Shown here piece by piece: positions 1 to 64,000 of a stretch of 64,000 bases of DNA. A program made the translations under genes and the position numbers. This DNA is from Candidatus Babelota bacterium (GTDB lineage: Bacteria > Babelota > Babeliae > Babelales > JAUPTZ01), in assembly GCA_030917815.1 (NCBI GenBank), contig JAUPTZ010000013.1:3109-67108 (forward strand), in the 5' to 3' direction. The notes beneath the pieces are model-generated. The model was not told the DNA's origin, searched no databases, and saw nothing but the letters and a program-made list of their open reading frames with translations. Each line of letters begins with the position of its first letter. Position 1 is the first letter of the stretch.

Positions 1-108
1 CGCATGAGCTGTATCAACAACAGCTTTAAGCGCCGATTTCAAATCAACTGGATCTTTAAAGGCAACCTTTTCTTGGGCTTGTCTATGTTTTTTTCCAATA
101 TTCGCCAT
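1..108 (-). CDS. rplA: 50S ribosomal protein L1, first 36 codons (gene runs off the left edge)
   Basis: Reverse strand has ATG at 106-108, then MANIGKKHRQAQEKVAFKDPVDLKSALKAVVDTAHA, open to base 1. The N-terminus is L1-like and the gene sits in the canonical position after rplK. Confidence 0.8.
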   Translation of the reverse strand, partial: MANIGKKHRQAQEKVAFKDPVDLKSALKAVVDTAHA

Positions 109-115
109 TACTCAC

Positions 116-538
116 CTATTCAACTATAAGACCCATACTACGCGCGCTTCCTGCGATAATCTGGCGCGCAGCTTCCAAGGTATGCGCATTCAAATCAGGC
201 ATCTTAATCTTGGCAATTTCTTCGATGGCTGCCCATGAAATCTTACCAACAGTTTGAGTACCTGTTTTGCTCGCACCTTTTTCGATTCCAGCTCGCTTAC
301 GAATTAATTCGCTTGCTGGCGGAGTTTTTATTACAAAATCAAACGTACGATCGGTGTACACGGTCACTTGAACTGGACATGTTTGACCACGTCGATCAGC
401 AGTTGCCGCATTAAATTGTTTGCAGAACTCCATCGCACTCACACCTTGCGGTCCAAGCGCCGAGCCAACTGGTGGCGCAGGCGTCGCACTACCGCCGGCA
501 ATCTGCATTTTTAGTCTGGCTTTCACCTCTTTGGCCAT
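116..538 (-). CDS. rplK: 50S ribosomal protein L11
   Basis: 140-aa [25 protein letters not shown] and [11 protein letters not shown] are hallmark L11 segments. Lies between nusG and rplA. Confidence 0.95.
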
Positions 539-551
539 TGTTGCTCCTTAC

Positions 552-1076
552 CTACACTTTAACTTGATCAAATCCTAATTCGACTGGTGTCATTCGACCA
601 AAAATGCTCACCATCACCGTAACACGCTCATGCTCATCATCTACTCGCTCTACCACCCCAACGAAACCAGAGAATGGGCCGCCAGTAATATGTACTTCTC
701 CACCAACCGCGTATTGCGTACTGTCGATTGATACCGACAATCCACCTTCGATTTGATTGAAAATACGTTCAACTTCACGGTCGGTTAACGCCATCGGACT
801 CTCTCCACCCAAGAATCGGGTAAACCGAGGAACATTAACCACTATTCGATGAGCCTCTCCAACCATCTCCATATGTATTAGGAGATAGCCTGGAAAAATT
901 TTTTCCTTAGCTGCGCCCTGCTCAGAGAACGCACTAATCATTTCGCCTTTTGGCACCAAAATTTTGCCGAACAACTCTTCAGCCTTCTCTTCCTGAACTC
1001 GCTTCTCAAGATCGGCCTTTACTCTATCTTCGTATCCGGTATAAACCTGAACAACATACCACCGCTTCATCAACAC
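552..1076 (-). CDS. nusG: Transcription termination/antitermination factor NusG
   Basis: 174-aa ORF with KRWYVVQVYTGYE (NGN start) and a C-terminal KOW-like GGPFSGFVGVVERVD. secE-nusG-rplK order is conserved. Start may be 1076 or 1070. Confidence 0.92.
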   Translation of the reverse strand: MLMKRWYVVQVYTGYEDRVKADLEKRVQEEKAEELFGKILVPKGEMISAFSEQGAAKEKIFPGYLLIHMEMVGEAHRIVVNVPRFTRFLGGESPMALTDREVERIFNQIEGGLSVSIDSTQYAVGGEVHITGGPFSGFVGVVERVDDEHERVTVMVSIFGRMTPVELGFDQVKV

Positions 1077-1100
1077 ATCCTTAGCTTGAACAACTTCTAA

Positions 1101-1298
1101 CTATCCACCGATAACGTATTTAACCGCAGTAGCAAATCCAGAATCCATGAGACCAAGAATTACCGCACAGACTAGAGCAAACAAACAAACAACGATCGAG
1201 GAGCCAATCAGCTCAGAACGCGTTGGCCATACAATTTTTTTAATTTCCCCAAGAACCTCTTGGAAAAAGAGAAGAGCCTTTGAAAACGCACTGACCAT
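1101..1298 (-). CDS. secE: Preprotein translocase subunit SecE (short form)
   Basis: 65-aa ORF with EIKKIVWPTRSEL followed by one TM helix. Immediately upstream of nusG. Confidence 0.85.
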   Translation of the reverse strand: MVSAFSKALLFFQEVLGEIKKIVWPTRSELIGSSIVVCLFALVCAVILGLMDSGFATAVKYVIGG

Positions 1299-1352
1299 GA
1301 CGACTACCTCTTGCTTATTTTTTATATACTGGTTGTTTTACATCTAACAATT

Positions 1353-1428
1353 TGGCAGGCCAGGAGGGACTCGAACCCCCAACACGCGGATTTGGAGTCC
1401 GCTGCTCTACCATTGGAGCTACTGACCT
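1353..1428 (-). tRNA. tRNA-Trp (anticodon CCA)
   Basis: Hand-folded cloverleaf: acceptor AGGTCAG/CTGGCCT, anticodon loop CTCCAAA, T-loop TTCGAGT, encoded CCA. Confidence 0.9.
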
Positions 1429-1461
1429 ACACCTTATCCTCGAAATACCCCACCCTAATTC

Positions 1462-1537
1462 TGGAGCCCGCGACTGGATTCGAACCAGCGACCTCTCCCT
1501 TACCAAGGAAGTGCTCTGCCAACTGAGCTACGTGGGC
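1462..1537 (-). tRNA. tRNA-Thr (anticodon GGT)
   Basis: Acceptor GCCCACG/CGCGGGC, D-arm GCTCAGTTGGCAGAGC, anticodon loop TTGGTAA, T-loop TTCGAAT, encoded CCA. Confidence 0.9.
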
Positions 1538-1709
1538 GTATAATTTTTATAAAACCGCCCTAATAACCTAGATAATTCGACCCGCGCCTAGACCCACGAA
1601 GAGCAATCATAAAATGATTTCCCAAAAAAGGCAAACCGGATTCATACTTATCTTTAGTTATTTATCCCCTATTTCTCTTAACTTTTTCTCTAGCTTGACC
1701 GAGATATAT

Positions 1710-1940
1710 CCTCCTACGCATAAATGCTTCGGCGGACTGACGTCGCTGCCACACTCCTCCCTCGCTACTGCATCATAGCTACGGCGAACTATCGCACTTC
1801 AATGAATAAAGCCCTCCTACGCCCACATGAGGCTTCGGCGGGCAACGCTTTCGCACTCCATCAGTCAGGCCCTTAAAAAGGATGGCCTGCCAGCTGGAGC
1901 CTCTTTACGGCGTACCTTGCGGCGCCGTAAAGGCGAAAGC
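1710..1940. repeat. Two units of the GC-rich modular hairpin repeat family (1710-1808 and 1811-1940); the second abuts the CCA end of tRNA-Thr(TGT)
   Basis: 1811-1940 aligns almost base for base with 2071-2176 and 2240-2261 (cctcctacgcccacatg.ggcttcggcgg...ctttcgcactccatcagtcaggcc...tggcctgccagctggagcctcttt.cggcgtacctt). Nested stems can be drawn by hand. Confidence 0.8.
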
Positions 1941-2016
1941 TGGAGCCGGCAACAGGACTTGAACCCGTGACCTACTGATTACAAATCAGTTGCTCTACCA
2001 ACTGAGCTATGCCGGC
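1941..2016 (-). tRNA. tRNA-Thr (anticodon TGT)
   Basis: Acceptor GCCGGCA/TGCCGGC, anticodon stem ACTGA/TCAGT with loop TTTGTAA, T-loop TTCAAGT, encoded CCA. Confidence 0.9.
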
Positions 2017-2070
2017 ATCTTTATTTTTCGTACTAAATCACACGACTTACGCCACCCTTCGGAAACATAG

Positions 2071-2261
2071 TCCTCCTACGCCCACATGGGGCTTCGGCGG
2101 ACGACGCTTTCGCACTCCATCAGTCAGGCCGTTAAAGAAAGTGGCCTGCCAGCTGGAGCCTCTTTGCGGCGTACCTTCGACTTCGCTCTTGCGAGCTGCG
2201 TCGTAACGCGCCTTAGCCCAAAAACGGGCGGCGCCGCAACCGCCGCCGCAAAGGCGAAAGA
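2071..2261. repeat. Hairpin-repeat unit abutting the CCA end of tRNA-Gly, with a second module nested in its hairpin loop
   Basis: Same consensus as 1811-1940, plus about 70 extra nt (2180-2245) carrying cgacttcg...cgtcgtaacgcgccttagccc, a module also seen at 9498-9557 and 13708-13766. Confidence 0.8.
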
Positions 2262-2338
2262 TGGAGCGGGAAACGGGACTCGAACCCGCAACCTACAGCT
2301 TGGAAGGCTGTCGCTCTAGCCAATTGAGCTATTCCCGC
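2262..2338 (-). tRNA. tRNA-Gly (anticodon TCC)
   Basis: Acceptor GCGGGAA/TTCCCGC, anticodon stem ACAGC/GCTGT with loop CTTCCAA, T-loop TTCGAGT, encoded CCA. Confidence 0.9.
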
Positions 2339-2378
2339 GCGTTTAGTACCTATATTTTGGTCTGCATTTAGTATTGTG

Positions 2379-2537
2379 CTTTGCGCTCGCCACCGCGGCC
2401 TTTGATCAGCCCTGAGAAGCTTGTGAGCGAGGCGCAGTCGGTCCGCCGTCGCCCTTACGGGCTATGGCGCGACATCCTCCTTCGCCTTATCCTAACTTGC
2501 CGGACGTAAGTCGCGACGAAGCCTTGGCGAAGTCGGA
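2379..2537. repeat. GC-rich repeat-family segment abutting the CCA end of tRNA-Tyr
   Basis: Contains the family words gtccgccgtcgcc, catcctccttcgcc and (reverse strand) tccgacttcgccaaggcttcgtcgcg, matching cccgacttcgcatagcttcgtcgcgg at 13708. Confidence 0.65.
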
Positions 2538-2622
2538 TGGTGGGGAGAACAGGATTCGAACCTGTGAAGGCTTAGCCAACGGATTTACAGTCCGTCCCCT
2601 TTGGCCGCTCGGGAATCTCCCC
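2538..2622 (-). tRNA. tRNA-Tyr (anticodon GTA), long variable arm
   Basis: Acceptor GGGGAGA/TCTCCCC, anticodon loop CTGTAAA, long extra arm, T-loop TTCGAAT, encoded CCA. Confidence 0.9.
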
Positions 2623-2720
2623 GTCAAACACTCTACTATACGCACTAATGAAAACTTCAAAGAAACAAGAAGGGTGATATGATACCGTTTTTACCACAGA
2701 ATGCAACTACTTTTTTTGCT

Positions 2721-3203
2721 TTATTCTTCAACTGCAGCGCCAACCAGGCCGCTGATGTCACCATGGTGCGCCCAATGCAACTCACGTAAACCCTCATTTT
2801 TAGCCAGATATTTAAATGTTAGAGCAAGAATTCGAGCTCGATAGGCCGGTCGCTCAATAAGCGAGGCAATACGATCAGGCCACTCAATAAGGACAATCCC
2901 TCGCGGGTCGTTAAGGTAGTCGGCAAACCCAAACGATTCAAATTCTTCAATGCCACTGATGCGATACAAATCAAAGTGATAAATCGTCACGCCGGCCAAT
3001 GCATACACACTCACATACGAATAGGTAGGTGACACAACCGGCTCAGCAACACCCAATTCAGCACACAATCGCTGCACAAAAGTGGTTTTCCCAGCCCCCA
3101 ACAGCCCGGTCAACGTCATAATCGTTCCTGGCTGCAGCTGGTTACTAAATAGTTTAACTACCGCATCAAGCTGCTGAACCGAGTACTGCATACTTTTTAG
3201 CAT
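2721..3203 (-). CDS. tsaE: tRNA t6A37 biosynthesis ATPase TsaE (YjeE family)
   Basis: 160-aa ORF with P-loop GLLGAGKTTFVQ, SPTYSYV and HFDLYRI motifs typical of TsaE. Confidence 0.85.
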   Translation of the reverse strand: MLKSMQYSVQQLDAVVKLFSNQLQPGTIMTLTGLLGAGKTTFVQRLCAELGVAEPVVSPTYSYVSVYALAGVTIYHFDLYRISGIEEFESFGFADYLNDPRGIVLIEWPDRIASLIERPAYRARILALTFKYLAKNEGLRELHWAHHGDISGLVGAAVEE

Positions 3204-3215
3204 ATCTCATTCCTC

Positions 3216-3842
3216 TCAACCTAGTTTTTTGCGCACGCTAATGCGGGCTTTCTCCTGCTTACTCAGGGAGCCCTTGTTGGTACGCAGCTTCGTCACACTG
3301 TCCTCTTTTTTGCCAACGCCACTAACACTCGCTTCAATCATCAATGAATCGACATCAATGCCCTCCGGCATGTCTTCGAGCTCTATCACATCATTTTCAA
3401 GTTTTGTTATAACAATCTCACCATACCGATGCGAGGTAGCGGCACTTTCTTCTTGCTGGGCACATACCGACTGCACCAACCCCCAAAACTCATGTACCCC
3501 CATAGCCGCACCGCGGTGCACCGCTACACGTTGCTGCAACTCACGATCATTGCTAATTAACAACCCTTTTTCTCGGAGATCTTGCGCATACTGAACCAAC
3601 ACATCATCGGCCTTGCGCCTAGCTCCTGCGTAGATTACTACTAACCCACCAATAATTTCTCGTGTTTTGTGAAGAAACAGCCCACCGTCAAACACTACCC
3701 GGATCTCCTGTATTTCATCACGCTTCGCCTTACGGTAAGCAGAAAGTTTTGAGAGAAACCAATTGACCTGTGCCTCATAGGCCTGACGATCACCCGGATA
3801 TAAAAAGCGCACGACGTTATAGGCATCTATCAATAAAATCAT
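3216..3842 (-). CDS. YacP-like NYN-domain protein (putative RNase)
   Basis: ILLIDAYNVV...VVFDGG...VIYAG...ADD pattern of the YacP/NYN family. The likely start is the Met at 3842; the ORF track extends to 3863. Confidence 0.7.
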   Translation of the reverse strand: MILLIDAYNVVRFLYPGDRQAYEAQVNWFLSKLSAYRKAKRDEIQEIRVVFDGGLFLHKTREIIGGLVVIYAGARRKADDVLVQYAQDLREKGLLISNDRELQQRVAVHRGAAMGVHEFWGLVQSVCAQQEESAATSHRYGEIVITKLENDVIELEDMPEGIDVDSLMIEASVSGVGKKEDSVTKLRTNKGSLSKQEKARISVRKKLG

Positions 3843-3935
3843 ATAAAATAATACCAATCCCAATTGAGTTCATGCTACAAGTTGCGTACACTGCAATCTA
3901 ACATCTCTTTGCAAAAATAATAAGGACCGTATCTC

Positions 3936-4808
3936 ATGGCTCATCTGTCACATATAAAAAATAGAATCCAAACTATTCAAAAAACGCAGAAGATCACCAA
4001 AGCCATGAGATTGATCGCCATGTCGTTTTACTCAAAGTTGGAACGGCAACGATCGATGCTCAACAACTATCGCGCAACCACAAAAACACTCACCAACATT
4101 CTCCATCAGGGGCAGGCAACAATCCCGGCAATTTACGGCGCTCATTCAAAAGCAAAGCCGCAACCATTGATCATTGTATGCTCAAGCGCCAAAGGACTCT
4201 GCGGTGGCCTCAACAACAACATTATTCGTTTTTTTGAACGCTCGCTTATTGCCACCAAAAGCGTAAAGCCGTCATTTATTACCATAGGCAGTAAGGCATG
4301 CGCCTATTTGCAAGACAGCAGTCACGGCACCATCGTGGAAAAAATAGCCGATTACCATCTCAATTCCATCGACAAGCTGGCAACCACTATCGTCAATCAT
4401 ATTCTTACTAAAAAAGAACCGTATACATCGGTCGTTATTTATTACACACATCTTAAGAATTTCTTTATTCAAACGCCTCGCAAAGAACAATTGCTGCCGC
4501 TCGTTACGACGAATGAAGAAACCGGCGAAGCAATAACCGTATCCCCGCTCAAAGAGAGTGAAAAATATCTATGGGAACAAGATCCGGACCGGCTCGGTCA
4601 AGCACTGATACGACAGCACTTATACAGCGAGATCATTTTTGCTTTGTTCAGCAATCTTATCTCTGAAAATGCGGCCCGCTTCATCGCAATGGACCAATCG
4701 ACTAATAATGCGCATAAATACTTAGAAACACTTAATTTGGCCTATAATAAGTCACGGCAAAATATTATCACACGAGAGATTGCCGAACTATCAAGCAGCT
4801 TTGACTAG
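3936..4808 (+). CDS. atpG: F1 ATP synthase gamma subunit, not flanked by other atp genes
   Basis: 290-aa ORF. N-terminal IKNRIQTIQKTQKITKAMRLIAMS and C-terminal ENAARFIAMDQSTNNA...LAYNKSRQNIITREIAEL match the two conserved gamma-subunit helices. Confidence 0.85.
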   Translation: MAHLSHIKNRIQTIQKTQKITKAMRLIAMSFYSKLERQRSMLNNYRATTKTLTNILHQGQATIPAIYGAHSKAKPQPLIIVCSSAKGLCGGLNNNIIRFFERSLIATKSVKPSFITIGSKACAYLQDSSHGTIVEKIADYHLNSIDKLATTIVNHILTKKEPYTSVVIYYTHLKNFFIQTPRKEQLLPLVTTNEETGEAITVSPLKESEKYLWEQDPDRLGQALIRQHLYSEIIFALFSNLISENAARFIAMDQSTNNAHKYLETLNLAYNKSRQNIITREIAELSSSFD

Positions 4809-4912
4809 CCATTGCCTTGGACTCCTTTCTCGCATAAACTACCCCCCGATGTTGACCTCACAGAAAAACATCCCTCATTTCTCTTTTACTCTCAAAACAG
4901 GGATCACCGACT

Positions 4913-5551
4913 ATGACCGATGTACGTGAAACGGTATACATACCGGCTAAAAAAAGCCCAGGACGCCTTGAAGTAATTTGCGGATCTATGTTTTCTGGTA
5001 AAACAGAGGAACTCATGCGACGATTACGCCGCGCCGAGTTTGCCAAGCAAACCGTTCTTACTATCAAGCACCTCATCGATTCTCGCGCACATCACCAATG
5101 CATTCTATCGCATGATGGACAAGAACGCTCGGCCCATCCTATCGACAATACACCACAAGGGATTAGAAAGATTTTAACCCTCGCCTCAACCGGTATTGAT
5201 GTAATCGGCATTGATGAATTACAATTTTTCCCTAAAGAGATTATCCCGGTTATCATCAGCCTTATTGAGCAAGGCAAACGAGTAGTCGTAGCCGGACTCG
5301 ATCTTGATTTTCGGGGCGAGCCGTTTGGCGTAATGCCAACCATAATGGCCCTGGCAGACAGCATTAGCAAACTCAATGCTATTTGCAGCACCTGCGGAAA
5401 AAGCTCTCACTTCTCCCAGCGCATCGTAAACGGTGAACCGGCCAAATATGACGACCCCCTCATGCTCGTAGGTGCAGCTGAAACCTACGAACCTCGCTGC
5501 CGTACCTGTTTTGTTATAGAAAAAAAACCTGAACAAAGGATGTTTTTATGA
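4913..5551 (+). CDS. tdk: Thymidine kinase (TK1 type), copy 1
   Basis: GSMFSGKTEEL P-loop, IDELQFF, and zinc-ligand pairs CSTCG and CRTC. Confidence 0.9.
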   Translation: MTDVRETVYIPAKKSPGRLEVICGSMFSGKTEELMRRLRRAEFAKQTVLTIKHLIDSRAHHQCILSHDGQERSAHPIDNTPQGIRKILTLASTGIDVIGIDELQFFPKEIIPVIISLIEQGKRVVVAGLDLDFRGEPFGVMPTIMALADSISKLNAICSTCGKSSHFSQRIVNGEPAKYDDPLMLVGAAETYEPRCRTCFVIEKKPEQRMFL

Positions 5552-6153
5552 AATCAAAAAAAGGCTCGCTTGAGGTCGTAGCCGGCTGCATGTTCTCCGG
5601 AAAAACCGAGGAGCTTATGCGCCTTGTCCGCCGTGCCGAGTATGCAAAACAGTCGGTTATCACCATCAAACATCGCATCGATAACCGAGTTCATACGGCC
5701 TGCATCAATTCTCATGCCGGGCGCGTACTCGTAGCCTCTGCTGCCGACGATGTTGCCAGTCTCCGCGCCGCTATCCCTCAGAACATTGAGGTTGTCGCCA
5801 TCGACGAAGTACAATTTTTCCCTGCCGAGATTTTCACCGTTATTGAAGAGCTGGTCGATCGTGGCGTCCGCGTCATTGCGGCCGGGCTTGATACCGATTT
5901 TCGTGGCCAGCCGTTTGGCGTAATGCCACAACTCATGACCTATGCCGATCACGTACATAAGCTTTCTGCTATCTGTATGCAGTGCGGCAAAGATGCCCGC
6001 TGGACACAGCGATTAGTCAATGGCAAACCGGCAGATTGGAACGATCCACTCATCATGGTGGGTGCCGAAGATGCGTATGAAGCCCGTTGCCGCACCTGCT
6101 TTTCTATCAACAAACCAGTAACCCTTCATGGCCAAACAAACCGAACGGCATAA
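5548..6153 (+). CDS. tdk: Thymidine kinase (TK1 type), copy 2
   Basis: GCMFSGKTEEL, IDEVQFF, CMQCG and CRTC. The start ATG overlaps the copy-1 stop (ATGA at 5548-5551). Confidence 0.9.
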   Translation: MKSKKGSLEVVAGCMFSGKTEELMRLVRRAEYAKQSVITIKHRIDNRVHTACINSHAGRVLVASAADDVASLRAAIPQNIEVVAIDEVQFFPAEIFTVIEELVDRGVRVIAAGLDTDFRGQPFGVMPQLMTYADHVHKLSAICMQCGKDARWTQRLVNGKPADWNDPLIMVGAEDAYEARCRTCFSINKPVTLHGQTNRTA

Positions 6154-7483
6154 GTGCGCAAGCTGCGGCTTTGTCAGCATTAAATGGATTGGGTGCTGTC
6201 CTGAATGCAAGGCCTGGAACTCACTAGAGCCGTATACGCCAAGTAGCCAAGGACAAACCAGGCAGGGATCATATACGGCGCCTATGGCCACGCTCAGTGA
6301 TCTTGCCGGTGATGCTCACATCGTACGGTACCAAACCGGCATCAAAGAGTGGGATCGGGTTATGGGTGATGGTGGCCTAATGCCCGGGGCCTTTCTGATC
6401 GTAACCGGCGATCCCGGCATCGGTAAATCGACACTTTTGCTGCAAGTAGCGGCCGCTCTAGCAAGCAATTATGCAGTCCTCTACTTTTCATCGGAAGAAT
6501 CGGGCGCGCAGCTTAAACAACGGGGCCTTCGTCTTGGCCTTACCTCAACCCCACTCTTACGCTTTTCTGACTGCGCCGATCTCTCGACTATTATTGCGAC
6601 GGCCCAGGCCGAAAAACCGGCGGTGCTTATCATCGATTCGATTCAGAACTGCTTTGTACAAGAAGAGGAACGACAAACACTACCCGGCTCTATTAATCAC
6701 TTGAAGCAGGCCGGCTTCCTTCTCATGACGCTCGCAAAAAAGCATAACATCACCGTTATCGTAACCGGTCACATAACTAAGGAAGGTCAGATGGCCGGGC
6801 CAAAATTGTTGGAGCACATCGTCGATGGTGTTTTCTATCTTCAAGGAGAAGATCGTTGGCATGTACGTATGCTGCGAGCGGTTAAGAACCGGTTCGGCAC
6901 TATTGATGAGATTGGTTTCTTTGAAATGGCCCCAAACGGCCTTCAGTCGGTTAACAACATCAATGCCCACTTATTAAGCCAGGCTACACACGCACCAGGA
7001 TCGGCTCTCACCTGCAGCATCGAAGGCACCCGGCCGCTACTCCTTGAACTTCAGGCACTCTGCGTACCAACCAAATTCAGCATGCCGCAACGGATAGTCA
7101 CCGGCGTTGACCCTAAGCGAGTTGCACTGATCGCCGCCATCTTAGAAAAGTACTTACAAATCGGTCTGAGTAGTGTTGATATCTTTTTTAAGGTCAGTGG
7201 TGGCTGCACCATCAAAGAAAGTGCCAGTGATCTTGCCATTGCACTTGCCCTCCTTTCTTCGTTCTTTCAACACCCACTACCGGAAAAATCGGTCGCCCTC
7301 GGAGAGATTAGCCTCACCGGCCACATTAAGCCGATTAGCTATCTTGAGCCCCGAATCAAAGAAGCACAGACCTTTGGGCTTACAACGATTTTTATATCGG
7401 AGGAACAGCAGTACCAAGGATCGGGCGCCATGCAGCGATTTAAGAACGTGTATCAATTACTGAAGCTATTTCCTGCCGGCTAG
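6128..7483 (+). CDS. radA: DNA repair protein RadA (Sms)
   Basis: N-terminal C4 zinc finger CASCG...CPEC, Walker A GDPGIGKSTLL, KNRFG motif and a Lon-like C-terminal domain. Confidence 0.92.
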   Translation: MAKQTERHKCASCGFVSIKWIGCCPECKAWNSLEPYTPSSQGQTRQGSYTAPMATLSDLAGDAHIVRYQTGIKEWDRVMGDGGLMPGAFLIVTGDPGIGKSTLLLQVAAALASNYAVLYFSSEESGAQLKQRGLRLGLTSTPLLRFSDCADLSTIIATAQAEKPAVLIIDSIQNCFVQEEERQTLPGSINHLKQAGFLLMTLAKKHNITVIVTGHITKEGQMAGPKLLEHIVDGVFYLQGEDRWHVRMLRAVKNRFGTIDEIGFFEMAPNGLQSVNNINAHLLSQATHAPGSALTCSIEGTRPLLLELQALCVPTKFSMPQRIVTGVDPKRVALIAAILEKYLQIGLSSVDIFFKVSGGCTIKESASDLAIALALLSSFFQHPLPEKSVALGEISLTGHIKPISYLEPRIKEAQTFGLTTIFISEEQQYQGSGAMQRFKNVYQLLKLFPAG

Positions 7484-7490
7484 GAGTCGA

Positions 7491-8378
7491 TTAGGCTGTA
7501 GGGGCGCCCTTAGCCCGAAGAAGCCGCGCAATCTCTTCCCGTTGCGTAGCCGGATATCGAGCAACTATCTGCTCAAGTGTTGGCGTACCAGCCGAACCAA
7601 GCCAGCTAAAATCACGCCCATTCTTAACCAGGAAATCCAATGCCGGAAAATAGTCATCATACTGCTTCAAGCAATGCCAATGTCTTCTAAAAACTTCTGG
7701 CAAGTTCGCTTCAAGAGTATCATCATAGGGAACACCTTCCTCTACAAAAATTTTCAATCTATTCGATGCAATATCTCTGTTGAAGATACTCCATAAACTT
7801 TGCTTCAGCGTACGATAATCAACCAATTTAACGATATTTCTTACCTGGCACTCGGTTAAAAAAGCAAACTGAGTACTCAATATGCCGGGGATCTGATTAC
7901 TCACCTCTTCCGGCGCCTTGACACCCATACGCACCAGCGTATCTACTTTAACGTTACTATCCAGGAACGTAAGCCGATCATCATTGCTCGTTGCGTTCCA
8001 ACACCGTACCACATCGGCTTCGGTCGGAAGAATGAGCGGCCGGCTATACAGAAATGCGGTTGTCAGACTCGCAGCCACGGTTGCAGCCATGTGCCCATAG
8101 AAGGAGGTCCGTAATCGGCGCCACCTTGCCTCCTGCTTCGCTGTTTTCAGCTTTTCGAACTTTGAGGCAGCATCACACATATCTTGATAGACCCCATACG
8201 TTTTATAGGCAGCCGCAGCTGAGACACCCATCGCCAGCATCGTGCTCGATCGTGGTCCTTTGGGGAGAGAGTCATAGAGCTCATCCAATGATGAAGGCTG
8301 CTGAGGCATCACGCAGAAAGCCGGCAAGAGGAGAACCAAAGCTACAAAAGAAACCTTAGACCACGAGGTAAAAGCCAT
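7491..8378 (-). CDS. Hypothetical protein with N-terminal signal/anchor
   Basis: Long ORF. The likely start is MAFTSWSKVSFVALVLLLPAFC at 8378, with AGGA 6 nt upstream. I recognise no family. Confidence 0.6.
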   Translation of the reverse strand: MAFTSWSKVSFVALVLLLPAFCVMPQQPSSLDELYDSLPKGPRSSTMLAMGVSAAAAYKTYGVYQDMCDAASKFEKLKTAKQEARWRRLRTSFYGHMAATVAASLTTAFLYSRPLILPTEADVVRCWNATSNDDRLTFLDSNVKVDTLVRMGVKAPEEVSNQIPGILSTQFAFLTECQVRNIVKLVDYRTLKQSLWSIFNRDIASNRLKIFVEEGVPYDDTLEANLPEVFRRHWHCLKQYDDYFPALDFLVKNGRDFSWLGSAGTPTLEQIVARYPATQREEIARLLRAKGAPTA

Positions 8379-8451
8379 GATGAATCCTACACTATAATAA
8401 ACACTATACCTTTTAACGGTATCAAAAAAATCACCGGAAAACAAACAGAAA

Positions 8452-8473
8452 GGCCTCGGTTTTCACCGAGGCC
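8452..8473. terminator. Bidirectional intrinsic terminator hairpin
   Basis: ggcctcgg-ttttca-ccgaggcc with T-runs on both strands, 29 nt after the stop of the 8502-9242 gene. Confidence 0.65.
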
Positions 8474-8501
8474 TTTTGTATTCTCTTTAGAGAAAGTAGG
8501 A

Positions 8502-9242
8502 TTAGGCAGCTTTAGCAGCTTTTTTAGCAGCTCTGTTAGCCTTAAACTTCTCTACACCGCGCTTACTGCCGTTGTAACCTTTAGTAAACAGGTTTTCATC
8601 GCCAGAAATTTTGCTACCAGCAACGTGGCCAAGAAGACCAAGAGCGGCTGCAGCACTGTACACAGCGGCAAGACGAGCTTTTTCGCTCGCAATGTAACGC
8701 TTAATCAATGTACCATTTGCAAGGCGACGTCCATTAGCGGCCATACCAAGACCGGCACCAAGACCAAGCATTTGCGTTAAGTCACCACCGATAGCGCGGC
8801 GGTTGCTGTAACGGTTTCTTACACGGCCTCCGAATGAAAGTGATGGCTCATCTTCCAATAAAGCCGCTACTTCTTCAATCGCTTTGCCTTCTTGGTTCAT
8901 GCCTAAATTGTATTTTCCAATACTATCCAGATTACCATCAGCCAATATGTTTTCTGCAACGTAACCTTTTTTAGCATAAGGTGATGTACTATAATCATCT
9001 AGAGCTTTTCCAACCTCGGTTGCAGTAAAAGCACCAGGCGTATACTTGGCATCTTCGCCTGTTCCGGCCCATGATCCTTTGCTTCTATCTTCTGTACCAA
9101 ATTCTGTGTCACCCCAGGCGCCAAATTCGTCGCCAATTTGAGTAACATCATCAAATTTTGAAGCCTTAGGCGCTTCAGTCGCTGCATGTACTGCGCTTAC
9201 TGACATAGCAAGAGCTATAAGCAATAACATTTTGTTTTTCAT
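8502..9242 (-). CDS. Secreted hypothetical protein with Lys/Ala-rich C-terminal tail
   Basis: MKNKMLLLIALAMSVSAVHA signal peptide, AGGA 6 nt upstream of the ATG at 9242, glycine-rich hydrophobic stretch, and the tail NRAAKKAAKAA. Confidence 0.65.
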   Translation of the reverse strand: MKNKMLLLIALAMSVSAVHAATEAPKASKFDDVTQIGDEFGAWGDTEFGTEDRSKGSWAGTGEDAKYTPGAFTATEVGKALDDYSTSPYAKKGYVAENILADGNLDSIGKYNLGMNQEGKAIEEVAALLEDEPSLSFGGRVRNRYSNRRAIGGDLTQMLGLGAGLGMAANGRRLANGTLIKRYIASEKARLAAVYSAAAALGLLGHVAGSKISGDENLFTKGYNGSKRGVEKFKANRAAKKAAKAA

Positions 9243-9322
9243 ATACATTCCTTTTCTTTGTAACGTACGTACTCCGATGTTATTCACATCACGGGCACAT
9301 GTTTAAAATCTGCCCATGACTT

Positions 9323-9352
9323 ACTATAATTACAGCGTGAATCAAAAATCAA
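9323..9352 (-). promoter_or_regulatory. Candidate sigma70 promoter for the 8502-9242 gene
   Basis: Reverse strand reads TTGATT-18 nt-TATAGT. Confidence 0.35.
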
Positions 9353-9395
9353 GGGTTTAAACAAAAGTGAGACAACAAAAATCCCCAACACAGAA

Positions 9396-9720
9396 GCATT
9401 TGCTTCGCTGGCTGCGCCTTCTCGCAAAGACTGCCGAATAGGGCAGCTATCAGCCACGCAAAGCTCGCTGATAGCAATAATACACATTATGAAGCGTCCC
9501 GACTTCGTTAAAACTTCGTCGCGGCACGCCTTAGCACCGAATGTGCGGTGGTGGCACTGCGAGGTTTTAACCGTGGCAGTGCCTGTGCCGGATGCCCGGC
9601 GGCAAAACAAGCGTCAGTCCGCTGCGACGCGGACGCATTCTGAGAAACGAGCAGCTCCTGCGAGTGCCGAAGAAAAAAAATTGCACAGCGGTTTATCGCC
9701 TTACGTCAGACCCCCCTAAC
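9396..9720. repeat. Composite of GC-rich repeat-family modules
   Basis: 9498-9557 is about 80 percent identical to 13708-13766. 9596-9671 parallels 49026-49102, including an identical 18-mer cgagcagctcctgcgagt. Also contains ctcgcaaagac. Confidence 0.75.
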
Positions 9721-9764
9721 GTAAAGCACCACTGTGCAATAATATATATCTTGTAAGAAAAGCA

Positions 9765-9842
9765 CCAGGCCCTTCTGAGGGGCCTGTCCGCCGTAGCTCT
9801 GCCCGCTGTAGCCTTTGGCATAAGCGGAAGAGCGTTGGAGGA
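9765..9842. repeat. Repeat-family unit directly after the rpsI stop
   Basis: aggccc-ttctgag-gggcct hairpin, then gtccgccgtagc...gttggagga. This is the same word pair as 30131-30186. Confidence 0.6.
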
Positions 9843-10241
9843 TTAGCGCTTAACGAATTGGAATTTCTTACGCGCTGCTTTTTGTCCGTATTTCTTACGT
9901 TCTTTTACGCGAGAATCAACGGTAAGCAAGCTGTTGGCACGAAGAACCAAACGCAAATTTTCATCAACGGTCAACAAAGCACGCGCAATACCAAGCTTGA
10001 TAGCATCAGATTGACCGGTACGACCGCCGCCTTGAACGTTTGCCACGATGTCGTAACTCTTGTTATGGCCGGTCACATTTAACGGAGCCAACAAGCCTTG
10101 ACGGGTTGCATCGGTATCAAAATATTGTGCATAGTCACGGCCATTGACCACGATGGATCCACTGCCGCTTTTAAGCCACACGCGAGCTGTCGCACTTTTT
10201 CGACGACCAATCCCGTGATGCATTGTGCTACTTTGTTTCAT
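9843..10241 (-). CDS. rpsI: 30S ribosomal protein S9
   Basis: GIGRRKSATARV and the C-terminal DSRVKERKKYGQKAARKKFQFVKR are S9 hallmarks. Confidence 0.95.
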   Translation of the reverse strand: MKQSSTMHHGIGRRKSATARVWLKSGSGSIVVNGRDYAQYFDTDATRQGLLAPLNVTGHNKSYDIVANVQGGGRTGQSDAIKLGIARALLTVDENLRLVLRANSLLTVDSRVKERKKYGQKAARKKFQFVKR

Positions 10242-10297
10242 ATGACCTTTCAGATCAGAAATCGGTTAGTAAACGCTCATAATTCAACGAGCAAGAA

Positions 10298-10325
10298 AGT
10301 ATACTGTGAAAGCTAATTTTGTCAA
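10298..10325 (-). promoter_or_regulatory. Sigma70-type promoter of rpsI
   Basis: Reverse strand reads TTGACA-16 nt-TATACT, about 55 nt upstream of the rpsI ATG. Confidence 0.55.
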
Positions 10326-10335
10326 AATTCGTTTT

Positions 10336-11271
10336 TTATTCCCATCCAAGCGGTATCACTTCACGCACTAAAACACGGGCATTATGGCTTACCGCATCTT
10401 TATCATAAAAGCTTGGATTTGTTCGCGCAGTGCAAGAATGCGTAGTCTCTATATTTTTAATTTGTGTCGTTGGAACACCAATTGACAAGGCAAAACATAC
10501 TTGCCCCGCATAGGCTCCGGTAACACTCCCCGAGTCACCCCAGCCAATATCAGCTCCCTGAAACACAGAGGCTAACTCGCTTGCGCAGTAAATAACCGAG
10601 TACTGTTCACACATCTTAGCCAACTTCTTAGCATAAATGTGTACGACCGCCTCATTGACCACCCACAAAGCACCCATACCGGCCATATGCGGCACGATTT
10701 GAGCAACCACATCGCCAGCCATATCAACCGGAAGTAGCTTGAATTCGACATCATGTGCCTCCAGTTGCAGCATGAGCTGTGCTTTTTCGGCATCAAATTT
10801 ATCAAGGCCTACCTGAGCATCATGCGGAATCAGCACGGTTTTCAGGCCAGGCACAATCTCTTTTAAGACCATAACACAGTGTTCATAGTCAAGCGGCGCA
10901 CTATTCACCCCAATAATCCCCGGCTCAGGAATCTCAAAATTCTTAATCAAACCAACGCCAACCGGGTCTTGGACCCCAATAAACAACTGAGGCATCGACC
11001 ATTTATGCTCATTAATATAGGTCTTTACGTGAGAGCTAACCCACGTGCCGGTTGTTACAATGGCGGCATAGTCATTTTTATTCTGTGCAATAATCGGAAG
11101 CACTTCTTCATGAAGCCTCGTAAGCGAATTTTCTGCTGAGTACACCTCAAAAAGTGGCGGTTCTTCTGGCGAATAAGCATTCATCATGCTTACCACAAGA
11201 CCTTTTACCACGCGGCGTTCCCACGCATTATCATGATGTAATACAACGATTGCAACGCGCTTTCCGGTCAT
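10336..11271 (-). CDS. ABC-type substrate-binding-protein-like protein (ABC_sub_bind/COG2984 type), orphan
   Basis: LFIGVQDPVGVGLIKNFEIPEPGIIGVNS matches the family core PiVF..v.DPv..glv.sl..Pg.NvTGvs. The likely start is MTGKRVAIVVL at 11271. No signal peptide is evident. Confidence 0.6.
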   Translation of the reverse strand: MTGKRVAIVVLHHDNAWERRVVKGLVVSMMNAYSPEEPPLFEVYSAENSLTRLHEEVLPIIAQNKNDYAAIVTTGTWVSSHVKTYINEHKWSMPQLFIGVQDPVGVGLIKNFEIPEPGIIGVNSAPLDYEHCVMVLKEIVPGLKTVLIPHDAQVGLDKFDAEKAQLMLQLEAHDVEFKLLPVDMAGDVVAQIVPHMAGMGALWVVNEAVVHIYAKKLAKMCEQYSVIYCASELASVFQGADIGWGDSGSVTGAYAGQVCFALSIGVPTTQIKNIETTHSCTARTNPSFYDKDAVSHNARVLVREVIPLGWE

Positions 11272-11494
11272 TTTCCATCTGCGTGAGCGAGCAAGGATGA
11301 AACGAAAACGATACCCAAATACAGACAAGGAAAGGAGCGACCGCGGAGAAAAGGATTCTTCGACAAGTCCTAATTCATCTCTAGTGATTAGATTTGACAC
11401 GACAATACTTCCTTACACAGCTACAGGGTTAGACAGCGCATTTACATTAAACAGTGGGGCAATAATAAAACGATTTGCAGATTACGTCAAAAAA

Positions 11495-12121
11495 TCAAGG
11501 CATTAAAAAGGCTTTTACCATCGCATCTCTTGCCTCTTGGTCATCGTACCCGCGGGCACTTAAATAAAACAATTGAGTCGCATCAAGATGGGTAATGGCC
11601 GAGCCATGGCTGCACGACACATCGTCGGACAAAATATCGAGTGCCGGTATTGAGACAGCTCGTGCTCCACTATCGAGCAGTAAATGTTTATGGACCTGAT
11701 CTGCGGCCACTCCGAAAAGATGTGGCGCGATGAAAATGGTGCTCGCAACGGTCGCACGTGACCCACCATCACTCACCCCTAATATACGGGCCGAGCTCGT
11801 TGAATGTGAGGCATTATGCTGCTGCTGCGTAGTCAGCGAGAAATGGCCAGCACCTTTGGTATAACAAGAAACCTCAAGGGTGGCGGCGCTGCCACGCCCC
11901 TGACACTGCATGTTAACGGTCCGCTGCACCTGCCCCCCGGCCACAACGAAAGACCCTTTGTAGACAACGGTCGCATCGGCTTCAACAACCAAGGTAACGG
12001 TCGCCTGCATAACCATTGCATCATCGAACACGGTCATATGAGTCCCGGCCGGAATCGTAAGCGTCACCGCACGATTCTCTTGAAGCTCAACAACTTGAGA
12101 TATCTGCCTCACCTCATTCAT
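11495..12121 (-). CDS. sufD: Fe-S assembly protein SufD, unusually short (208 aa)
   Basis: C-terminal SufB/D fold motifs [28 protein letters not shown]. The start overlaps the sufB stop (ATGA). Confidence 0.75.
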
Positions 12122-13491
12122 CCGATGCTCCCTTCCATTTCCATAGCAATCAAGCGGTTCATTTCAACCGCATACTCCATAGGCAATTCTTTCACGAACG
12201 GCTCAATAAATCCGTTCACAATCAAGGTTCTGGCTTCCGGCTCTGCAATACCTCTACTCATAAGATAGAATAGCTTTTCGGCACTAATTTTCCCTACACT
12301 GGCCTCATGCTGTACATCACTGTCATGAGCCAAGACCTTCATCGTTGGATAGGTATCTGAGCGAGACTTGCCATCAAGTAAGAGCGCATCACACTGCACA
12401 CTCGACTTACAGCGACGAGCCTGTGGGCCAATGCTTACTAAGCCACGATAGCTTGAACGCCCACCATTGCTACTGATCGATTTAGAAATAATGCGTGACG
12501 TAGTCCGTGAAGCCAAATGAATGACTTTTCCACCGGCATCTTGTACCTGCCCCGGATGACAGGCCATGGCTACCGACAAAATCTCGGCCCGCGCGCCTTC
12601 CCCTTTAAGAACAACACAGGGATATTTCATCGTCACCCCACTGCCCAGGTTACCATCGATCCATTCCACCATCGAATTTTCATAAGCGAAAGCCCGCTTG
12701 GTAACCAGGTTAAACACGTTACGAGACCAGTTCTGAATCGTTGAATAGCGCACACGAGCGCCGGGCAATGCAATAATTTCAACAACCGCACTATGCAGCG
12801 AGTTACCACTATAATTAGGAGCGGTGCACCCTTCTACGTAGTGCACAAAGCTTCCCTCATCGGCAATAATAAGCGTTCGCTCAAACTGCCCCATTTGCTC
12901 CGCATTAATACGGAAATAGGTTTGTAACGGAGCGGTCACCTGGACCCCTTTAGGAATATAGACAAAACTACCCCCGCTCCACACCGCGCTGTTCAGCGCC
13001 GCAAATTTGTTATCGTTTGCCGGAATAACGGTGCCAAAATATTTTTTAAAGAGCTCAGGATATTGCGCTAAACCGGAATCACAGTCGAGAAAAACGACCC
13101 CTTGATCAACCCATTCCTGCCGCAGCTTGTGATACACCATTTCCGATTCATACTGCGCGCCGAGACCGGCAAGGTATTGCCGCTCTGCCTGAGGAACCCC
13201 AAGACGATCAAACGTGTTTTTAATATCTTCCGGCACATCGTCCCAAGAAGAATGCTTACCTTCAATCGGCTTTATGTAGTAGTGAATGTCGTTCTGATCA
13301 AGCGCACTTAAATCGGGACCCCACGACGGCATTGGCCGCTCCTCAAAGTATTTTAAAGCCTGCAACCGGAACTCAAGCATCCAGGCCGGCTCGTTCTTGC
13401 GTGCCGAGATTTCACGAACAATTTGCTCGTTCAACCCTTTTTCAGATTTAAATTGATAAAGCTCAGGCGTGCTGAACTGCTCGTGTGACAT
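12118..13491 (-). CDS. sufB: Fe-S cluster assembly scaffold SufB
   Basis: Highly conserved SufB blocks ([44 protein letters not shown]). The likely start is the Met at 13491, preceded by AGGA; the ORF extends to 13539. Confidence 0.93.
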
Positions 13492-13570
13492 AAAAAGTCC
13501 TGTGTAATGCCGCTCTTTAACTATTTCAGTAGTATGCAAAGTTTATTAAAAAAGCACAAGGCCGCCAGCA

Positions 13571-13998
13571 GCGCTAAAACCATTGAATGACTCATAGAAT
13601 GCACGATCTCGCTCCTCCTTGTCCCGCTACACGCTCGCAAGAGCGTCATCGCGAGCGCATGCGTGGCGATCCAGCAGATTATTTGTTACCTATCTCTCCT
13701 GGATTGCCCCGACTTCGCATAGCTTCGTCGCGGCTCGCCTTAGCACGGAACGTACGGAGGCGGCACGGCCTGCAATGCAGACCTCGCAAAGACGGCTGGT
13801 GGCGTCTAGTAAGTATCTACATTGAATTCCGTTGTCTATAGTTCTCGAACAGTAAGCCACTGAGAAAATCTGCCGCAGTGAGCCAGCTCCACGCAGGAAA
13901 GCGAGAGAGGGGTGTTTGAGCGACCGCGTGGACTGCTGGCCACGATAGGCAGCATAGCGCAAGATTTGGCAGTGTCTCATGCGCTAAAACCATTGAAT
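13571..13998. repeat. 392-bp composite repeat element bracketed by an 18-bp perfect direct repeat
   Basis: gcgctaaaaccattgaat occurs at 13571-13588 and 13981-13998. The interior carries the family modules ctggatcgccacg...gatgacgc, ggattgcccc gacttcg..., and ctcgcaaagacgg...acattgaatt.cgttgtctata. Confidence 0.75.
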
Positions 13999-14062
13999 TT
14001 GCCCATCAAATTAACTACCTTAACCTTGTTTTTACAAAGCCCATTATTTAAAGGCGGCCATC

Positions 14063-16216
14063 ATGACACCAAAAAAATATCTGCCCGGTCTTATAACCGC
14101 TCTTGCCACCGGCATCAGCCTTTCAGTAGTTGTTACCACCGGAGCCGGCACCATGCAAAGCCCCTTTCTTAAATTTTTACAGAACGACCCTCTTGATTCT
14201 ATCAGCAAAGCACTCACCACCCTGCCAATACACAGCACCGCAGCCGCAACCGCTCTGGCAAATACGGTCCTGGCCGACGCTGCCGCACTCAAAAAAAATA
14301 TACTGGCCATCGCACCAAGTGAGCGGACCTACGCAAATACCGTACGCGCCTACGATCACATGGCAGGAATCATTGGTATGGCTTGCGATGCACTCCAAAC
14401 GGTCCAATTCCTCAGTACCGACATTGAAAACCGCAGCGCTCCGTATGAAAAAATATTAAATGAGTCGGCACCACTCTATACCGATACCGCATTATACAAA
14501 GCGTTCATAGAATACCGCGATAATGGCATGGCACACGAAACCTTAAACGAGGAGCAAAGGCGGTATTTTGACGAAGCAATAGGCGTGTTCAAATACATTG
14601 GATGCCACAAAGATGAGGCAACATTTGCACGTATTCTTGAATTAAGAAACGCGGTTGAAGAAGCAAAAAATTCTTTTGAAGACACCATCAACTGCGACAC
14701 CAGCGCGGTTGCGTTTGATGAAGCCGACCTCGTTGGCGTTGCTCCCGGCTTCATTGCGGCACAAGAACGAGATGACCAGGGACGCGTCGTTCTCCCCTGC
14801 AACGGTCCAACGGCAGCTGCCGTAATGCCCTACTGCAGCAACCCTGCCGTAAGAAAAGCTCTGCGAAAAGCATTCACTCGTAGAGGATACCCCCAAAACG
14901 TTGATCATTTACAAAAACTATTGCGGCTTCGACAGGAGCTTGCAGAACTTCTCGACTTTAAAGACTACGCCTCCTACGCCCTTTCGTGCTGCATGATCGA
15001 AACACCGACGGCCGCTCATGAGTTTTTAGATACAATCGCTACGCAATCAAACATACTCATGCAAAAGAATCTCGCGGTATTACTCCCCACACTCCCTGAC
15101 GATGTCACCCTTGTTGAGGGGATGCTACAACCATGGGATCTTGCCTACGCTACCAATGCATACCAAAAGGCCCATTTTGACATCGATCCGCGCGAAATTG
15201 CCGAATATTTCCCTATGGAGACGGTAGTAAAAGGTATTTTCTCCATCTACGAAAAATTCTTTGGTATCTCACTTGAATACCATGAGACCATTCCCGGCGC
15301 CTGGAATGAAGAGGTTGGTTGCATAATTGTCTCCACCAAAGATCGCTCTCGCCTCCTGGGATATGTATTTCTCGACCTATTCCCGCGCACACAAAAATAT
15401 TCTCACTTATGCTGTACTCAGGTAGTGCCCCATATCTGGCAGGAGACCGAAAGTGGCGAGCGGCAAGAGATTCCGGCCGTAACCATCATCATCGGCAACT
15501 TTCCGAAACCTGAAGGCGATAAGCCGGCGCTCCTTCTCCATAGCGATGCCGAAGGATTCTTTCATGAATTTGGTCATGCCATGCATGCGATACTCTCCTG
15601 TACCCAGCATACACAGACCGGTGGCATTCCAAGAATGCTGACCGAAGCAACCGGCCTTCCTATAGATTTTGTTGAACTTCCTTCGCAGATGCTCGAAAAA
15701 TGGTTATGGGATCCGGAGATTCTCCAGCTCATAAGCTGCCATTATCAGACCAAAGAACCACTCCCAGCAGCTCTTATCCAAAAGATGATCGCCGCACGCA
15801 ACGCCAAGATCGGTCTTCAAGAAGCATCACAAACCTTCCTCTCCGCAATCTCACTCAGCTACCACGAAACACCAACCCCGGTTGATCTTGATGGTATCCT
15901 GGAAACATTGTACGAAGAGCTACAGCCGGGAATCGCATTTGATAAGGACGATAATAAGTTCTATGCCTCATTTGGTCACCTCGGCATGTATGGTCCTGCC
16001 TATTATGGCTATTCATTATCCCGCGCATACTCTTACGATATCTTTTCCCGTATCAAAGAATATGGCCTCCTAAATGAGGAAATCGGTGCCCAGTTTGTAG
16101 ACTGCATCTTGAAGCCGGGCGGCAGCAAGGAACCGCACGAATTGCTTGCCGATTTTTTAGGAAGACCGGCCTCGGTCGATGCCTATCTGACCTGGCTCAA
16201 AGAGATCGCTTCCTAA
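14063..16216 (+). CDS. M3-family zinc oligopeptidase (thimet/oligopeptidase A-like) with N-terminal signal/anchor
   Basis: 717-aa ORF with the HEFGHAMH zinc motif and overall M3 architecture. Hydrophobic N-terminus LITALATGISLSVVV. Confidence 0.85.
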   Translation: MTPKKYLPGLITALATGISLSVVVTTGAGTMQSPFLKFLQNDPLDSISKALTTLPIHSTAAATALANTVLADAAALKKNILAIAPSERTYANTVRAYDHMAGIIGMACDALQTVQFLSTDIENRSAPYEKILNESAPLYTDTALYKAFIEYRDNGMAHETLNEEQRRYFDEAIGVFKYIGCHKDEATFARILELRNAVEEAKNSFEDTINCDTSAVAFDEADLVGVAPGFIAAQERDDQGRVVLPCNGPTAAAVMPYCSNPAVRKALRKAFTRRGYPQNVDHLQKLLRLRQELAELLDFKDYASYALSCCMIETPTAAHEFLDTIATQSNILMQKNLAVLLPTLPDDVTLVEGMLQPWDLAYATNAYQKAHFDIDPREIAEYFPMETVVKGIFSIYEKFFGISLEYHETIPGAWNEEVGCIIVSTKDRSRLLGYVFLDLFPRTQKYSHLCCTQVVPHIWQETESGERQEIPAVTIIIGNFPKPEGDKPALLLHSDAEGFFHEFGHAMHAILSCTQHTQTGGIPRMLTEATGLPIDFVELPSQMLEKWLWDPEILQLISCHYQTKEPLPAALIQKMIAARNAKIGLQEASQTFLSAISLSYHETPTPVDLDGILETLYEELQPGIAFDKDDNKFYASFGHLGMYGPAYYGYSLSRAYSYDIFSRIKEYGLLNEEIGAQFVDCILKPGGSKEPHELLADFLGRPASVDAYLTWLKEIAS

Positions 16217-16354
16217 GAATACAACCGCCGTTGAAAACCGGATTTTCGCTGTCCCAACCGCAACTTGTTTGACTTCAGAATCACCAATATGCCATAGTGG
16301 TAGGCGATGAATCACTACACCATCACTACTATCATACTAAAGAAGGGATACGTT

Positions 16355-16630
16355 ATGAAAAACCTCATGCTTGCACTTTTAGTTAGCAGCGTTGCAGTAT
16401 CAGCAGTTGTTGCTGAAGAAGCAGAAAGATCGTTCGTTGTTATGGATACGGTTACCGGCGAAATAGATATTTTTGGTGAAGACGGAAGCTTTGTCGCAAT
16501 CACTGAAAACGTAGTAGACGGTTCGCTCAACGTAGAAGCGTTTGACAACCAAGAGAACGAAACATTCGTTACAACACAAACTACCGATGTAGCTATCAGC
16601 AGCGATGACTCAGTCGTAAGCGACAGCTAA
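16355..16630 (+). CDS. Small acidic secreted protein
   Basis: MKNLMLALLVSSVAVSAVVA signal peptide, GAAGGGA RBS 7 nt upstream, Asp/Glu/Val/Thr-rich body, followed by a terminator. Confidence 0.6.
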   Translation: MKNLMLALLVSSVAVSAVVAEEAERSFVVMDTVTGEIDIFGEDGSFVAITENVVDGSLNVEAFDNQENETFVTTQTTDVAISSDDSVVSDS

Positions 16631-16654
16631 TCTAACCAATTCAAAAATAAAAAA

Positions 16655-16678
16655 GGCCTCTTAATCGAGGCCTTTTTT
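16655..16678. terminator. Bidirectional intrinsic terminator between convergent genes
   Basis: aaaaa-ggcctc-ttaatc-gaggcc-tttttt. Serves the small secreted gene (+) and sufC (-). Confidence 0.7.
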
Positions 16679-17435
16679 ATTTAACGTAACCACTTTCTTC
16701 AACTTCAGATGCCAGCCCGGCACCACCGATCTTCGTAATACACCCCTGCTGCATGATATGCACTTGGTCAGGCACAATGTAGTTCAAAATACGGTTGTAG
16801 TGCGTAATAAGAAGTAACGACAGCGCAGGATTATCTGCCTTCACCGCAATTAATGCGGCACACACACGACGCAACGCGTCAACGTCCAGCCCGGAATCAA
16901 CTTCATCAAGAATGGCCAAGGTGGGCTGAAGCACGGCGAGCTGTAAGATCTCGGCCTGTTTCTTCTCACCACCGGAAAACCCGACATTCACGCCTCGCTC
17001 AACAAACGATCGGTCAAGCCCGAGCAACGCCAACTTATCATCCAATAGCTGATTAAATGCTTTAAGCCCTATCTGCTTCTCAGTGCCGGCATACCAGGCA
17101 TTGTAGGCAGTCCGTAACAAATCTTTAAGCGGCAACCCTTCAATTTCATAGGGATACTGGAAAGCTAAGAAAATACCGTGACGGGCCCGAAAATGTGGTG
17201 CTAATGCGGTAATATCTTCGCCATTAAACCGAATGGTACCGGCGGTAACGGTATAGGATGGATGTCCCATAATAACTTGTGCCAATGTACTCTTACCCGA
17301 TCCGTTGGGACCCATAATAGCATGCGTGCTGCCCGGCTGCATTACCAGATCAACACCGTGTAAAATCTGTGTATCATCGATCGATGCCGCAAGATCGGTA
17401 ACCTCAAGGCGCGGATGCAATACGTCAATACTCAT
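16677..17435 (-). CDS. sufC: Fe-S assembly ATPase SufC
   Basis: Walker A GPNGSGKST, ABC signature FSGGEKK, Walker B LAILDEVDSGLD. Confidence 0.93.
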   Translation of the reverse strand: MSIDVLHPRLEVTDLAASIDDTQILHGVDLVMQPGSTHAIMGPNGSGKSTLAQVIMGHPSYTVTAGTIRFNGEDITALAPHFRARHGIFLAFQYPYEIEGLPLKDLLRTAYNAWYAGTEKQIGLKAFNQLLDDKLALLGLDRSFVERGVNVGFSGGEKKQAEILQLAVLQPTLAILDEVDSGLDVDALRRVCAALIAVKADNPALSLLLITHYNRILNYIVPDQVHIMQQGCITKIGGAGLASEVEESGYVK

Positions 17436-17504
17436 GGAAACTCCGTAGTTTTTTCATTTTTAAAGAGAATAAACGCAGTCTACACAAACGCCAAAATAAG
17501 AAAA

Positions 17505-17525
17505 GGGCGGCTGTACGTGCCGCCC
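17505..17525 (-). terminator. Intrinsic terminator after the lipoprotein gene
   Basis: gggcggc-tgtacgt-gccgccc with T-runs on both sides. Confidence 0.6.
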
Positions 17526-17569
17526 TTTTCTTTCTCAAAAGCACCCGAAGGTGCTCATCAACAGAGTCT

Positions 17570-17887
17570 TTATTTTGTGTGCTTTTTCCCTTGCTTCTTA
17601 CATGGGCAACAGGTTTTGTCTTTTACACACACGGTACATTCTTTAGTATCTTCGTTTGAGCCAATAACAGCACCAGCTCCACCAAGAGCTACGCCACCAA
17701 TAGCGGCACCGGCAATGGCCGACCCAGCATTTTTACCGATCAAACCACCAATACCAGCACCAAGGCCAGCACCAAGAATAGTTCCGATAACGGCACCTTT
17801 TTTCTGCTTATCGGTGCAACCACCCATAAAACTCAATGCACCGGCAACGCTAACAAGCATCGCTAAACGGATCATCATATTTTTCAT
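17570..17887 (-). CDS. Glycine-zipper lipoprotein with Cys-rich basic tail
   Basis: MKNMMIRLAMLVSVAGALSFMGGC (lipobox-like), then a GxxxG-rich segment (GAGLGAGIGGLIGKNAGSAIAGAAIGG), then CTVCVKDKTCCPCKKQGKKHTK. Confidence 0.7.
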   Translation of the reverse strand: MKNMMIRLAMLVSVAGALSFMGGCTDKQKKGAVIGTILGAGLGAGIGGLIGKNAGSAIAGAAIGGVALGGAGAVIGSNEDTKECTVCVKDKTCCPCKKQGKKHTK

Positions 17888-18000
17888 AAAGCACGCTCCT
17901 GTATTTTCTCGTATACGCATCAGAGTTCATCGCAACTCTATTAATACAATACGAAAATATAAATGGCAAAAGCAACGGTTTTAACAATGTTTTTCCTACT

Positions 18001-18735
18001 TTAGACCAAAAGCAATGCCTCTTGCGCTACCCAACCGGTTACCCGGCCATCGGTTATTTTAGAGTACAAGGGACCGTTCGGTAGTGCCGCAGATTGGCCA
18101 CCACGCACCGGTGTTGCTGCCGGAATTTTTCCAAGCTCAGAAAAGCGTGGATCGGGGCCGCTTCTCACCGTAATTGATTGCATCGTAACGCCACTCACTG
18201 CGGTTCGGTACTCAATACTCCACCAGGCAAATGCAATACTCAAGCCTATGCACAGGCAGACGAAACTCAACAACCCATATGCGCGCCTACGCCACCAGTG
18301 CCGAACTCGCCCCGCCCCAAATACCAAGAGGAATAGGAGACAAAGTTGCCACACGAGCGGGGGAATAGCGGCACAAAAAGTGGCACTATACCACGAAGGC
18401 GTTGGTGCCTGGCCATGAAGACCACTCTCGGCTTCAAGTCTAAAAATACGTGTTGCGATATCGTAATAGGCAAGCCAGTAAAGGCCGCGCGATGCGCGAT
18501 ACCAATGACGCAAGGCGGTAGCATAATTCTTTCCCCGTGCCGCGCATTCACCCATCCGTACCAATGTCCCCGGCGTTGGTACCTCCTCCTTCTCATAGGC
18601 GGCCAGCGCAGCACTCCATTGCTCATGTGCATACAGCACATCGGCCGCTTCCTCTTGCGCGATGACAACACCGGCACAGGCAATTAAAATCCCTACAAAA
18701 ATGTAGTGCACCCGCACTCTCACCAATTCACTCAT
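18001..18735 (-). CDS. BatE-like protein (TPR-like N-terminus, TM segments, C-terminal SH3b-like domain)
   Basis: Last gene of the bat-like cluster. C-terminal ITVRSGPDPRFSELGKIPAATPV...GWVAQEALL resembles bacterial SH3. Confidence 0.6.
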   Translation of the reverse strand: MSELVRVRVHYIFVGILIACAGVVIAQEEAADVLYAHEQWSAALAAYEKEEVPTPGTLVRMGECAARGKNYATALRHWYRASRGLYWLAYYDIATRIFRLEAESGLHGQAPTPSWYSATFCAAIPPLVWQLCLLFLLVFGAGRVRHWWRRRAYGLLSFVCLCIGLSIAFAWWSIEYRTAVSGVTMQSITVRSGPDPRFSELGKIPAATPVRGGQSAALPNGPLYSKITDGRVTGWVAQEALLLV

Positions 18736-20510
18736 TACTTCCTCCGTAGTTGTCCATTTACCAACTCATACCAGTAAAGTGTTTTATCTAGCAACTCGGT
18801 TTTTACCGACTCTTTCATGGTTTGAGAAGCAAACGCGGCTTGGCTACAGCGATCAATATACGAGGCAAATCCCTCGCTACGCTCAAAATCCCAGCCCCAC
18901 TCATGCGTACGCTGCTTCACATATTCAGCATCAATTTCCTGCGGATCACACCGCCACTCAGCAACCAACAGCGTGATGAAAAACGAGTAGACTTGTCCAA
19001 CTTCTTGCTCGGCAATCAACCTGGTCAAGTAGGCTCGCTGCCGCTTCTGCTCGCTGGTAATCCCTGCCCACTCGGCACACACAAGCACCCAGCGATAAAA
19101 CATATCCTTGAGGAGCACACAGGCAATAAAGCAGGCCAGGTACACCAACCACCACCAGGGAATAACCGGCAATGAAACACCATCGTACACCTTGGTTACT
19201 TCAGGATGCTTCTCCTGCGCCGCCGACTTTTCGACCGATGTATTCTGCCCGCCAGCTACTACTTTTGCTTTCTTAACCTGTATCGAAACCGGCTCACTCA
19301 GCAACGTACAATAACTACCTTTGATCGTATCAAAGTAGGTAAATCGTTGAGCCGGAATCTCGTGAACCCCCTGCTCACCAATTTGCATGATATATTCAAA
19401 CGACTTTGTTCCTTTATTTGGCACTGCCGGATCAAAAACACAGGATGATGTTGATGGATACACTTCCATAGTTTCTGGCAACTGTAATGTCGGCGCTACA
19501 ATAGCATCAAAATTACCGTTCCCAATCACACTAAATGTCACCGTTATGGGCTCATTAAGCTCAACAACCTGTTTATGGGCTCGTACTGCAATTGATTCAA
19601 AACGCCCAACACCATCGACCGGCTCGGTACTCAATGGCAACGGCTTGACCGCAATAATCGTACTGTTAGAGCGAACCGTGCGCTTTTTACCCCCTTGTCC
19701 GAAGAAACTGCCAAAAAACCCCCCCATAAGATTTGCCTGATCTTGATCAGGAACGACAAAATGAGCGGTTGCCGGTCCAACGGTATAGGTTCCTGCACTA
19801 TCGGCCGACACCGCATAATCCTGTTTCGTCACTATCTTTACCTGCCCATTAACTACTTTTTGAGCCGATGTTGCTTTGCCAATTGGCTGCGCTTGTAACT
19901 TACCAAAGACCGGTGGCTGAAGGCCGCGCTCCATCACCTGCCCATCATCTTCCATTGTCACCGTTAAAGTCACCGGCTGGCCAACATAGACTTCATGCAC
20001 ATCAACATCAATTGAACAGGCTAGCGCTTGCCGTGCCGCGCCCCGCTTACCGGCAAACTGGTCATAAGCGGCCGGCTCAACTACCCGTACATCAATAGTA
20101 TTGCTCGTTACCCGGCGACCATTATCTTCTACCACAGCCGGACCAAGGTTATAGGAACCGGTCGTCACCGGACGAAGGTAATACGTATGAGTTATCGTAT
20201 TCTTTGTACGGCCATTTTCCATAATCATGCTGTTTGAGGTGCCGCCACGCGTCACTTCAAAGTGGGGAGAATCTTGCACACCATTAACAACCACATCGCC
20301 TAAGTCACCATCGTCGCGCGTCACTTGCATCACATAGTCATCGCCCTGGCAAACCACCATAACCGGCGTCCCTGTTTCTTCTTCGCGCCCATGCAATCCT
20401 CCCTTTACCTGCAGGTGAATACCGGCGCTCAAGAAGCTTGTGTATAGACTAAAAATTGCTAGCACTAAAATCATAATTCCCAATCCTCTACCATTGATTA
20501 TATCGTACAT
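18735..20510 (-). CDS. BatD-like protein
   Basis: 591-aa ORF with an N-terminal signal/anchor, a long beta-rich ectodomain, a late TM helix (VIPWWWLVYLACFIACVLL) and a cytoplasmic tail. Architecture and position match BatD. The start is uncertain (20510 or 20474). Confidence 0.65.
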   Translation of the reverse strand: MYDIINGRGLGIMILVLAIFSLYTSFLSAGIHLQVKGGLHGREEETGTPVMVVCQGDDYVMQVTRDDGDLGDVVVNGVQDSPHFEVTRGGTSNSMIMENGRTKNTITHTYYLRPVTTGSYNLGPAVVEDNGRRVTSNTIDVRVVEPAAYDQFAGKRGAARQALACSIDVDVHEVYVGQPVTLTVTMEDDGQVMERGLQPPVFGKLQAQPIGKATSAQKVVNGQVKIVTKQDYAVSADSAGTYTVGPATAHFVVPDQDQANLMGGFFGSFFGQGGKKRTVRSNSTIIAVKPLPLSTEPVDGVGRFESIAVRAHKQVVELNEPITVTFSVIGNGNFDAIVAPTLQLPETMEVYPSTSSCVFDPAVPNKGTKSFEYIMQIGEQGVHEIPAQRFTYFDTIKGSYCTLLSEPVSIQVKKAKVVAGGQNTSVEKSAAQEKHPEVTKVYDGVSLPVIPWWWLVYLACFIACVLLKDMFYRWVLVCAEWAGITSEQKRQRAYLTRLIAEQEVGQVYSFFITLLVAEWRCDPQEIDAEYVKQRTHEWGWDFERSEGFASYIDRCSQAAFASQTMKESVKTELLDKTLYWYELVNGQLRRK

Positions 20511-21546
20511 GCTCAGCCGCTTTTTGTGCGCTTTTTTTCAGCAGCTGCTGCTTTTGTAAAGCAGCCTCATCTTGTTGCAGTTTATCCAGAAGCACCATTG
20601 CCCGCTTTTTCACCATCTCAGCATTTGCATCGTACTGTTGCGGCGCTGCCATAGCTTGTTCCATTGCTTCTTTTAATTCTTCTTCAGATACCGCACCTTC
20701 TTGCTCACCAGAAGTCTTTTGGCTCTCTTCAGCGCCTACATCTTGTTTCTTTTCTTCGCCAGTCTTTTCTTCGCCAGTCTGATCTTCACCAGTCTGACCG
20801 CTACCTTCTTTTTCTTCCGACTTAGCCGGTTGCTCCTCTTCCTGTTTATCACCGCTAGATTGCTGCTCTTCCGACTCTTTCTTTTGCTGCTGGCTATGCG
20901 ACTCATCCTGCTTTTGGTCGCCCTCTGATGGCTTTTGTTTACCATCCTGCCGTTTGCTACCGCCCTCTTTTTGATCACGCGGTTGATCATCTTTTTGATT
21001 GTCGCCTTGGTTCTCCTTGTCACCCTCTTGCGATTCATCGCTCTGCTGGTTTTTATCCTCCGACTTATTTTCCTCTTTCTTCTCCTCTTCTTGTTGCTTC
21101 TTTCGCTGCTCAAGCAATGCACGCAATCGATCAACAATTTTTTTACGCTCTCGCGCCGCCGTATGTTCCGCATCAAATACTAACACGTTACCATACCGGT
21201 TCCCGGCATCAACCGCGCGCTTAATCGCCGTATCAAGCGCCGCATCCTTTAGTTCTTTTTGCTCTTGTAGCATCTCGATCAATTGCAACGAAGCCGTATC
21301 GGCCCATGAAAAATAAGCCGGAATAATACCGGTATTTTCCCGATCGTAAAGATCGACCGCTAAAGAAAAATGCCGCTCAGCATTGGCATACTGTTTCTGA
21401 TCTAAAGCGGCTATACCTAAATTATAGCTCGTCACTGGATTGAGTGGATTATCAACCTGTTCTGCTAAAAATTGGTCGGTCAATCCGGCAAATCCGCACC
21501 CAACCACTGTCATGCTGACAGCTACACAATATACAATGTTCTTCAC
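20488..21546 (-). CDS. BatC-like TPR protein with long acidic/basic low-complexity region
   Basis: Lipoprotein-like N-terminus (MTVVGC), TPR-like segment, then about 140 aa of E/K/Q/D/S-rich sequence. That region includes a 15-nt triplicated unit at 20749-20793 (TGEEK-TGEEK-TGEDQ). Confidence 0.65.
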   Translation of the reverse strand: MKNIVYCVAVSMTVVGCGFAGLTDQFLAEQVDNPLNPVTSYNLGIAALDQKQYANAERHFSLAVDLYDRENTGIIPAYFSWADTASLQLIEMLQEQKELKDAALDTAIKRAVDAGNRYGNVLVFDAEHTAARERKKIVDRLRALLEQRKKQQEEEKKEENKSEDKNQQSDESQEGDKENQGDNQKDDQPRDQKEGGSKRQDGKQKPSEGDQKQDESHSQQQKKESEEQQSSGDKQEEEQPAKSEEKEGSGQTGEDQTGEEKTGEEKKQDVGAEESQKTSGEQEGAVSEEELKEAMEQAMAAPQQYDANAEMVKKRAMVLLDKLQQDEAALQKQQLLKKSAQKAAEHVRYNQW

Positions 21547-21556
21547 AGCACCCTCG

Positions 21557-22573
21557 TTATAGTAACCACTCTAGTAAGAGACAACCCCACGTAACCGCTA
21601 GAAATAACGGATATCTATCGTGATAATGTGATATATGACGCTCTTCAAGTTGCTCTCGCTCATAGGCGGCAAGCACGTCAACAATACGTACAATATCACC
21701 ATCATCTTGCGAAACCCGCTCATAGCGACCACCAACGCTAGCCGACAATTCTTGTAATAAAGTTTCATTTAGCGCACTCGTAGCCACCGAACCATCTTTG
21801 TTTTTCGCATAACCGACCATAGTGCCACGTGCGTCATAAAGAGGAACCGGTGCCCCCTGCGTAGTGCCAACGCCCCAGGAGAAAACCGTAATTTTTTCTT
21901 TTGCCACTAAATCGGCAAGCTGTTTTTTGTTAGAGGCGAAATCTTCACCATCGGTAATCAACAATAAAAGTTTATTTTTACGATTTTCACTGCGATTAAA
22001 AATCTCGGCCGCCTTGGTAACCGCCGTACCGATTGCGGTCGTTCCAGAGGAAATAGATTCGGTAGTCACCTGCTCAAGAAAAAGTAAAAAGGTTTGATAA
22101 TCGGCGGTAAGAGGACACTGCACAAAAGCGGTGCCAGAAAATAAAATTAATCCGACACGTTCAAATGAAAGTCGCTCTAATAGCTTACGAACCTTTAGTT
22201 TTACAAAGGCAAGGCGACTCGGTTTAACGTCTTGCGCCTGCATGCTCCCCGAAATATCAAGCGCAATAAGCACATCACGTCCTTCTTGCATTACAGCGAT
22301 CTCTTTGCGTCCCCACTGCGGCTGCATAAATGCAATAGCCATAGCAGCAAGCGCAATCGTCAGTAATACCGCACGAGCAATAAGACGCCATGGCGCAAAG
22401 CCGGGAAGTACGAGTGAGCTGTGCGCACTATGAACCAAATACTTTACGCGGGACCGATACTGCACGCACCACACCCACACGGCAACAATAAGAATCGCCA
22501 TAAGCGGCACACACCACATACGTTCCGGCGCACCCCACAGCAAAAAATGTTCAAATGTAGAATCGTAACTCAT
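21557..22573 (-). CDS. BatB-like von Willebrand factor A protein
   Basis: Two N-terminal TM helices and a MIDAS motif (DISGSM ... ITDGED). The ATG at 22573 overlaps the batA stop (ATGA). Confidence 0.8.
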   Translation of the reverse strand: MSYDSTFEHFLLWGAPERMWCVPLMAILIVAVWVWCVQYRSRVKYLVHSAHSSLVLPGFAPWRLIARAVLLTIALAAMAIAFMQPQWGRKEIAVMQEGRDVLIALDISGSMQAQDVKPSRLAFVKLKVRKLLERLSFERVGLILFSGTAFVQCPLTADYQTFLLFLEQVTTESISSGTTAIGTAVTKAAEIFNRSENRKNKLLLLITDGEDFASNKKQLADLVAKEKITVFSWGVGTTQGAPVPLYDARGTMVGYAKNKDGSVATSALNETLLQELSASVGGRYERVSQDDGDIVRIVDVLAAYEREQLEERHISHYHDRYPLFLAVTWGCLLLEWLL

Positions 22574-23565
22574 ACCAATCCCTTCCAAAGAAACATTCTG
22601 AGTAGCAACTCAGCAATCACACACAGTAATGCAAACCATGCAAACCAGGTAAACGCTTCATGGTATTGCTGAAATAGCGTTGTTTTAATATCGGTTTGTT
22701 CAAGCTTATCAATCGTTTCATAAGCACTCTTCAACTCGGCCGGCGTGTGCACACGATAATAGTACCCGCCGGTTTCGGTTGCTATTTTTTTAAGCATCGC
22801 CGCATCAACATTACTTGGTATCTGGGCCACACGGCCAAATTGATCATAGGTATACGCCATGTTGGCACGGCCAACACCAAGAGTATAAATTTTAATACCA
22901 AATTCACGCGCGAGCCCAATCACCGTGTCGGCATCAATAGGATCATTCTCTGAAGGTACCCCGTCGGTCAGCATCACAATAATTTTACTTTTTGCCGTCG
23001 ACGTACGCAAGCGATTGATACTGGTTGCAAGACCGGTAAAGAGCAACGTATCATTGGCATCAATATCACCAAGTTCTAATTCTTTTACCGTATTCAAGAG
23101 CAATGTTTTATCGAGCGTTAATGGTACTTTCGAGAGAGCCTGCGACGCAAAAAGAACGATGCCTATCGGATCATTAGTGCGCTTAGCAATAAAAGAAAGC
23201 GCCTCTCGTTTTGCCGCTTCAATCCGCTGCGTGCGATCTTTTAAATCATCGAATAATTCCATGCTTCCAGAGACGTCGATAGTAAGCACAATATCGACTC
23301 CCTTAATACACAAATCCCGCTGCGTATCAAGCCATTGTGGCCGACCAATCAACAATGCCAGAGTAATCAGAGCACCAAGACGTAACGCGAAAAGGATGTG
23401 CCGGATAGGCAGCGTAACCGCACTTCCCTGCTGCTTAATCACATGAGCTAGTGCGTAGCGATAGCGAATTTTTCTTTTGAACCACAAAACATACATTCCT
23501 GCCAGCGCCGTTACCCCACCCACCCAAGGAAGTACCCAGGCATAGGCGAATACCAGATTCGTCAT
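22570..23565 (-). CDS. BatA-like von Willebrand factor A protein
   Basis: N-terminal TM helices, MIDAS motif (DVSGSM ... LTDG) and a C-terminal TM helix. Confidence 0.8.
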   Translation of the reverse strand: MTNLVFAYAWVLPWVGGVTALAGMYVLWFKRKIRYRYALAHVIKQQGSAVTLPIRHILFALRLGALITLALLIGRPQWLDTQRDLCIKGVDIVLTIDVSGSMELFDDLKDRTQRIEAAKREALSFIAKRTNDPIGIVLFASQALSKVPLTLDKTLLLNTVKELELGDIDANDTLLFTGLATSINRLRTSTAKSKIIVMLTDGVPSENDPIDADTVIGLAREFGIKIYTLGVGRANMAYTYDQFGRVAQIPSNVDAAMLKKIATETGGYYYRVHTPAELKSAYETIDKLEQTDIKTTLFQQYHEAFTWFAWFALLCVIAELLLRMFLWKGLV

Positions 23566-23588
23566 AACAACTCCTCAGAAAAAGCATC

Positions 23589-24320
23589 TTAATTATCTGT
23601 TTTTCCAATAAACCAATCCCTCACGCGTTCGACAAAATGTTCATGCGATTCATTGGGCGCACGAACAAACGACGGACCAACGTCAAGCAAGACTGGTACC
23701 GCGCTTTGTATAAGAACACTATCTTTGGGATACGCTTTATGTGCGGCGTCAATATACACTGGCACAACCGGCCTTGACAAGACATCTGCGAGCAAAGAAA
23801 ACCCTTTGAAAAATCGATGGATTTCTCCATCACTATAACGCCCTCCCTCAGGAAACAAAAGAACATGCGATTTACCCAGAACCGCCTTCTTTTGAAGCAT
23901 CTTCAAGGCACGCGCACCCTCCATTGCCGAGGTTGCATCGACCATGACATGCATGCGCATCAAAATCCAATTAAGTAGCGGCATTTTACGATACTCATCT
24001 TTACTCAACCATATGCGCGGCGCAGCGCCCAGTAGCGCCTCTATCAAGAGAATATCAAGCGCCGACCCATGATTCATTACAAAAATTACCGGCTCTTCTT
24101 GCGGCATATCATCGCCTCGTATCGCTAACGAAATACCGGCAAGCCACAACCACGTCTTACTCCACCGAGAAGTAAGCCAAAAAAATAGTTTGTTTTTATA
24201 GCGCATTGAATCGGGCAATAGGATCAGCGGCAACACAAGTACCAAAAAGAAAACGCTCATCAAACTACCAAATAGGTAGGTGATGAGCGTTCGTACAATA
24301 ACGTTATGCGATGATGCCAT
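23589..24320 (-). CDS. plsC: 1-acyl-sn-glycerol-3-phosphate acyltransferase
   Basis: Acyltransferase motifs NHGSALD (NHxxxxD) and FPEGGR, with an N-terminal TM helix. Confidence 0.85.
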   Translation of the reverse strand: MASSHNVIVRTLITYLFGSLMSVFFLVLVLPLILLPDSMRYKNKLFFWLTSRWSKTWLWLAGISLAIRGDDMPQEEPVIFVMNHGSALDILLIEALLGAAPRIWLSKDEYRKMPLLNWILMRMHVMVDATSAMEGARALKMLQKKAVLGKSHVLLFPEGGRYSDGEIHRFFKGFSLLADVLSRPVVPVYIDAAHKAYPKDSVLIQSAVPVLLDVGPSFVRAPNESHEHFVERVRDWFIGKTDN

Positions 24321-24359
24321 ACATAATCTCCCGGTTATGTCGGCATCGCACCTACGATT

Positions 24360-25250
24360 TTACCGACTTGTTGGTACTTTTGAAACGCGCTTATGATACG
24401 AGAAAAAGAGCGCGCAGTACAGCAGAAGCAATGTAGAGAGAGCAAAACCTTTTACTTCATTAATCCACTCATGGCGTGTCAGTGCAAAGAGATGATCGGC
24501 AGAATATTCCAAACCAATCGCAATCACCGCAAATAATGTCATCAACCCGGCAGTGTAGGCCCAGTGAGCGTTAAAAAGCTTCGTCCCCTTAGAAATCGAC
24601 TCTCCGATGCCTTTACCCTGCATAATAAAAGCCAATGCATAGGTGCTAAAAATAATTGATAAGCGAAAGAAATAAAAAACCACCGCATACAATGCTACCG
24701 CCGCAAGCCCTAGCCCAATAAGCATACCAATAACACTCAGCGACTTGGGTTGTGCATTATACATGCACCCATAGTAGCCGAGCGTATCAAGCCCCACTTT
24801 TGCCATAACGAGCACCGGCAAAAAGACCAATGCCGCCATAAAAAGCGCCTTTGAGTAACGATACACATAGCTGAAGAATGTGCCCACGCAACTCATCATC
24901 CAGGATAAAAGACTAGTGCTTTTTCTTGTTTTTACTTTAAGCGAAAACATTTGACGACCGAGCTCTGCAATACAAAAAACCGATGCCAGCGAAACGGTAT
25001 ACTCATGAAAAGAAACAGAACCCATGAGGACATGCGCAGACAAGAAAAGCTTTGTGCTCAAGAACGCTTGCGCATCAATCGCTAATAATCCAATCGAGAT
25101 GACGGTACCACATATCAAAATAATGAATGGTGTCATGAGCTGATCGGTTAACGTAACCAGTTCATCCCAATGAGCACCCACACTTAAACCTTTTATAAAT
25201 TTGCGTCCTAATTCGTATGGAAACCTTATCACAGCTCTCTTCCTTTGCAT
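24360..25250 (-). CDS. Polytopic membrane protein, unknown function
   Basis: 296-aa ORF with about 7 hydrophobic segments. I recognise no motif. Confidence 0.6.
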   Translation of the reverse strand: MQRKRAVIRFPYELGRKFIKGLSVGAHWDELVTLTDQLMTPFIILICGTVISIGLLAIDAQAFLSTKLFLSAHVLMGSVSFHEYTVSLASVFCIAELGRQMFSLKVKTRKSTSLLSWMMSCVGTFFSYVYRYSKALFMAALVFLPVLVMAKVGLDTLGYYGCMYNAQPKSLSVIGMLIGLGLAAVALYAVVFYFFRLSIIFSTYALAFIMQGKGIGESISKGTKLFNAHWAYTAGLMTLFAVIAIGLEYSADHLFALTRHEWINEVKGFALSTLLLLYCALFFSYHKRVSKVPTSR

Positions 25251-25440
25251 TAAATCGTACTATCCAGCCGCTACCTGACGGCACTATAGCTACCCCAGTT
25301 TACAATAGGTAGCCCCCTCAACCTGCTCTGCACGTCATCACGCCGCCTTTAACACCATCCGTTCTGGATTGCCACGTCGCACAAAGGCTCCTCGCAAAGA
25401 CGGCCAAAGCGGCCTGTAGAGGCACCTACATTAAACCACA
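25251..25440. repeat. Repeat-family composite
   Basis: cgtcatcacg ... ctggattgccacgtcgcacaaaggctcctcgcaaagacggccaaagcggcc ... acattaaacc. It is the near-identical reverse complement of 28875-28917. Confidence 0.75.
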
Positions 25441-25498
25441 CCACCTATACAGAATCACTAGCTTAGCGATTCATCACAATACAAGAGTTACAAAAATA

Positions 25499-26254
25499 TC
25501 ATGAAATATAGGCGGTTTTCCGCTGTTGATAGAATACCATAAATGCCACCCAGCCAATTTCCCAACTCAGAATATTAACGCCATGAATGATCATATACGC
25601 ACCGTGTTGAGCAATGAAATGATGGCGCACTAAAAAGCTTGAAAGACAAAATGAACCATACGAGAGTGGCGCCATAGCAAGCATAAGAAGAATAATCCCG
25701 GGAAGCTCCTTCCACGTCATAGCACGCGCATGTCGCCATACTTCCCGTGATGAACGATGGCTCATTGGAGTAAATATCGTGGCAACACTCGCAATCGGAA
25801 ACGAACACAGCTTCACCGCAATTAACGGTGCTAGCAATGCAAGGACACCGATCAGACCAAGAAGAAGCTCAAGCGATCCCTCGGTACACACCCAATGAAA
25901 AGCAAAAAGAATACCGGCAATAAGACCATAAACTAAGCAGGACCACCAGACCGAAACCCACCAATGCGCCATCGATTCTTCATGCGATACCGCAACCGAT
26001 CGAATAAGAAAAGGCACATAAAATGGGGATGCCATCATAGCAACTAATGGTGGGATTAAATGAAGTATTTGTCGCAGCAACAACGAAATATAGGGAACAT
26101 GAAAACAGGAAAGTGCACAGATTGCCGCAAAGATACCCAATGACAGGCCAAAACAGGGAAACGCTCTCATTAAAGCGCGACCCACCGCTACACAGAACAC
26201 TGATGAACCCAGATGGGCCACCGAAGAAAGCCAGGTTTTAAAAAGTTTTTTCAT
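25499..26254 (-). CDS. Polytopic membrane protein, unknown function
   Basis: 251-aa ORF with about 6 hydrophobic segments. Confidence 0.6.
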   Translation of the reverse strand: MKKLFKTWLSSVAHLGSSVFCVAVGRALMRAFPCFGLSLGIFAAICALSCFHVPYISLLLRQILHLIPPLVAMMASPFYVPFLIRSVAVSHEESMAHWWVSVWWSCLVYGLIAGILFAFHWVCTEGSLELLLGLIGVLALLAPLIAVKLCSFPIASVATIFTPMSHRSSREVWRHARAMTWKELPGIILLMLAMAPLSYGSFCLSSFLVRHHFIAQHGAYMIIHGVNILSWEIGWVAFMVFYQQRKTAYIS

Positions 26255-26263
26255 ACGTAGAAA

Positions 26264-26290
26264 CTCCCGAACAGATGAACTGTTCGGGAG
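26264..26290 (-). promoter_or_regulatory. 11-bp perfect hairpin between gyrB and the next gene; its 3-prime arm contains the putative RBS
   Basis: ctcccgaacag-atgaa-ctgttcgggag. On the mRNA strand, GGGAG lies 9 nt before the ATG at 26254. It could be a gyrB terminator, an attenuator or an RBS-sequestering element. Confidence 0.4.
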
Positions 26291-26325
26291 TGTATCATTA
26301 GAGTCTAGAGAAAAAAAACAGTCGG

Positions 26326-29010
<2,685 letters not shown>

Positions 29011-29070
29011 GCATTTCAAACAGCTTCGGCTACATTATTATTCACTTATGGCGCTACGATAAACCGAAAT

Positions 29071-29610
29071 ATGAATAACACTCAACAAATCTGTTTTACC
29101 CCCCTTGACCACCATCACATGGCCCAGGCCCGCCGTCTTGCCATGCGCAGCTTACGCAATAACGAAGTACCGGTCGGCGCTGTTATTATAGCGGCCGATG
29201 GTACCATCATCGGCACCGGATATAATCGCATCGAAAAAAAACAATCCCAGCTCGAACATGCAGAGATGCAGGCAATTAGAAAAGCGGTCAAGGTGATTGG
29301 CGGCTGGCGACTTGATCAATGCACCCTTTATGTAACCCTTGAACCATGCATGATGTGCCTTGGTGCACTGCTACTTAGCCGAGTAAAAACAATTATCTAT
29401 GGCGCTCCATCTCATCTCTTTGGCATAAGTATTCTCAACCCGCAACTCCCACCGGTCTACCGCGCTCATACAATAATCCACCAGGGGTTGCAACAGGATG
29501 AGTGCAGTGATATGTTAAAGAACTTTTTTGTAAGAATACGCTCTAATAAGGAGGCCTCGAGTGAGCAACAATGCAGCATTCACCAGCAAAATGAAAGAGA
29601 ACTTGCTTAA
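29071..29610 (+). CDS. tadA: tRNA-specific adenosine deaminase TadA
   Basis: HAEMQAI and PCMMCLGAL zinc-ligand motifs, plus a non-conserved C-terminal tail. Confidence 0.88.
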   Translation: MNNTQQICFTPLDHHHMAQARRLAMRSLRNNEVPVGAVIIAADGTIIGTGYNRIEKKQSQLEHAEMQAIRKAVKVIGGWRLDQCTLYVTLEPCMMCLGALLLSRVKTIIYGAPSHLFGISILNPQLPPVYRAHTIIHQGLQQDECSDMLKNFFVRIRSNKEASSEQQCSIHQQNERELA

Positions 29611-29911
29611 ACGAAAAGCAGAGCTTCAAGAAATCCTTTCAGGGGCGAATCAGATAGTTTCAGACACGCAAGTTAAAGATTCGGGCGACGAAGCACTTAC
29701 CGCTTCAATGGATAACCTCCAAAGCTCGCTCACGCAGTCTGAAGTAGAAGAACTTAATCAAATTAATGCAGCTCTTTCGCGCATCGAACACACCGAATAC
29801 GGTTTATGTATTGATTGTGGCGAAGCTATTGCAGAAAAGCGTCTCGAACATTCACCGTTCTCGGCTCGCTGCATCGTGTGCCAAGAAGAACTGGAACAAT
29901 CACATCGATAA
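29561..29911 (+). CDS. DksA/TraR-family C4 zinc-finger protein
   Basis: Coiled-coil N-terminal part, then CIDCGEAIAEKRLEHSPFSARCIVC (CxxC-17-CxxC). GTG start at 29561 with AAGGAGG 6 nt upstream. Overlaps the tadA 3-prime end by 50 nt. Confidence 0.8.
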   Translation: MSNNAAFTSKMKENLLKRKAELQEILSGANQIVSDTQVKDSGDEALTASMDNLQSSLTQSEVEELNQINAALSRIEHTEYGLCIDCGEAIAEKRLEHSPFSARCIVCQEELEQSHR

Positions 29912-29987
29912 ACAATCCAAGAACTAGCGCTTGATGCTTGCAGCAAAGAAGAGTTTCCTTTAGAATACCGGCCTTCTTCCTTATAAT

Positions 29988-30062
<75 letters not shown>

Positions 30063-30392
30063 GCCTTCGCCGAGGCTACGGCTGGCTGCGCCGCTACCAA
30101 TATAGGCGCAAGACAGACGGAGTAGCGAAGGCTGTCCGCCGTAGTGCACTTAAGCTCCATCGGAGTGAAAGTGTACGTAGGAGGACTGGCTGCCATCCTC
30201 ATAAAATCTTATCTAAAAACGCTATTGCTTACTCTCCTACCAACACCCTATTCATGCACAGTTCACCCTCAGGCTACGGCTGGCTGCGCCGCTACCAATA
30301 TAGGCGCAAGACAGACGGAGTAGCGAAGGCTGTCCGCCGTAGTGCGCCAAAGCTCCACCGAAGCGGAGGTGTACGTAGGAGGACTGGTTGCC
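30063..30392. repeat. Two tandem copies (period 198 bp) of a hairpin-repeat unit starting right after the tRNA-Thr CCA
   Basis: 30073-30147 is identical to 30271-30345 (75 nt), and gtgtacgtaggaggactgg recurs in both. The first copy is closed by agccttcgc/gcgaaggct. Confidence 0.85.
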
Positions 30393-30522
30393 GCCGCAAT
30401 CAAATCCCACAAAAAAACCTCAATTTACTCTTGCCATCACTCTATCAATTCATGCATATTTCTCGTTCATTCAACCGACAGGCATACATACAATACGGCT
30501 CTCTAAGGGAGCTCGTACTCAT

Positions 30523-30765
30523 ATGTTTTACGTCTATTTAATCAGATCAATTAATTTCCCTGAACTCACGTATATCGGCTTCACTCTCAATCTTAATACA
30601 CGCGTCACAGCACATAACAATGGCGAAGCCATTCATACTTCAAAGTACAAACCGTGGAAACTTGAAATGTATTGTGCATTCATTGATGAAGTAAAAGCAA
30701 AAGCATTCGAGAGATACTTGAAATCTGGCTCAGGAAGAGCGTTTGCAAAAAAACACTTATGGTAA
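30523..30765 (+). CDS. Small stand-alone GIY-YIG nuclease-domain protein
   Basis: 80 aa: MFYVYLIRS...TYIGFTLNLNTRVTAHN...KAFERYLKSGSGRAF (GIY...YIG, R, E pattern). The ATG at 30523 is preceded by AAGGGA. The upstream part of the track ORF covers repeat DNA. Confidence 0.75.
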   Translation: MFYVYLIRSINFPELTYIGFTLNLNTRVTAHNNGEAIHTSKYKPWKLEMYCAFIDEVKAKAFERYLKSGSGRAFAKKHLW

Positions 30766-30789
30766 AAGCCTCGCGGATGCCCCTACCCA

Positions 30790-31005
30790 CTAATACAGAG
30801 CCGCTATTCCACTCAGCATTCCCAAAGCCATCAATGCCCACATCAATCGCCACCACAATAGTGATGCTCCCCTAGCTTTGCCACTAATGTGACAAACTAC
30901 AAAGACTCCAACAAAACATACGAAGCTAAAAACAAGAAAAGCCGTAGAGTACGGGCCAGCGTAGCAACCGGCAGGACGAAAAATCGGTATAAAATACATT
31001 GCCAA
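30790..31005 (-). CDS. Small two-TM membrane protein
   Basis: 71 aa with two hydrophobic helices. Starts 2 nt after the preceding gene's stop. Confidence 0.45.
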   Translation of the reverse strand: MAMYFIPIFRPAGCYAGPYSTAFLVFSFVCFVGVFVVCHISGKARGASLLWWRLMWALMALGMLSGIAALY

Positions 31006-31007
31006 GC

Positions 31008-31271
31008 CTAATGAAAAAACTCACGAACAATGAAGTCAATCATACCAAACGCAGCCATCACACCGTAGACAAAAATAATACTCCCAAGCCACTCAAGGCC
31101 AATCGCAAGCCTCATAAGCCGCCGCCTACGCAGACCAGTTGCCCTTTGTGCTGCATACCAAAGAATAAAAAGCGACAGCCCCAGGCATAGCGCCGTAGCC
31201 ACCACCACGTGGTAGGCATAGGGCCACGAGAAGAACATCGTACTTTGCGCCACAGAGCATTTTTCCGCCAT
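31008..31271 (-). CDS. Small membrane protein
   Basis: About 87 aa with 2-3 hydrophobic helices. The ATG at 31271 overlaps the upstream TAA (TAATG). Confidence 0.5.
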   Translation of the reverse strand: MAEKCSVAQSTMFFSWPYAYHVVVATALCLGLSLFILWYAAQRATGLRRRRLMRLAIGLEWLGSIIFVYGVMAAFGMIDFIVREFFH

Positions 31272-32023
31272 TATCTCACCCTCCAAAACCATTTACTCGT
31301 CGAATCGGACTGCACTACTCGTACGTAAAACGTATGAAGCATTGCCACAAAAAAGAGATATAAAATCATTGATACGCCATATTTCGTTGCATATGGCACA
31401 AAATAATGCTCATCAAGCGGCGTCAGATTCCATATCAAAGCATGGAGCTCAAACAAGAGGCCATGGGCCGCTCCAACACAAAGTAAAAACGGTGCATACA
31501 TAAGGTTGAGTATCAACCCATTATATATTGAGTAGAAAAAGCTCTTAAGAGAATACTGAGCATCGAACAAAAAGAAGCTTATCAGCCAAAAAACCGGAAT
31601 CGTATAAATCTGCGGCACTACAAAAAAGAGTAGCGCATAGAATGGCAAGCGCGCACTGTAGCGGATGAAGTAGCCAGCTGTTTTTGCTTCTAGTGAAGAA
31701 CGCACACTGAGCATCATCACAAATGAAACGATCATAAGACTGCAGAGATAAATTCGCGGCGCAGCACCAATGCCATAGTACATCGGGGTAAAATATTCCC
31801 AGAAATGAGAAAAAAGACCGGTACCATCGATATAAAGGTCGACATAACCTGTCCACAGAAGCAACCACCAAGAGAAGTAACAAAGCAGCAGGCTGGAACT
31901 GCGCACAAGCGTATTAAGCGACGCAAGAGAAAGCATAGTCAGCTCTTTCGGCTCGAACAGATCAATTGAGGCATACCACTTATGCAAGAGTGTTTTTAAA
32001 AAGCCGGTTTGTGCGCGATGCAT
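31271..32023 (-). CDS. Polytopic membrane protein, unknown function
   Basis: 250-aa ORF, aromatic-rich, with about 6 TM segments. Confidence 0.6.
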   Translation of the reverse strand: MHRAQTGFLKTLLHKWYASIDLFEPKELTMLSLASLNTLVRSSSLLLCYFSWWLLLWTGYVDLYIDGTGLFSHFWEYFTPMYYGIGAAPRIYLCSLMIVSFVMMLSVRSSLEAKTAGYFIRYSARLPFYALLFFVVPQIYTIPVFWLISFFLFDAQYSLKSFFYSIYNGLILNLMYAPFLLCVGAAHGLLFELHALIWNLTPLDEHYFVPYATKYGVSMILYLFFVAMLHTFYVRVVQSDSTSKWFWRVR

Positions 32024-32180
32024 ATCTTGTCCCTTCTGCCAAACGATTAGTACTCATACTCAGACAACTAGTACACCATAAAAAACCTGTCCAAGGCAAC
32101 TCCAGCTTCAGTAACAAGACACTAGGATGACTCTGATTTGACATTCTCAAACCGATACAATCGCTCAGCATAACAATATA

Positions 32181-33326
32181 TTAGACAAGCGGTTCATTCT
32201 CAGCACCTTCGACAACCGCTCCTTCATCAATACTATGAATAGCGAGAGCAAGGGCCAACACAGCCTCAGCGCAAGCTGGACTATCCAGAAGGTTTTTTTC
32301 AACAATAGCAAAAAGAGCATCGACTAACTGCTGCCTACTCATCCCTGCGGCCAACTGCCCTGCAATCGGTTCAAGCAATAAAAATAACGCTGAATCCTCT
32401 ATGGAAAGGTCACCCTTAACCAGGCCATAAAGCGCCATAATATCATCTAGGCTTTTTGGCATATCGTGCTGAACACCCTCCCCTAAGACAGATCGACAGG
32501 AAAAACTCGATATATGTTTTTCATATTGCTCTGCGAGTTGAGACATAAGATCCTCTCGTCCTAATCCATTGAATGCTGGGTCAAGAGTGGCCACAAGAAA
32601 ATTAGTTTCTCTTATCTGCAAAAAAATAAGCATCTTAATGTGACGAATAAAAGACTCAGAATGGTAAAACAAATCCTCACACACGGTGGTTAAATACTTA
32701 GTATGACAAATAAGCCACGGCGCAAAAAATCCGGTAAAATAATAGGGAATATAAATAGCCCCACCAAAAACAAAATAAGATATCAACGAGCAGACCGCAA
32801 AAAAAATTCTCTCTTGGTCAGAATCAGGCATTTCCCCCAGCTCCTGCAGTACTCTCCCATCCTGAAAAAGCTTTCTATACCGGGACGGATAATAAATGAA
32901 ATATTTCTCACCAATTTTTAATGGCTCTGCATATTTTTCTTGAACGCTAATTGTATCAATCGACAAAACACAATCTGATTCTGAATCACTCTCTTCCTCT
33001 GAGGCTGATTCAGAATCAGAATCAATGCCATCAAAAGAGTGTTTGATCATCTGAACACTCCTTGCTTCAAGTATTTTCTTATATTTTTCAGTCAGCGCCA
33101 CGGTAGAAAATAAAGCCTCTACACAACCATCAGCAGAACGATTTATCCGAACATTAAGGCACCCATGAGACTCACGCTTTACCAGCAACTGCTCATTACG
33201 ACCAAGAGCAAGAGTATACAGAGAGGAATTGCTTCCAACCTCACCTAAGTCAACACTAGAGACATTAAAACTAATCCCACAGAGACTTATACAGAAAACA
33301 TACCACATACTATTATTTAGAAACAT
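32181..33326 (-). CDS. Hypothetical protein with acidic Ser-rich tract and a central hydrophobic hairpin
   Basis: 381 aa. Signal-like N-terminus, DGIDSDSESASEEESDSESD tract, and a roughly 40-aa hydrophobic segment FFAVCSLISYFVFGGAIYIPYYFTGFFAPWLI. Confidence 0.6.
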   Translation of the reverse strand: MFLNNSMWYVFCISLCGISFNVSSVDLGEVGSNSSLYTLALGRNEQLLVKRESHGCLNVRINRSADGCVEALFSTVALTEKYKKILEARSVQMIKHSFDGIDSDSESASEEESDSESDCVLSIDTISVQEKYAEPLKIGEKYFIYYPSRYRKLFQDGRVLQELGEMPDSDQERIFFAVCSLISYFVFGGAIYIPYYFTGFFAPWLICHTKYLTTVCEDLFYHSESFIRHIKMLIFLQIRETNFLVATLDPAFNGLGREDLMSQLAEQYEKHISSFSCRSVLGEGVQHDMPKSLDDIMALYGLVKGDLSIEDSALFLLLEPIAGQLAAGMSRQQLVDALFAIVEKNLLDSPACAEAVLALALAIHSIDEGAVVEGAENEPLV

Positions 33327-33408
33327 TTTACCCCCTTTTGTTTCATAAAATAATAACCATTCCGGACATTAATATTCAAGGCATACAAAAAAAGGGAGTG
33401 CAGGTCAT

Positions 33409-33437
33409 TTGACAATCCAAGGAGCATCAGCTAAAAG
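33409..33437 (+). promoter_or_regulatory. Sigma70-type promoter of the symporter gene
   Basis: TTGACA-17 nt-TAAAAG, 34 nt upstream of the ATG at 33471. Confidence 0.5.
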
Positions 33438-33470
33438 AATGCTTTCTTTTTTCCAGCACAAAGGCTTTAT

Positions 33471-34829
33471 ATGATCGCGCTTATTACCGCATTTATCCTC
33501 TATACGCTCATCCTTATTGGTATTGGCGCTTATGGCTACAAAAAAACCTTGGCCTCTGGTGATTTTGGCACCGGCAACCGCACCATGAACTACTGGATCA
33601 CCGCACTATCAGCCCTTGCTGCCGACATGGGCGTTTATCTCTTTTTTGGCTTGCCTGGCGCTGTCTATCTCTCAAGCACCGAATGTTGGACCGTTTTCGG
33701 CCTCGTCGGCGGGATGTGGGCAACCTGGCATTTCATTGCACCAAAACTCCGTACTCGAAGCGAAGAAAGCAACAGCAGCACCCTTACTCATTTCCTGTGC
33801 ACAACGGCCGGGGATACTCACGGGTACCTCACGATCGTTAGCTCAACATTACTTACCTTCTTCTTTATCTTTTACATTGCGGCCGCTTTTAGCGGTATTG
33901 GCAACATTATTGCCTACACCTTTGGGTCACCCTACTGGATTGGCGTCGTTGCAAGCGCCTGCATGGTTACCTTTTATATATCGGTTGGCGGCTATCTTAC
34001 CGTTGCGCTAGCCGACGCTTTTCAAGGTGTTTTTCTCCTCTCAATGGTAGTCATCGTCCCCCTTATTACCGCATGGAACTTAGCAAAAACCGGTGTTTTC
34101 TCAGGGCCGACTGACTACACTGCATTCACGCCGACAACGATCGGTATTGGCGCCGGTATAGCGGCTGCGGTCAATTGGGGTCTTGGCTACCTTGGTATGC
34201 CACATATTCTTACTAAATTTATGGGAATCGACTCGGTTAAGAACATGAAAAAAGCCCAGTACCTTGGGCTCTCTTTTCAAGCCATTGCGCTGAGTTCCTC
34301 GGCCATTATCGGCCTCCTCGCTCGCTCCTACTTCCACACCCCACCTGCATCGGCCGAAACTCTTTTTTTACATATGGTTATGGAGCAATGCGCGCCCCTG
34401 CTAGCCGGTTTCATTCTCTGCGCAGTTATGGCGGCCGCAATCTCATCGCTTGATGCACAACTTATTGTCTGCGCATCGGTTATTGCCCGAGATCTCTTTA
34501 AGGCAAAAAATGCTCATCAAGAAAAAATCATCACCCGCCTCAGCACGATGGCCATCGCAGCCATTGGGGTCTGCATTGCGCTCACAAACACAAGTACCAT
34601 GTATGCCATGGTCCGCTATGCCTGGTCAGGACTTGGCAGTACCTTTGGCCCACTCGTTGTCATGAGCCTTTATGCACCACAACAACTCACCACCCGAAGC
34701 GCACTGGCCGGCATATTAGTTGGTGGCCTCACTGCCGCCCTTTGGCCTTATTACGGACCATTTTTAGCAACGGCACCGCTTATTCCTGGCTTTTGTAGCG
34801 GCCTCTTTGTTATGTACGCCTTACCCTAG
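33471..34829 (+). CDS. Sodium:solute symporter family (SSF) transporter
   Basis: 452 aa with about 12-13 TM segments. The N-terminal pattern (YLILIGIGAYGYKKT..DF..GNR.M) is typical of PutP/PanF-like SSF proteins. The substrate cannot be called. Confidence 0.75.
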   Translation: MIALITAFILYTLILIGIGAYGYKKTLASGDFGTGNRTMNYWITALSALAADMGVYLFFGLPGAVYLSSTECWTVFGLVGGMWATWHFIAPKLRTRSEESNSSTLTHFLCTTAGDTHGYLTIVSSTLLTFFFIFYIAAAFSGIGNIIAYTFGSPYWIGVVASACMVTFYISVGGYLTVALADAFQGVFLLSMVVIVPLITAWNLAKTGVFSGPTDYTAFTPTTIGIGAGIAAAVNWGLGYLGMPHILTKFMGIDSVKNMKKAQYLGLSFQAIALSSSAIIGLLARSYFHTPPASAETLFLHMVMEQCAPLLAGFILCAVMAAAISSLDAQLIVCASVIARDLFKAKNAHQEKIITRLSTMAIAAIGVCIALTNTSTMYAMVRYAWSGLGSTFGPLVVMSLYAPQQLTTRSALAGILVGGLTAALWPYYGPFLATAPLIPGFCSGLFVMYALP

Positions 34830-36871
34830 TCGCTGTCTACTTTGTTCTTTCGGTACTGAGCGTATTTGTAGAGACCGGCCACTGCAAGCGCACCAGCAGT
34901 AGCAAGACCTGCATAGGCAAAGCCTTGGCCAACTTTTTGTGCGGTGCTCATGCCACCAGCTGCTTTATATGGCGTAAGTCCCCAAAAGGCATGCGCCTTA
35001 TCGGTAAAGCTTTTCTTAACATTGGCAGGAAGCACCCCAACTTCCGCATCATTGGCAATGGCAATCCCGGTTATCGGTGCGCGGCTAATAAATCCCGCAG
35101 TCGGGCTATCACGATCAAGAGATACCGGCACCACAATACCGTCCGGGGATGAACACCAATATTGAAACGGAGAATACGAGAATTGAGACTCTCGCGCATC
35201 CTTACCCCACCAATCATAATACGGTGGTGGATTAACTACAAAGCCACTTGGTATCAATAAAACCCCATCGTACGAAACCGCATGGTCAGCAGTTAAGAAT
35301 TTAACCTGAATCATCGCCCCTACATCACTAGGATTAGCCCACGTTGTTTTAAAATTCTTTATGCTTGTATCAATACCATCTTCAAGTACCGCACTCATTT
35401 CTTTTCCAAGCGCATAAAATGCCGACTCGGCTAAAACCATGGCATTCAACGGAAAAATTTGTACCTCCTCCCTTGCAAGTACCGTTACCTTATTAAGTGG
35501 ACGCATATAAAAAGCACATTGACCGCCAAAGAACTTCGCACTCGCCGCTATAACAAACCCACTTGCGTCGTACGAAAGCTGCAACTGCTGGTAAAGATCT
35601 TGCCGATCTTTATCAATCTTCTTCTGTTTATTTTGATCAGAATCGGAAACACCCACAAGTGCGAGATACGAAGATCGAAGGCTTTCTTGCTTATCTGCGG
35701 TAACCGGATACGCAAGCCCATCAACATATATCTGCCCTGATGGATTTAGTGCTGGATCAAAAAAAGCACCCCCTTGTATAGAAATTGAGGTCGCATCGGC
35801 CGAAAGTGCAAGACCAGCTGTCGTATTTTTCCACGCCGAAAACGCTGGCACAGTAGCGGTCACCGGACTGGTCAATGACAGCGCGATGAAGGTGGTATCG
35901 GTCGGCGTTGCACCACTAACTGCAAGATAATAATCGGCCAATTTCATACCAAAAGAGGTTGGCACGAATATCCGATGTGGCTGTGGTATTATGCCTGAAG
36001 AACTAGCGCTTATGCCATCATGCGACAGTTTATTAAGCCAATATTGCTTTACCGTAATCGGTGCCATGAGAGGATTCATTACTTGATAGATCATGCTTTG
36101 CGGGAGATTATAGGTAGTTGTTCCTATAGTTACCGCTACGGTCGCAGCGGTCGCTGTCGCAACGCTTACGGCAGCCAAAGTATTAGAAATCGTATACGAA
36201 CCAACCACCGGCTGAGGACTGACGTACCCATTTGCTCGAGCACCAATAATAGGGGCATTTTCCGGATTCGAGATATCAAATGCGAGACGCTTACACGGAT
36301 CCATAAGAATATCACAATCGAACGACGAGATCGGATAAGGCTTTGGCACATTCCCTGCCCCGATTGCCACCGCATCATATGCAATAGAGGTCTCATTACC
36401 GCCGGTTGCAAAAGCCTGCAATGCAACAGCCCCCGACGGATATTTTACGCAGACCAAATAATTATCACCATGAATCCACATTCGCGTACGACCATCGGTG
36501 GCAAGCCCAACCCCACTTACATCTACCCAGCGACTCCCATCAAATACCACCGCCAAATAGACCGTTGTCATAACTTGCTTGCCGCTAATCAGTTGTGGTG
36601 TACCATCAGCGTTGTACCAGGCAACCTCTGCCGCATAGTAATACGGCGCAACAAAAATAGGGCTTCCCCCGGGCGGAGAGAGCACTGCTTTACGAAGCGT
36701 GAATAGTGAAAGTTCACCAACCTGATAGATCGGCGCACTCTTACCAGGAGCGAGCTGTGGGGTAATGGCAATCTTCCTCTCTACAAAATCATCAGCAGAA
36801 AGCCACCCACCACCGGAAACAATACAGAGAACTAGAAAACTTTTAAGAACTTTATGTCGCACAGAATACAT
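34826..36871 (-). CDS. Large signal-peptide protein with C-terminal TM anchor, paralog 1
   Basis: 681 aa. N-terminal hydrophobic signal, then C-terminal GFAYAGLATAGALAVAGLYKYAQYRKNK. Roughly three quarters identical to the next gene. Confidence 0.75.
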   Translation of the reverse strand: MYSVRHKVLKSFLVLCIVSGGGWLSADDFVERKIAITPQLAPGKSAPIYQVGELSLFTLRKAVLSPPGGSPIFVAPYYYAAEVAWYNADGTPQLISGKQVMTTVYLAVVFDGSRWVDVSGVGLATDGRTRMWIHGDNYLVCVKYPSGAVALQAFATGGNETSIAYDAVAIGAGNVPKPYPISSFDCDILMDPCKRLAFDISNPENAPIIGARANGYVSPQPVVGSYTISNTLAAVSVATATAATVAVTIGTTTYNLPQSMIYQVMNPLMAPITVKQYWLNKLSHDGISASSSGIIPQPHRIFVPTSFGMKLADYYLAVSGATPTDTTFIALSLTSPVTATVPAFSAWKNTTAGLALSADATSISIQGGAFFDPALNPSGQIYVDGLAYPVTADKQESLRSSYLALVGVSDSDQNKQKKIDKDRQDLYQQLQLSYDASGFVIAASAKFFGGQCAFYMRPLNKVTVLAREEVQIFPLNAMVLAESAFYALGKEMSAVLEDGIDTSIKNFKTTWANPSDVGAMIQVKFLTADHAVSYDGVLLIPSGFVVNPPPYYDWWGKDARESQFSYSPFQYWCSSPDGIVVPVSLDRDSPTAGFISRAPITGIAIANDAEVGVLPANVKKSFTDKAHAFWGLTPYKAAGGMSTAQKVGQGFAYAGLATAGALAVAGLYKYAQYRKNKVDSD

Positions 36872-36928
36872 TGCATTGACCTTTCAAATATCAGGGTAAT
36901 TTTCTCGAAGCGTACTAGTAGGCATACC

Positions 36929-39022
36929 CTAATATCCGTCTGCTTTTCGTTGTCGATACTGGGCGTATTTGTAGAAAGCAGTCAACGCAAGCGCACCGCC
37001 GGCAGCAATACCTGCATAGGCAAAGCCTTGGCCAACTTTTTGTGCGGTGCTCATACCCGCTGCTGCTTTAGTTTCTTCTTTATACGGAGTCAATCCCCAA
37101 AAGTCATGCGCCTTATCGGTAAAATTTTTCTTGAGATCGGCAGAAAGCGCAGTGACTTCCGCATCATCAGCAATAGCAAGACCGGTTATCGTCGACCCGC
37201 TAAAATCAGCAGACAACTGCGACACAACGCCACCCGATGGCGAATACCAGCATTGAAGACATAACGGCGCCATATCATAACGATAATATGGTACCGGATT
37301 AGCTACAAAGCCACCTCTCGTCACTAAAATTCCATCGTACGACACCGCAGCATCGGCGGTCAAAAATTTAACTTGGATCATCGCACCTACTTTACTTGCG
37401 TCGGCCCAGACTTTTTTAAGATTTTTTGCGCTCGTATCGATACCGTCCTCAAGTACCGCATTCATTCCTTTGCCAAGCGCATAAAATGCCGACTCGGCTA
37501 GAGCTACCGCATTCAACGGATTTTGTAGTACCTGATCCCTTGCAAGTACCGTTACCTTATTAAGTGGGCGCATATAAAAACCACATTGACCGGTAAAAAA
37601 TTGTGCACTTGCTGCTATAACAAACCCACTAGCATCGTATGTAAGCTGCAACTGCTGGTAAAGGTCTTGACGATCTTTATCAATCTTTTTCTGTTTATCC
37701 GGATCAGAATCTGAAACACCCACTAGTGCGAGATACGAAGATCGAAGGCTTTCTTGCTTGTCTACGGTAACGGGATAGGCAAACCCATCAACATACATCT
37801 GCCCTGATGGCCTTAATGTCGGATCAAAAAAAGCGCCTCCCTGTATCGAGATTGAGGTCGCATCGGCTGAAAGCGCAAGCCCAGATGCAGTGTTTTTCCA
37901 CGCTGAAAAAGCTGGCACGGTAGCGGTCATCGGACTGGTCAGTGATAACGCGATAAAAGTAGTATCGGCAGGCGTTGCACCACTAACCGCAAGATAATAA
38001 TCGGCTAACTTCATATCAAAAGCAGTGGGGACACACGCCTTAAATGGCTGTGGAGTTACGACGGGGGAACTAGCGGGCAAGGTACCTGCCGAAGAAACAG
38101 CACTTATGCCACCATGCGATAACGTATTAAGCCAATATTGCTCTACTGTAAGCGGCGTTGCTGCCACTGGAGTTTTCGACCCGGCAGCCGGTGTAGCGGC
38201 TATCGACGTTGTGAGAGGATTCATTACTTGATAGATCATGCTTTGCGGAAGATTATAAGTAGTTGTTCCTATAGTTACCGCTACAGTAGCAGCGGTCGCT
38301 GTCGCAACGCTTACTGCAGCCAAAGTATTGGAAATAGTATACGAACCAATCACCGGCTGAGGACCGGCGTACCCATTTGCTTGAGTTTCAATAATAGTGC
38401 GACCGCACGATCCATCAGTATTAAAAAACGTAGCCGGCAGTGTAAGGACATCAAGATCTAACGAAGAAATCGTATAAGGCTTCGGCACATTTGCTGTACC
38501 AATTGCTACGGCATCATATGCAATAGAGGTCTCATCACCACCGGTTGCAAAAGCCCGCAATGAAACAACCCCTGAGGCACTCTTTGAGCAAACCACATAG
38601 TTATCACTATGGGTCCACGTCCGCGTAACACCATCGGGTGCAAAGCCAACCCCACTCACATCTTTCCAGGTGCGTAGAGACGTATCATACATCAACGCCA
38701 AATAGACCGTTGTCGTAACCTGCTTACCACTAATAAGTTTTGGTGTACCACCAGTGTTGTACCAGGTCACCTCTGCCGCATAGTAATACGGCGCAACAAA
38801 TATAGGACTCCCCCCGGCCGGAGAGAGCACCGCTTTACGAAGCGTAAATAGTGAAAGTTCTCCAATACTCAGCTGCGTCATCTTACCGGGAGCGGCCGGT
38901 AGCTGCGGTACCGACACCGAAATTTTCCTCTCCACAAAGTCATCGGCAGAAAGCCAACCACCACCAAAAACAATACCGAAAAATAGAAAACTTTTGAGGA
39001 GCTTATGTCGCACACAATACAT
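36929..39022 (-). CDS. Large signal-peptide protein with C-terminal TM anchor, paralog 2
   Basis: 697 aa with the same architecture. The leader sequence (tttgaaaggtc.atgc.ATGta) is shared with paralog 1. Confidence 0.75.
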   Translation of the reverse strand: MYCVRHKLLKSFLFFGIVFGGGWLSADDFVERKISVSVPQLPAAPGKMTQLSIGELSLFTLRKAVLSPAGGSPIFVAPYYYAAEVTWYNTGGTPKLISGKQVTTTVYLALMYDTSLRTWKDVSGVGFAPDGVTRTWTHSDNYVVCSKSASGVVSLRAFATGGDETSIAYDAVAIGTANVPKPYTISSLDLDVLTLPATFFNTDGSCGRTIIETQANGYAGPQPVIGSYTISNTLAAVSVATATAATVAVTIGTTTYNLPQSMIYQVMNPLTTSIAATPAAGSKTPVAATPLTVEQYWLNTLSHGGISAVSSAGTLPASSPVVTPQPFKACVPTAFDMKLADYYLAVSGATPADTTFIALSLTSPMTATVPAFSAWKNTASGLALSADATSISIQGGAFFDPTLRPSGQMYVDGFAYPVTVDKQESLRSSYLALVGVSDSDPDKQKKIDKDRQDLYQQLQLTYDASGFVIAASAQFFTGQCGFYMRPLNKVTVLARDQVLQNPLNAVALAESAFYALGKGMNAVLEDGIDTSAKNLKKVWADASKVGAMIQVKFLTADAAVSYDGILVTRGGFVANPVPYYRYDMAPLCLQCWYSPSGGVVSQLSADFSGSTITGLAIADDAEVTALSADLKKNFTDKAHDFWGLTPYKEETKAAAGMSTAQKVGQGFAYAGIAAGGALALTAFYKYAQYRQRKADGY

Positions 39023-39153
39023 CGCATGGACCTTTCAAACATCGGGGAAACTTTTACCTATAGATCTCAATTATTTACTAAAGCGCTACCGTTAAATACA
39101 ACAAAATAGATACTCTTCAGCAGAGCACGTTCGACAGAGAAATCAATATAAAG

Positions 39154-39181
39154 TTGACAAAGCTGCGAGAGATGGTAAAAA
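39154..39181 (+). promoter_or_regulatory. Sigma70-type promoter of topA
   Basis: TTGACA-16 nt-TAAAAA with TG at the extended -10 position (TGGTAAAAA). Confidence 0.45.
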
Positions 39182-39252
39182 AATACCTCACATTACATTT
39201 CACCTTTTATGCGACAATACGTCCCATTTTTCACTTGTATTAGGTAACACAC

Positions 39253-41499
39253 ATGCCAAAACTCCTCATTGTTGAATCACCTGCCAAGATAAAAACCATC
39301 GGTAAATTCTTGGGAAAGGAGTTCAAGATCATGTCCACTTTTGGCCATGTCAAAGATTTACCACCTCATAAAATTGGGGTCACCATAACCACCGACAACC
39401 ACATCGACCTTGAATATGTACCCCTCGCCGATAAAGCCGATACGATCGCACAAATTTGCAAGCAAGCACGGCAATGTGATGAAGTCTTTCTCGCATCAGA
39501 CCCTGACCGTGAAGGAGAAATTATTTCTTGGCACATTGGTCAAGAAATAGCCAAGGTACTTAAGAACGGGCAAATCCATCGCATAACATTCAACGAAATT
39601 ACCAAAACGGCCGTTGAGCAGGCTATAGCCGATAAGCGCAGTGTTGATGAGAACAAAGTGCATGCACAGCAGGCACGCCGGGTTCTTGATCGCTGGGTTG
39701 GTTATGAGGTCTCTCCTATTTTATGGAAAAAGATCACCAAAGGGCTTTCGGCCGGTCGAGTACAATCGGTTGGTTTGATGCTAGTCTGCATTCGTGAAGA
39801 TGAAATTACCTCGTTTAAGGTAGAAGAATATTGGTCGATCCATGGCATTTTCACCATTGACGGGGAAACATTTGAGGCCGAATTGGCCCGCGTTAAAGGC
39901 AAGAAGCCAACGCTGGAAACCAAAGAAGTGGTTGATGCCATTATTGCACAGCTCAAAAATACGGCCTATGCCATTAGCAAAGTCACCGACAAGAAGCGAC
40001 TGAAACAACCGGCGCCACCGTTTATGACCAGTTCATTACAACAAGATGCGTTCAATAAGCTTGGTTTCTCGGTTGACCGCACTATGCAGATTGCGCAAAA
40101 ACTCTACGAAGGTCTGCCGCTTCGCGATAAAGATAATCCAGAAGCGCTCATCACCTATATGCGTACCGACTCGCTACGCATCTCCGATACGGCCATGACC
40201 GATGTCCGTGATTACATTAAAACAACGTTTGGCTCTAAGTACTTACCTTCAAAAAGCCGCCAATTTGAGGCCAAAGGTGCATCACAAGATGCCCACGAAG
40301 CGGTACGCCCTATTGATGTAAAACATACACCAGAAAAAGTTGGTCCGTATTTGAGCACCGAACAAGCAAAGCTCTATGAGCTTATTTGGAAACGGTTTGT
40401 TGCCAGTCAAATGGAAGCGGCCGAATATTTCCAACGCACCGTACAAATTGAAGGTGGTGATTATGAGTTCCGCACCACCGGATCAACACTTATGTTTGAC
40501 GGTTTTTTAAACGTCTACCTAGCTGAAGAAGATGAAGAAGAAAAATCGGCAACCATTCCAAAATCAGTAGCTGACGGCAAAGCGGTTGACCTGGCAAAAG
40601 GTGAAGGCAAACAACACTTTACCAAACCGCCAGCTCGCTATACACAGGCTACCCTGGTGAAAGAACTTAAAGAAAAAGATATTGGTCGCCCAAGTACCTA
40701 CGCCGCAATTCTGTCAACGCTCCAAAAACGTAACTACGTGACCGTTGATAACAAACGCTTTGCACCGTCGGAACTCGGCCGCTCCGTAAACAAACTCCTC
40801 ACTGAGCACCTTCCCGACATTATCAACGTTGACTTCACCGCAACTATGGAACAGTCACTCGATAAAATCGCTGAAGGCACCGTAGATCGTGATAGCGTTC
40901 TCCTCGCTTTTTACGCAAAGTTCAGTAAAGACCTGGAAGCGTTTGGTGGCGCTCCAGGGAAAAAGGAAGCACAAAAAACCGACCTCGTATGCCCAGAATG
41001 TGGAAAGTCGCTCTATATTCGCTTTGGCCGTGGCGGTGAATTTGTTGGATGTGAGGGTTTTCCCGACTGCACATTCACTAGCAATTATACTCGGGACGAA
41101 CAAGGGACCATTATGTTGACTGCAAACGAACCAAACCAACCGGAAACAACCGGCCTTAAATGCCCAAAATGTAGCAAAGAGATGGTAAAACGGATTGGCA
41201 AGTTTGGCCCATTCATTTCCTGCTCAGGCTATCCGGCCTGCAAACACATCCACCAAGAAACACTTAAAATGCCCTGCCCAAATTGCGGCAAAGCAATTGG
41301 CAAACGAGCCTGGCGCGGCGGCACCTTCTGGGGATGCACCGGTTACCCAACCTGCAAGTTCGCCGTTTTTAACGATGTACAAGAAACACCATGCCCAAAA
41401 TGCAATAGCCAGCCGTATCTAGTTATCAACAAAGGTAGAGATGGAAGCACCACGCTCTCCTGCCCAAGTAAAGAATGTGGTTATACGTCAAAAGATTAG
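39253..41499 (+). CDS. topA: DNA topoisomerase I
   Basis: Toprim start LLIVESPAKIKTI, active-site region ITYMRTDS, and four C-terminal CxxC...C zinc ribbons. Confidence 0.95.
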   Translation: MPKLLIVESPAKIKTIGKFLGKEFKIMSTFGHVKDLPPHKIGVTITTDNHIDLEYVPLADKADTIAQICKQARQCDEVFLASDPDREGEIISWHIGQEIAKVLKNGQIHRITFNEITKTAVEQAIADKRSVDENKVHAQQARRVLDRWVGYEVSPILWKKITKGLSAGRVQSVGLMLVCIREDEITSFKVEEYWSIHGIFTIDGETFEAELARVKGKKPTLETKEVVDAIIAQLKNTAYAISKVTDKKRLKQPAPPFMTSSLQQDAFNKLGFSVDRTMQIAQKLYEGLPLRDKDNPEALITYMRTDSLRISDTAMTDVRDYIKTTFGSKYLPSKSRQFEAKGASQDAHEAVRPIDVKHTPEKVGPYLSTEQAKLYELIWKRFVASQMEAAEYFQRTVQIEGGDYEFRTTGSTLMFDGFLNVYLAEEDEEEKSATIPKSVADGKAVDLAKGEGKQHFTKPPARYTQATLVKELKEKDIGRPSTYAAILSTLQKRNYVTVDNKRFAPSELGRSVNKLLTEHLPDIINVDFTATMEQSLDKIAEGTVDRDSVLLAFYAKFSKDLEAFGGAPGKKEAQKTDLVCPECGKSLYIRFGRGGEFVGCEGFPDCTFTSNYTRDEQGTIMLTANEPNQPETTGLKCPKCSKEMVKRIGKFGPFISCSGYPACKHIHQETLKMPCPNCGKAIGKRAWRGGTFWGCTGYPTCKFAVFNDVQETPCPKCNSQPYLVINKGRDGSTTLSCPSKECGYTSKD

Positions 41500-41520
41500 T
41501 AACCTTAGCTAAAAGAAAAA

Positions 41521-41543
41521 AGCCGTTCATGAACGGCTTTTTT
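41521..41543. terminator. Bidirectional intrinsic terminator
   Basis: Perfect 18-nt palindrome agccgttcatgaacggct flanked by an A-run and a T-run, between the convergent topA and the 41549 gene. Confidence 0.75.
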
Positions 41544-41548
41544 CTTTA

Positions 41549-42076
41549 TTACTCCTCGGCGAACACATCTATCGGATACGCAGCTTCATATTTAGAAAGG
41601 TATGCCTCCAGCGCTTGCCGCACTTGATAAAGATGCAAAAGCGCCGCCGGCTCCAAACTCTCTTGATCTCCGGTACTCAATAGCGCTAACAAATCATCGA
41701 TCGCAGCGTGACAAGATGATGCCATAACAAGTTGTACTTTCATACACTGGTTGATCTCCACACGAGCTTTATCTGGAGCAGTTGCTTGACTCGGTGTATC
41801 AATAAACACTCCGTTCATAAGACTATCAATAAAGAATGCCATATCTAAGTCTGCTATCATACATTTTGCTTCAAGATAGGTTTTGGCATCATACTTGAAC
41901 TCAAGATATTCATGATGCCGAAAAATATTCCCTACATCATGAACGAGACTCTCATACAATTGCTGACTGCTCATAACAAGCTCATCATGGCCAAAATCGC
42001 TTATAGAATCACTATCTGATGCATTGAGACCAATACTAAAAATTATCACTATTCCCCACAATAGCTTTTTATTCAT
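41549..42076 (-). CDS. Small secreted helical protein (T1)
   Basis: The likely start is MNKKLLWGIVIIFSIGLNA (signal peptide) at 42076; the track ORF extends further to 42256. Confidence 0.6.
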   Translation of the reverse strand: MNKKLLWGIVIIFSIGLNASDSDSISDFGHDELVMSSQQLYESLVHDVGNIFRHHEYLEFKYDAKTYLEAKCMIADLDMAFFIDSLMNGVFIDTPSQATAPDKARVEINQCMKVQLVMASSCHAAIDDLLALLSTGDQESLEPAALLHLYQVRQALEAYLSKYEAAYPIDVFAEE

Positions 42077-42267
42077 ACGTTCGATGCCTTTCGCTTTTGA
42101 GCATGCCCTAAAATGTCTGCTTACACACTGCGCCGCGGGGCGACCAGTGTAAACTCTAACTAAAAAAACAACCATACCGTAGGTATTTTTTCCACCTGGA
42201 CAAACCGGTATTATTGAGGCATCATGACCTTGCTGCTTATTAACCTTAAAGCACAAAGGTCACTCGT

Positions 42268-43308
42268 ATGAACAACTTAAGAACCCTAGTACGAACCGGT
42301 GTAACTATAGTAATAATAGCTTTGCTTGGTTGGTACACCTGGAAGCAAACCATAGCACAACCTCAATACACCATTGGGCTAGTCTATTGCCCTTCATTTC
42401 CGTTTCATGAATCTATCAATACCACTCTCATACAAAAGTTAAAAGCGGACGGCCGCTTTAAGATACAAACATTTGCGGTACCCACCGTCAACGATATGGT
42501 TATCGTCAATTCGATAGGTGGATCGGCATTAGAAAGCACGGCAGATGCTATCGTATCCACCGGCATCAGCTGCTCACAAGCCGTCACTCAATTATCACGC
42601 AAACGCAACTCTCTTAAACCGATTGTCTTTGTTGGAGTAAGCGATCCGGTAAGTTGTGGCATCATCTCCTCGCTTGAAAACCCTGGTGAAAACATCACCG
42701 GCATTAGCTCAAGCCTTCCGTACGATGACAACTTCAACGCAGCCAACCTGCTGATGGTGGTCAAACCAAACACGCGTCATGTATTGTTGCCCTACATAGC
42801 GACTGACAATGAATCTATGGCAAAAAATATCAAAACTACTTTAGCTTCTTATAGTGTCGCCACCACACTTCTCCCGGTTAACAATGAAACCGAAGCACTT
42901 ATGCGCATTACCGGCAAGCTTCTCGGCCATGACACACTGATGTATCTGGAAGACGATGGCTTAGCAGCACAGGGACCGGCAATGGGAAAATTAGCATCAC
43001 AACACAATGTCACTATGTTCGCCGGTTCTATCGACGGAGTAGAAAATGCGGCTCTTTCGTACGTTGCAAACCCGGCCTCTCTGGGAAATCACGCGTTCGA
43101 CCTGATAAAACAGGTGTTCCTCGATCGAAAAAATCGAAGCACTATCCCGGTACAATACGCGGTAATCAAGCGTAATTTGATTATCAACACCGCATTGTGC
43201 AAAGAACAAGGCCTCAAAGATATAAAGCTCTCCCTTACCCCGATTTTGGCACATATTCGCAGCGATGAGCGCTTTGCATTAATGCATGATAACATCATCG
43301 TGAAATAG
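42268..43308 (+). CDS. ABC-type substrate-binding protein (ABC_sub_bind/COG2984 type), membrane-anchored, orphan
   Basis: N-terminal TM helix. PIVFVGVSDPVSCGIISSLENPGENITGISS matches the family core. No permease or ATPase gene is adjacent. Confidence 0.7.
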   Translation: MNNLRTLVRTGVTIVIIALLGWYTWKQTIAQPQYTIGLVYCPSFPFHESINTTLIQKLKADGRFKIQTFAVPTVNDMVIVNSIGGSALESTADAIVSTGISCSQAVTQLSRKRNSLKPIVFVGVSDPVSCGIISSLENPGENITGISSSLPYDDNFNAANLLMVVKPNTRHVLLPYIATDNESMAKNIKTTLASYSVATTLLPVNNETEALMRITGKLLGHDTLMYLEDDGLAAQGPAMGKLASQHNVTMFAGSIDGVENAALSYVANPASLGNHAFDLIKQVFLDRKNRSTIPVQYAVIKRNLIINTALCKEQGLKDIKLSLTPILAHIRSDERFALMHDNIIVK

Positions 43309-43322
43309 AGAAGCCGACAACA

Positions 43323-43796
43323 CTAGCAGCTTTTAAAGGCACTCCCAAAAGTCTTCACTAGAACAGAAAGGTGCTCGACGATTTTCTGGGCATCGCTCTC
43401 TTGCGATGATTTCCCCGCTAGGGCCAAGGCCTGCAAAAGAATCCCGCCTGCCCTGCTCATGAGATCAACCATCTTCTGGTGAATATCGGCATACGCCTCG
43501 GGCACTGCAACTCTTATTATCCCTTTTTGCTCAGCCAGAAGCCGCGCCTTAAAGTAGTTGAGATTCGTATCACCTGAATTTATAAGTGAAGAAAGTGTTT
43601 CCACAAGTTGAGTATATTGCGCAGCAACGTCCGCATACGAAGCCTGAGTAGGATAAGCCATATACACAGGCATCCCATCAACAATAGGTGCACTCGCCAT
43701 CACCCCATATGTGGCCATTTTTTCATCGGCACAATCCATCGCATACGCAGCAACGCCCATACTGACACACAAACCAAAAACTACCTTTTTCATCAT
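43323..43796 (-). CDS. Small secreted helical protein (T2)
   Basis: MMKKVVFGLCVSMGVAAYA signal peptide, with AAGGAA 6 nt upstream of the ATG at 43796. Confidence 0.6.
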   Translation of the reverse strand: MMKKVVFGLCVSMGVAAYAMDCADEKMATYGVMASAPIVDGMPVYMAYPTQASYADVAAQYTQLVETLSSLINSGDTNLNYFKARLLAEQKGIIRVAVPEAYADIHQKMVDLMSRAGGILLQALALAGKSSQESDAQKIVEHLSVLVKTFGSAFKSC

Positions 43797-43873
43797 ATGG
43801 TATTCCTTAATGCAGATTAAAATAGAAGAGGCAGTAGCACCGTACAACACCGCCACCTCTTCAAAAAAAGTAT

Positions 43874-44320
43874 TTAGCCTTCTATCTCAGCATTATGCGC
43901 ATTAATCACTTGCCATAACAATGTGTGCCACGCAGTAAGAAAATCCCTATCTTCCTGCGATAAGGAATCGTGATAGTACTGATTCAGCTGGCAAATATAG
44001 GCCGTGGCAACCCGTGCATAGGCTAAGCGCTCCTCATGCCCAAGATCCACAGCCTGTATTGCAAACAACACGAGCCTCAATGAGGTTTGCAAGAATGTAA
44101 AGCTCGGCACTTCGTTGGCCAGTACAAGTGGCACCGCAGTCCTTGGCGCCATGCGTGGCGGCGTTTCTTTTTGTGGAATGCCCCGACGACCGGCTGGAGA
44201 CCCTGGCGCACCGGCCGGAATTACCTGATAATTTTCGGCCATGGGCACATCGTTATCCATTGCACATACCGTAGCAACGCCGGTGCACAACAGTAGCACA
44301 CTGCAAAGATTTTTTAACAT
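43874..44320 (-). CDS. Small secreted protein with Pro-rich linker (T3)
   Basis: MLKNLCSVLLLCTGVATVCA signal peptide, then PAGAPGSPAGRRGIPQKETPPRMAPR, then a helical C-terminal half. Confidence 0.6.
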   Translation of the reverse strand: MLKNLCSVLLLCTGVATVCAMDNDVPMAENYQVIPAGAPGSPAGRRGIPQKETPPRMAPRTAVPLVLANEVPSFTFLQTSLRLVLFAIQAVDLGHEERLAYARVATAYICQLNQYYHDSLSQEDRDFLTAWHTLLWQVINAHNAEIEG

Positions 44321-44465
44321 ACGTATAATTCCTTATTCATTACCTGATGAAATGAGTAAAAACATACGGCTTTAAGATTCTATGAAACATGATCAGAGGG
44401 GGAAAATATACTATCAAGATTTCATGATAGAAAACAACAGTTAACCGCAGCACCCCTAAAAAGAT

Positions 44466-45080
44466 CTAACAACCAAACACTTCACGATACCGCTTAACCC
44501 GGCCTGAAACGATAAGGTCGCTGGCATATTTAGCATCAATCATGCTCAGTGCGTTGGCACCTAAAACAGAAATACAGGCATCATAGAACAATCGCATGAG
44601 CGCAAAAATGATGCGTCGACGCGATTCTGCAAATGAAAGCGGTATTTCCACCGAATCGGCCACTGCCGGAGAAGCATCACTGAAAAGCCGCCGCACGCAA
44701 GACTTGGTAGCGACATTCAAACGCATTCCTTGCTTCGCAACTTGCGGATGTCGATGATACTCATCACGATAGGCTACATACTTTGCAGAAAGGAAGCTAA
44801 GACTATTCCAAGCGGCCACCACATCGGCTTCTGCACGCATATTGTAGATCACCATAAATGCCTCACCAGCTTGCTCAACCGCTTGCTTTGCCTCTGCATA
44901 AGGAGATAGTGGTGACCCCGGTTCTTCTACAACCGCCGTGACGCCAACCGGATTAGGCGCACACACAAAAAAGGTAAATATACGCCGCATGGTAAGCTCA
45001 TCACACGAAACATCACCGGCCCATGTAACCGAATGCAAGGCACACGTAGCAAATACCGCCAAAAATAGTTTTTTATACAT
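44466..45080 (-). CDS. Small secreted helical protein (T4)
   Basis: MYKKLFLAVFATCALHSVTWA signal peptide; start at 45080. Confidence 0.6.
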   Translation of the reverse strand: MYKKLFLAVFATCALHSVTWAGDVSCDELTMRRIFTFFVCAPNPVGVTAVVEEPGSPLSPYAEAKQAVEQAGEAFMVIYNMRAEADVVAAWNSLSFLSAKYVAYRDEYHRHPQVAKQGMRLNVATKSCVRRLFSDASPAVADSVEIPLSFAESRRRIIFALMRLFYDACISVLGANALSMIDAKYASDLIVSGRVKRYREVFGC

Positions 45081-45213
45081 ACAAAAATTCCCCAATGCAT
45101 TTTCTAAAATACATACGGCTGTGTATAAGAAACTCTGGGACGGCGGAGTGTATCATAGAGAAAAAAAATAAGCGCACTTTTACATGCGCCTATTTTTTTA
45201 CGGTAAGTAGCTA

Positions 45214-46002
45214 CTAAAAGGTGAATGCTGCGTCAGGAGATTCTGCACGATCAAGCAGCCCAGGCTCAGGCAATGCGCCAAGCACCTCCTGAAGTAACGG
45301 ACCATACACCGCTTTAACTTTTCCAGCGAAAGTGCCCTTTTTTCTGGCATACGCCTCATACTCTCCTCTAAATTCCTCAGCAAAAGCTTTAAACTTCAAC
45401 TCTTCCCCAGACTTCCAAGATGCCGCAACACATGCAGAGTATAACGCCGGCAAATGCTTCGCCTGCGAAAAACGGTTAATCAGGCCCTGATACGCGATGC
45501 AATGTTCCGATAGAACCATATATACATCTTGGCAGAGTTGAAGCGCGCTTTTAAGAAACTCCACCATCTCATCTAACGTACAATCAAAACGCTTAGCAGA
45601 CCGAGGATCCAAGATATATATCATACAAGTTTCATCGATGAGCCGCATTAAATGCCCGCCATATTCAGCATGCCCCACAGAGCTGTCATAAAGACAGCCG
45701 CTCAAGTAATCGCTTAATTCTTCGCGGCCTCTCTCTGTTTCTTTTGCATAGAGTTGTTGCGGCGCCGCAACCAATGCAGCGAGATGCTGCATCTGCTTTG
45801 TTGTAAAATCGCGTCCACGTTTTGCTACCGCTGCCATTACTTTATCAACACGCTTCCTGAGTACCTTTTTTCGTGAAGACATCTTTTTTGTCTCTCCTGC
45901 AGATGAAGATACAACCGGAGAAATTGGCTCACTCGATGCACTGGCCAACACAGTGCCCCCAACACTAACCATAATCAACGCACTTACTATTATTTTGTAC
46001 AC
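45214..46002 (-). CDS. Secreted hypothetical protein (T5)
   Basis: GTG start at 46002 with AAGGGA 7 nt upstream. Signal-like YKIIVSALIMVSVGGTVLASA. Confidence 0.6.
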   Translation of the reverse strand: MYKIIVSALIMVSVGGTVLASASSEPISPVVSSSAGETKKMSSRKKVLRKRVDKVMAAVAKRGRDFTTKQMQHLAALVAAPQQLYAKETERGREELSDYLSGCLYDSSVGHAEYGGHLMRLIDETCMIYILDPRSAKRFDCTLDEMVEFLKSALQLCQDVYMVLSEHCIAYQGLINRFSQAKHLPALYSACVAASWKSGEELKFKAFAEEFRGEYEAYARKKGTFAGKVKAVYGPLLQEVLGALPEPGLLDRAESPDAAFTF

Positions 46003-46090
46003 GCACGTGTCCCTTATTCATGAAGTTTATTAAGTAGATGGCTACGCCGCAGCGCTTGGGGAAACGAATTATAGAGAAAAATAAAACTAA

Positions 46091-46840
46091 TTAAACTTTT
46101 TTCGGCACTTCTGCCAAAAGACCATTAATATAGACTATCGCTTGCATAACTCTTTCAGTAAGCAAAGTAGTCAGCTTGGTAAACTCGTTCGTTAGCCGCA
46201 TCCCGGTACGTTGGCATTCATCATACTGCAACACCATACAGGCTTGAAACTCTCTTTTATACGCACGGGCGATACCAAGAAGCTTGGTCAAGGCACTGCT
46301 CTTGCTACACCTTCCCGCAGTACGGTAAGCGCTGTCGCTTTGCCTATATTCCCACTCTAAATCCAGAACCAGTTGCCATCGCTCGCGAAGAGTAAGCACC
46401 TCTGTAAGCATAGCGAGAACATCATGTTCATCTACGCCGCAGCGAGCTACTACTAATCTAGTAATGACTTTAATTAATGCAGCACGCTTCTCATCGTCCT
46501 CTGGAAAGTACACACAGAGACCAGTAAGACACCGCACGACTGCCAAAAGCTCTTCATCTTTAAAGCGTAAATCGGCCACTGCTCGCATAAATCCATACTG
46601 CTCAAACTGCATGAATACACCTTCAGCCACTTCACTCAAGTTTGTAGCCGCTTGTGGTTCAGCTACATGCCTAGCCACTACCGTCATGTCGGCCAGAAGC
46701 TTTGAGTAATCGACTTCCTTAGTAAAGACCGTTAACGATGGAGTGAGTTCCCCTGAGACGGATGAAGGAGAGTCAGCCGCGCTCAATCCATGAGCTAGGG
46801 CACACGAACATGCCAGTATCATCAGTATTTTTCTATGCAT
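46091..46840 (-). CDS. Secreted hypothetical protein (T6)
   Basis: MHRKILMILACSCALAHGLSA signal peptide with a helical body. Confidence 0.6.
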   Translation of the reverse strand: MHRKILMILACSCALAHGLSAADSPSSVSGELTPSLTVFTKEVDYSKLLADMTVVARHVAEPQAATNLSEVAEGVFMQFEQYGFMRAVADLRFKDEELLAVVRCLTGLCVYFPEDDEKRAALIKVITRLVVARCGVDEHDVLAMLTEVLTLRERWQLVLDLEWEYRQSDSAYRTAGRCSKSSALTKLLGIARAYKREFQACMVLQYDECQRTGMRLTNEFTKLTTLLTERVMQAIVYINGLLAEVPKKV

Positions 46841-46916
46841 ACATACTTTCTTTTTTCTGCTCTAAACATACTACAACGCACGGCTGCATAAAAAAATTAC
46901 TGGGAGCGCGAATCTA

Positions 46917-48398
46917 TCACATATAGAAAGAAAAAAGAATGATTTGAACAATAACCCATACCACATCACCGGCTAAAACGCCGGACCAAAACAATGTGCT
47001 TTTCGCCACCCGACGCGTTATCGCACGAATGCCCGCACCGCAGGCAAGTGCAATAATCAAACCATTGGGCATAATAAGACCACCAAATACCATCGCTGCG
47101 TTAATACCTAAGCGATCAAGAAGAAAACCCAGCGCAATACCAAGAAGGACAATCGTCGTATTAAATTGAAAAGTGTTCATCAATAATGCCCGTGAGATTC
47201 CCCGATGCGCAATCAATGGAGAGACACCAAGCGTGAAATGGGTACATAATAGCCAGATAAGGACTCCAATACTCATCGCAGTAATAGCGACTCCATAGTA
47301 TTGTGCACGACGTAACGTTGGCTCATCAATGCCACACTGCTGAGCAATTTTGTAGGAAAACAAACTATCAACAAGCACTCCGCCCGCAATACCAATCAAC
47401 GTACAGGCAATAACCACCGAAACACCCGACACCCCCGGAATACACATCAACGGAATCATAGCAATCGTCATGTAACGACCATAGGTGGCAAGGCCAGTAT
47501 GCGCCGCAAGATCACCTAAATGCCGCAGCAACGGCACTAAAATAATCGCAAAAAAACAAACCCCGGCCAGAGACATATTAAAGTAGTAACAGAGACCGGC
47601 CACCAGCACTCCACTCCACAAATCGGTTTTTCTCAATACCGCCAGAGTTGTTGCTCTTAAAGAAACTATAGAACGCATCGGATGATAGACAAACGGCTTT
47701 ATAAAACTACTCACTAAGAGGCCACTACACAACGCAAACGTCACATCAAGCGTTGAAAGCGCTGGATAGCATTGCCCCAGTGGCGCCACCACCACATATT
47801 TACCGGCCATTCCCACCAACATAGGCATTACAATACTTGTGCCGGCCAGAAACCCGGCCGCCCAACAAACCGGTGACAGCCCAAGTGCCCAAAAATAGTT
47901 AGCGCACCCGGTTGCCATTGCGCACAAGATTCCGCCGCCAAAAATACCGGCTTCAAGTGGACCATAAGAACTTGCAATGGCGCTCGTAACGGCCGCACTT
48001 ACCGGAAACGGTGTCGCATCATGCAGCAATGCCGGCACCGCATGCTTTGCAATGCGGATGCCAAGAATGCCGGCCGATAATACCAGCACTGCCATGAGCG
48101 CGCAAAACCAAAGCGGTGCAGCCATCCAACTCGCCCACAGGGCTGGGTCAATAAAATAAAGCGTAGGAAGCGAGAATCCAATGCCGGTGGCAATAGCACC
48201 TCCAAACGAGGCGGTAATAGTTATCAGGGCAATAGTGCGACTTTCAAGTCGCTTAAAAGAGAATGATCCACCCAACCGCACCATCATGACAATCATTGGC
48301 CCAATCCAGGGCCCCAACCCGGTCGCTAACGAAACATACAATAAGATAGCAGCCGAAAAAACCGTCAACACTGCCGAAAAAATAAGCGTAGATAGCAT
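46917..48398 (-). CDS. Polytopic transporter-like membrane protein (possibly OPT-superfamily)
   Basis: 493 aa with about 14 hydrophobic segments. The N-terminal pattern resembles bacterial OPT proteins, but I cannot verify family membership. Confidence 0.45.
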   Translation of the reverse strand: MLSTLIFSAVLTVFSAAILLYVSLATGLGPWIGPMIVMMVRLGGSFSFKRLESRTIALITITASFGGAIATGIGFSLPTLYFIDPALWASWMAAPLWFCALMAVLVLSAGILGIRIAKHAVPALLHDATPFPVSAAVTSAIASSYGPLEAGIFGGGILCAMATGCANYFWALGLSPVCWAAGFLAGTSIVMPMLVGMAGKYVVVAPLGQCYPALSTLDVTFALCSGLLVSSFIKPFVYHPMRSIVSLRATTLAVLRKTDLWSGVLVAGLCYYFNMSLAGVCFFAIILVPLLRHLGDLAAHTGLATYGRYMTIAMIPLMCIPGVSGVSVVIACTLIGIAGGVLVDSLFSYKIAQQCGIDEPTLRRAQYYGVAITAMSIGVLIWLLCTHFTLGVSPLIAHRGISRALLMNTFQFNTTIVLLGIALGFLLDRLGINAAMVFGGLIMPNGLIIALACGAGIRAITRRVAKSTLFWSGVLAGDVVWVIVQIILFSFYM

Positions 48399-48479
48399 GC
48401 GAATGTTCCTTTAAAACCGGTAAAATGCTCTGTAGGCTACCATACCTAAAAAAAATTTACGCTGAAATGCATTTTTCTA

Positions 48480-48508
48480 AAGACAATCGTTTTTTTATTG
48501 ATTATAAT
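48480..48508 (+). promoter_or_regulatory. Sigma70-type promoter of the tRNA-Arg/Ser/Ser cluster
   Basis: AAGACA-17 nt-TATAAT, 21 nt upstream of the tRNA-Arg 5-prime end. Confidence 0.5.
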
Positions 48509-48529
48509 CACACCTCGTTTTGAAATTTT

Positions 48530-48606
48530 GCGCCCATAGCTCAATTGGATAGAGTACCAGACTACGAATCTGGCGGTTATAGGTTCGACTCCTATTGGGC
48601 GCACCA
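48530..48606 (+). tRNA. tRNA-Arg (anticodon ACG)
   Basis: Acceptor GCGCCCA/TGGGCGC, anticodon stem CCAGA/TCTGG with loop CTACGAA, T-loop TTCGACT, encoded CCA. Confidence 0.9.
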
Positions 48607-48750
48607 ATTTACGCCAACGCGCCTGTGCCAAAGGCTCGGCACGTTGAGGCTTCAGCAGGCTACGCCGTTAAAGGCGCTCGCTGCTTGCCCGAAGATGTCT
48701 TTGAAAAACATTGAATTGTTGTTACACATGCGGTATAACGCATGTGTTGC
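48607..48750. repeat. Hairpin-rich spacer, probably related to the repeat family
   Basis: Hairpins gtgcc-aaaggctc-ggcac, agcag..cgcc-gttaaa-ggcg..ctgct and acacatgcg-gtataa-cgcatgtgt. Contains the family word acattgaattg (also at 13820 and, on the reverse strand, at 28848). Confidence 0.5.
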
Positions 48751-48842
48751 GGAGAGGTGGCTGAGTGGTCGAAAGCGCGCGCCTGCTAAGTGTGTATACT
48801 CGTAATTGGGTATCGAGGGTTCGAATCCCTCCCTCTCCACCA
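48751..48842 (+). tRNA. tRNA-Ser (anticodon GCT)
   Basis: Acceptor GGAGAGG/CCTCTCC, anticodon loop CTGCTAA, long variable arm, T-loop TTCGAAT, encoded CCA. Confidence 0.9.
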
Positions 48843-49102
48843 TCCTGCGCCGCTAAAGCGCAAGACAGATGGTGTCCGCCAAAGCTCCGATAGAGGAGCG
48901 CAGGAGGACCTGGCAGGTATCAGCTTCGCCATATGCTCGCTGATACCAAAAACAACCTCATCCATATATAGTACATTAAGCGACTGCGAGAGCATGCTCG
49001 TGGCAGACGCTGTGGCGGCACAGTCCGCCGGCAAAATTAACGTCAGCCGACACGTCGACGTCGGCACATCCCGCGGAGCGAGCAGCTCCTGCGAGTAACG
49101 AG
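48843..49102. repeat. Repeat-family composite filling the gap between the two tRNA-Ser genes
   Basis: The hairpin tcctgcgc...gcgcagga starts at the first base after CCA. gcgcaagacagatgg matches 30105-30119. 49026-49102 parallels 9596-9671. Confidence 0.8.
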
Positions 49103-49190
49103 GGAGAGATGGCAGAGCGGTTGAATGCGACGGTCTTGAAAACCGTTATGTTGAAAGGCATCGGGGGTTCGAATCCCTCTCTCTCCACCA
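49103..49190 (+). tRNA. tRNA-Ser (anticodon TGA)
   Basis: Acceptor GGAGAGA/TCTCTCC, anticodon loop CTTGAAA, long variable arm, T-loop TTCGAAT, encoded CCA. Confidence 0.9.
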
Positions 49191-49232
49191 TCCTGCGCCA
49201 CTAAAGCTCCGATAAAAAAGCGCAGGAGGACT
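49191..49232 (+). repeat. Short repeat-family hairpin directly after the tRNA-Ser(TGA) CCA
   Basis: tcctgcgc-cactaaagctccgataaaaaa-gcgcagga-ggac. The arms are the same as the hairpin at 48843-48905. Confidence 0.75.
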
Positions 49233-49354
49233 TCACTCTCTGTTCGCCAAAACCAAGATGAAACAATTCAATAAATCATATAAGCTATGTTTTGTAACAA
49301 TGAGTAATCGCAAAGGTCTACCTAAGCGATTGCTTACCAATCCTGGAGAACGAC

Positions 49355-50281
49355 ATGAAGCTTAATCGCGAACAACGTTCAACACTTTTTATTATATGTA
49401 TTTTCCTCGGTGGTACCGCACTCAACCTCTGTGCAAGCGATGAGCTTTGGCATAGAAATTTTAGCGCCGAAGGATTACTCACAGCGGCTGCGAGAAGAAA
49501 ATCAACTGCCATCGCTATCAAAGCGCCCCTCCCTCCTGTTGTCGACTGCTGCCCTTTAGGAACGGTGCAGGTATGCGACGCTGCCAGAATCAATGCCCTG
49601 ATAGCTGAGCGCTACGCCATGTCCAGCCGCACATTTGGCAAGAAATATGGGACATACAGAGCCAAAATATTCATCGGCGAAAAAGTAAGCCGTTCGTTTT
49701 TTGAAGGCACAAAGCGCTATCTCAGTTTTGATTCTTTTGTAAAGCAAGTGCTCGGGGTCTGTGGCCCCACCTGCTCACCGGAACAGCGCTTTAGTCCATT
49801 ACGCACCATCATAAACAATAATGGCATAGATACCGTGTATCTCCCAATCGTAGTCGACGCTTCAGGTAAAACGAGCCTAGACACAACCGCTCATTGCATC
49901 CTTGTCGAGACAAAATTTGATAGCACGCTGCAACGGATGCCAGCATCAACCAAAGAATTATGCGACGGATTATTCAACCAATCAATCAAAAAAATCCTCA
50001 GCTCTGTCATAGAAAAGTTAAACAGGGCAATACGTAGTGACAGCAGTGCAGAACAAACCGATTGCGCACAACATGCCATCGGACAATTTACGCTTTTTGC
50101 GCAAGCACTCGCCTGCGCTAACGTACTCCACGCAGCCACCGTTGTTGATACCAACGGTGCGGTGCATCTTTACCTGCTCACCAACCACGGACAAGCACCA
50201 CTTAAGGATAGCTCGGTCGATGCAGTAACAGCTGAACTATGCGGCCGCCTACCGGGACTTGGTCTATCATCTAAGAAATAA
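49355..50281 (+). CDS. Secreted protein, LYLP/HLYLL family member S1
   Basis: Signal-like STLFIICIFLGGTALNLCA. Motifs TVYLPIVVD and NGAVHLYLLTNHG are shared with S2 and S3. Confidence 0.7.
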   Translation: MKLNREQRSTLFIICIFLGGTALNLCASDELWHRNFSAEGLLTAAARRKSTAIAIKAPLPPVVDCCPLGTVQVCDAARINALIAERYAMSSRTFGKKYGTYRAKIFIGEKVSRSFFEGTKRYLSFDSFVKQVLGVCGPTCSPEQRFSPLRTIINNNGIDTVYLPIVVDASGKTSLDTTAHCILVETKFDSTLQRMPASTKELCDGLFNQSIKKILSSVIEKLNRAIRSDSSAEQTDCAQHAIGQFTLFAQALACANVLHAATVVDTNGAVHLYLLTNHGQAPLKDSSVDAVTAELCGRLPGLGLSSKK

Positions 50282-50309
50282 CTTATCTTTAATCACTTGG
50301 GGGGGCCTA

Positions 50310-51161
50310 ATGACTACAAAACTATCATTAATAGTACTGTGTACGTTATCGATATCGACACCTATTCTGTACGGTGCAGATATCGCACCAGTCGCGCTGG
50401 AAATGGACTTTGTATTTAGCAGGCCATACTACACTACTGACAAGGTACAGTCGGCAATTGCAGCTAGAGTTAGCAAGCATCATATTTCTCCCGAAACGGC
50501 CCAAAAAGCGATAGCTCTTGATGCCAAAGGCAACCTACTAAACACCGTGAGTGATTACTGCAGTTTTGAGGAATTCATACGCATCCTCACCGAGAAAGAC
50601 CCGCGCCATTTATTCAAAAAAACATCTGATAAAAGAGGCATTATCCACAATCTATACCTACCATTTAGTCTAAAAATAACACCAGCCCTTATCGTACCCG
50701 ATGCTGACGACTTCTCTCAGGTAATCCTTGCGCCAGCCGAAAAAGAGATAGAAATAAACATCGACCTAAAGCCTCTGATAACTGAATCTTTTTATGCAAG
50801 CGATGAAGAAATTCCTGAAGAACCACTGCCCCCAGTACAAAGACTAAAACCAGTTATAGATTTTATAGACAAACTCTGTGAGCACTATCACGCCAAAAAT
50901 GCTCAGTATTTTAGCGATCTTTACGACAACAGAGAAAATCGAGGCTCCTACCAACAAGTGTCAGCTCGATCACACATCATCGTCGAACTTGAATGTCTTC
51001 GTAGAATGCTCATCTCAAAAGAATTTTTGCACCTTATTGTCACTCTTGACTTCAAAGGGCAGGTAACCGTTCATGCGATACATGAAGCGGACACAGACTG
51101 TGCAACGCGTGAACTGGCCTGTGAGGAAGCTGCAGCGCTCTTTGGGCTAGATGCAGAGTAA
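50310..51161 (+). CDS. Secreted protein, LYLP/HLYLL family member S2
   Basis: The likely start is MTTKLSLIVLCTLSISTPILYGA at 50310, after a G-run RBS (ttggggggg). Motifs NLYLPFSLK and KGQVTVHAIHEAD. Confidence 0.7.
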   Translation: MTTKLSLIVLCTLSISTPILYGADIAPVALEMDFVFSRPYYTTDKVQSAIAARVSKHHISPETAQKAIALDAKGNLLNTVSDYCSFEEFIRILTEKDPRHLFKKTSDKRGIIHNLYLPFSLKITPALIVPDADDFSQVILAPAEKEIEINIDLKPLITESFYASDEEIPEEPLPPVQRLKPVIDFIDKLCEHYHAKNAQYFSDLYDNRENRGSYQQVSARSHIIVELECLRRMLISKEFLHLIVTLDFKGQVTVHAIHEADTDCATRELACEEAAALFGLDAE

Positions 51162-51254
51162 AAACAGTACGTGCAACATTTTTCTTCCCCAGCCAATAAC
51201 TCAATAAGTACACTACGTACACATCATTGGTTGTAATCATCTGGGGGGAACGTT

Positions 51255-52058
51255 ATGAATCAAAACTATACATCGCTGCTGCAGCTTGTGCTTGTCATTG
51301 CTGCAGTGCTCGCGCCAAGTTGCATGCAAGGCGCTGAAGATGCACCCCACGCAGAAAAAATGTTTCACAACGCATTCGTCACCCAAACAACGCTAGAGAA
51401 ACGGCATATCGGCTCCCACCCTCTCTTTGAAAATCGTGCCGCCATCATCAAGGCCATAGAGACTGAACTCAAGTATCAACATCGTGCACCAGAAGATTGC
51501 ACCGAAGGAATTGTCGAGGCCGCGATAAAAAGTGTAATGCAACGAGCAATAAGGGTAGCATTAGAAAAATCGAGTAATTACCTGAACATTGCAACGTTTT
51601 TGTATTTAAAAACAAAGGGGATCGCATTCAATCTCATCACCACTGAGGCACTCAGCAACCTCTACCTTCCCATCTCATGTGACCAAGGTGAGCTAAAAAT
51701 CGATCTAACACGACGATTCCTTATTGCAGAGACAGCCTGTCATCCAATTATCCAACGACCGGTAAAACTAACGGGAGTCGTCGGTGATGAAATGCAAGAG
51801 ATGCGTAATCTAATCATGTACCTCGATGGTGCGGTACAAACCCTAAAAAAAACCGCGCTCACACCAGTAGAAAGTAAAGAGGCAATCACCGTAGCCACAC
51901 ACTACGACAATAAAATACACAACATAGAGACTGCCACCTATGAATTGCTCGCGTTCTACAATGCACGATTAAGCCTGAGACATCTTATACGAGTAGCAAC
52001 CATTCTAGACGAAAGTGGCGTACTCCATCTCTACCTTCTCCATGAAACAGCCGATTAA
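51255..52058 (+). CDS. Secreted protein, LYLP/HLYLL family member S3
   Basis: Signal LLQLVLVIAAVLAPSCMQGA and a G-run RBS (ctgggggga). Motifs NLYLPISCD and SGVLHLYLLHETAD. Confidence 0.7.
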   Translation: MNQNYTSLLQLVLVIAAVLAPSCMQGAEDAPHAEKMFHNAFVTQTTLEKRHIGSHPLFENRAAIIKAIETELKYQHRAPEDCTEGIVEAAIKSVMQRAIRVALEKSSNYLNIATFLYLKTKGIAFNLITTEALSNLYLPISCDQGELKIDLTRRFLIAETACHPIIQRPVKLTGVVGDEMQEMRNLIMYLDGAVQTLKKTALTPVESKEAITVATHYDNKIHNIETATYELLAFYNARLSLRHLIRVATILDESGVLHLYLLHETAD

Positions 52059-52105
52059 GCAACAATAAAAGCGGCATGTACCGAACTTACTGAAAGATTA
52101 GCAGT

Positions 52106-52540
52106 ATGAAAACCTACCTTGCAGTTATTGAATGTGTCATAGAATATAACCACAAATTTCTCATCATTAGACGCCCAAACAACTCGCAGCAAGCGGCCGG
52201 ACTCCTTTCATTACCAGGCGGAACAGTTGAAGCACTGGATGAAGCTCATCGGTACGATATGCTTCGCAACGCGGTAAAGCGAGAAATCTTTGAAGAGCTT
52301 GGCTTTCATCTCGAAGATCCGATTGATTACGTCCTAACCAGCTATTTTGTGGATAACAAAGGCCGGCATGTCATCGATTCTATTTTTCATCACAAGCTCA
52401 CCAGCATGCCAATCATTATCCCTTCACCAATCGAAGTACCGGCGTACTATTGGATGACTATTGAAGAAATTAATAATGCACCACATGCGCCGGAATGGCT
52501 TAAGAAATATATCGGAGCGGCTCACCCGCGTTTAGTTTGA
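52106..52540 (+). CDS. NUDIX hydrolase
   Basis: The Nudix box GGTVEALDEAHRYDMLRNAVKREIFEELG fits GX5EX7REUXEEXGU. Confidence 0.85.
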   Translation: MKTYLAVIECVIEYNHKFLIIRRPNNSQQAAGLLSLPGGTVEALDEAHRYDMLRNAVKREIFEELGFHLEDPIDYVLTSYFVDNKGRHVIDSIFHHKLTSMPIIIPSPIEVPAYYWMTIEEINNAPHAPEWLKKYIGAAHPRLV

Positions 52541-53740
52541 TTTCTCAGCTAAATCACTCAAAAGCCATCGGCGCACTAAGAGCATACTCACACAAATCGC
52601 CAAGAAATAGAGTGGCATAACATACGGCGTCCCATTATGAAGAAGCCCTATGCCAAACGTCATAAGCGCTGCGATGAGGTAATAAATAAAGCCCAGAACG
52701 CTTGAGGCGGTTCCACTACACCAGCGATAATCGGCTAAAGCAACCGACAACGCACTGCTATTAACCAGGCATCGACCGGCCATTGAAACCATATGTGTTG
52801 CTAAAGTAACGCCAATGAGTGCCAACGAAGAAATCGGCGTGAAGTAGGTACTCACGGCCACACACGAAAAGATACCGGTTGAGGCAATCATCATCCAGAC
52901 ACCACCGTTCAAAACCTGGTCAACCTCATAGCGATCATGCAAATAACTCGCAAGTCGTCCGCCCGCTATCATAGCAATTGCAATAAAGATAAAGCTCATT
53001 CCATACCAGCTTGGAGAAAGCCCGAGAAGCTCAATTAAGTAAAAAGAACCTTCGGAGAAATAGCTGAACATAATGCCACCTACCGACCCAATGCACCAGG
53101 CATAGGCCATGACTCGCTTGTCTCTCAACAAGCGCCATAAAATGTCCACCAACGAAAAAGAACGACGATCATCATGATGAAGTGTTTCAGGCAACTGGAC
53201 CGCCGAAATACCGATCACTACTGCAGCAACCACCGTGAGCAGCAAAAATACATAGGACCAGCCCCATTGCTCCGCAATGAATCCCCCGACCATTGGCCCC
53301 ACCGCCGGTGGAACCCCTAATGCGCTCGACATAGCTGCATAGACCCGGCTCAGCGCCTTGCCATGAAACACATCGCGGCACATCGCCTGACCAATAACAC
53401 TTCCGGCACTTCCGCCAAAAGCCTGCACAAAACGACTCGCTAGCAGCAAATAAATAGAAGAGGAAAAATAGCACCCAACACACCCTATAAGATAGATGGA
53501 AATGCCAACGAGCATACTCGGCTTACGCCCCCAAAAATCCGAAATCTTCCCCCAAAAAAGCATGCCCAATGAAAAAGCAAAGAGATAAATAGTCAGCGTA
53601 TATTCGACCATCGAAACCGAGGTATTCAACGCATGCGCAATATCGGGCAATGAAGGTGAATACACCGTTTCTGAAAATTGAGGAAGCCCTACCAGAGTAA
53701 AAAGTAGCCACAGCGCCGGCTGAGCAGCAGAAGATTGCAT
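52532..53740 (-). CDS. MFS transporter (Bcr/CflA-like drug:H+ antiporter type)
   Basis: 12-TM pattern and the loop motif GKISDFWGRKP (MFS motif A). The likely start is MQSSAAQPALW at 53740 with AGGA 8 nt upstream. Confidence 0.8.
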   Translation of the reverse strand: MQSSAAQPALWLLFTLVGLPQFSETVYSPSLPDIAHALNTSVSMVEYTLTIYLFAFSLGMLFWGKISDFWGRKPSMLVGISIYLIGCVGCYFSSSIYLLLASRFVQAFGGSAGSVIGQAMCRDVFHGKALSRVYAAMSSALGVPPAVGPMVGGFIAEQWGWSYVFLLLTVVAAVVIGISAVQLPETLHHDDRRSFSLVDILWRLLRDKRVMAYAWCIGSVGGIMFSYFSEGSFYLIELLGLSPSWYGMSFIFIAIAMIAGGRLASYLHDRYEVDQVLNGGVWMMIASTGIFSCVAVSTYFTPISSLALIGVTLATHMVSMAGRCLVNSSALSVALADYRWCSGTASSVLGFIYYLIAALMTFGIGLLHNGTPYVMPLYFLAICVSMLLVRRWLLSDLAEKSN

Positions 53741-53828
53741 AACAAAAATCCTAAAATATAAAAAATTAAAGCGGTCCCTTTTATACTCTAAAAAAGAATA
53801 AAACGGTAGTGCAAGTGTGTATGAATAG

Positions 53829-53876
53829 AAAATATCCTGGTGCCGTCCCCCAAACACAGAGGCACCAGGATATTTT
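53829..53876 (-). terminator. Long perfect hairpin terminator after the 434-aa MerR gene
   Basis: aaaatatcctggtgcc-16 nt-ggcaccaggatatttt (16-bp stem), followed on the minus strand by TTTTCTATT. Confidence 0.65.
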
Positions 53877-53881
53877 AGGCT

Positions 53882-55186
53882 TTAAGCGGTTGCTTTTGGT
53901 CTATAGAAAAAAACATAGGCCGCTCGTATCCAGTCATTAACTGCCGAAGAGTTAGACCCACCCATCAGAGGCCCCTCAATCATCGGCACGAGCACCCCGG
54001 TACGCGTATGCACCGTATCGAGCGCCTCTTGTATTATAGCCTGGCGCTTTTTGCGCTCTTCATCAAGCTCAACCCCAAAACCCCCTGCTATAGCTGAAAA
54101 AACAATGCGATGGTGACGTGAGTTATGCATAAGACCGGCTAAATTCTCGATTTGCCTATGTATCTTAAGAAGCAGCTGCTGGCCCGCATCACCGGTAGGA
54201 TCTGTATCAAGATGCTGCACGATACTCTGCTGACACGCAGAGAGCTCTTGTAGTGCATCGACAAAAGCGGCATCAGATGCAATAGCGGTATAATGCTCAA
54301 TCCATTCAGCGAGTTGATTATCCCCAGAAGGCAGCGAATTCTCCGGCAACGCTGCGTAGGCAACCTGTGCTTTTTGCATCCACGCAGACATTTCAGGAGT
54401 TGGCGTTACGGGTACTATCGAAAATTTACTACCCACCAGAGCAGAAACAGGCTCATGAACCGCCGCCGCCAACTCCAAAAACGTCTTATTCATCTCTTGC
54501 GCCTTACGGGCCAATCCGGTAAATATGGCCGTAATCTCACTACGCTCAGCTTCTGTCTTCTTGTTCATATAGGTAGATAAATACTGAGTATTCGCATTCG
54601 CCTTCACTACCCAGTCCATAGCAAACTGACCGGTCGGATCTTGCGCAAGATTATCTTGCAACTCAGATAATGCCGCATAATGATCCCTCATATAGGCCGC
54701 ATACTCCTTATCTTTATAGAGAACGGTAAAGTACTCTATAAGCTGTTTCAATTCCTCATCATTAAGAATTTGGGCTACTTGTGTGTCTTTAAATGCATCT
54801 ATCATGGAATAGACCTCAGTTATATCGATTATCGTTTGCCAATCAACCGACTTCTGCTCCTCGCATTTAACAATGGCAACATCCAATGCCTCACTTGCGC
54901 TCAACATCGCCTGTGCTTTTTTGCGCAGCAAGGTTGCTTGAACACGTAAATGAGCCACGGTAGAGATCTCTTTTCCTAAAATTTCTTTGATCTGAACAAG
55001 TTCAAATCCTAAAAACTTTAACGCCAAGATCTGCTGCAACCGTTGTAAGTCGGCCTCAGAGTACAAGCGATAGCCATTATCCAATCGTATACTCGGCTTG
55101 AGTAAATTAATCTCATCATAATGATGCAGCGTGCGCACCGAAATGCGCATTAATTTACTCAGCTTTCGTACTAACCATTGTGCCAT
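53882..55186 (-). CDS. TipA/Mta-like MerR-family regulator with duplicated C-terminal effector domain
   Basis: The HTH SVRTLHHYDEINLLKPSIRLDNGYRLYSEADLQRLQQILALKFLGF is typical of the TipAL/Mta subgroup. The C-terminal half contains two related segments (LQDNLAQDPTGQFAMDW and VQHLDTDPTGDAGQQLL). Confidence 0.8.
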   Translation of the reverse strand: MAQWLVRKLSKLMRISVRTLHHYDEINLLKPSIRLDNGYRLYSEADLQRLQQILALKFLGFELVQIKEILGKEISTVAHLRVQATLLRKKAQAMLSASEALDVAIVKCEEQKSVDWQTIIDITEVYSMIDAFKDTQVAQILNDEELKQLIEYFTVLYKDKEYAAYMRDHYAALSELQDNLAQDPTGQFAMDWVVKANANTQYLSTYMNKKTEAERSEITAIFTGLARKAQEMNKTFLELAAAVHEPVSALVGSKFSIVPVTPTPEMSAWMQKAQVAYAALPENSLPSGDNQLAEWIEHYTAIASDAAFVDALQELSACQQSIVQHLDTDPTGDAGQQLLLKIHRQIENLAGLMHNSRHHRIVFSAIAGGFGVELDEERKKRQAIIQEALDTVHTRTGVLVPMIEGPLMGGSNSSAVNDWIRAAYVFFYRPKATA

Positions 55187-55207
55187 CGTTCGTCCTCCTC
55201 AATAACC

Positions 55208-55238
55208 AGTATCCGGTATCACGTTACGTGAGAGTCAA
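55208..55238 (-). promoter_or_regulatory. MerR-type promoter/operator (19-bp spacer with dyad) of the 434-aa regulator gene
   Basis: Reverse strand reads TTGACT-ctcacgtaacgtgataccg(19)-GATACT. The spacer contains the dyad TCACG-taa-CGTGA. Confidence 0.6.
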
Positions 55239-55241
55239 GTA

Positions 55242-56084
55242 CTATTTTGCCGCTTCATAAGCTGCCAGTATCCAGTGCATCATTTCAACGGTCATGTCGG
55301 GTCCCAGCTGAACCTTCACGCCAGAGCGCTGCACCGCAAGCCGTATTGCTTTTGATATAAGCTCTACAATGTCCTGTTGCTGCTGCTTGCTCCGCTTTGC
55401 AAAACCGGCGTAAAGCAATGTACCGATAACCTCTTGTGCCTTTTCTCTATGCACTGAGGGTATGCTACCCATGAGAGTACCATACGCCCGCCAACGCATG
55501 CCCCACTCTTTGCCAATTGAGCTGTGAGGATCAACCCCATCGGCCATAAGCACTTTAAGCTCTTCAAGAAGCACCCGCTCCTCATGCATAAGGTCCAAGA
55601 ATTTTCGATCTCTGCTCAGGGCCGCATAATATTCAACCAAATCCCTTAGCTGAGATTCACTCAAAAAGTTCTCATACAGCTCTTTACGCAATGCATCTGC
55701 CATAGAATATACCTCGGTTATATGGACTACTATTTTCCAATCGACCGATTCCCGTTTCTCACAGCGAGCGATCGCACTCTCAAGCGCTTCACGAGCATGC
55801 AATAAAGCCTCTGCTTTTTGTAGCAAAAGATCTGATTGAAGTTGTAAATGGGCAAGCGATGATGATTCGGCCGCTAAAACTTTCTTAATTTGATCTAACC
55901 CAAATCCTAAAAACTTTAAGGCCAAAATCTGCTGTAGTCGTTGTAAATCGATCTCAGAGTAGAGGCGATAGCCATTATCCAGGCGTAAACTTGGCTTGAG
56001 TAAACCAATGCGATCATAATGATGCAATGTCCGCACCGAAATGCGCATAAGCTTACTCAGCTTGTGTATCAACCATTGGGCCAT
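55242..56084 (-). CDS. TipA/Mta-like MerR-family regulator (280 aa)
   Basis: The N-terminal 115 aa are about 75 percent identical to the neighbouring regulator. A single C-terminal effector-type domain carries LMADGVDPHSSIGKEWGMRW. Confidence 0.8.
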   Translation of the reverse strand: MAQWLIHKLSKLMRISVRTLHHYDRIGLLKPSLRLDNGYRLYSEIDLQRLQQILALKFLGFGLDQIKKVLAAESSSLAHLQLQSDLLLQKAEALLHAREALESAIARCEKRESVDWKIVVHITEVYSMADALRKELYENFLSESQLRDLVEYYAALSRDRKFLDLMHEERVLLEELKVLMADGVDPHSSIGKEWGMRWRAYGTLMGSIPSVHREKAQEVIGTLLYAGFAKRSKQQQQDIVELISKAIRLAVQRSGVKVQLGPDMTVEMMHWILAAYEAAK

Positions 56085-56103
56085 TGCCTACCTCCGTATT
56101 AAC

Positions 56104-56134
56104 CAGTCTCCAGTATGACGCTGCGACAGAGTCA
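56104..56134 (-). promoter_or_regulatory. MerR-type promoter (19-bp spacer, degenerate dyad) of the 280-aa regulator gene
   Basis: Reverse strand reads TTGACT-ctgtcgcagcgtcatactg(19)-GAGACT, with the imperfect dyad TGTCG-cag-CGTCA. The flanks are the same as at 55208-55238. Confidence 0.5.
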
Positions 56135-56659
56135 AGGGGCATAGAAAGATTTCGATACAAATCCATCAAGAAATACCATCATGGTCTGCTCATCGTGGAA
56201 TGCCCCGTTCGTAAACGATGACCGAGGCGTATGACCAATCTTAACAAACCCCTTTTTGGTATAGCAGGCAATAGCAGCCTCATTATCACATCGCACCCCA
56301 AGCTGTATCTGTAACAGCCCCATACTCTTTGCATGGAGCATAACCGCATCAAGCAAGCGGCCACCTATCCCCTGGCAACGATAAGTAGGCGAGACATAGA
56401 CGCTAAAAATAGTCCCTCGATGATAATATTTTTGCTGCTGGTGAGGCATTAACGCAATTATGCCACCCACACAACCGTCAACAAAGGCGGCAAAAATACT
56501 TTCCCTTTCAAAGACATGTCGCCACTCTGCTTCGGTCCGATCTTTCTCTTCTTCATACGTAGAGCCAAATCCATCAGGCGAAATAGCAAGCGCTTCAAGC
56601 CTAATAGTTCTCAGCACCGACCAATCGACCGGTAGCAGTTGACGTACCATAATAGCCAT
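56132..56659 (-). CDS. GNAT-family N-acetyltransferase
   Basis: Acetyl-CoA binding motif RCQGIGGRLLDAVMLHAKSMG (Q/RxxGxG/A) in a typical roughly 170-aa GNAT layout. Confidence 0.8.
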   Translation of the reverse strand: MAIMVRQLLPVDWSVLRTIRLEALAISPDGFGSTYEEEKDRTEAEWRHVFERESIFAAFVDGCVGGIIALMPHQQQKYYHRGTIFSVYVSPTYRCQGIGGRLLDAVMLHAKSMGLLQIQLGVRCDNEAAIACYTKKGFVKIGHTPRSSFTNGAFHDEQTMMVFLDGFVSKSFYAP

Positions 56660-56806
56660 AGATAATCCTTATGCTGTAATGCGCAAAAACTGCGGCCACA
56701 TTACCGTCTTTTTTGAACTCACACAAGAGTTCGTGGTTGCATCGTTCACAAAACATGCTAGGCTCGTAGTATCTTTTCTTTAGTCGTCACACTCCAGAGG
56801 TAAAGT

Positions 56807-57163
56807 ATGAGCGAACCACACAAAACGACACAAATCGTCCTCATTTATACAACGGTGTCATCGCGTGAACAAGCCGAGACGATTGCGCGTGCCGTAGTTA
56901 CTGAGCACTTAGCGGCATGTGTGAATATCATGCCCGGAGTTACTTCGTTTTGCTCGTGGAACAATGCGGTAGCAAAGGAAGAGGAATACCTCATCATACT
57001 TAAAACCGGCATTGCACAAAAAACAGCCCTCCTCTCGTGGCTTGACACGCATCACCCCTATACCGTACCGGTACTTTTGAGTGGCTCGGTTGAGGTGAAT
57101 GAAAAATTTGCTCATTTCGTACAATCAGCACTGCACACCAGAAAGGACTTGAATGCCCGATAA
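56807..57163 (+). CDS. cutA: Divalent-cation tolerance protein CutA
   Basis: LAACVNIMPGVTSFCSWNN...EEEYLIILKT...HPYTVP matches the CutA1 family pattern. Confidence 0.8.
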   Translation: MSEPHKTTQIVLIYTTVSSREQAETIARAVVTEHLAACVNIMPGVTSFCSWNNAVAKEEEYLIILKTGIAQKTALLSWLDTHHPYTVPVLLSGSVEVNEKFAHFVQSALHTRKDLNAR

Positions 57164-57710
57164 CGTCATAGTCACCGAACGAATCGTGCTCCGCCACTGG
57201 CGTGAAAGCGACTTTGAGGCATTTTTTGCCATGAATACCGATCCACGGGTCATGGAATTTCTTGGCGAACCGCATACACGAGAAAAATCTAAAGCCGCTT
57301 TTCAACGCATGCAAGATCATATACAAGCACATGGCTTTGGCTTTTGGGCCGTCGGCCTGGTTGATAAACCAGAGAGTTTTATCGGCTTTGTTGGCACCGG
57401 TCATATCGGTTTTGAAGCTCACTTCACCCCGGCCGTTGAAATTGGCTGGCGACTGCTGCCGCAATACTGGGGGCATGGCTATGCAACCGAAGCGGCAAAA
57501 GCGGCTCTCGACTACACCTTTAGCAAAGGGATTGCTGAGGTCGTGGGCTGCACCATCCCGGCAAACGTACGTTCGCAGAATGTTATGCATAAAATTGGTA
57601 TGGAGCGAGATTTCGCCGGCGACTTTAACCATCCCCGCGTTGAGGTCGGCCATCGGCTTGCACCCCATTGGCTGTATCGCATCAAAAATACAGGCATTCT
57701 TCCGCGCTAA
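57153..57710 (+). CDS. GNAT-family N-acetyltransferase (RimJ/RimL-like)
   Basis: TERIVLRHWRESDFEAFFAMNTDPRVMEFLG and QYWGHGYATEAAKAALDY motifs. Overlaps cutA by 11 nt. Confidence 0.8.
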   Translation: MPDNVIVTERIVLRHWRESDFEAFFAMNTDPRVMEFLGEPHTREKSKAAFQRMQDHIQAHGFGFWAVGLVDKPESFIGFVGTGHIGFEAHFTPAVEIGWRLLPQYWGHGYATEAAKAALDYTFSKGIAEVVGCTIPANVRSQNVMHKIGMERDFAGDFNHPRVEVGHRLAPHWLYRIKNTGILPR

Positions 57711-57854
57711 TTAGCCTTTGATCACCCAGAACGGTTGCGCCTTAACCCACAAGCATGTTACACTAATAGAATATAGTCGAACACGGCCAGCTCTATTCAA
57801 GACAATAAATGCAGATAAGGCTTTTGCGCGGCGAGTTCAAGGGGGGTAAAGAGA

Positions 57855-59120
57855 ATGAGAAAAAATATAATTATACCGTATTTTTTTGCTACGATTCTTA
57901 TTGCAACCGCCTATCCACTGCAGGCCCGATGGAACCACCTCGCCACCGCCGGCGTAGCGGTTGCCGGACTCAACTTAGCCGCACAGCTAGCAGACAAAAA
58001 GCAGCGCACTGCATTGTTTAAGGCAAGCACACGCACCAATCAAACGCCTTTCACCGCTCGTATGCGTATGGCATTATTGACCGGATTGCCCTTGGCAGCT
58101 GCACTTATCTATGCATTAACTGGACAACTACCAGCACCGCAAAAAACAGCCACCCCGCCGGCCACTAAACCACTCAGCAAGCCTCAAGAACAACCGATAG
58201 TTCCTCCAGCAGCAAAGCCGACTGCCACCGAGGCACAGAAAAAAGCACTTGGGGAAAAAGTATTAAGCACCTATCGAACCTACGTAAACAATAAAAAATA
58301 TAAGAAAGAGCAGCCATTTAGAAATCTAGTAACGCAAGCAACAACGGCACAAGAAACAAGAACCGCTCTTGAACAAGCGGCCACCAACACCATCATCGAA
58401 AACTACCGTACTATCCGTCATAACCGACAGGGAGCAAGATTTCGGGACGTGGTAGAGCGCGCTCAGGCAGAAGAACGAGATCGCATTGCCCTAGAAGCTG
58501 AAATCGCCCGTTTCGGAGCAGAAGCAGCAGCACAGCGTGTACGAGAAGAAGCGGAACGAATTGAACGGGAACAACGAGTGCATGAAGAGCGCGTAACCAC
58601 TCAAGTAAAGGTTATAACCGATCAACTTGAACAAGTTTTAGAATCTACCGATATTGTAGTCAGCCTCAAAGACGAAATTACAGCCGAATATGAACGTATG
58701 AAAACTCTTCTGACAAGCGGTGGTGCCGCCTTAAGAAATGCAACCACACCAAGCGAGGCTCAGCAGGCAGGTGAGAATGTGCTACGTAATCTTCAAGCCG
58801 CACAAGATGCTGTTGAATCAGCGCAGCGATTAGCTCGATCTGCTCAGGCTGAAGCCGAAGGTATACGGGAAGCATCTCGAACCCTGTACAATCAGCATAC
58901 AGCCTTTGGCCTTGCCGAGCGAACTGCTCCACTGCGTGACACCGCTATGCAAACAGCCGAACAGGCACAGATGGCCGCCCAGGAAGCTGCCGAACGAGTA
59001 CACATGATCAGAGGAAGAACAAGATACGCCATACTGATGGCTCGTGAGTCAATTACCGCGGCACGGAGAACCTTTCCTGGACTAAGTATTATGCCGCCCG
59101 ACTATCCTGATGAAAACTAA
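57855..59120 (+). CDS. Membrane-anchored Pro-rich/coiled-coil protein, unknown function
   Basis: Three N-terminal hydrophobic segments, the linker PAPQKTATPPATKPLSKPQEQPIVPPAAKPTATE, then about 280 aa of A/E/R/Q-rich heptad-like sequence. Confidence 0.65.
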   Translation: MRKNIIIPYFFATILIATAYPLQARWNHLATAGVAVAGLNLAAQLADKKQRTALFKASTRTNQTPFTARMRMALLTGLPLAAALIYALTGQLPAPQKTATPPATKPLSKPQEQPIVPPAAKPTATEAQKKALGEKVLSTYRTYVNNKKYKKEQPFRNLVTQATTAQETRTALEQAATNTIIENYRTIRHNRQGARFRDVVERAQAEERDRIALEAEIARFGAEAAAQRVREEAERIEREQRVHEERVTTQVKVITDQLEQVLESTDIVVSLKDEITAEYERMKTLLTSGGAALRNATTPSEAQQAGENVLRNLQAAQDAVESAQRLARSAQAEAEGIREASRTLYNQHTAFGLAERTAPLRDTAMQTAEQAQMAAQEAAERVHMIRGRTRYAILMARESITAARRTFPGLSIMPPDYPDEN

Positions 59121-59773
59121 TCAAGCTCTTTCGAGGCTGCCGCGACAGTATTCGATCGATACCATTGGAACTGTACGCACAACACAATGCAATACCCAAC
59201 CGCACGCAAACCATTGAATACGCTCTGTATCGGTAGGTTAAGCAGAAACGAAATAATCATCTCCATGAATCCGGCAAAACCCAACATCGAAATGTAGGCA
59301 AAGCTTAACCCTTTAACACTCTTGCGGGCATGATTTTTGAGTACTTGCGGTAGCTGAGTAAAAATCTGTACCACGACCGAGATCCATCCCATTGCATTAC
59401 CAATCGCATCGGGATACCACCAAGCGACAGCTAACATTGCGGCGGTAACGACATGAAGCACCACGTATGAGGCAACCAGAAATGTGCGTGCCTCTTTATC
59501 GCGACAATAGTAAAAGCATTGCATCACCAAGATGCTAATATTAAACATTAACAACGGCTCCATCACTCGACAGGCAAGGGGAAGCATCAGTAAAAAAGTG
59601 TAGACAGTCGTAGCCATGTTACCGGTGTAATCAAAAAACACCATCCGATAACTCAACCCTGACGTAGAACGATTTTTATAATTCAACAAAATTTGCGGAA
59701 TCCCGGCAAAATAATAAATAGTGAATGGAATCCAGGCTGTCCAGCCGTACGAAATAACACTCAACTCGGCCAT
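59117..59773 (-). CDS. Seven-TM PQ-loop repeat protein, paralog 1
   Basis: Two PQ motifs: IPQILLNYKNRSTSGLS and LPQVLKNHARKSVKGLS. Confidence 0.8.
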   Translation of the reverse strand: MAELSVISYGWTAWIPFTIYYFAGIPQILLNYKNRSTSGLSYRMVFFDYTGNMATTVYTFLLMLPLACRVMEPLLMFNISILVMQCFYYCRDKEARTFLVASYVVLHVVTAAMLAVAWWYPDAIGNAMGWISVVVQIFTQLPQVLKNHARKSVKGLSFAYISMLGFAGFMEMIISFLLNLPIQSVFNGLRAVGYCIVLCVQFQWYRSNTVAAASKELD

Positions 59774-59782
59774 ATAAATCCC

Positions 59783-60409
59783 TTACGATGCTCTCTTCTT
59801 TTTACTAAACGATGCAAATTGATAGATAAAGATCGTATAGACTAACAGACCTCGCACCGCATTCAAAACACTTTGTATTGGCAAGAGCCGCCAGTAAGCA
59901 ATTCCAAGCTCAGCACATGCGGCCGAACCAAGCATAACTACATACCAAATACTCAATCCTTCAACGCTTTTTTCTCGCTGATTTTTAATAAGCTGCGGCA
60001 ATTGAAAAATCGCGTATAAAATCGTAAAAAGCCACCCGGTTGAAAAGCCAACCTCAAGTGGGTACATGCCACCCCAAAAAAGAACGGCCAAGGCGATAGT
60101 AACCACCGCAGCGTAGCTGTACGCGATCTCTTTCGAGACACTTTTACGCCCGCTATACCAAAATTCCTGCAAAGCCAACATCGTCCATGCCAATAAAATG
60201 AGTGGATGCATAACCCGATACGCAAACGGCAGGCACATAAAATGGTCGTACAAGAGAGAACACATAAGGCCACTAATGCCCAAAAAAACCGTCCATTGGC
60301 TTAAGCTTTTGGTCGATTGCTTACACCAATTCAAATAAACCTGAGCTAACGGTGCACCGCAAAAGAGGATCATCGGAATCCAGGCAATATACTCGGATAA
60401 ATGAATCAT
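59783..60409 (-). CDS. Seven-TM PQ-loop repeat protein, paralog 2
   Basis: First motif is degenerate (APLAQVYLNWCKQSTKSLS); second is LPQLIKNQREKSVEGLS. Confidence 0.8.
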   Translation of the reverse strand: MIHLSEYIAWIPMILFCGAPLAQVYLNWCKQSTKSLSQWTVFLGISGLMCSLLYDHFMCLPFAYRVMHPLILLAWTMLALQEFWYSGRKSVSKEIAYSYAAVVTIALAVLFWGGMYPLEVGFSTGWLFTILYAIFQLPQLIKNQREKSVEGLSIWYVVMLGSAACAELGIAYWRLLPIQSVLNAVRGLLVYTIFIYQFASFSKKKRAS

Positions 60410-60496
60410 GAATAAAACCTTGGTAATGCGCCTATACGCGTTTTTATCGATAGGCAGCAGTACACCATAAAACGACCTGGTGAAAACAGATATTAT

Positions 60497-61141
60497 CTAT
60501 TTTGCACCACTGTTGCCTGACGCAGTAGCACTAGAACGATTGCGATAGATAAAAAACTGCGCTAGATAAATCAAATAACAGGTCGTGACGCGCAAGGTCG
60601 CTAGTATCGTTGGCATTGGCAACCCGTAGTAGAGGGAAAGCGACAAATCACATATCCCTCCCCACCCAATGGCCGATGAAAACAGAATATTAAAACCAAC
60701 CGTACTTTTACGTTTCCAATTTCGATAAATCTGCGGCATATCGGACATGACACCGGTAATAACTGCTAACCAACCGCCAAGCATCCCGGCCTGTAGCGGA
60801 TACCACTGGCTAAAAATAAGCAGCGCAACCAGCGTAGAAACCAGCTTAAGATAACAGAAGCGGAGCCACCGTTGCTCGTGCCAGATCTTATCGTAAAAAT
60901 ATCCCTGTAGCGCCAAAACAATAATACCGGAAAGACAGGCCGGATAGAGCACTTTATGCGCCAAAGGAAGGTTCAACAGATAGACATATACCGTATAGGT
61001 AGAAACCGCAAAAATACGGAGAAATAGCATCCAGGCGCTTAATCCAACCGCATCACCACGACGATAATTGGTTAAGATTTGAGGCCACGATGCCACCGTG
61101 TATAACGATATTGGCACCCACATTAATACGGTATAGTCCAT
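60497..61141 (-). CDS. Seven-TM PQ-loop repeat protein, paralog 3
   Basis: WPQILTNYRRGDAVGLS and MPQIYRNWKRKSTVGFN. The likely start is MDYTVLMWV at 61141; the track ORF extends to 61204, overlapping pepA. Confidence 0.8.
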   Translation of the reverse strand: MDYTVLMWVPISLYTVASWPQILTNYRRGDAVGLSAWMLFLRIFAVSTYTVYVYLLNLPLAHKVLYPACLSGIIVLALQGYFYDKIWHEQRWLRFCYLKLVSTLVALLIFSQWYPLQAGMLGGWLAVITGVMSDMPQIYRNWKRKSTVGFNILFSSAIGWGGICDLSLSLYYGLPMPTILATLRVTTCYLIYLAQFFIYRNRSSATASGNSGAK

Positions 61142-61169
61142 CAAGTACCTTTCTAGTGTCGCGATGACC

Positions 61170-62678
61170 TTATTTATTGGCCATATATCGACGTACAAAC
61201 TCAACCATTACGCGAACACCGGTTCCGGTTGCGCCCTTACCTAAATACGTTGTACCAGGAATTTTGCTGTCGGTACCAGCAATATCAAGGTGAGCCCAAC
61301 GACGACCTTTATCAATGAAATGCTCAAGGAACAAGGCGGCTGTAATCGCGCCGGCTTTGTAGGTTTGCGATCCAGAGTTTGAAATATCAGCAACGGTTGA
61401 TTCAATAGCCGGCTTATATTCGTCAGACAACGGCAACGGCCACACCTTATCACCGACAAAGAATCCGATATCGGTTAATTCTTTGGCCAATTCTTCGTCC
61501 CGCGTCATAAGACCGGCATAGAAAGGCCCAAAGGTTGCGGCGCATGAACCGGTTAGTGTTGCAATATCGATCACTACGGCCGGATCAAATTTCTTTTGTA
61601 CATAGCACAATGCATCGGACAAGATGAGGCGCCCTTCCGCATCGGTATTTTCAATTTCAACATGCAAGCCATTCATTGCGGTCACCACGTCATCTTGCTT
61701 ACTTGCTCTGCCACTTGGCATATTTTCAACCAACGGCGCAATACCAACAACCCGAACATTTGGTTTAATTTGAGCAATAATTTGTAACGCCGCAAAGACG
61801 GCGGCCGCGCCGGACATATCATACTTCATGCCGGTCATATAGTTGGATGGCTTCAGGCTGATACCACCGGTATCAAAACACACCCCTTTACCCACCAACG
61901 CGATCACCGGAGCGTTTGCATTGTTCACCGGTGCATACTCAAGCATTACAATCTTGCCTTCATGCTCAGAACCTTTTGCTACCGAGTAAAAGCAACCCAT
62001 GCCCATCGCGCGAGCTTCTTCTTGCTCAATAACCGTATATCCAAGGCCAAATTCTTTAGCGATACTAGCGGCTTTTTCGGCCATAACGGCCGGATACATA
62101 TGGTTGCCTGGGGTGTCGGCAAGCGTACGAGCCATGTTCATTGCTTCACCCACCAATGAACCGGTCTTGAGTGTTTCGGCTTTGGTCACATCGGTTGCCG
62201 TAATAAACAGCGATGGCTCCCATAATTTCTTATCTTTTTTAAATGTGCTGTAATGGTAGCTGGCAAGGTGCAACACGGTCGCAATTTGCTCTAAGTAAAC
62301 GTCACACGAAAGACCAAACGGTTTTGGTGCAGGAACACAGACAAGAATTTCTTGGGCTCCGGTTGCTTGAAGGTGATTGTAGCCGCTGCCCAACGCACGT
62401 CGCAGCGTCTCCATATTCTCAACCGATTTTTTATCAAGATCACCAAGACCCACAAAAACAAACGGTATCCCATTAACCACATGGACGCACGACTGCCCCG
62501 CCTTGCCCATAAATTTCATCGCTTTAAATACCGCGGCAAGATCAACACCCTTAAGATAAGGTGCGATAGCGTCACTCGTTAAAGAATTAAAGGTGGTTGA
62601 AATTTCCGAAGCCATAACCGGAACGAGAACAGCACCTATTGTTTGTGCCGCTGATTGAAATGATACTGAAATGCTCAT
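61170..62678 (-). CDS. pepA: Leucyl aminopeptidase (M17)
   Basis: VGKGVCFDTGGISLKP, NTDAEGRL and the GATG region are M17 hallmarks. Confidence 0.93.
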   Translation of the reverse strand: MSISVSFQSAAQTIGAVLVPVMASEISTTFNSLTSDAIAPYLKGVDLAAVFKAMKFMGKAGQSCVHVVNGIPFVFVGLGDLDKKSVENMETLRRALGSGYNHLQATGAQEILVCVPAPKPFGLSCDVYLEQIATVLHLASYHYSTFKKDKKLWEPSLFITATDVTKAETLKTGSLVGEAMNMARTLADTPGNHMYPAVMAEKAASIAKEFGLGYTVIEQEEARAMGMGCFYSVAKGSEHEGKIVMLEYAPVNNANAPVIALVGKGVCFDTGGISLKPSNYMTGMKYDMSGAAAVFAALQIIAQIKPNVRVVGIAPLVENMPSGRASKQDDVVTAMNGLHVEIENTDAEGRLILSDALCYVQKKFDPAVVIDIATLTGSCAATFGPFYAGLMTRDEELAKELTDIGFFVGDKVWPLPLSDEYKPAIESTVADISNSGSQTYKAGAITAALFLEHFIDKGRRWAHLDIAGTDSKIPGTTYLGKGATGTGVRVMVEFVRRYMANK

Positions 62679-62805
62679 GTAAATTCCCTACTGAAAGTAA
62701 GCCACTTGAATTCAATGCGTTGACGTTACCGCGCCATAGCGCGCCAATAGAATCAACATCTTCATTCATAGTAGCTGTGACCAAATACCATAGGGGCAGA
62801 TCATA

Positions 62806-63180
62806 TCAAGAAAGAGAGGGCAGCGCTATCCGTAATGCCTCAAGCGCTAAAAGAACACAGCGCAAACGGGTTGGTCCAACAGCCACCCCAATACGTTCTT
62901 GCATATATTGCGCATTGATCGTTGCAATCTTTGATACCGATAATCCATGAAGATGCTCCATAAGCATTGAGGCGGCCGCTTGGCTCAACACACAGCCTTC
63001 CCCTTGGAATCCACAGGCAATCACTCGGCCATCAACTATCCTGCCCGCAACTGAAATGCGGTCACCACACGATTGATTCACCAGTGCGGCTGAAAAATGA
63101 GGGTTCTCTATAACTCCCCGGTGCCGAGGAAATTTGTAGTGGTCAAGCAGCTCATCGTGGACTAACATGGCGCCATTCAT
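62806..63180 (-). CDS. sufU: SufU/IscU-type Fe-S scaffold or sulfur-acceptor protein
   Basis: DHYKFPRHRG, NQSCGD, GEGCVLSQA and VGPTRLRC motifs. The ATG at 63180 overlaps the sufS stop (ATGA). Confidence 0.8.
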   Translation of the reverse strand: MNGAMLVHDELLDHYKFPRHRGVIENPHFSAALVNQSCGDRISVAGRIVDGRVIACGFQGEGCVLSQAAASMLMEHLHGLSVSKIATINAQYMQERIGVAVGPTRLRCVLLALEALRIALPSLS

Positions 63181-64000
63181 AAGATTTCTCGCCAGCGAGA
63201 GATACAATTGCGTAGTGCTGCAATAAGATGCTCAACCTGCGCCGGTGAATTATACATAAAAAAGCTAGCCCGAACCGTTGCTTTATTGCCCCATAATGAT
63301 GAAAGTGGCTGAGCACAATGATCACCGGCACGCACCGCACACCCATACTGACCCAAACTTGAGGCCAGATCATGAGCATGAATGCCATCAACATAAAAAC
63401 TAACCACATGCCCTTGCGATGACAGCAGCTCCTTATTGCCCACCACATGAACACCCGGGATACTCTCAAGCGCGCCAATGAGCTGCGCACAAAGCGTCGC
63501 TTCCTGCTGCCGCAATGCGGCAAAATCAACGTATTTCGTATAAAAATCAAGTAATGCCCCAAGACCAACCACTTGCGCTATTGGCGGTGTTCCGGCTTCA
63601 AAGCAATGAGGAGCGGCCTGCCACGTCATAAAGTCGTCGGCTACCGCAGCCACCATGCCACCACCAAACCGATACGGCTTCATATGCGCATGCATGCTAC
63701 TTCGCGCATACAAGACACCGAGCCCGGTTGGTCCACCCATCTTATGAACAGAGAAAGCGAGAAAATCACACTCAAGCCTCTCTACATCAATTGGTGCATG
63801 AGCAATCGTTTGTGCCGCATCAATGATTACACCGGCCCCGACAGAGCGAACCTTAGTAATGCACTGACGAAGCAGATAGTTATCAGCACCCCAGATTGGC
63901 CCGAGAACATTTGAGCTCATCGTTGCCGCAAAGACTTTAATAGATTTGGTCAAAAGATGATCAAGCCCGGAAACATCTACACAGGAAGTTATGGGATCAA
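63177..64000 (-). CDS. sufS: Cysteine desulfurase SufS, C-terminal about 274 codons (runs off the right edge)
   Basis: PLP-lysine region FSVHKMGGPTGLGVLY and catalytic loop RAGDHCAQP. The frame is open to base 64000. Confidence 0.9.
   Translation of the reverse strand, partial: DPITSCVDVSGLDHLLTKSIKVFAATMSSNVLGPIWGADNYLLRQCITKVRSVGAGVIIDAAQTIAHAPIDVERLECDFLAFSVHKMGGPTGLGVLYARSSMHAHMKPYRFGGGMVAAVADDFMTWQAAPHCFEAGTPPIAQVVGLGALLDFYTKYVDFAALRQQEATLCAQLIGALESIPGVHVVGNKELLSSQGHVVSFYVDGIHAHDLASSLGQYGCAVRAGDHCAQPLSSLWGNKATVRASFFMYNSPAQVEHLIAALRNCISRWREIL

Follow-up and report, generated by a model that had tools for sequence, protein, structure and literature searches.

Cystinosin (SLC66A4/CTNS) is a lysosomal H+/cystine symporter, and PQLC2/LAAT-1/Ypq1-3 (SLC66A1) are lysosomal or vacuolar exporters of cationic amino acids. 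Cystinosin and PQLC2, both encoded by human lysosomal disease genes, have the form of a single-chain, seven-helix PQ-loop protein. Two other eukaryotic PQ-loop proteins have been linked to lipid-linked or membrane substrates, MPDU1 (SLC66A5) to the utilization of dolichol-phosphate sugars and PQLC1/Any1 (SLC66A2) to phospholipid asymmetry. The Dependentiae are an obligately host-associated phylum living inside protists; most biosynthetic pathways are missing from them, and they depend on what they import from host cells. TLC ATP/ADP translocases and ankyrin proteins are typical of such host-dependent bacteria.

Seven-helix PQ-loop/MtN3 proteins of bacteria and archaea have been reported as uncommon. 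Saudek 2012 (PMC3281891) and Jia et al. 2018 (PMC5972207) recorded 24 and 20 of them, respectively, all functionally uncharacterized. These records show that the seven-helix form, which the first-pass annotation of the DNA studied here had taken as characteristic of eukaryotic PQ-loop proteins, does not mark a protein as eukaryotic. According to their descriptions, the earlier examples (Nostoc, Korarchaeum, and Pseudoalteromonas) are isolated genes of free-living organisms, and the family reported here is set apart from them by tandem arrays of 2 to 7 old paralogues in a host-dependent lineage. No paper joining Dependentiae with PQ-loop, cystinosin, or SWEET was found in the literature.

The array and its neighborhood

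The window, that is, the whole stretch of 64,000 nucleotides that was analyzed, comes from a metagenome-assembled genome of Candidatus Dependentiae (TM6). A tandem trio of full-length, double-repeat carriers had been proposed at positions 59117-61141, and three open reading frames occupy exactly this interval (Table 1). The same three genes were present in independent gene calls on six metagenome contigs (L001 to L006). Two NCBI proteins, QG604_773 (Candidatus Dependentiae) and QG604_774, were 100% identical to PQ-B and PQ-C, respectively.

The carriers lie directly downstream of pepA, as had been noted, with a gap of 28 nt that separates pepA from PQ-C; this arrangement is kept in at least nine related loci. 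The gaps between PQ-C and PQ-B and between PQ-B and PQ-A are 87 and 9 nt long. The conserved same-strand block is headed by the class-V aminotransferase gene, whose full version on L001 encodes 436 amino acids. At the other end of the array, the stop codon of a convergent gene overlaps that of PQ-A by 4 nt, and the same neighbor was found on L001 to L006.

Table 1. Coordinates of the array genes and of other features in the window
Feature	Positions	Strand	Description	Profile matches
PQ-A	59117-59773	minus	218 aa; last array gene; seven-helix PQ-loop carrier	Pfam PF04193 x2, 91.9 bits
PQ-B	59783-60409	minus	208 aa; middle array gene; seven-helix PQ-loop carrier	Pfam PF04193 x2, 63.6 bits
PQ-C	60497-61141	minus	214 aa; ATG start; first gene after pepA; seven-helix PQ-loop carrier	Pfam PF04193 x2, 82.4 bits
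pepA	61170-62678	minus	M17 leucyl aminopeptidase	Pfam Peptidase_M17, 389.7 bits, plus M17 N-terminal domain; NCBIfam leucyl aminopeptidase models
NifU_N/IscU-like gene	62806-63180	minus	Fe-S scaffold; conserved upstream neighbor	Pfam NifU_N, 72.7 bits
Class-V aminotransferase gene	63177-64000	minus	SufS/IscS-like cysteine desulfurase; runs past window end	Pfam Aminotran_5, 223 bits
Convergent gene	57855-59120	plus	421 aa; downstream boundary of the array	No family match
M3 peptidase gene	14063-16216		Real gene	
SSF symporter gene	33471-34829		PutP-like; real gene	

Repeats, predicted fold, and paralogue-specific residues

A Pfam profile search found two PF04193 (PQ-loop) stretches in each of the three proteins, far above the gathering score of 22 bits, and thus upheld the second PQ-loop motif. 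On this sequence evidence, the array proteins are assigned to the PQ-loop family (PF04193; TCDB 2.A.43/SLC66 superfamily). The Pfam model MtN3_slv (PF03083) had no match in the array proteins even at an E value of ≤1, and weak matches to ER_lumen_recept were also present. The Pro-Gln motifs of PQ-A are P26-Q27 in TM1 and P142-Q143 in TM5, and PQ-C likewise has Pro-Gln in both motifs. PQ-B has a degenerate first motif, AQ instead of PQ, in which Gln is retained and the Pro position is taken by Ala (12) or Thr (3) in all 15 orthologs. All three proteins thus have the two PQ-loop signatures that had been expected, with PQ-B departing from Pro-Gln in the first.

The AlphaFold2 model of PQ-A (mean pLDDT, 92.3; pTM, 0.86) has the seven helices that had been anticipated, at residues 2-34, 42-61, 66-89, 93-117, 121-150, 158-177, and 182-217. 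They are arranged as 3+1+3 and are kinked where the two PQ motifs lie; this is the architecture of the PQ-loop family, in which the inversion helix TM4 links a pair of three-helix bundles. When the model was compared with the PDB using Foldseek, cystinosin, SWEET, and the KDEL receptor matched over the full length, whereas SemiSWEETs covered half of it only. The top match was cystinosin 8dyp (E value, 1.5e-6; TMq, 0.68). The likeness to SWEET is structural only, with TMq values of 0.66-0.67 for AtSWEET13 and OsSWEET2b. Each half of the Dependentiae proteins matches SemiSWEET (PDB 4rng and 4qnc; TMt, 0.83-0.89 over about 82 residues). A SemiSWEET is a three-helix unit of about 90 amino acids that must dimerize, whereas an array protein consists of two diverged units fused via a fourth helix. 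The scores against the SemiSWEET model NF037968 were 18-28 bits, below its cut-off of 80, and the proteins, at 208-218 amino acids, fall outside this group.

Cystinosin (PDB 8dyp, 8dke, and 7zk1) was also the best solved match by sequence, with an E value of 3e-6 for a single sequence and 58 bits for the family profile. Both have the 3+1+3 bundle and two PQ motifs and then an xxNxxxKS(T/V)xG(L/F)S loop, both are predicted to be oriented alike, and the FFDYTG motif of PQ-A resembles LLDFTGG of cystinosin. However, this Asp motif is in the first repeat of PQ-A and in the second repeat of cystinosin, and it is absent from PQ-B and PQ-C. The array proteins are about 20% identical to cystinosin and have no N-terminal luminal domain; their scores against TIGR00951 (cystinosin) were 42.5, 32.6, and 31.5 bits for PQ-A, PQ-B, and PQ-C, compared with a cut-off of 192.35. 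Counted from the second PQ motif, K273 and K280 (TM5) and D305 (TM6), which cystinosin requires for its ligand and for protons, correspond to S132, T139, and L164 of PQ-A. No Lys or Asp was found at these second-repeat positions in any of the three paralogue groups. A cystine transporter, as prompted by the sufS-nifU genes upstream, was rejected because the ligand residues of cystinosin are absent. With PQLC2/LAAT-1/Ypq1-3, which did not appear among the Foldseek matches in the PDB, the array proteins have in common the PQ-loop family, seven helices, and small size.

The positive-inside rule was upheld by a charge count across 129 family members. Segments predicted to be cytoplasmic had on average 2.2, 1.6, 2.0, and 2.5 Lys plus Arg residues, and those predicted to lie outside had 0.15, 0.04, 0.36, and 0.33. 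Judged from this charge bias, the N terminus is predicted to be periplasmic, and the C terminus and both PQ loops are predicted to be cytoplasmic.

Several residues are fixed within one paralogue group. In PQ-A, R43, D48, E72, H107, and Q136 were found in all 22 orthologs. PQ-B has G44, which aligns with D48 of PQ-A, and the equivalents of D59, H72, and E86; in PQ-C, R42 aligns with D48 of PQ-A, and an Asp stands right before the second PQ motif. The polar or charged helix positions fixed within groups are, in the order A/B/C, 48 (D/G/R), 72 (E/H/Y), 59 (T/D/V), 86 (C/E/G), and 140 (Q/Q/D). A pair formed by E/D171 (TM6) and R190 (TM7) is nearly invariant and common to all three groups. Position 48 is 22 residues past the proline of the first PQ motif. 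Cystinosin Asp305, which binds the amino group of the ligand (PMC9385667), has the same offset, but in the second repeat. We infer that position 48 and the other group-specific helix positions line the substrate pocket.

Family distribution and relation to eukaryotic PQ-loop proteins

The family comprises at least 162 sequence clusters at an E value of ≤1e-30, nearly all of 200-225 amino acids; a further 726 representatives were found between E values of 1e-30 and 1e-10 in the family profile search. A word-indexed homolog search gave 43 matches at an E value of ≤1, with a gap in score between 167 and 59 bits, and a genome scan with a narrow family alignment gave three close loci. Most members come from metagenome contigs. 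All of the named ones belong to Dependentiae or Babeliales, the taxonomy of the whole family being based on these few proteins. Tandem arrays of 1 to 7 copies occur across genomes, and their neighbors at other Dependentiae loci include TLC ATP/ADP translocases and ankyrin proteins. PQ-A, PQ-B, and PQ-C are 31-35% identical to one another, each has its own ortholog clade in related genomes (100% bootstrap), and L008 and L019 retain pepA>C>B>A as their gene order. The array paralogues are therefore old and were most likely inherited vertically in Dependentiae.

The first-pass annotation had suggested acquisition from a eukaryote and had named two results that would speak against it: a bacterial clade with no eukaryotic affinity or a second motif lacking profile support. 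The second motif did hold. As for the first result, it largely matches what was found, namely, the bacterial clade described above, which has no special affinity to the eukaryotic subfamilies tested. The nearest solved relatives, by both Foldseek and the PDB sequence search, are eukaryotic cystinosins. This likeness is one argument for the capture of a PQ-loop gene from a protist host by a Dependentiae ancestor, followed by triplication. Others are the intracellular life of Dependentiae in protists, where such transfers are known, and the fact that single-chain seven-helix proteins are the usual form in eukaryotes but exceptional among prokaryotes (PMC3281891 and PMC5972207).

The sequence comparisons point the other way. 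Identity between the array proteins and every eukaryotic PQ-loop protein compared (cystinosin, PQLC1, and MPDU1) was only 14-22%. The family profile scored 58 bits against cystinosin, 59 bits against PQLC1, and 47 and 41 bits against MPDU1, compared with 25-33 bits against single-repeat bacterial SemiSWEETs, matched over half the length. PQLC1 and MPDU1 (236-261 amino acids; 14-20% identity), the best named eukaryotic matches in the large database, fall in the eukaryotic group of a neighbor-joining tree, apart from the family. In this tree, all 73 family sequences were split from five eukaryotic sequences in 121 of 200 bootstraps; the eukaryotic sample was small and consisted of these five sequences and PDB chains. 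The profile of the family N-half scored the C-halves of the same family (median, 37.6 bits) at least as highly as any eukaryotic half (16-39 bits), and there was no N-to-N or C-to-C correspondence between the two sets of halves. The GC content of the array genes (0.44-0.46; GC3, 0.48-0.51) is within the range of the neighboring genes, and the family occurs across divergent Dependentiae, where its flanks are conserved (nurA, secA, or pepA). Since the eukaryotic scores were no better than those of the family's two halves against each other or against SemiSWEETs, and GC was ordinary, a recent eukaryotic origin is unsupported, and a recent transfer is effectively excluded. We consider capture with subsequent triplication to be improbable.

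Candidate functions of the array

We favor, with some confidence, a reading in which PQ-A, PQ-B, and PQ-C are inner-membrane solute carriers with the PQ-loop fold (cystinosin/SWEET/KDELR), none of them redundant with the others, that belong to a vertically inherited, tandemly expanded Dependentiae family. Each protein would be a single-chain 3+1+3 bundle with its N terminus in the periplasm and its C terminus and PQ loops in the cytoplasm. With the periplasm taken as the counterpart of the lysosomal lumen, this orientation would be that of the lysosomal PQ-loop exporters, and the direction of transport in the bacterium would then be import into the cytoplasm. Import may proceed by alternating access, with the PQ kinks as hinges, and is probably coupled to protons through the Glu/Asp171 and Arg190 pair. 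The substrates could be small polar host metabolites, amino acids being the likeliest, and the specificities of the paralogues may differ through position 48, with Asp in A, Gly in B, and Arg in C. Sequence points to no single substrate class, because MPDU1 and PQLC1, not known to be amino-acid carriers, score about like cystinosin (47-59 versus 58 bits).

Two other substrate classes deserve consideration. The proteins could be sugar facilitators, i.e., single-chain bacterial equivalents of SWEETs that perform uniport of host hexoses or disaccharides, since the structural likeness to AtSWEET13 and OsSWEET2b nearly equals that to cystinosin and the family profile matches SemiSWEET sugar transporters. 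Yet MtN3_slv went unmatched while PF04193 matched strongly, the PDB sequence search found cystinosins rather than full-length SWEETs, and the conserved buried Glu/Arg pair together with the helix-2 Asp or Arg would better fit charged substrates or proton coupling, so that we regard this as an unlikely assignment. Handling of lipid-linked or membrane substrates in the manner of MPDU1 or PQLC1/Any1, for example in envelope glycolipid biogenesis, seems less probable still. Although PQLC1 and MPDU1 are the top named eukaryotic matches of the family profile and ER_lumen_recept is weakly matched, their scores, from a database search limited by its word index, are no better than that of cystinosin. 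In addition, no envelope-biosynthesis genes lie beside the arrays at the loci examined, and nutrient carriers that diversify in substrate are the more usual setting for 2 to 7 diverged copies with paralogue-specific putative pocket residues. Two further ideas were rejected: a heterotrimer of the three paralogues, as genomes carry anywhere from 1 to 7 copies, and a host-targeted effector, as a polytopic protein of seven helices is an unlikely secretion substrate.

The genomic context bears on whether pepA belongs with the three carriers in a single functional operon, either a peptide-to-amino-acid module or, with sufS-nifU, one leading from Cys-Gly/cystine to Fe-S clusters. In the window and in L008, L009, L018, L019, and L022, the genes are ordered sufS-nifU-pepA-PQxN on one strand, with short gaps between them; L007 and L021 show this order minus the sufS-nifU end, and L012, a Babeliales assembly, has it in interrupted form. 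No convincing terminator was found between pepA and PQ-C, in a promoter/terminator scan that gave fewer matches than shuffled sequence and is thus silent on operon structure. On the other hand, a pair of opposite-strand genes lies between pepA and the array in L012, and in other Dependentiae (L010, L014, and L015) the arrays come after secA and have no pepA in their vicinity. The pepA link is limited to one sub-lineage. The genomes in which this exact order occurs are relatives, with PQ-A 53-79% identical among them, and inheritance alone may account for the synteny. A cytoplasmic aminopeptidase and amino-acid importers would be parallel supply routes rather than successive steps, and the cystine-binding residues of cystinosin are missing. 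A functional operon is possible but doubtful to us.

The wider peptide-to-amino-acid scavenging module of the first-pass annotation was overstated. pepA does adjoin the array, and the M3 peptidase and SSF symporter genes are real, but the latter two are 25-45 kb away, and the association with pepA has the narrow distribution just described. No OPT transporter was found in the window; the sole unclassified polytopic candidate, at 46917-48398 (493 amino acids), has no Pfam or NCBIfam match, and the 681- and 697-amino-acid open reading frames were rejected for this role as secreted-type paralogues without a family match.

A broader proposal, which we offer as speculation, is that the family arose by a very old capture of a protist seven-helix gene by the ancestor of these bacteria, or by a separate fusion of two SemiSWEET-like units in bacteria that arrived anew at the eukaryotic architecture, and then became a tandem battery of 2 to 7 carriers with differing pocket charges (Asp/Gly/Arg at position 48) that would be the parasites' main route for draining host amino acids. 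If this were true, lysosomal SLC66 transporters would gain from the family their first tractable single-chain models of bacterial origin. On present evidence, no eukaryote-to-bacterium gene transfer is documented by these genes; they may be a data point on how SemiSWEET-like halves become seven-helix proteins. Bacterial single-chain seven-helix PQ-loop proteins are rare and unstudied, and a compact (about 210 amino acids), diverse family that has no luminal domain and varies naturally in its putative pocket residues could offer models that are easy to express and in which to study the structure and mechanism of SLC66-type carriers. For the Dependentiae themselves, the arrays are a candidate nutrient-import system beside the ATP/ADP translocases that define their parasitic lifestyle.

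Three tandem genes with two PQ-loop repeats each

The first-pass annotation proposed that three tandem genes next to pepA, here called PQ-A, PQ-B and PQ-C, encode seven-helix proteins with two PQ-loop repeats. This was borne out by three open reading frames whose products each contained two PF04193 (PQ-loop) repeats (Pfam cutoff, 22 bits) and by an AlphaFold2 model of PQ-A, built with 35 homologues, that had seven helices in a 3+1+3 arrangement (pLDDT 92.3, pTM 0.86). Only one of the proposed PQ signatures needs correcting: PQ-B has AQ instead of PQ as its first motif, a change kept across PQ-B orthologs. The gaps are 9 nt between PQ-A and PQ-B and 87 nt between PQ-B and PQ-C. The same gene calls were repeated on six independent metagenome contigs, and PQ-B and PQ-C correspond to NCBI entries QG604_773 and QG604_774, respectively, each at 100% identity. 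When the PQ-A model was compared with the PDB using Foldseek, full-length matches were obtained with human and Arabidopsis cystinosin, AtSWEET13, OsSWEET2b and the KDEL receptor (TMq 0.58-0.68), and SemiSWEETs covered only half of the model. The three proteins add new, uncharacterised members to the known PQ-loop family.

Features of the window and of three compared loci
Feature	Locus	Position	Strand	Description
tRNA cluster	window	1353-2622	-	Trp-Thr-Thr-Gly-Tyr
BatD-containing run	window	18735-25250	-	same-strand genes resembling a Bat (aerotolerance-type) operon; Pfam basis for BatD alone
Tandem paralogue	window	34826-36871	-	681 aa
Tandem paralogue	window	36929-39022	-	697 aa
Polytopic membrane protein	window	46917-48398	-	493 aa, ~11 hydrophobic segments
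tRNA cluster	window	48530-49190	+	Arg-Ser-Ser
MerR-family regulator	window	53882-55186	-	tandem paralogue
MerR-family regulator	window	55242-56084	-	tandem paralogue
Ala/Gln/Glu-rich protein	window	57855-59120	+	421 aa, N-terminal hydrophobic segments
PQ-A	window	59117-59773	-	ORF, 218 aa, PF04193 x2, 91.9 bits
PQ-B	window	59783-60409	-	ORF, 208 aa, PF04193 x2, 63.6 bits
PQ-C	window	60497-61141	-	ORF, 214 aa, ATG start, PF04193 x2, 82.4 bits
M17 leucyl aminopeptidase (pepA)	window	61170-62678	-	28 nt upstream of PQ-C
PQ-loop array	L009	3820-9032		sufS-nifU-pepA, then seven consecutive full-length PQ-loop genes
Cystinosin homologue	L023	257-1138		eukaryote type, short AT-rich metagenome contig
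Cystinosin homologue	L025	181-1245		eukaryote type, short AT-rich metagenome contig

The gene for the 421-aa protein, which had no family match, is convergent with PQ-A, the stop codons overlapping by 4 nt, and lies at the same position on six metagenome contigs. Elsewhere in the window, the two MerR-family paralogues have nearly identical N-terminal helix-turn-helix regions (MAQWL[VI][RH]KLSKLMRISVRTLHHYD) and long divergent C-terminal parts with no family match. The 681- and 697-aa paralogues share almost identical, signal-peptide-like N termini (MY[SC]VRHK..GGGWLSADDFVERKI); they matched no Pfam or NCBIfam family and may be proteins that a host-associated bacterium secretes or displays on its surface. 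GC skew stays negative over the entire 64 kb, which fits a single replichore with the majority of its genes on the minus strand.

Family distribution and gene neighbourhood

To count the family (the three proteins and their relatives of similar length encoded in tandem arrays), 1.84 billion cluster representatives were searched exhaustively by HMMER with a 35-sequence profile. The matches numbered 162 at E<=1e-30, 888 at E<=1e-10 and 3086 at E<=1e-3; nearly all of the best 150 were 200 to 225 aa long and aligned end to end. Named proteins identical or related to these came only from Candidatus Dependentiae and Candidatus Babeliales, which places the window in a metagenome-assembled genome of the Dependentiae (TM6). 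Dependentiae are host-dependent bacteria that reside within protists.

PQ-A, PQ-B and PQ-C share only 31-35% identity with one another. They have 22, 14 and 8 orthologs of >50% identity, respectively, and each ortholog clade received 100% bootstrap support in neighbour-joining trees. These distinct clades, together with the order pepA>C>B>A retained at two other loci (L008 and L019), show that the triplication is old and took place before the genomes compared diverged.

The number of tandem copies varied among loci: one in L010 and L016, two in L007, L012 and L018, three in the window, L008, L014 and L019, four in L022, and seven in L009, a Candidatus Dependentiae MAG (JASFWT010000014.1) with the longest array among the loci examined. 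The proximity of pepA to the PQ-loop triplet was confirmed. The order sufS-nifU-pepA followed by the array, all on one strand, was found in the window, L008, L009, L018, L019 and L022; L007 and L021 have this order minus its sufS-nifU end. In L012, a Babeliales assembly, two opposite-strand genes separate pepA from the array, and in L010, L014 and L015 secA takes the place of pepA. Thus, the pepA link is a trait of one sub-lineage and not family-wide. Downstream of the array, nurA was found in L010, L012 and L014, and TLC ATP/ADP translocases and large ankyrin-repeat proteins adjoin PQ-loop arrays on related contigs.

The first-pass annotation had further placed the triplet in a peptide-to-amino-acid scavenging module with an M3 oligopeptidase, an SSF symporter and a possible OPT transporter. 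The first two are real, the symporter being PutP-like, but are located at distances of 45 kb and 25 kb, respectively; together with the restricted pepA link, this leaves a dedicated peptide-scavenging operon unsupported. No OPT transporter was detected in the window. The 493-aa membrane protein, probably the one meant, is unclassified, with neither Pfam nor NCBIfam giving a match even at E<=0.1-1.

Relationship to eukaryotic PQ-loop proteins

Acquisition from a eukaryote had been suggested on the basis of the seven-helix architecture. Prokaryotic seven-helix PQ-loop/MtN3 proteins have already been reported, as uncommon (PMC3281891, PMC5972207), and the architecture is therefore no eukaryotic hallmark. 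We compared the family with a limited eukaryotic set, namely the cystinosins of the PDB, two cystinosin-like metagenome genes (L023 and L025), one PQLC1 and two MPDU1 proteins; identity was 14-22%. A 129-sequence family profile gave 58 bits for cystinosin, 59 for PQLC1 and 41-47 for MPDU1, and 33 bits over half the length for a single-repeat bacterial SemiSWEET. When the N- and C-terminal bundles were each given a profile of their own, the opposite halves of family members (median, 36-38 bits) scored at least as high as any half of a eukaryotic protein (16-47 bits). The two profiles favoured the same eukaryotic halves, so there was no N-to-N or C-to-C correspondence indicative of a shared fusion event. 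The tree split all 73 family sequences from the five eukaryotic ones in 121 of 200 bootstraps, and there was no special affinity to any of the eukaryotic proteins compared. The GC content (0.44-0.46) and GC3 (0.48-0.51) of the three genes are inside the range of neighbouring genes. On these sequence comparisons, which stopped short of the 726 representatives with E-values from 1e-30 to 1e-10, a recent eukaryote-to-bacterium transfer is effectively excluded, and an ancient transfer, in either direction, would be possible.

The L023 and L025 homologues, which served as outgroups, carry an LLDFTGG motif and Asn/Lys/Glu-rich tails and were retrieved only through the RKSVKGLSF loop motif common to PQ-A. 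Structural matches to the PQ-A model in BFVD included seven-helix PQ-loop proteins of the giant viruses Indivirus ILV1, Terrestrivirus and iridovirus LCIVAC01 (TMq 0.69-0.80, identity only 12-16%) and single-repeat versions encoded by several phages and Mimiviridae.

Predicted topology and transport

Family-wide, the mean K+R was 1.6-2.5 in loops 1-2, 3-4 and 5-6 and the C-tail and 0.04-0.36 in the other segments. This bias strongly follows the positive-inside rule and predicts a periplasmic N terminus and cytoplasmic PQ loops. An acidic residue in TM6 (E/D171, PQ-A numbering) and a basic one in TM7 (R/K190) were nearly invariant, being present in 118 and 113 of the 129 family members, respectively. 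Other helix residues are fixed by paralogue (A/B/C): D/G/R at position 48, T/D/V at 59, E/H/Y at 72, C/E/G at 86 and Q/Q/D at 140. Position 48 lies 22 residues past the first PQ proline, an offset equal to that of cystinosin Asp305 in the second repeat. Since Asp305 binds the amino group of the ligand (PMC9385667), this match suggests a role for position 48. K273, K280 and D305 of cystinosin are themselves not conserved in the three paralogue groups.

With the periplasm taken as the counterpart of the lumen, the predicted orientation would match that of lysosomal PQ-loop exporters, and by homology substrates would move into the bacterial cell, down the proton gradient. We infer that PQ-A, PQ-B and PQ-C are three non-redundant carriers with differing substrate charge preferences and that their transport is probably coupled to protons. 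Sugar facilitation like that of SWEETs and a lipid-linked role like that of MPDU1 or PQLC1 are possible and less likely; the substrates are most likely host amino acids. Amino-acid import would fit the biosynthetic poverty of Dependentiae, and the three genes are of note as single-chain bacterial PQ-loop proteins that are tandemly expanded in a host-dependent phylum.
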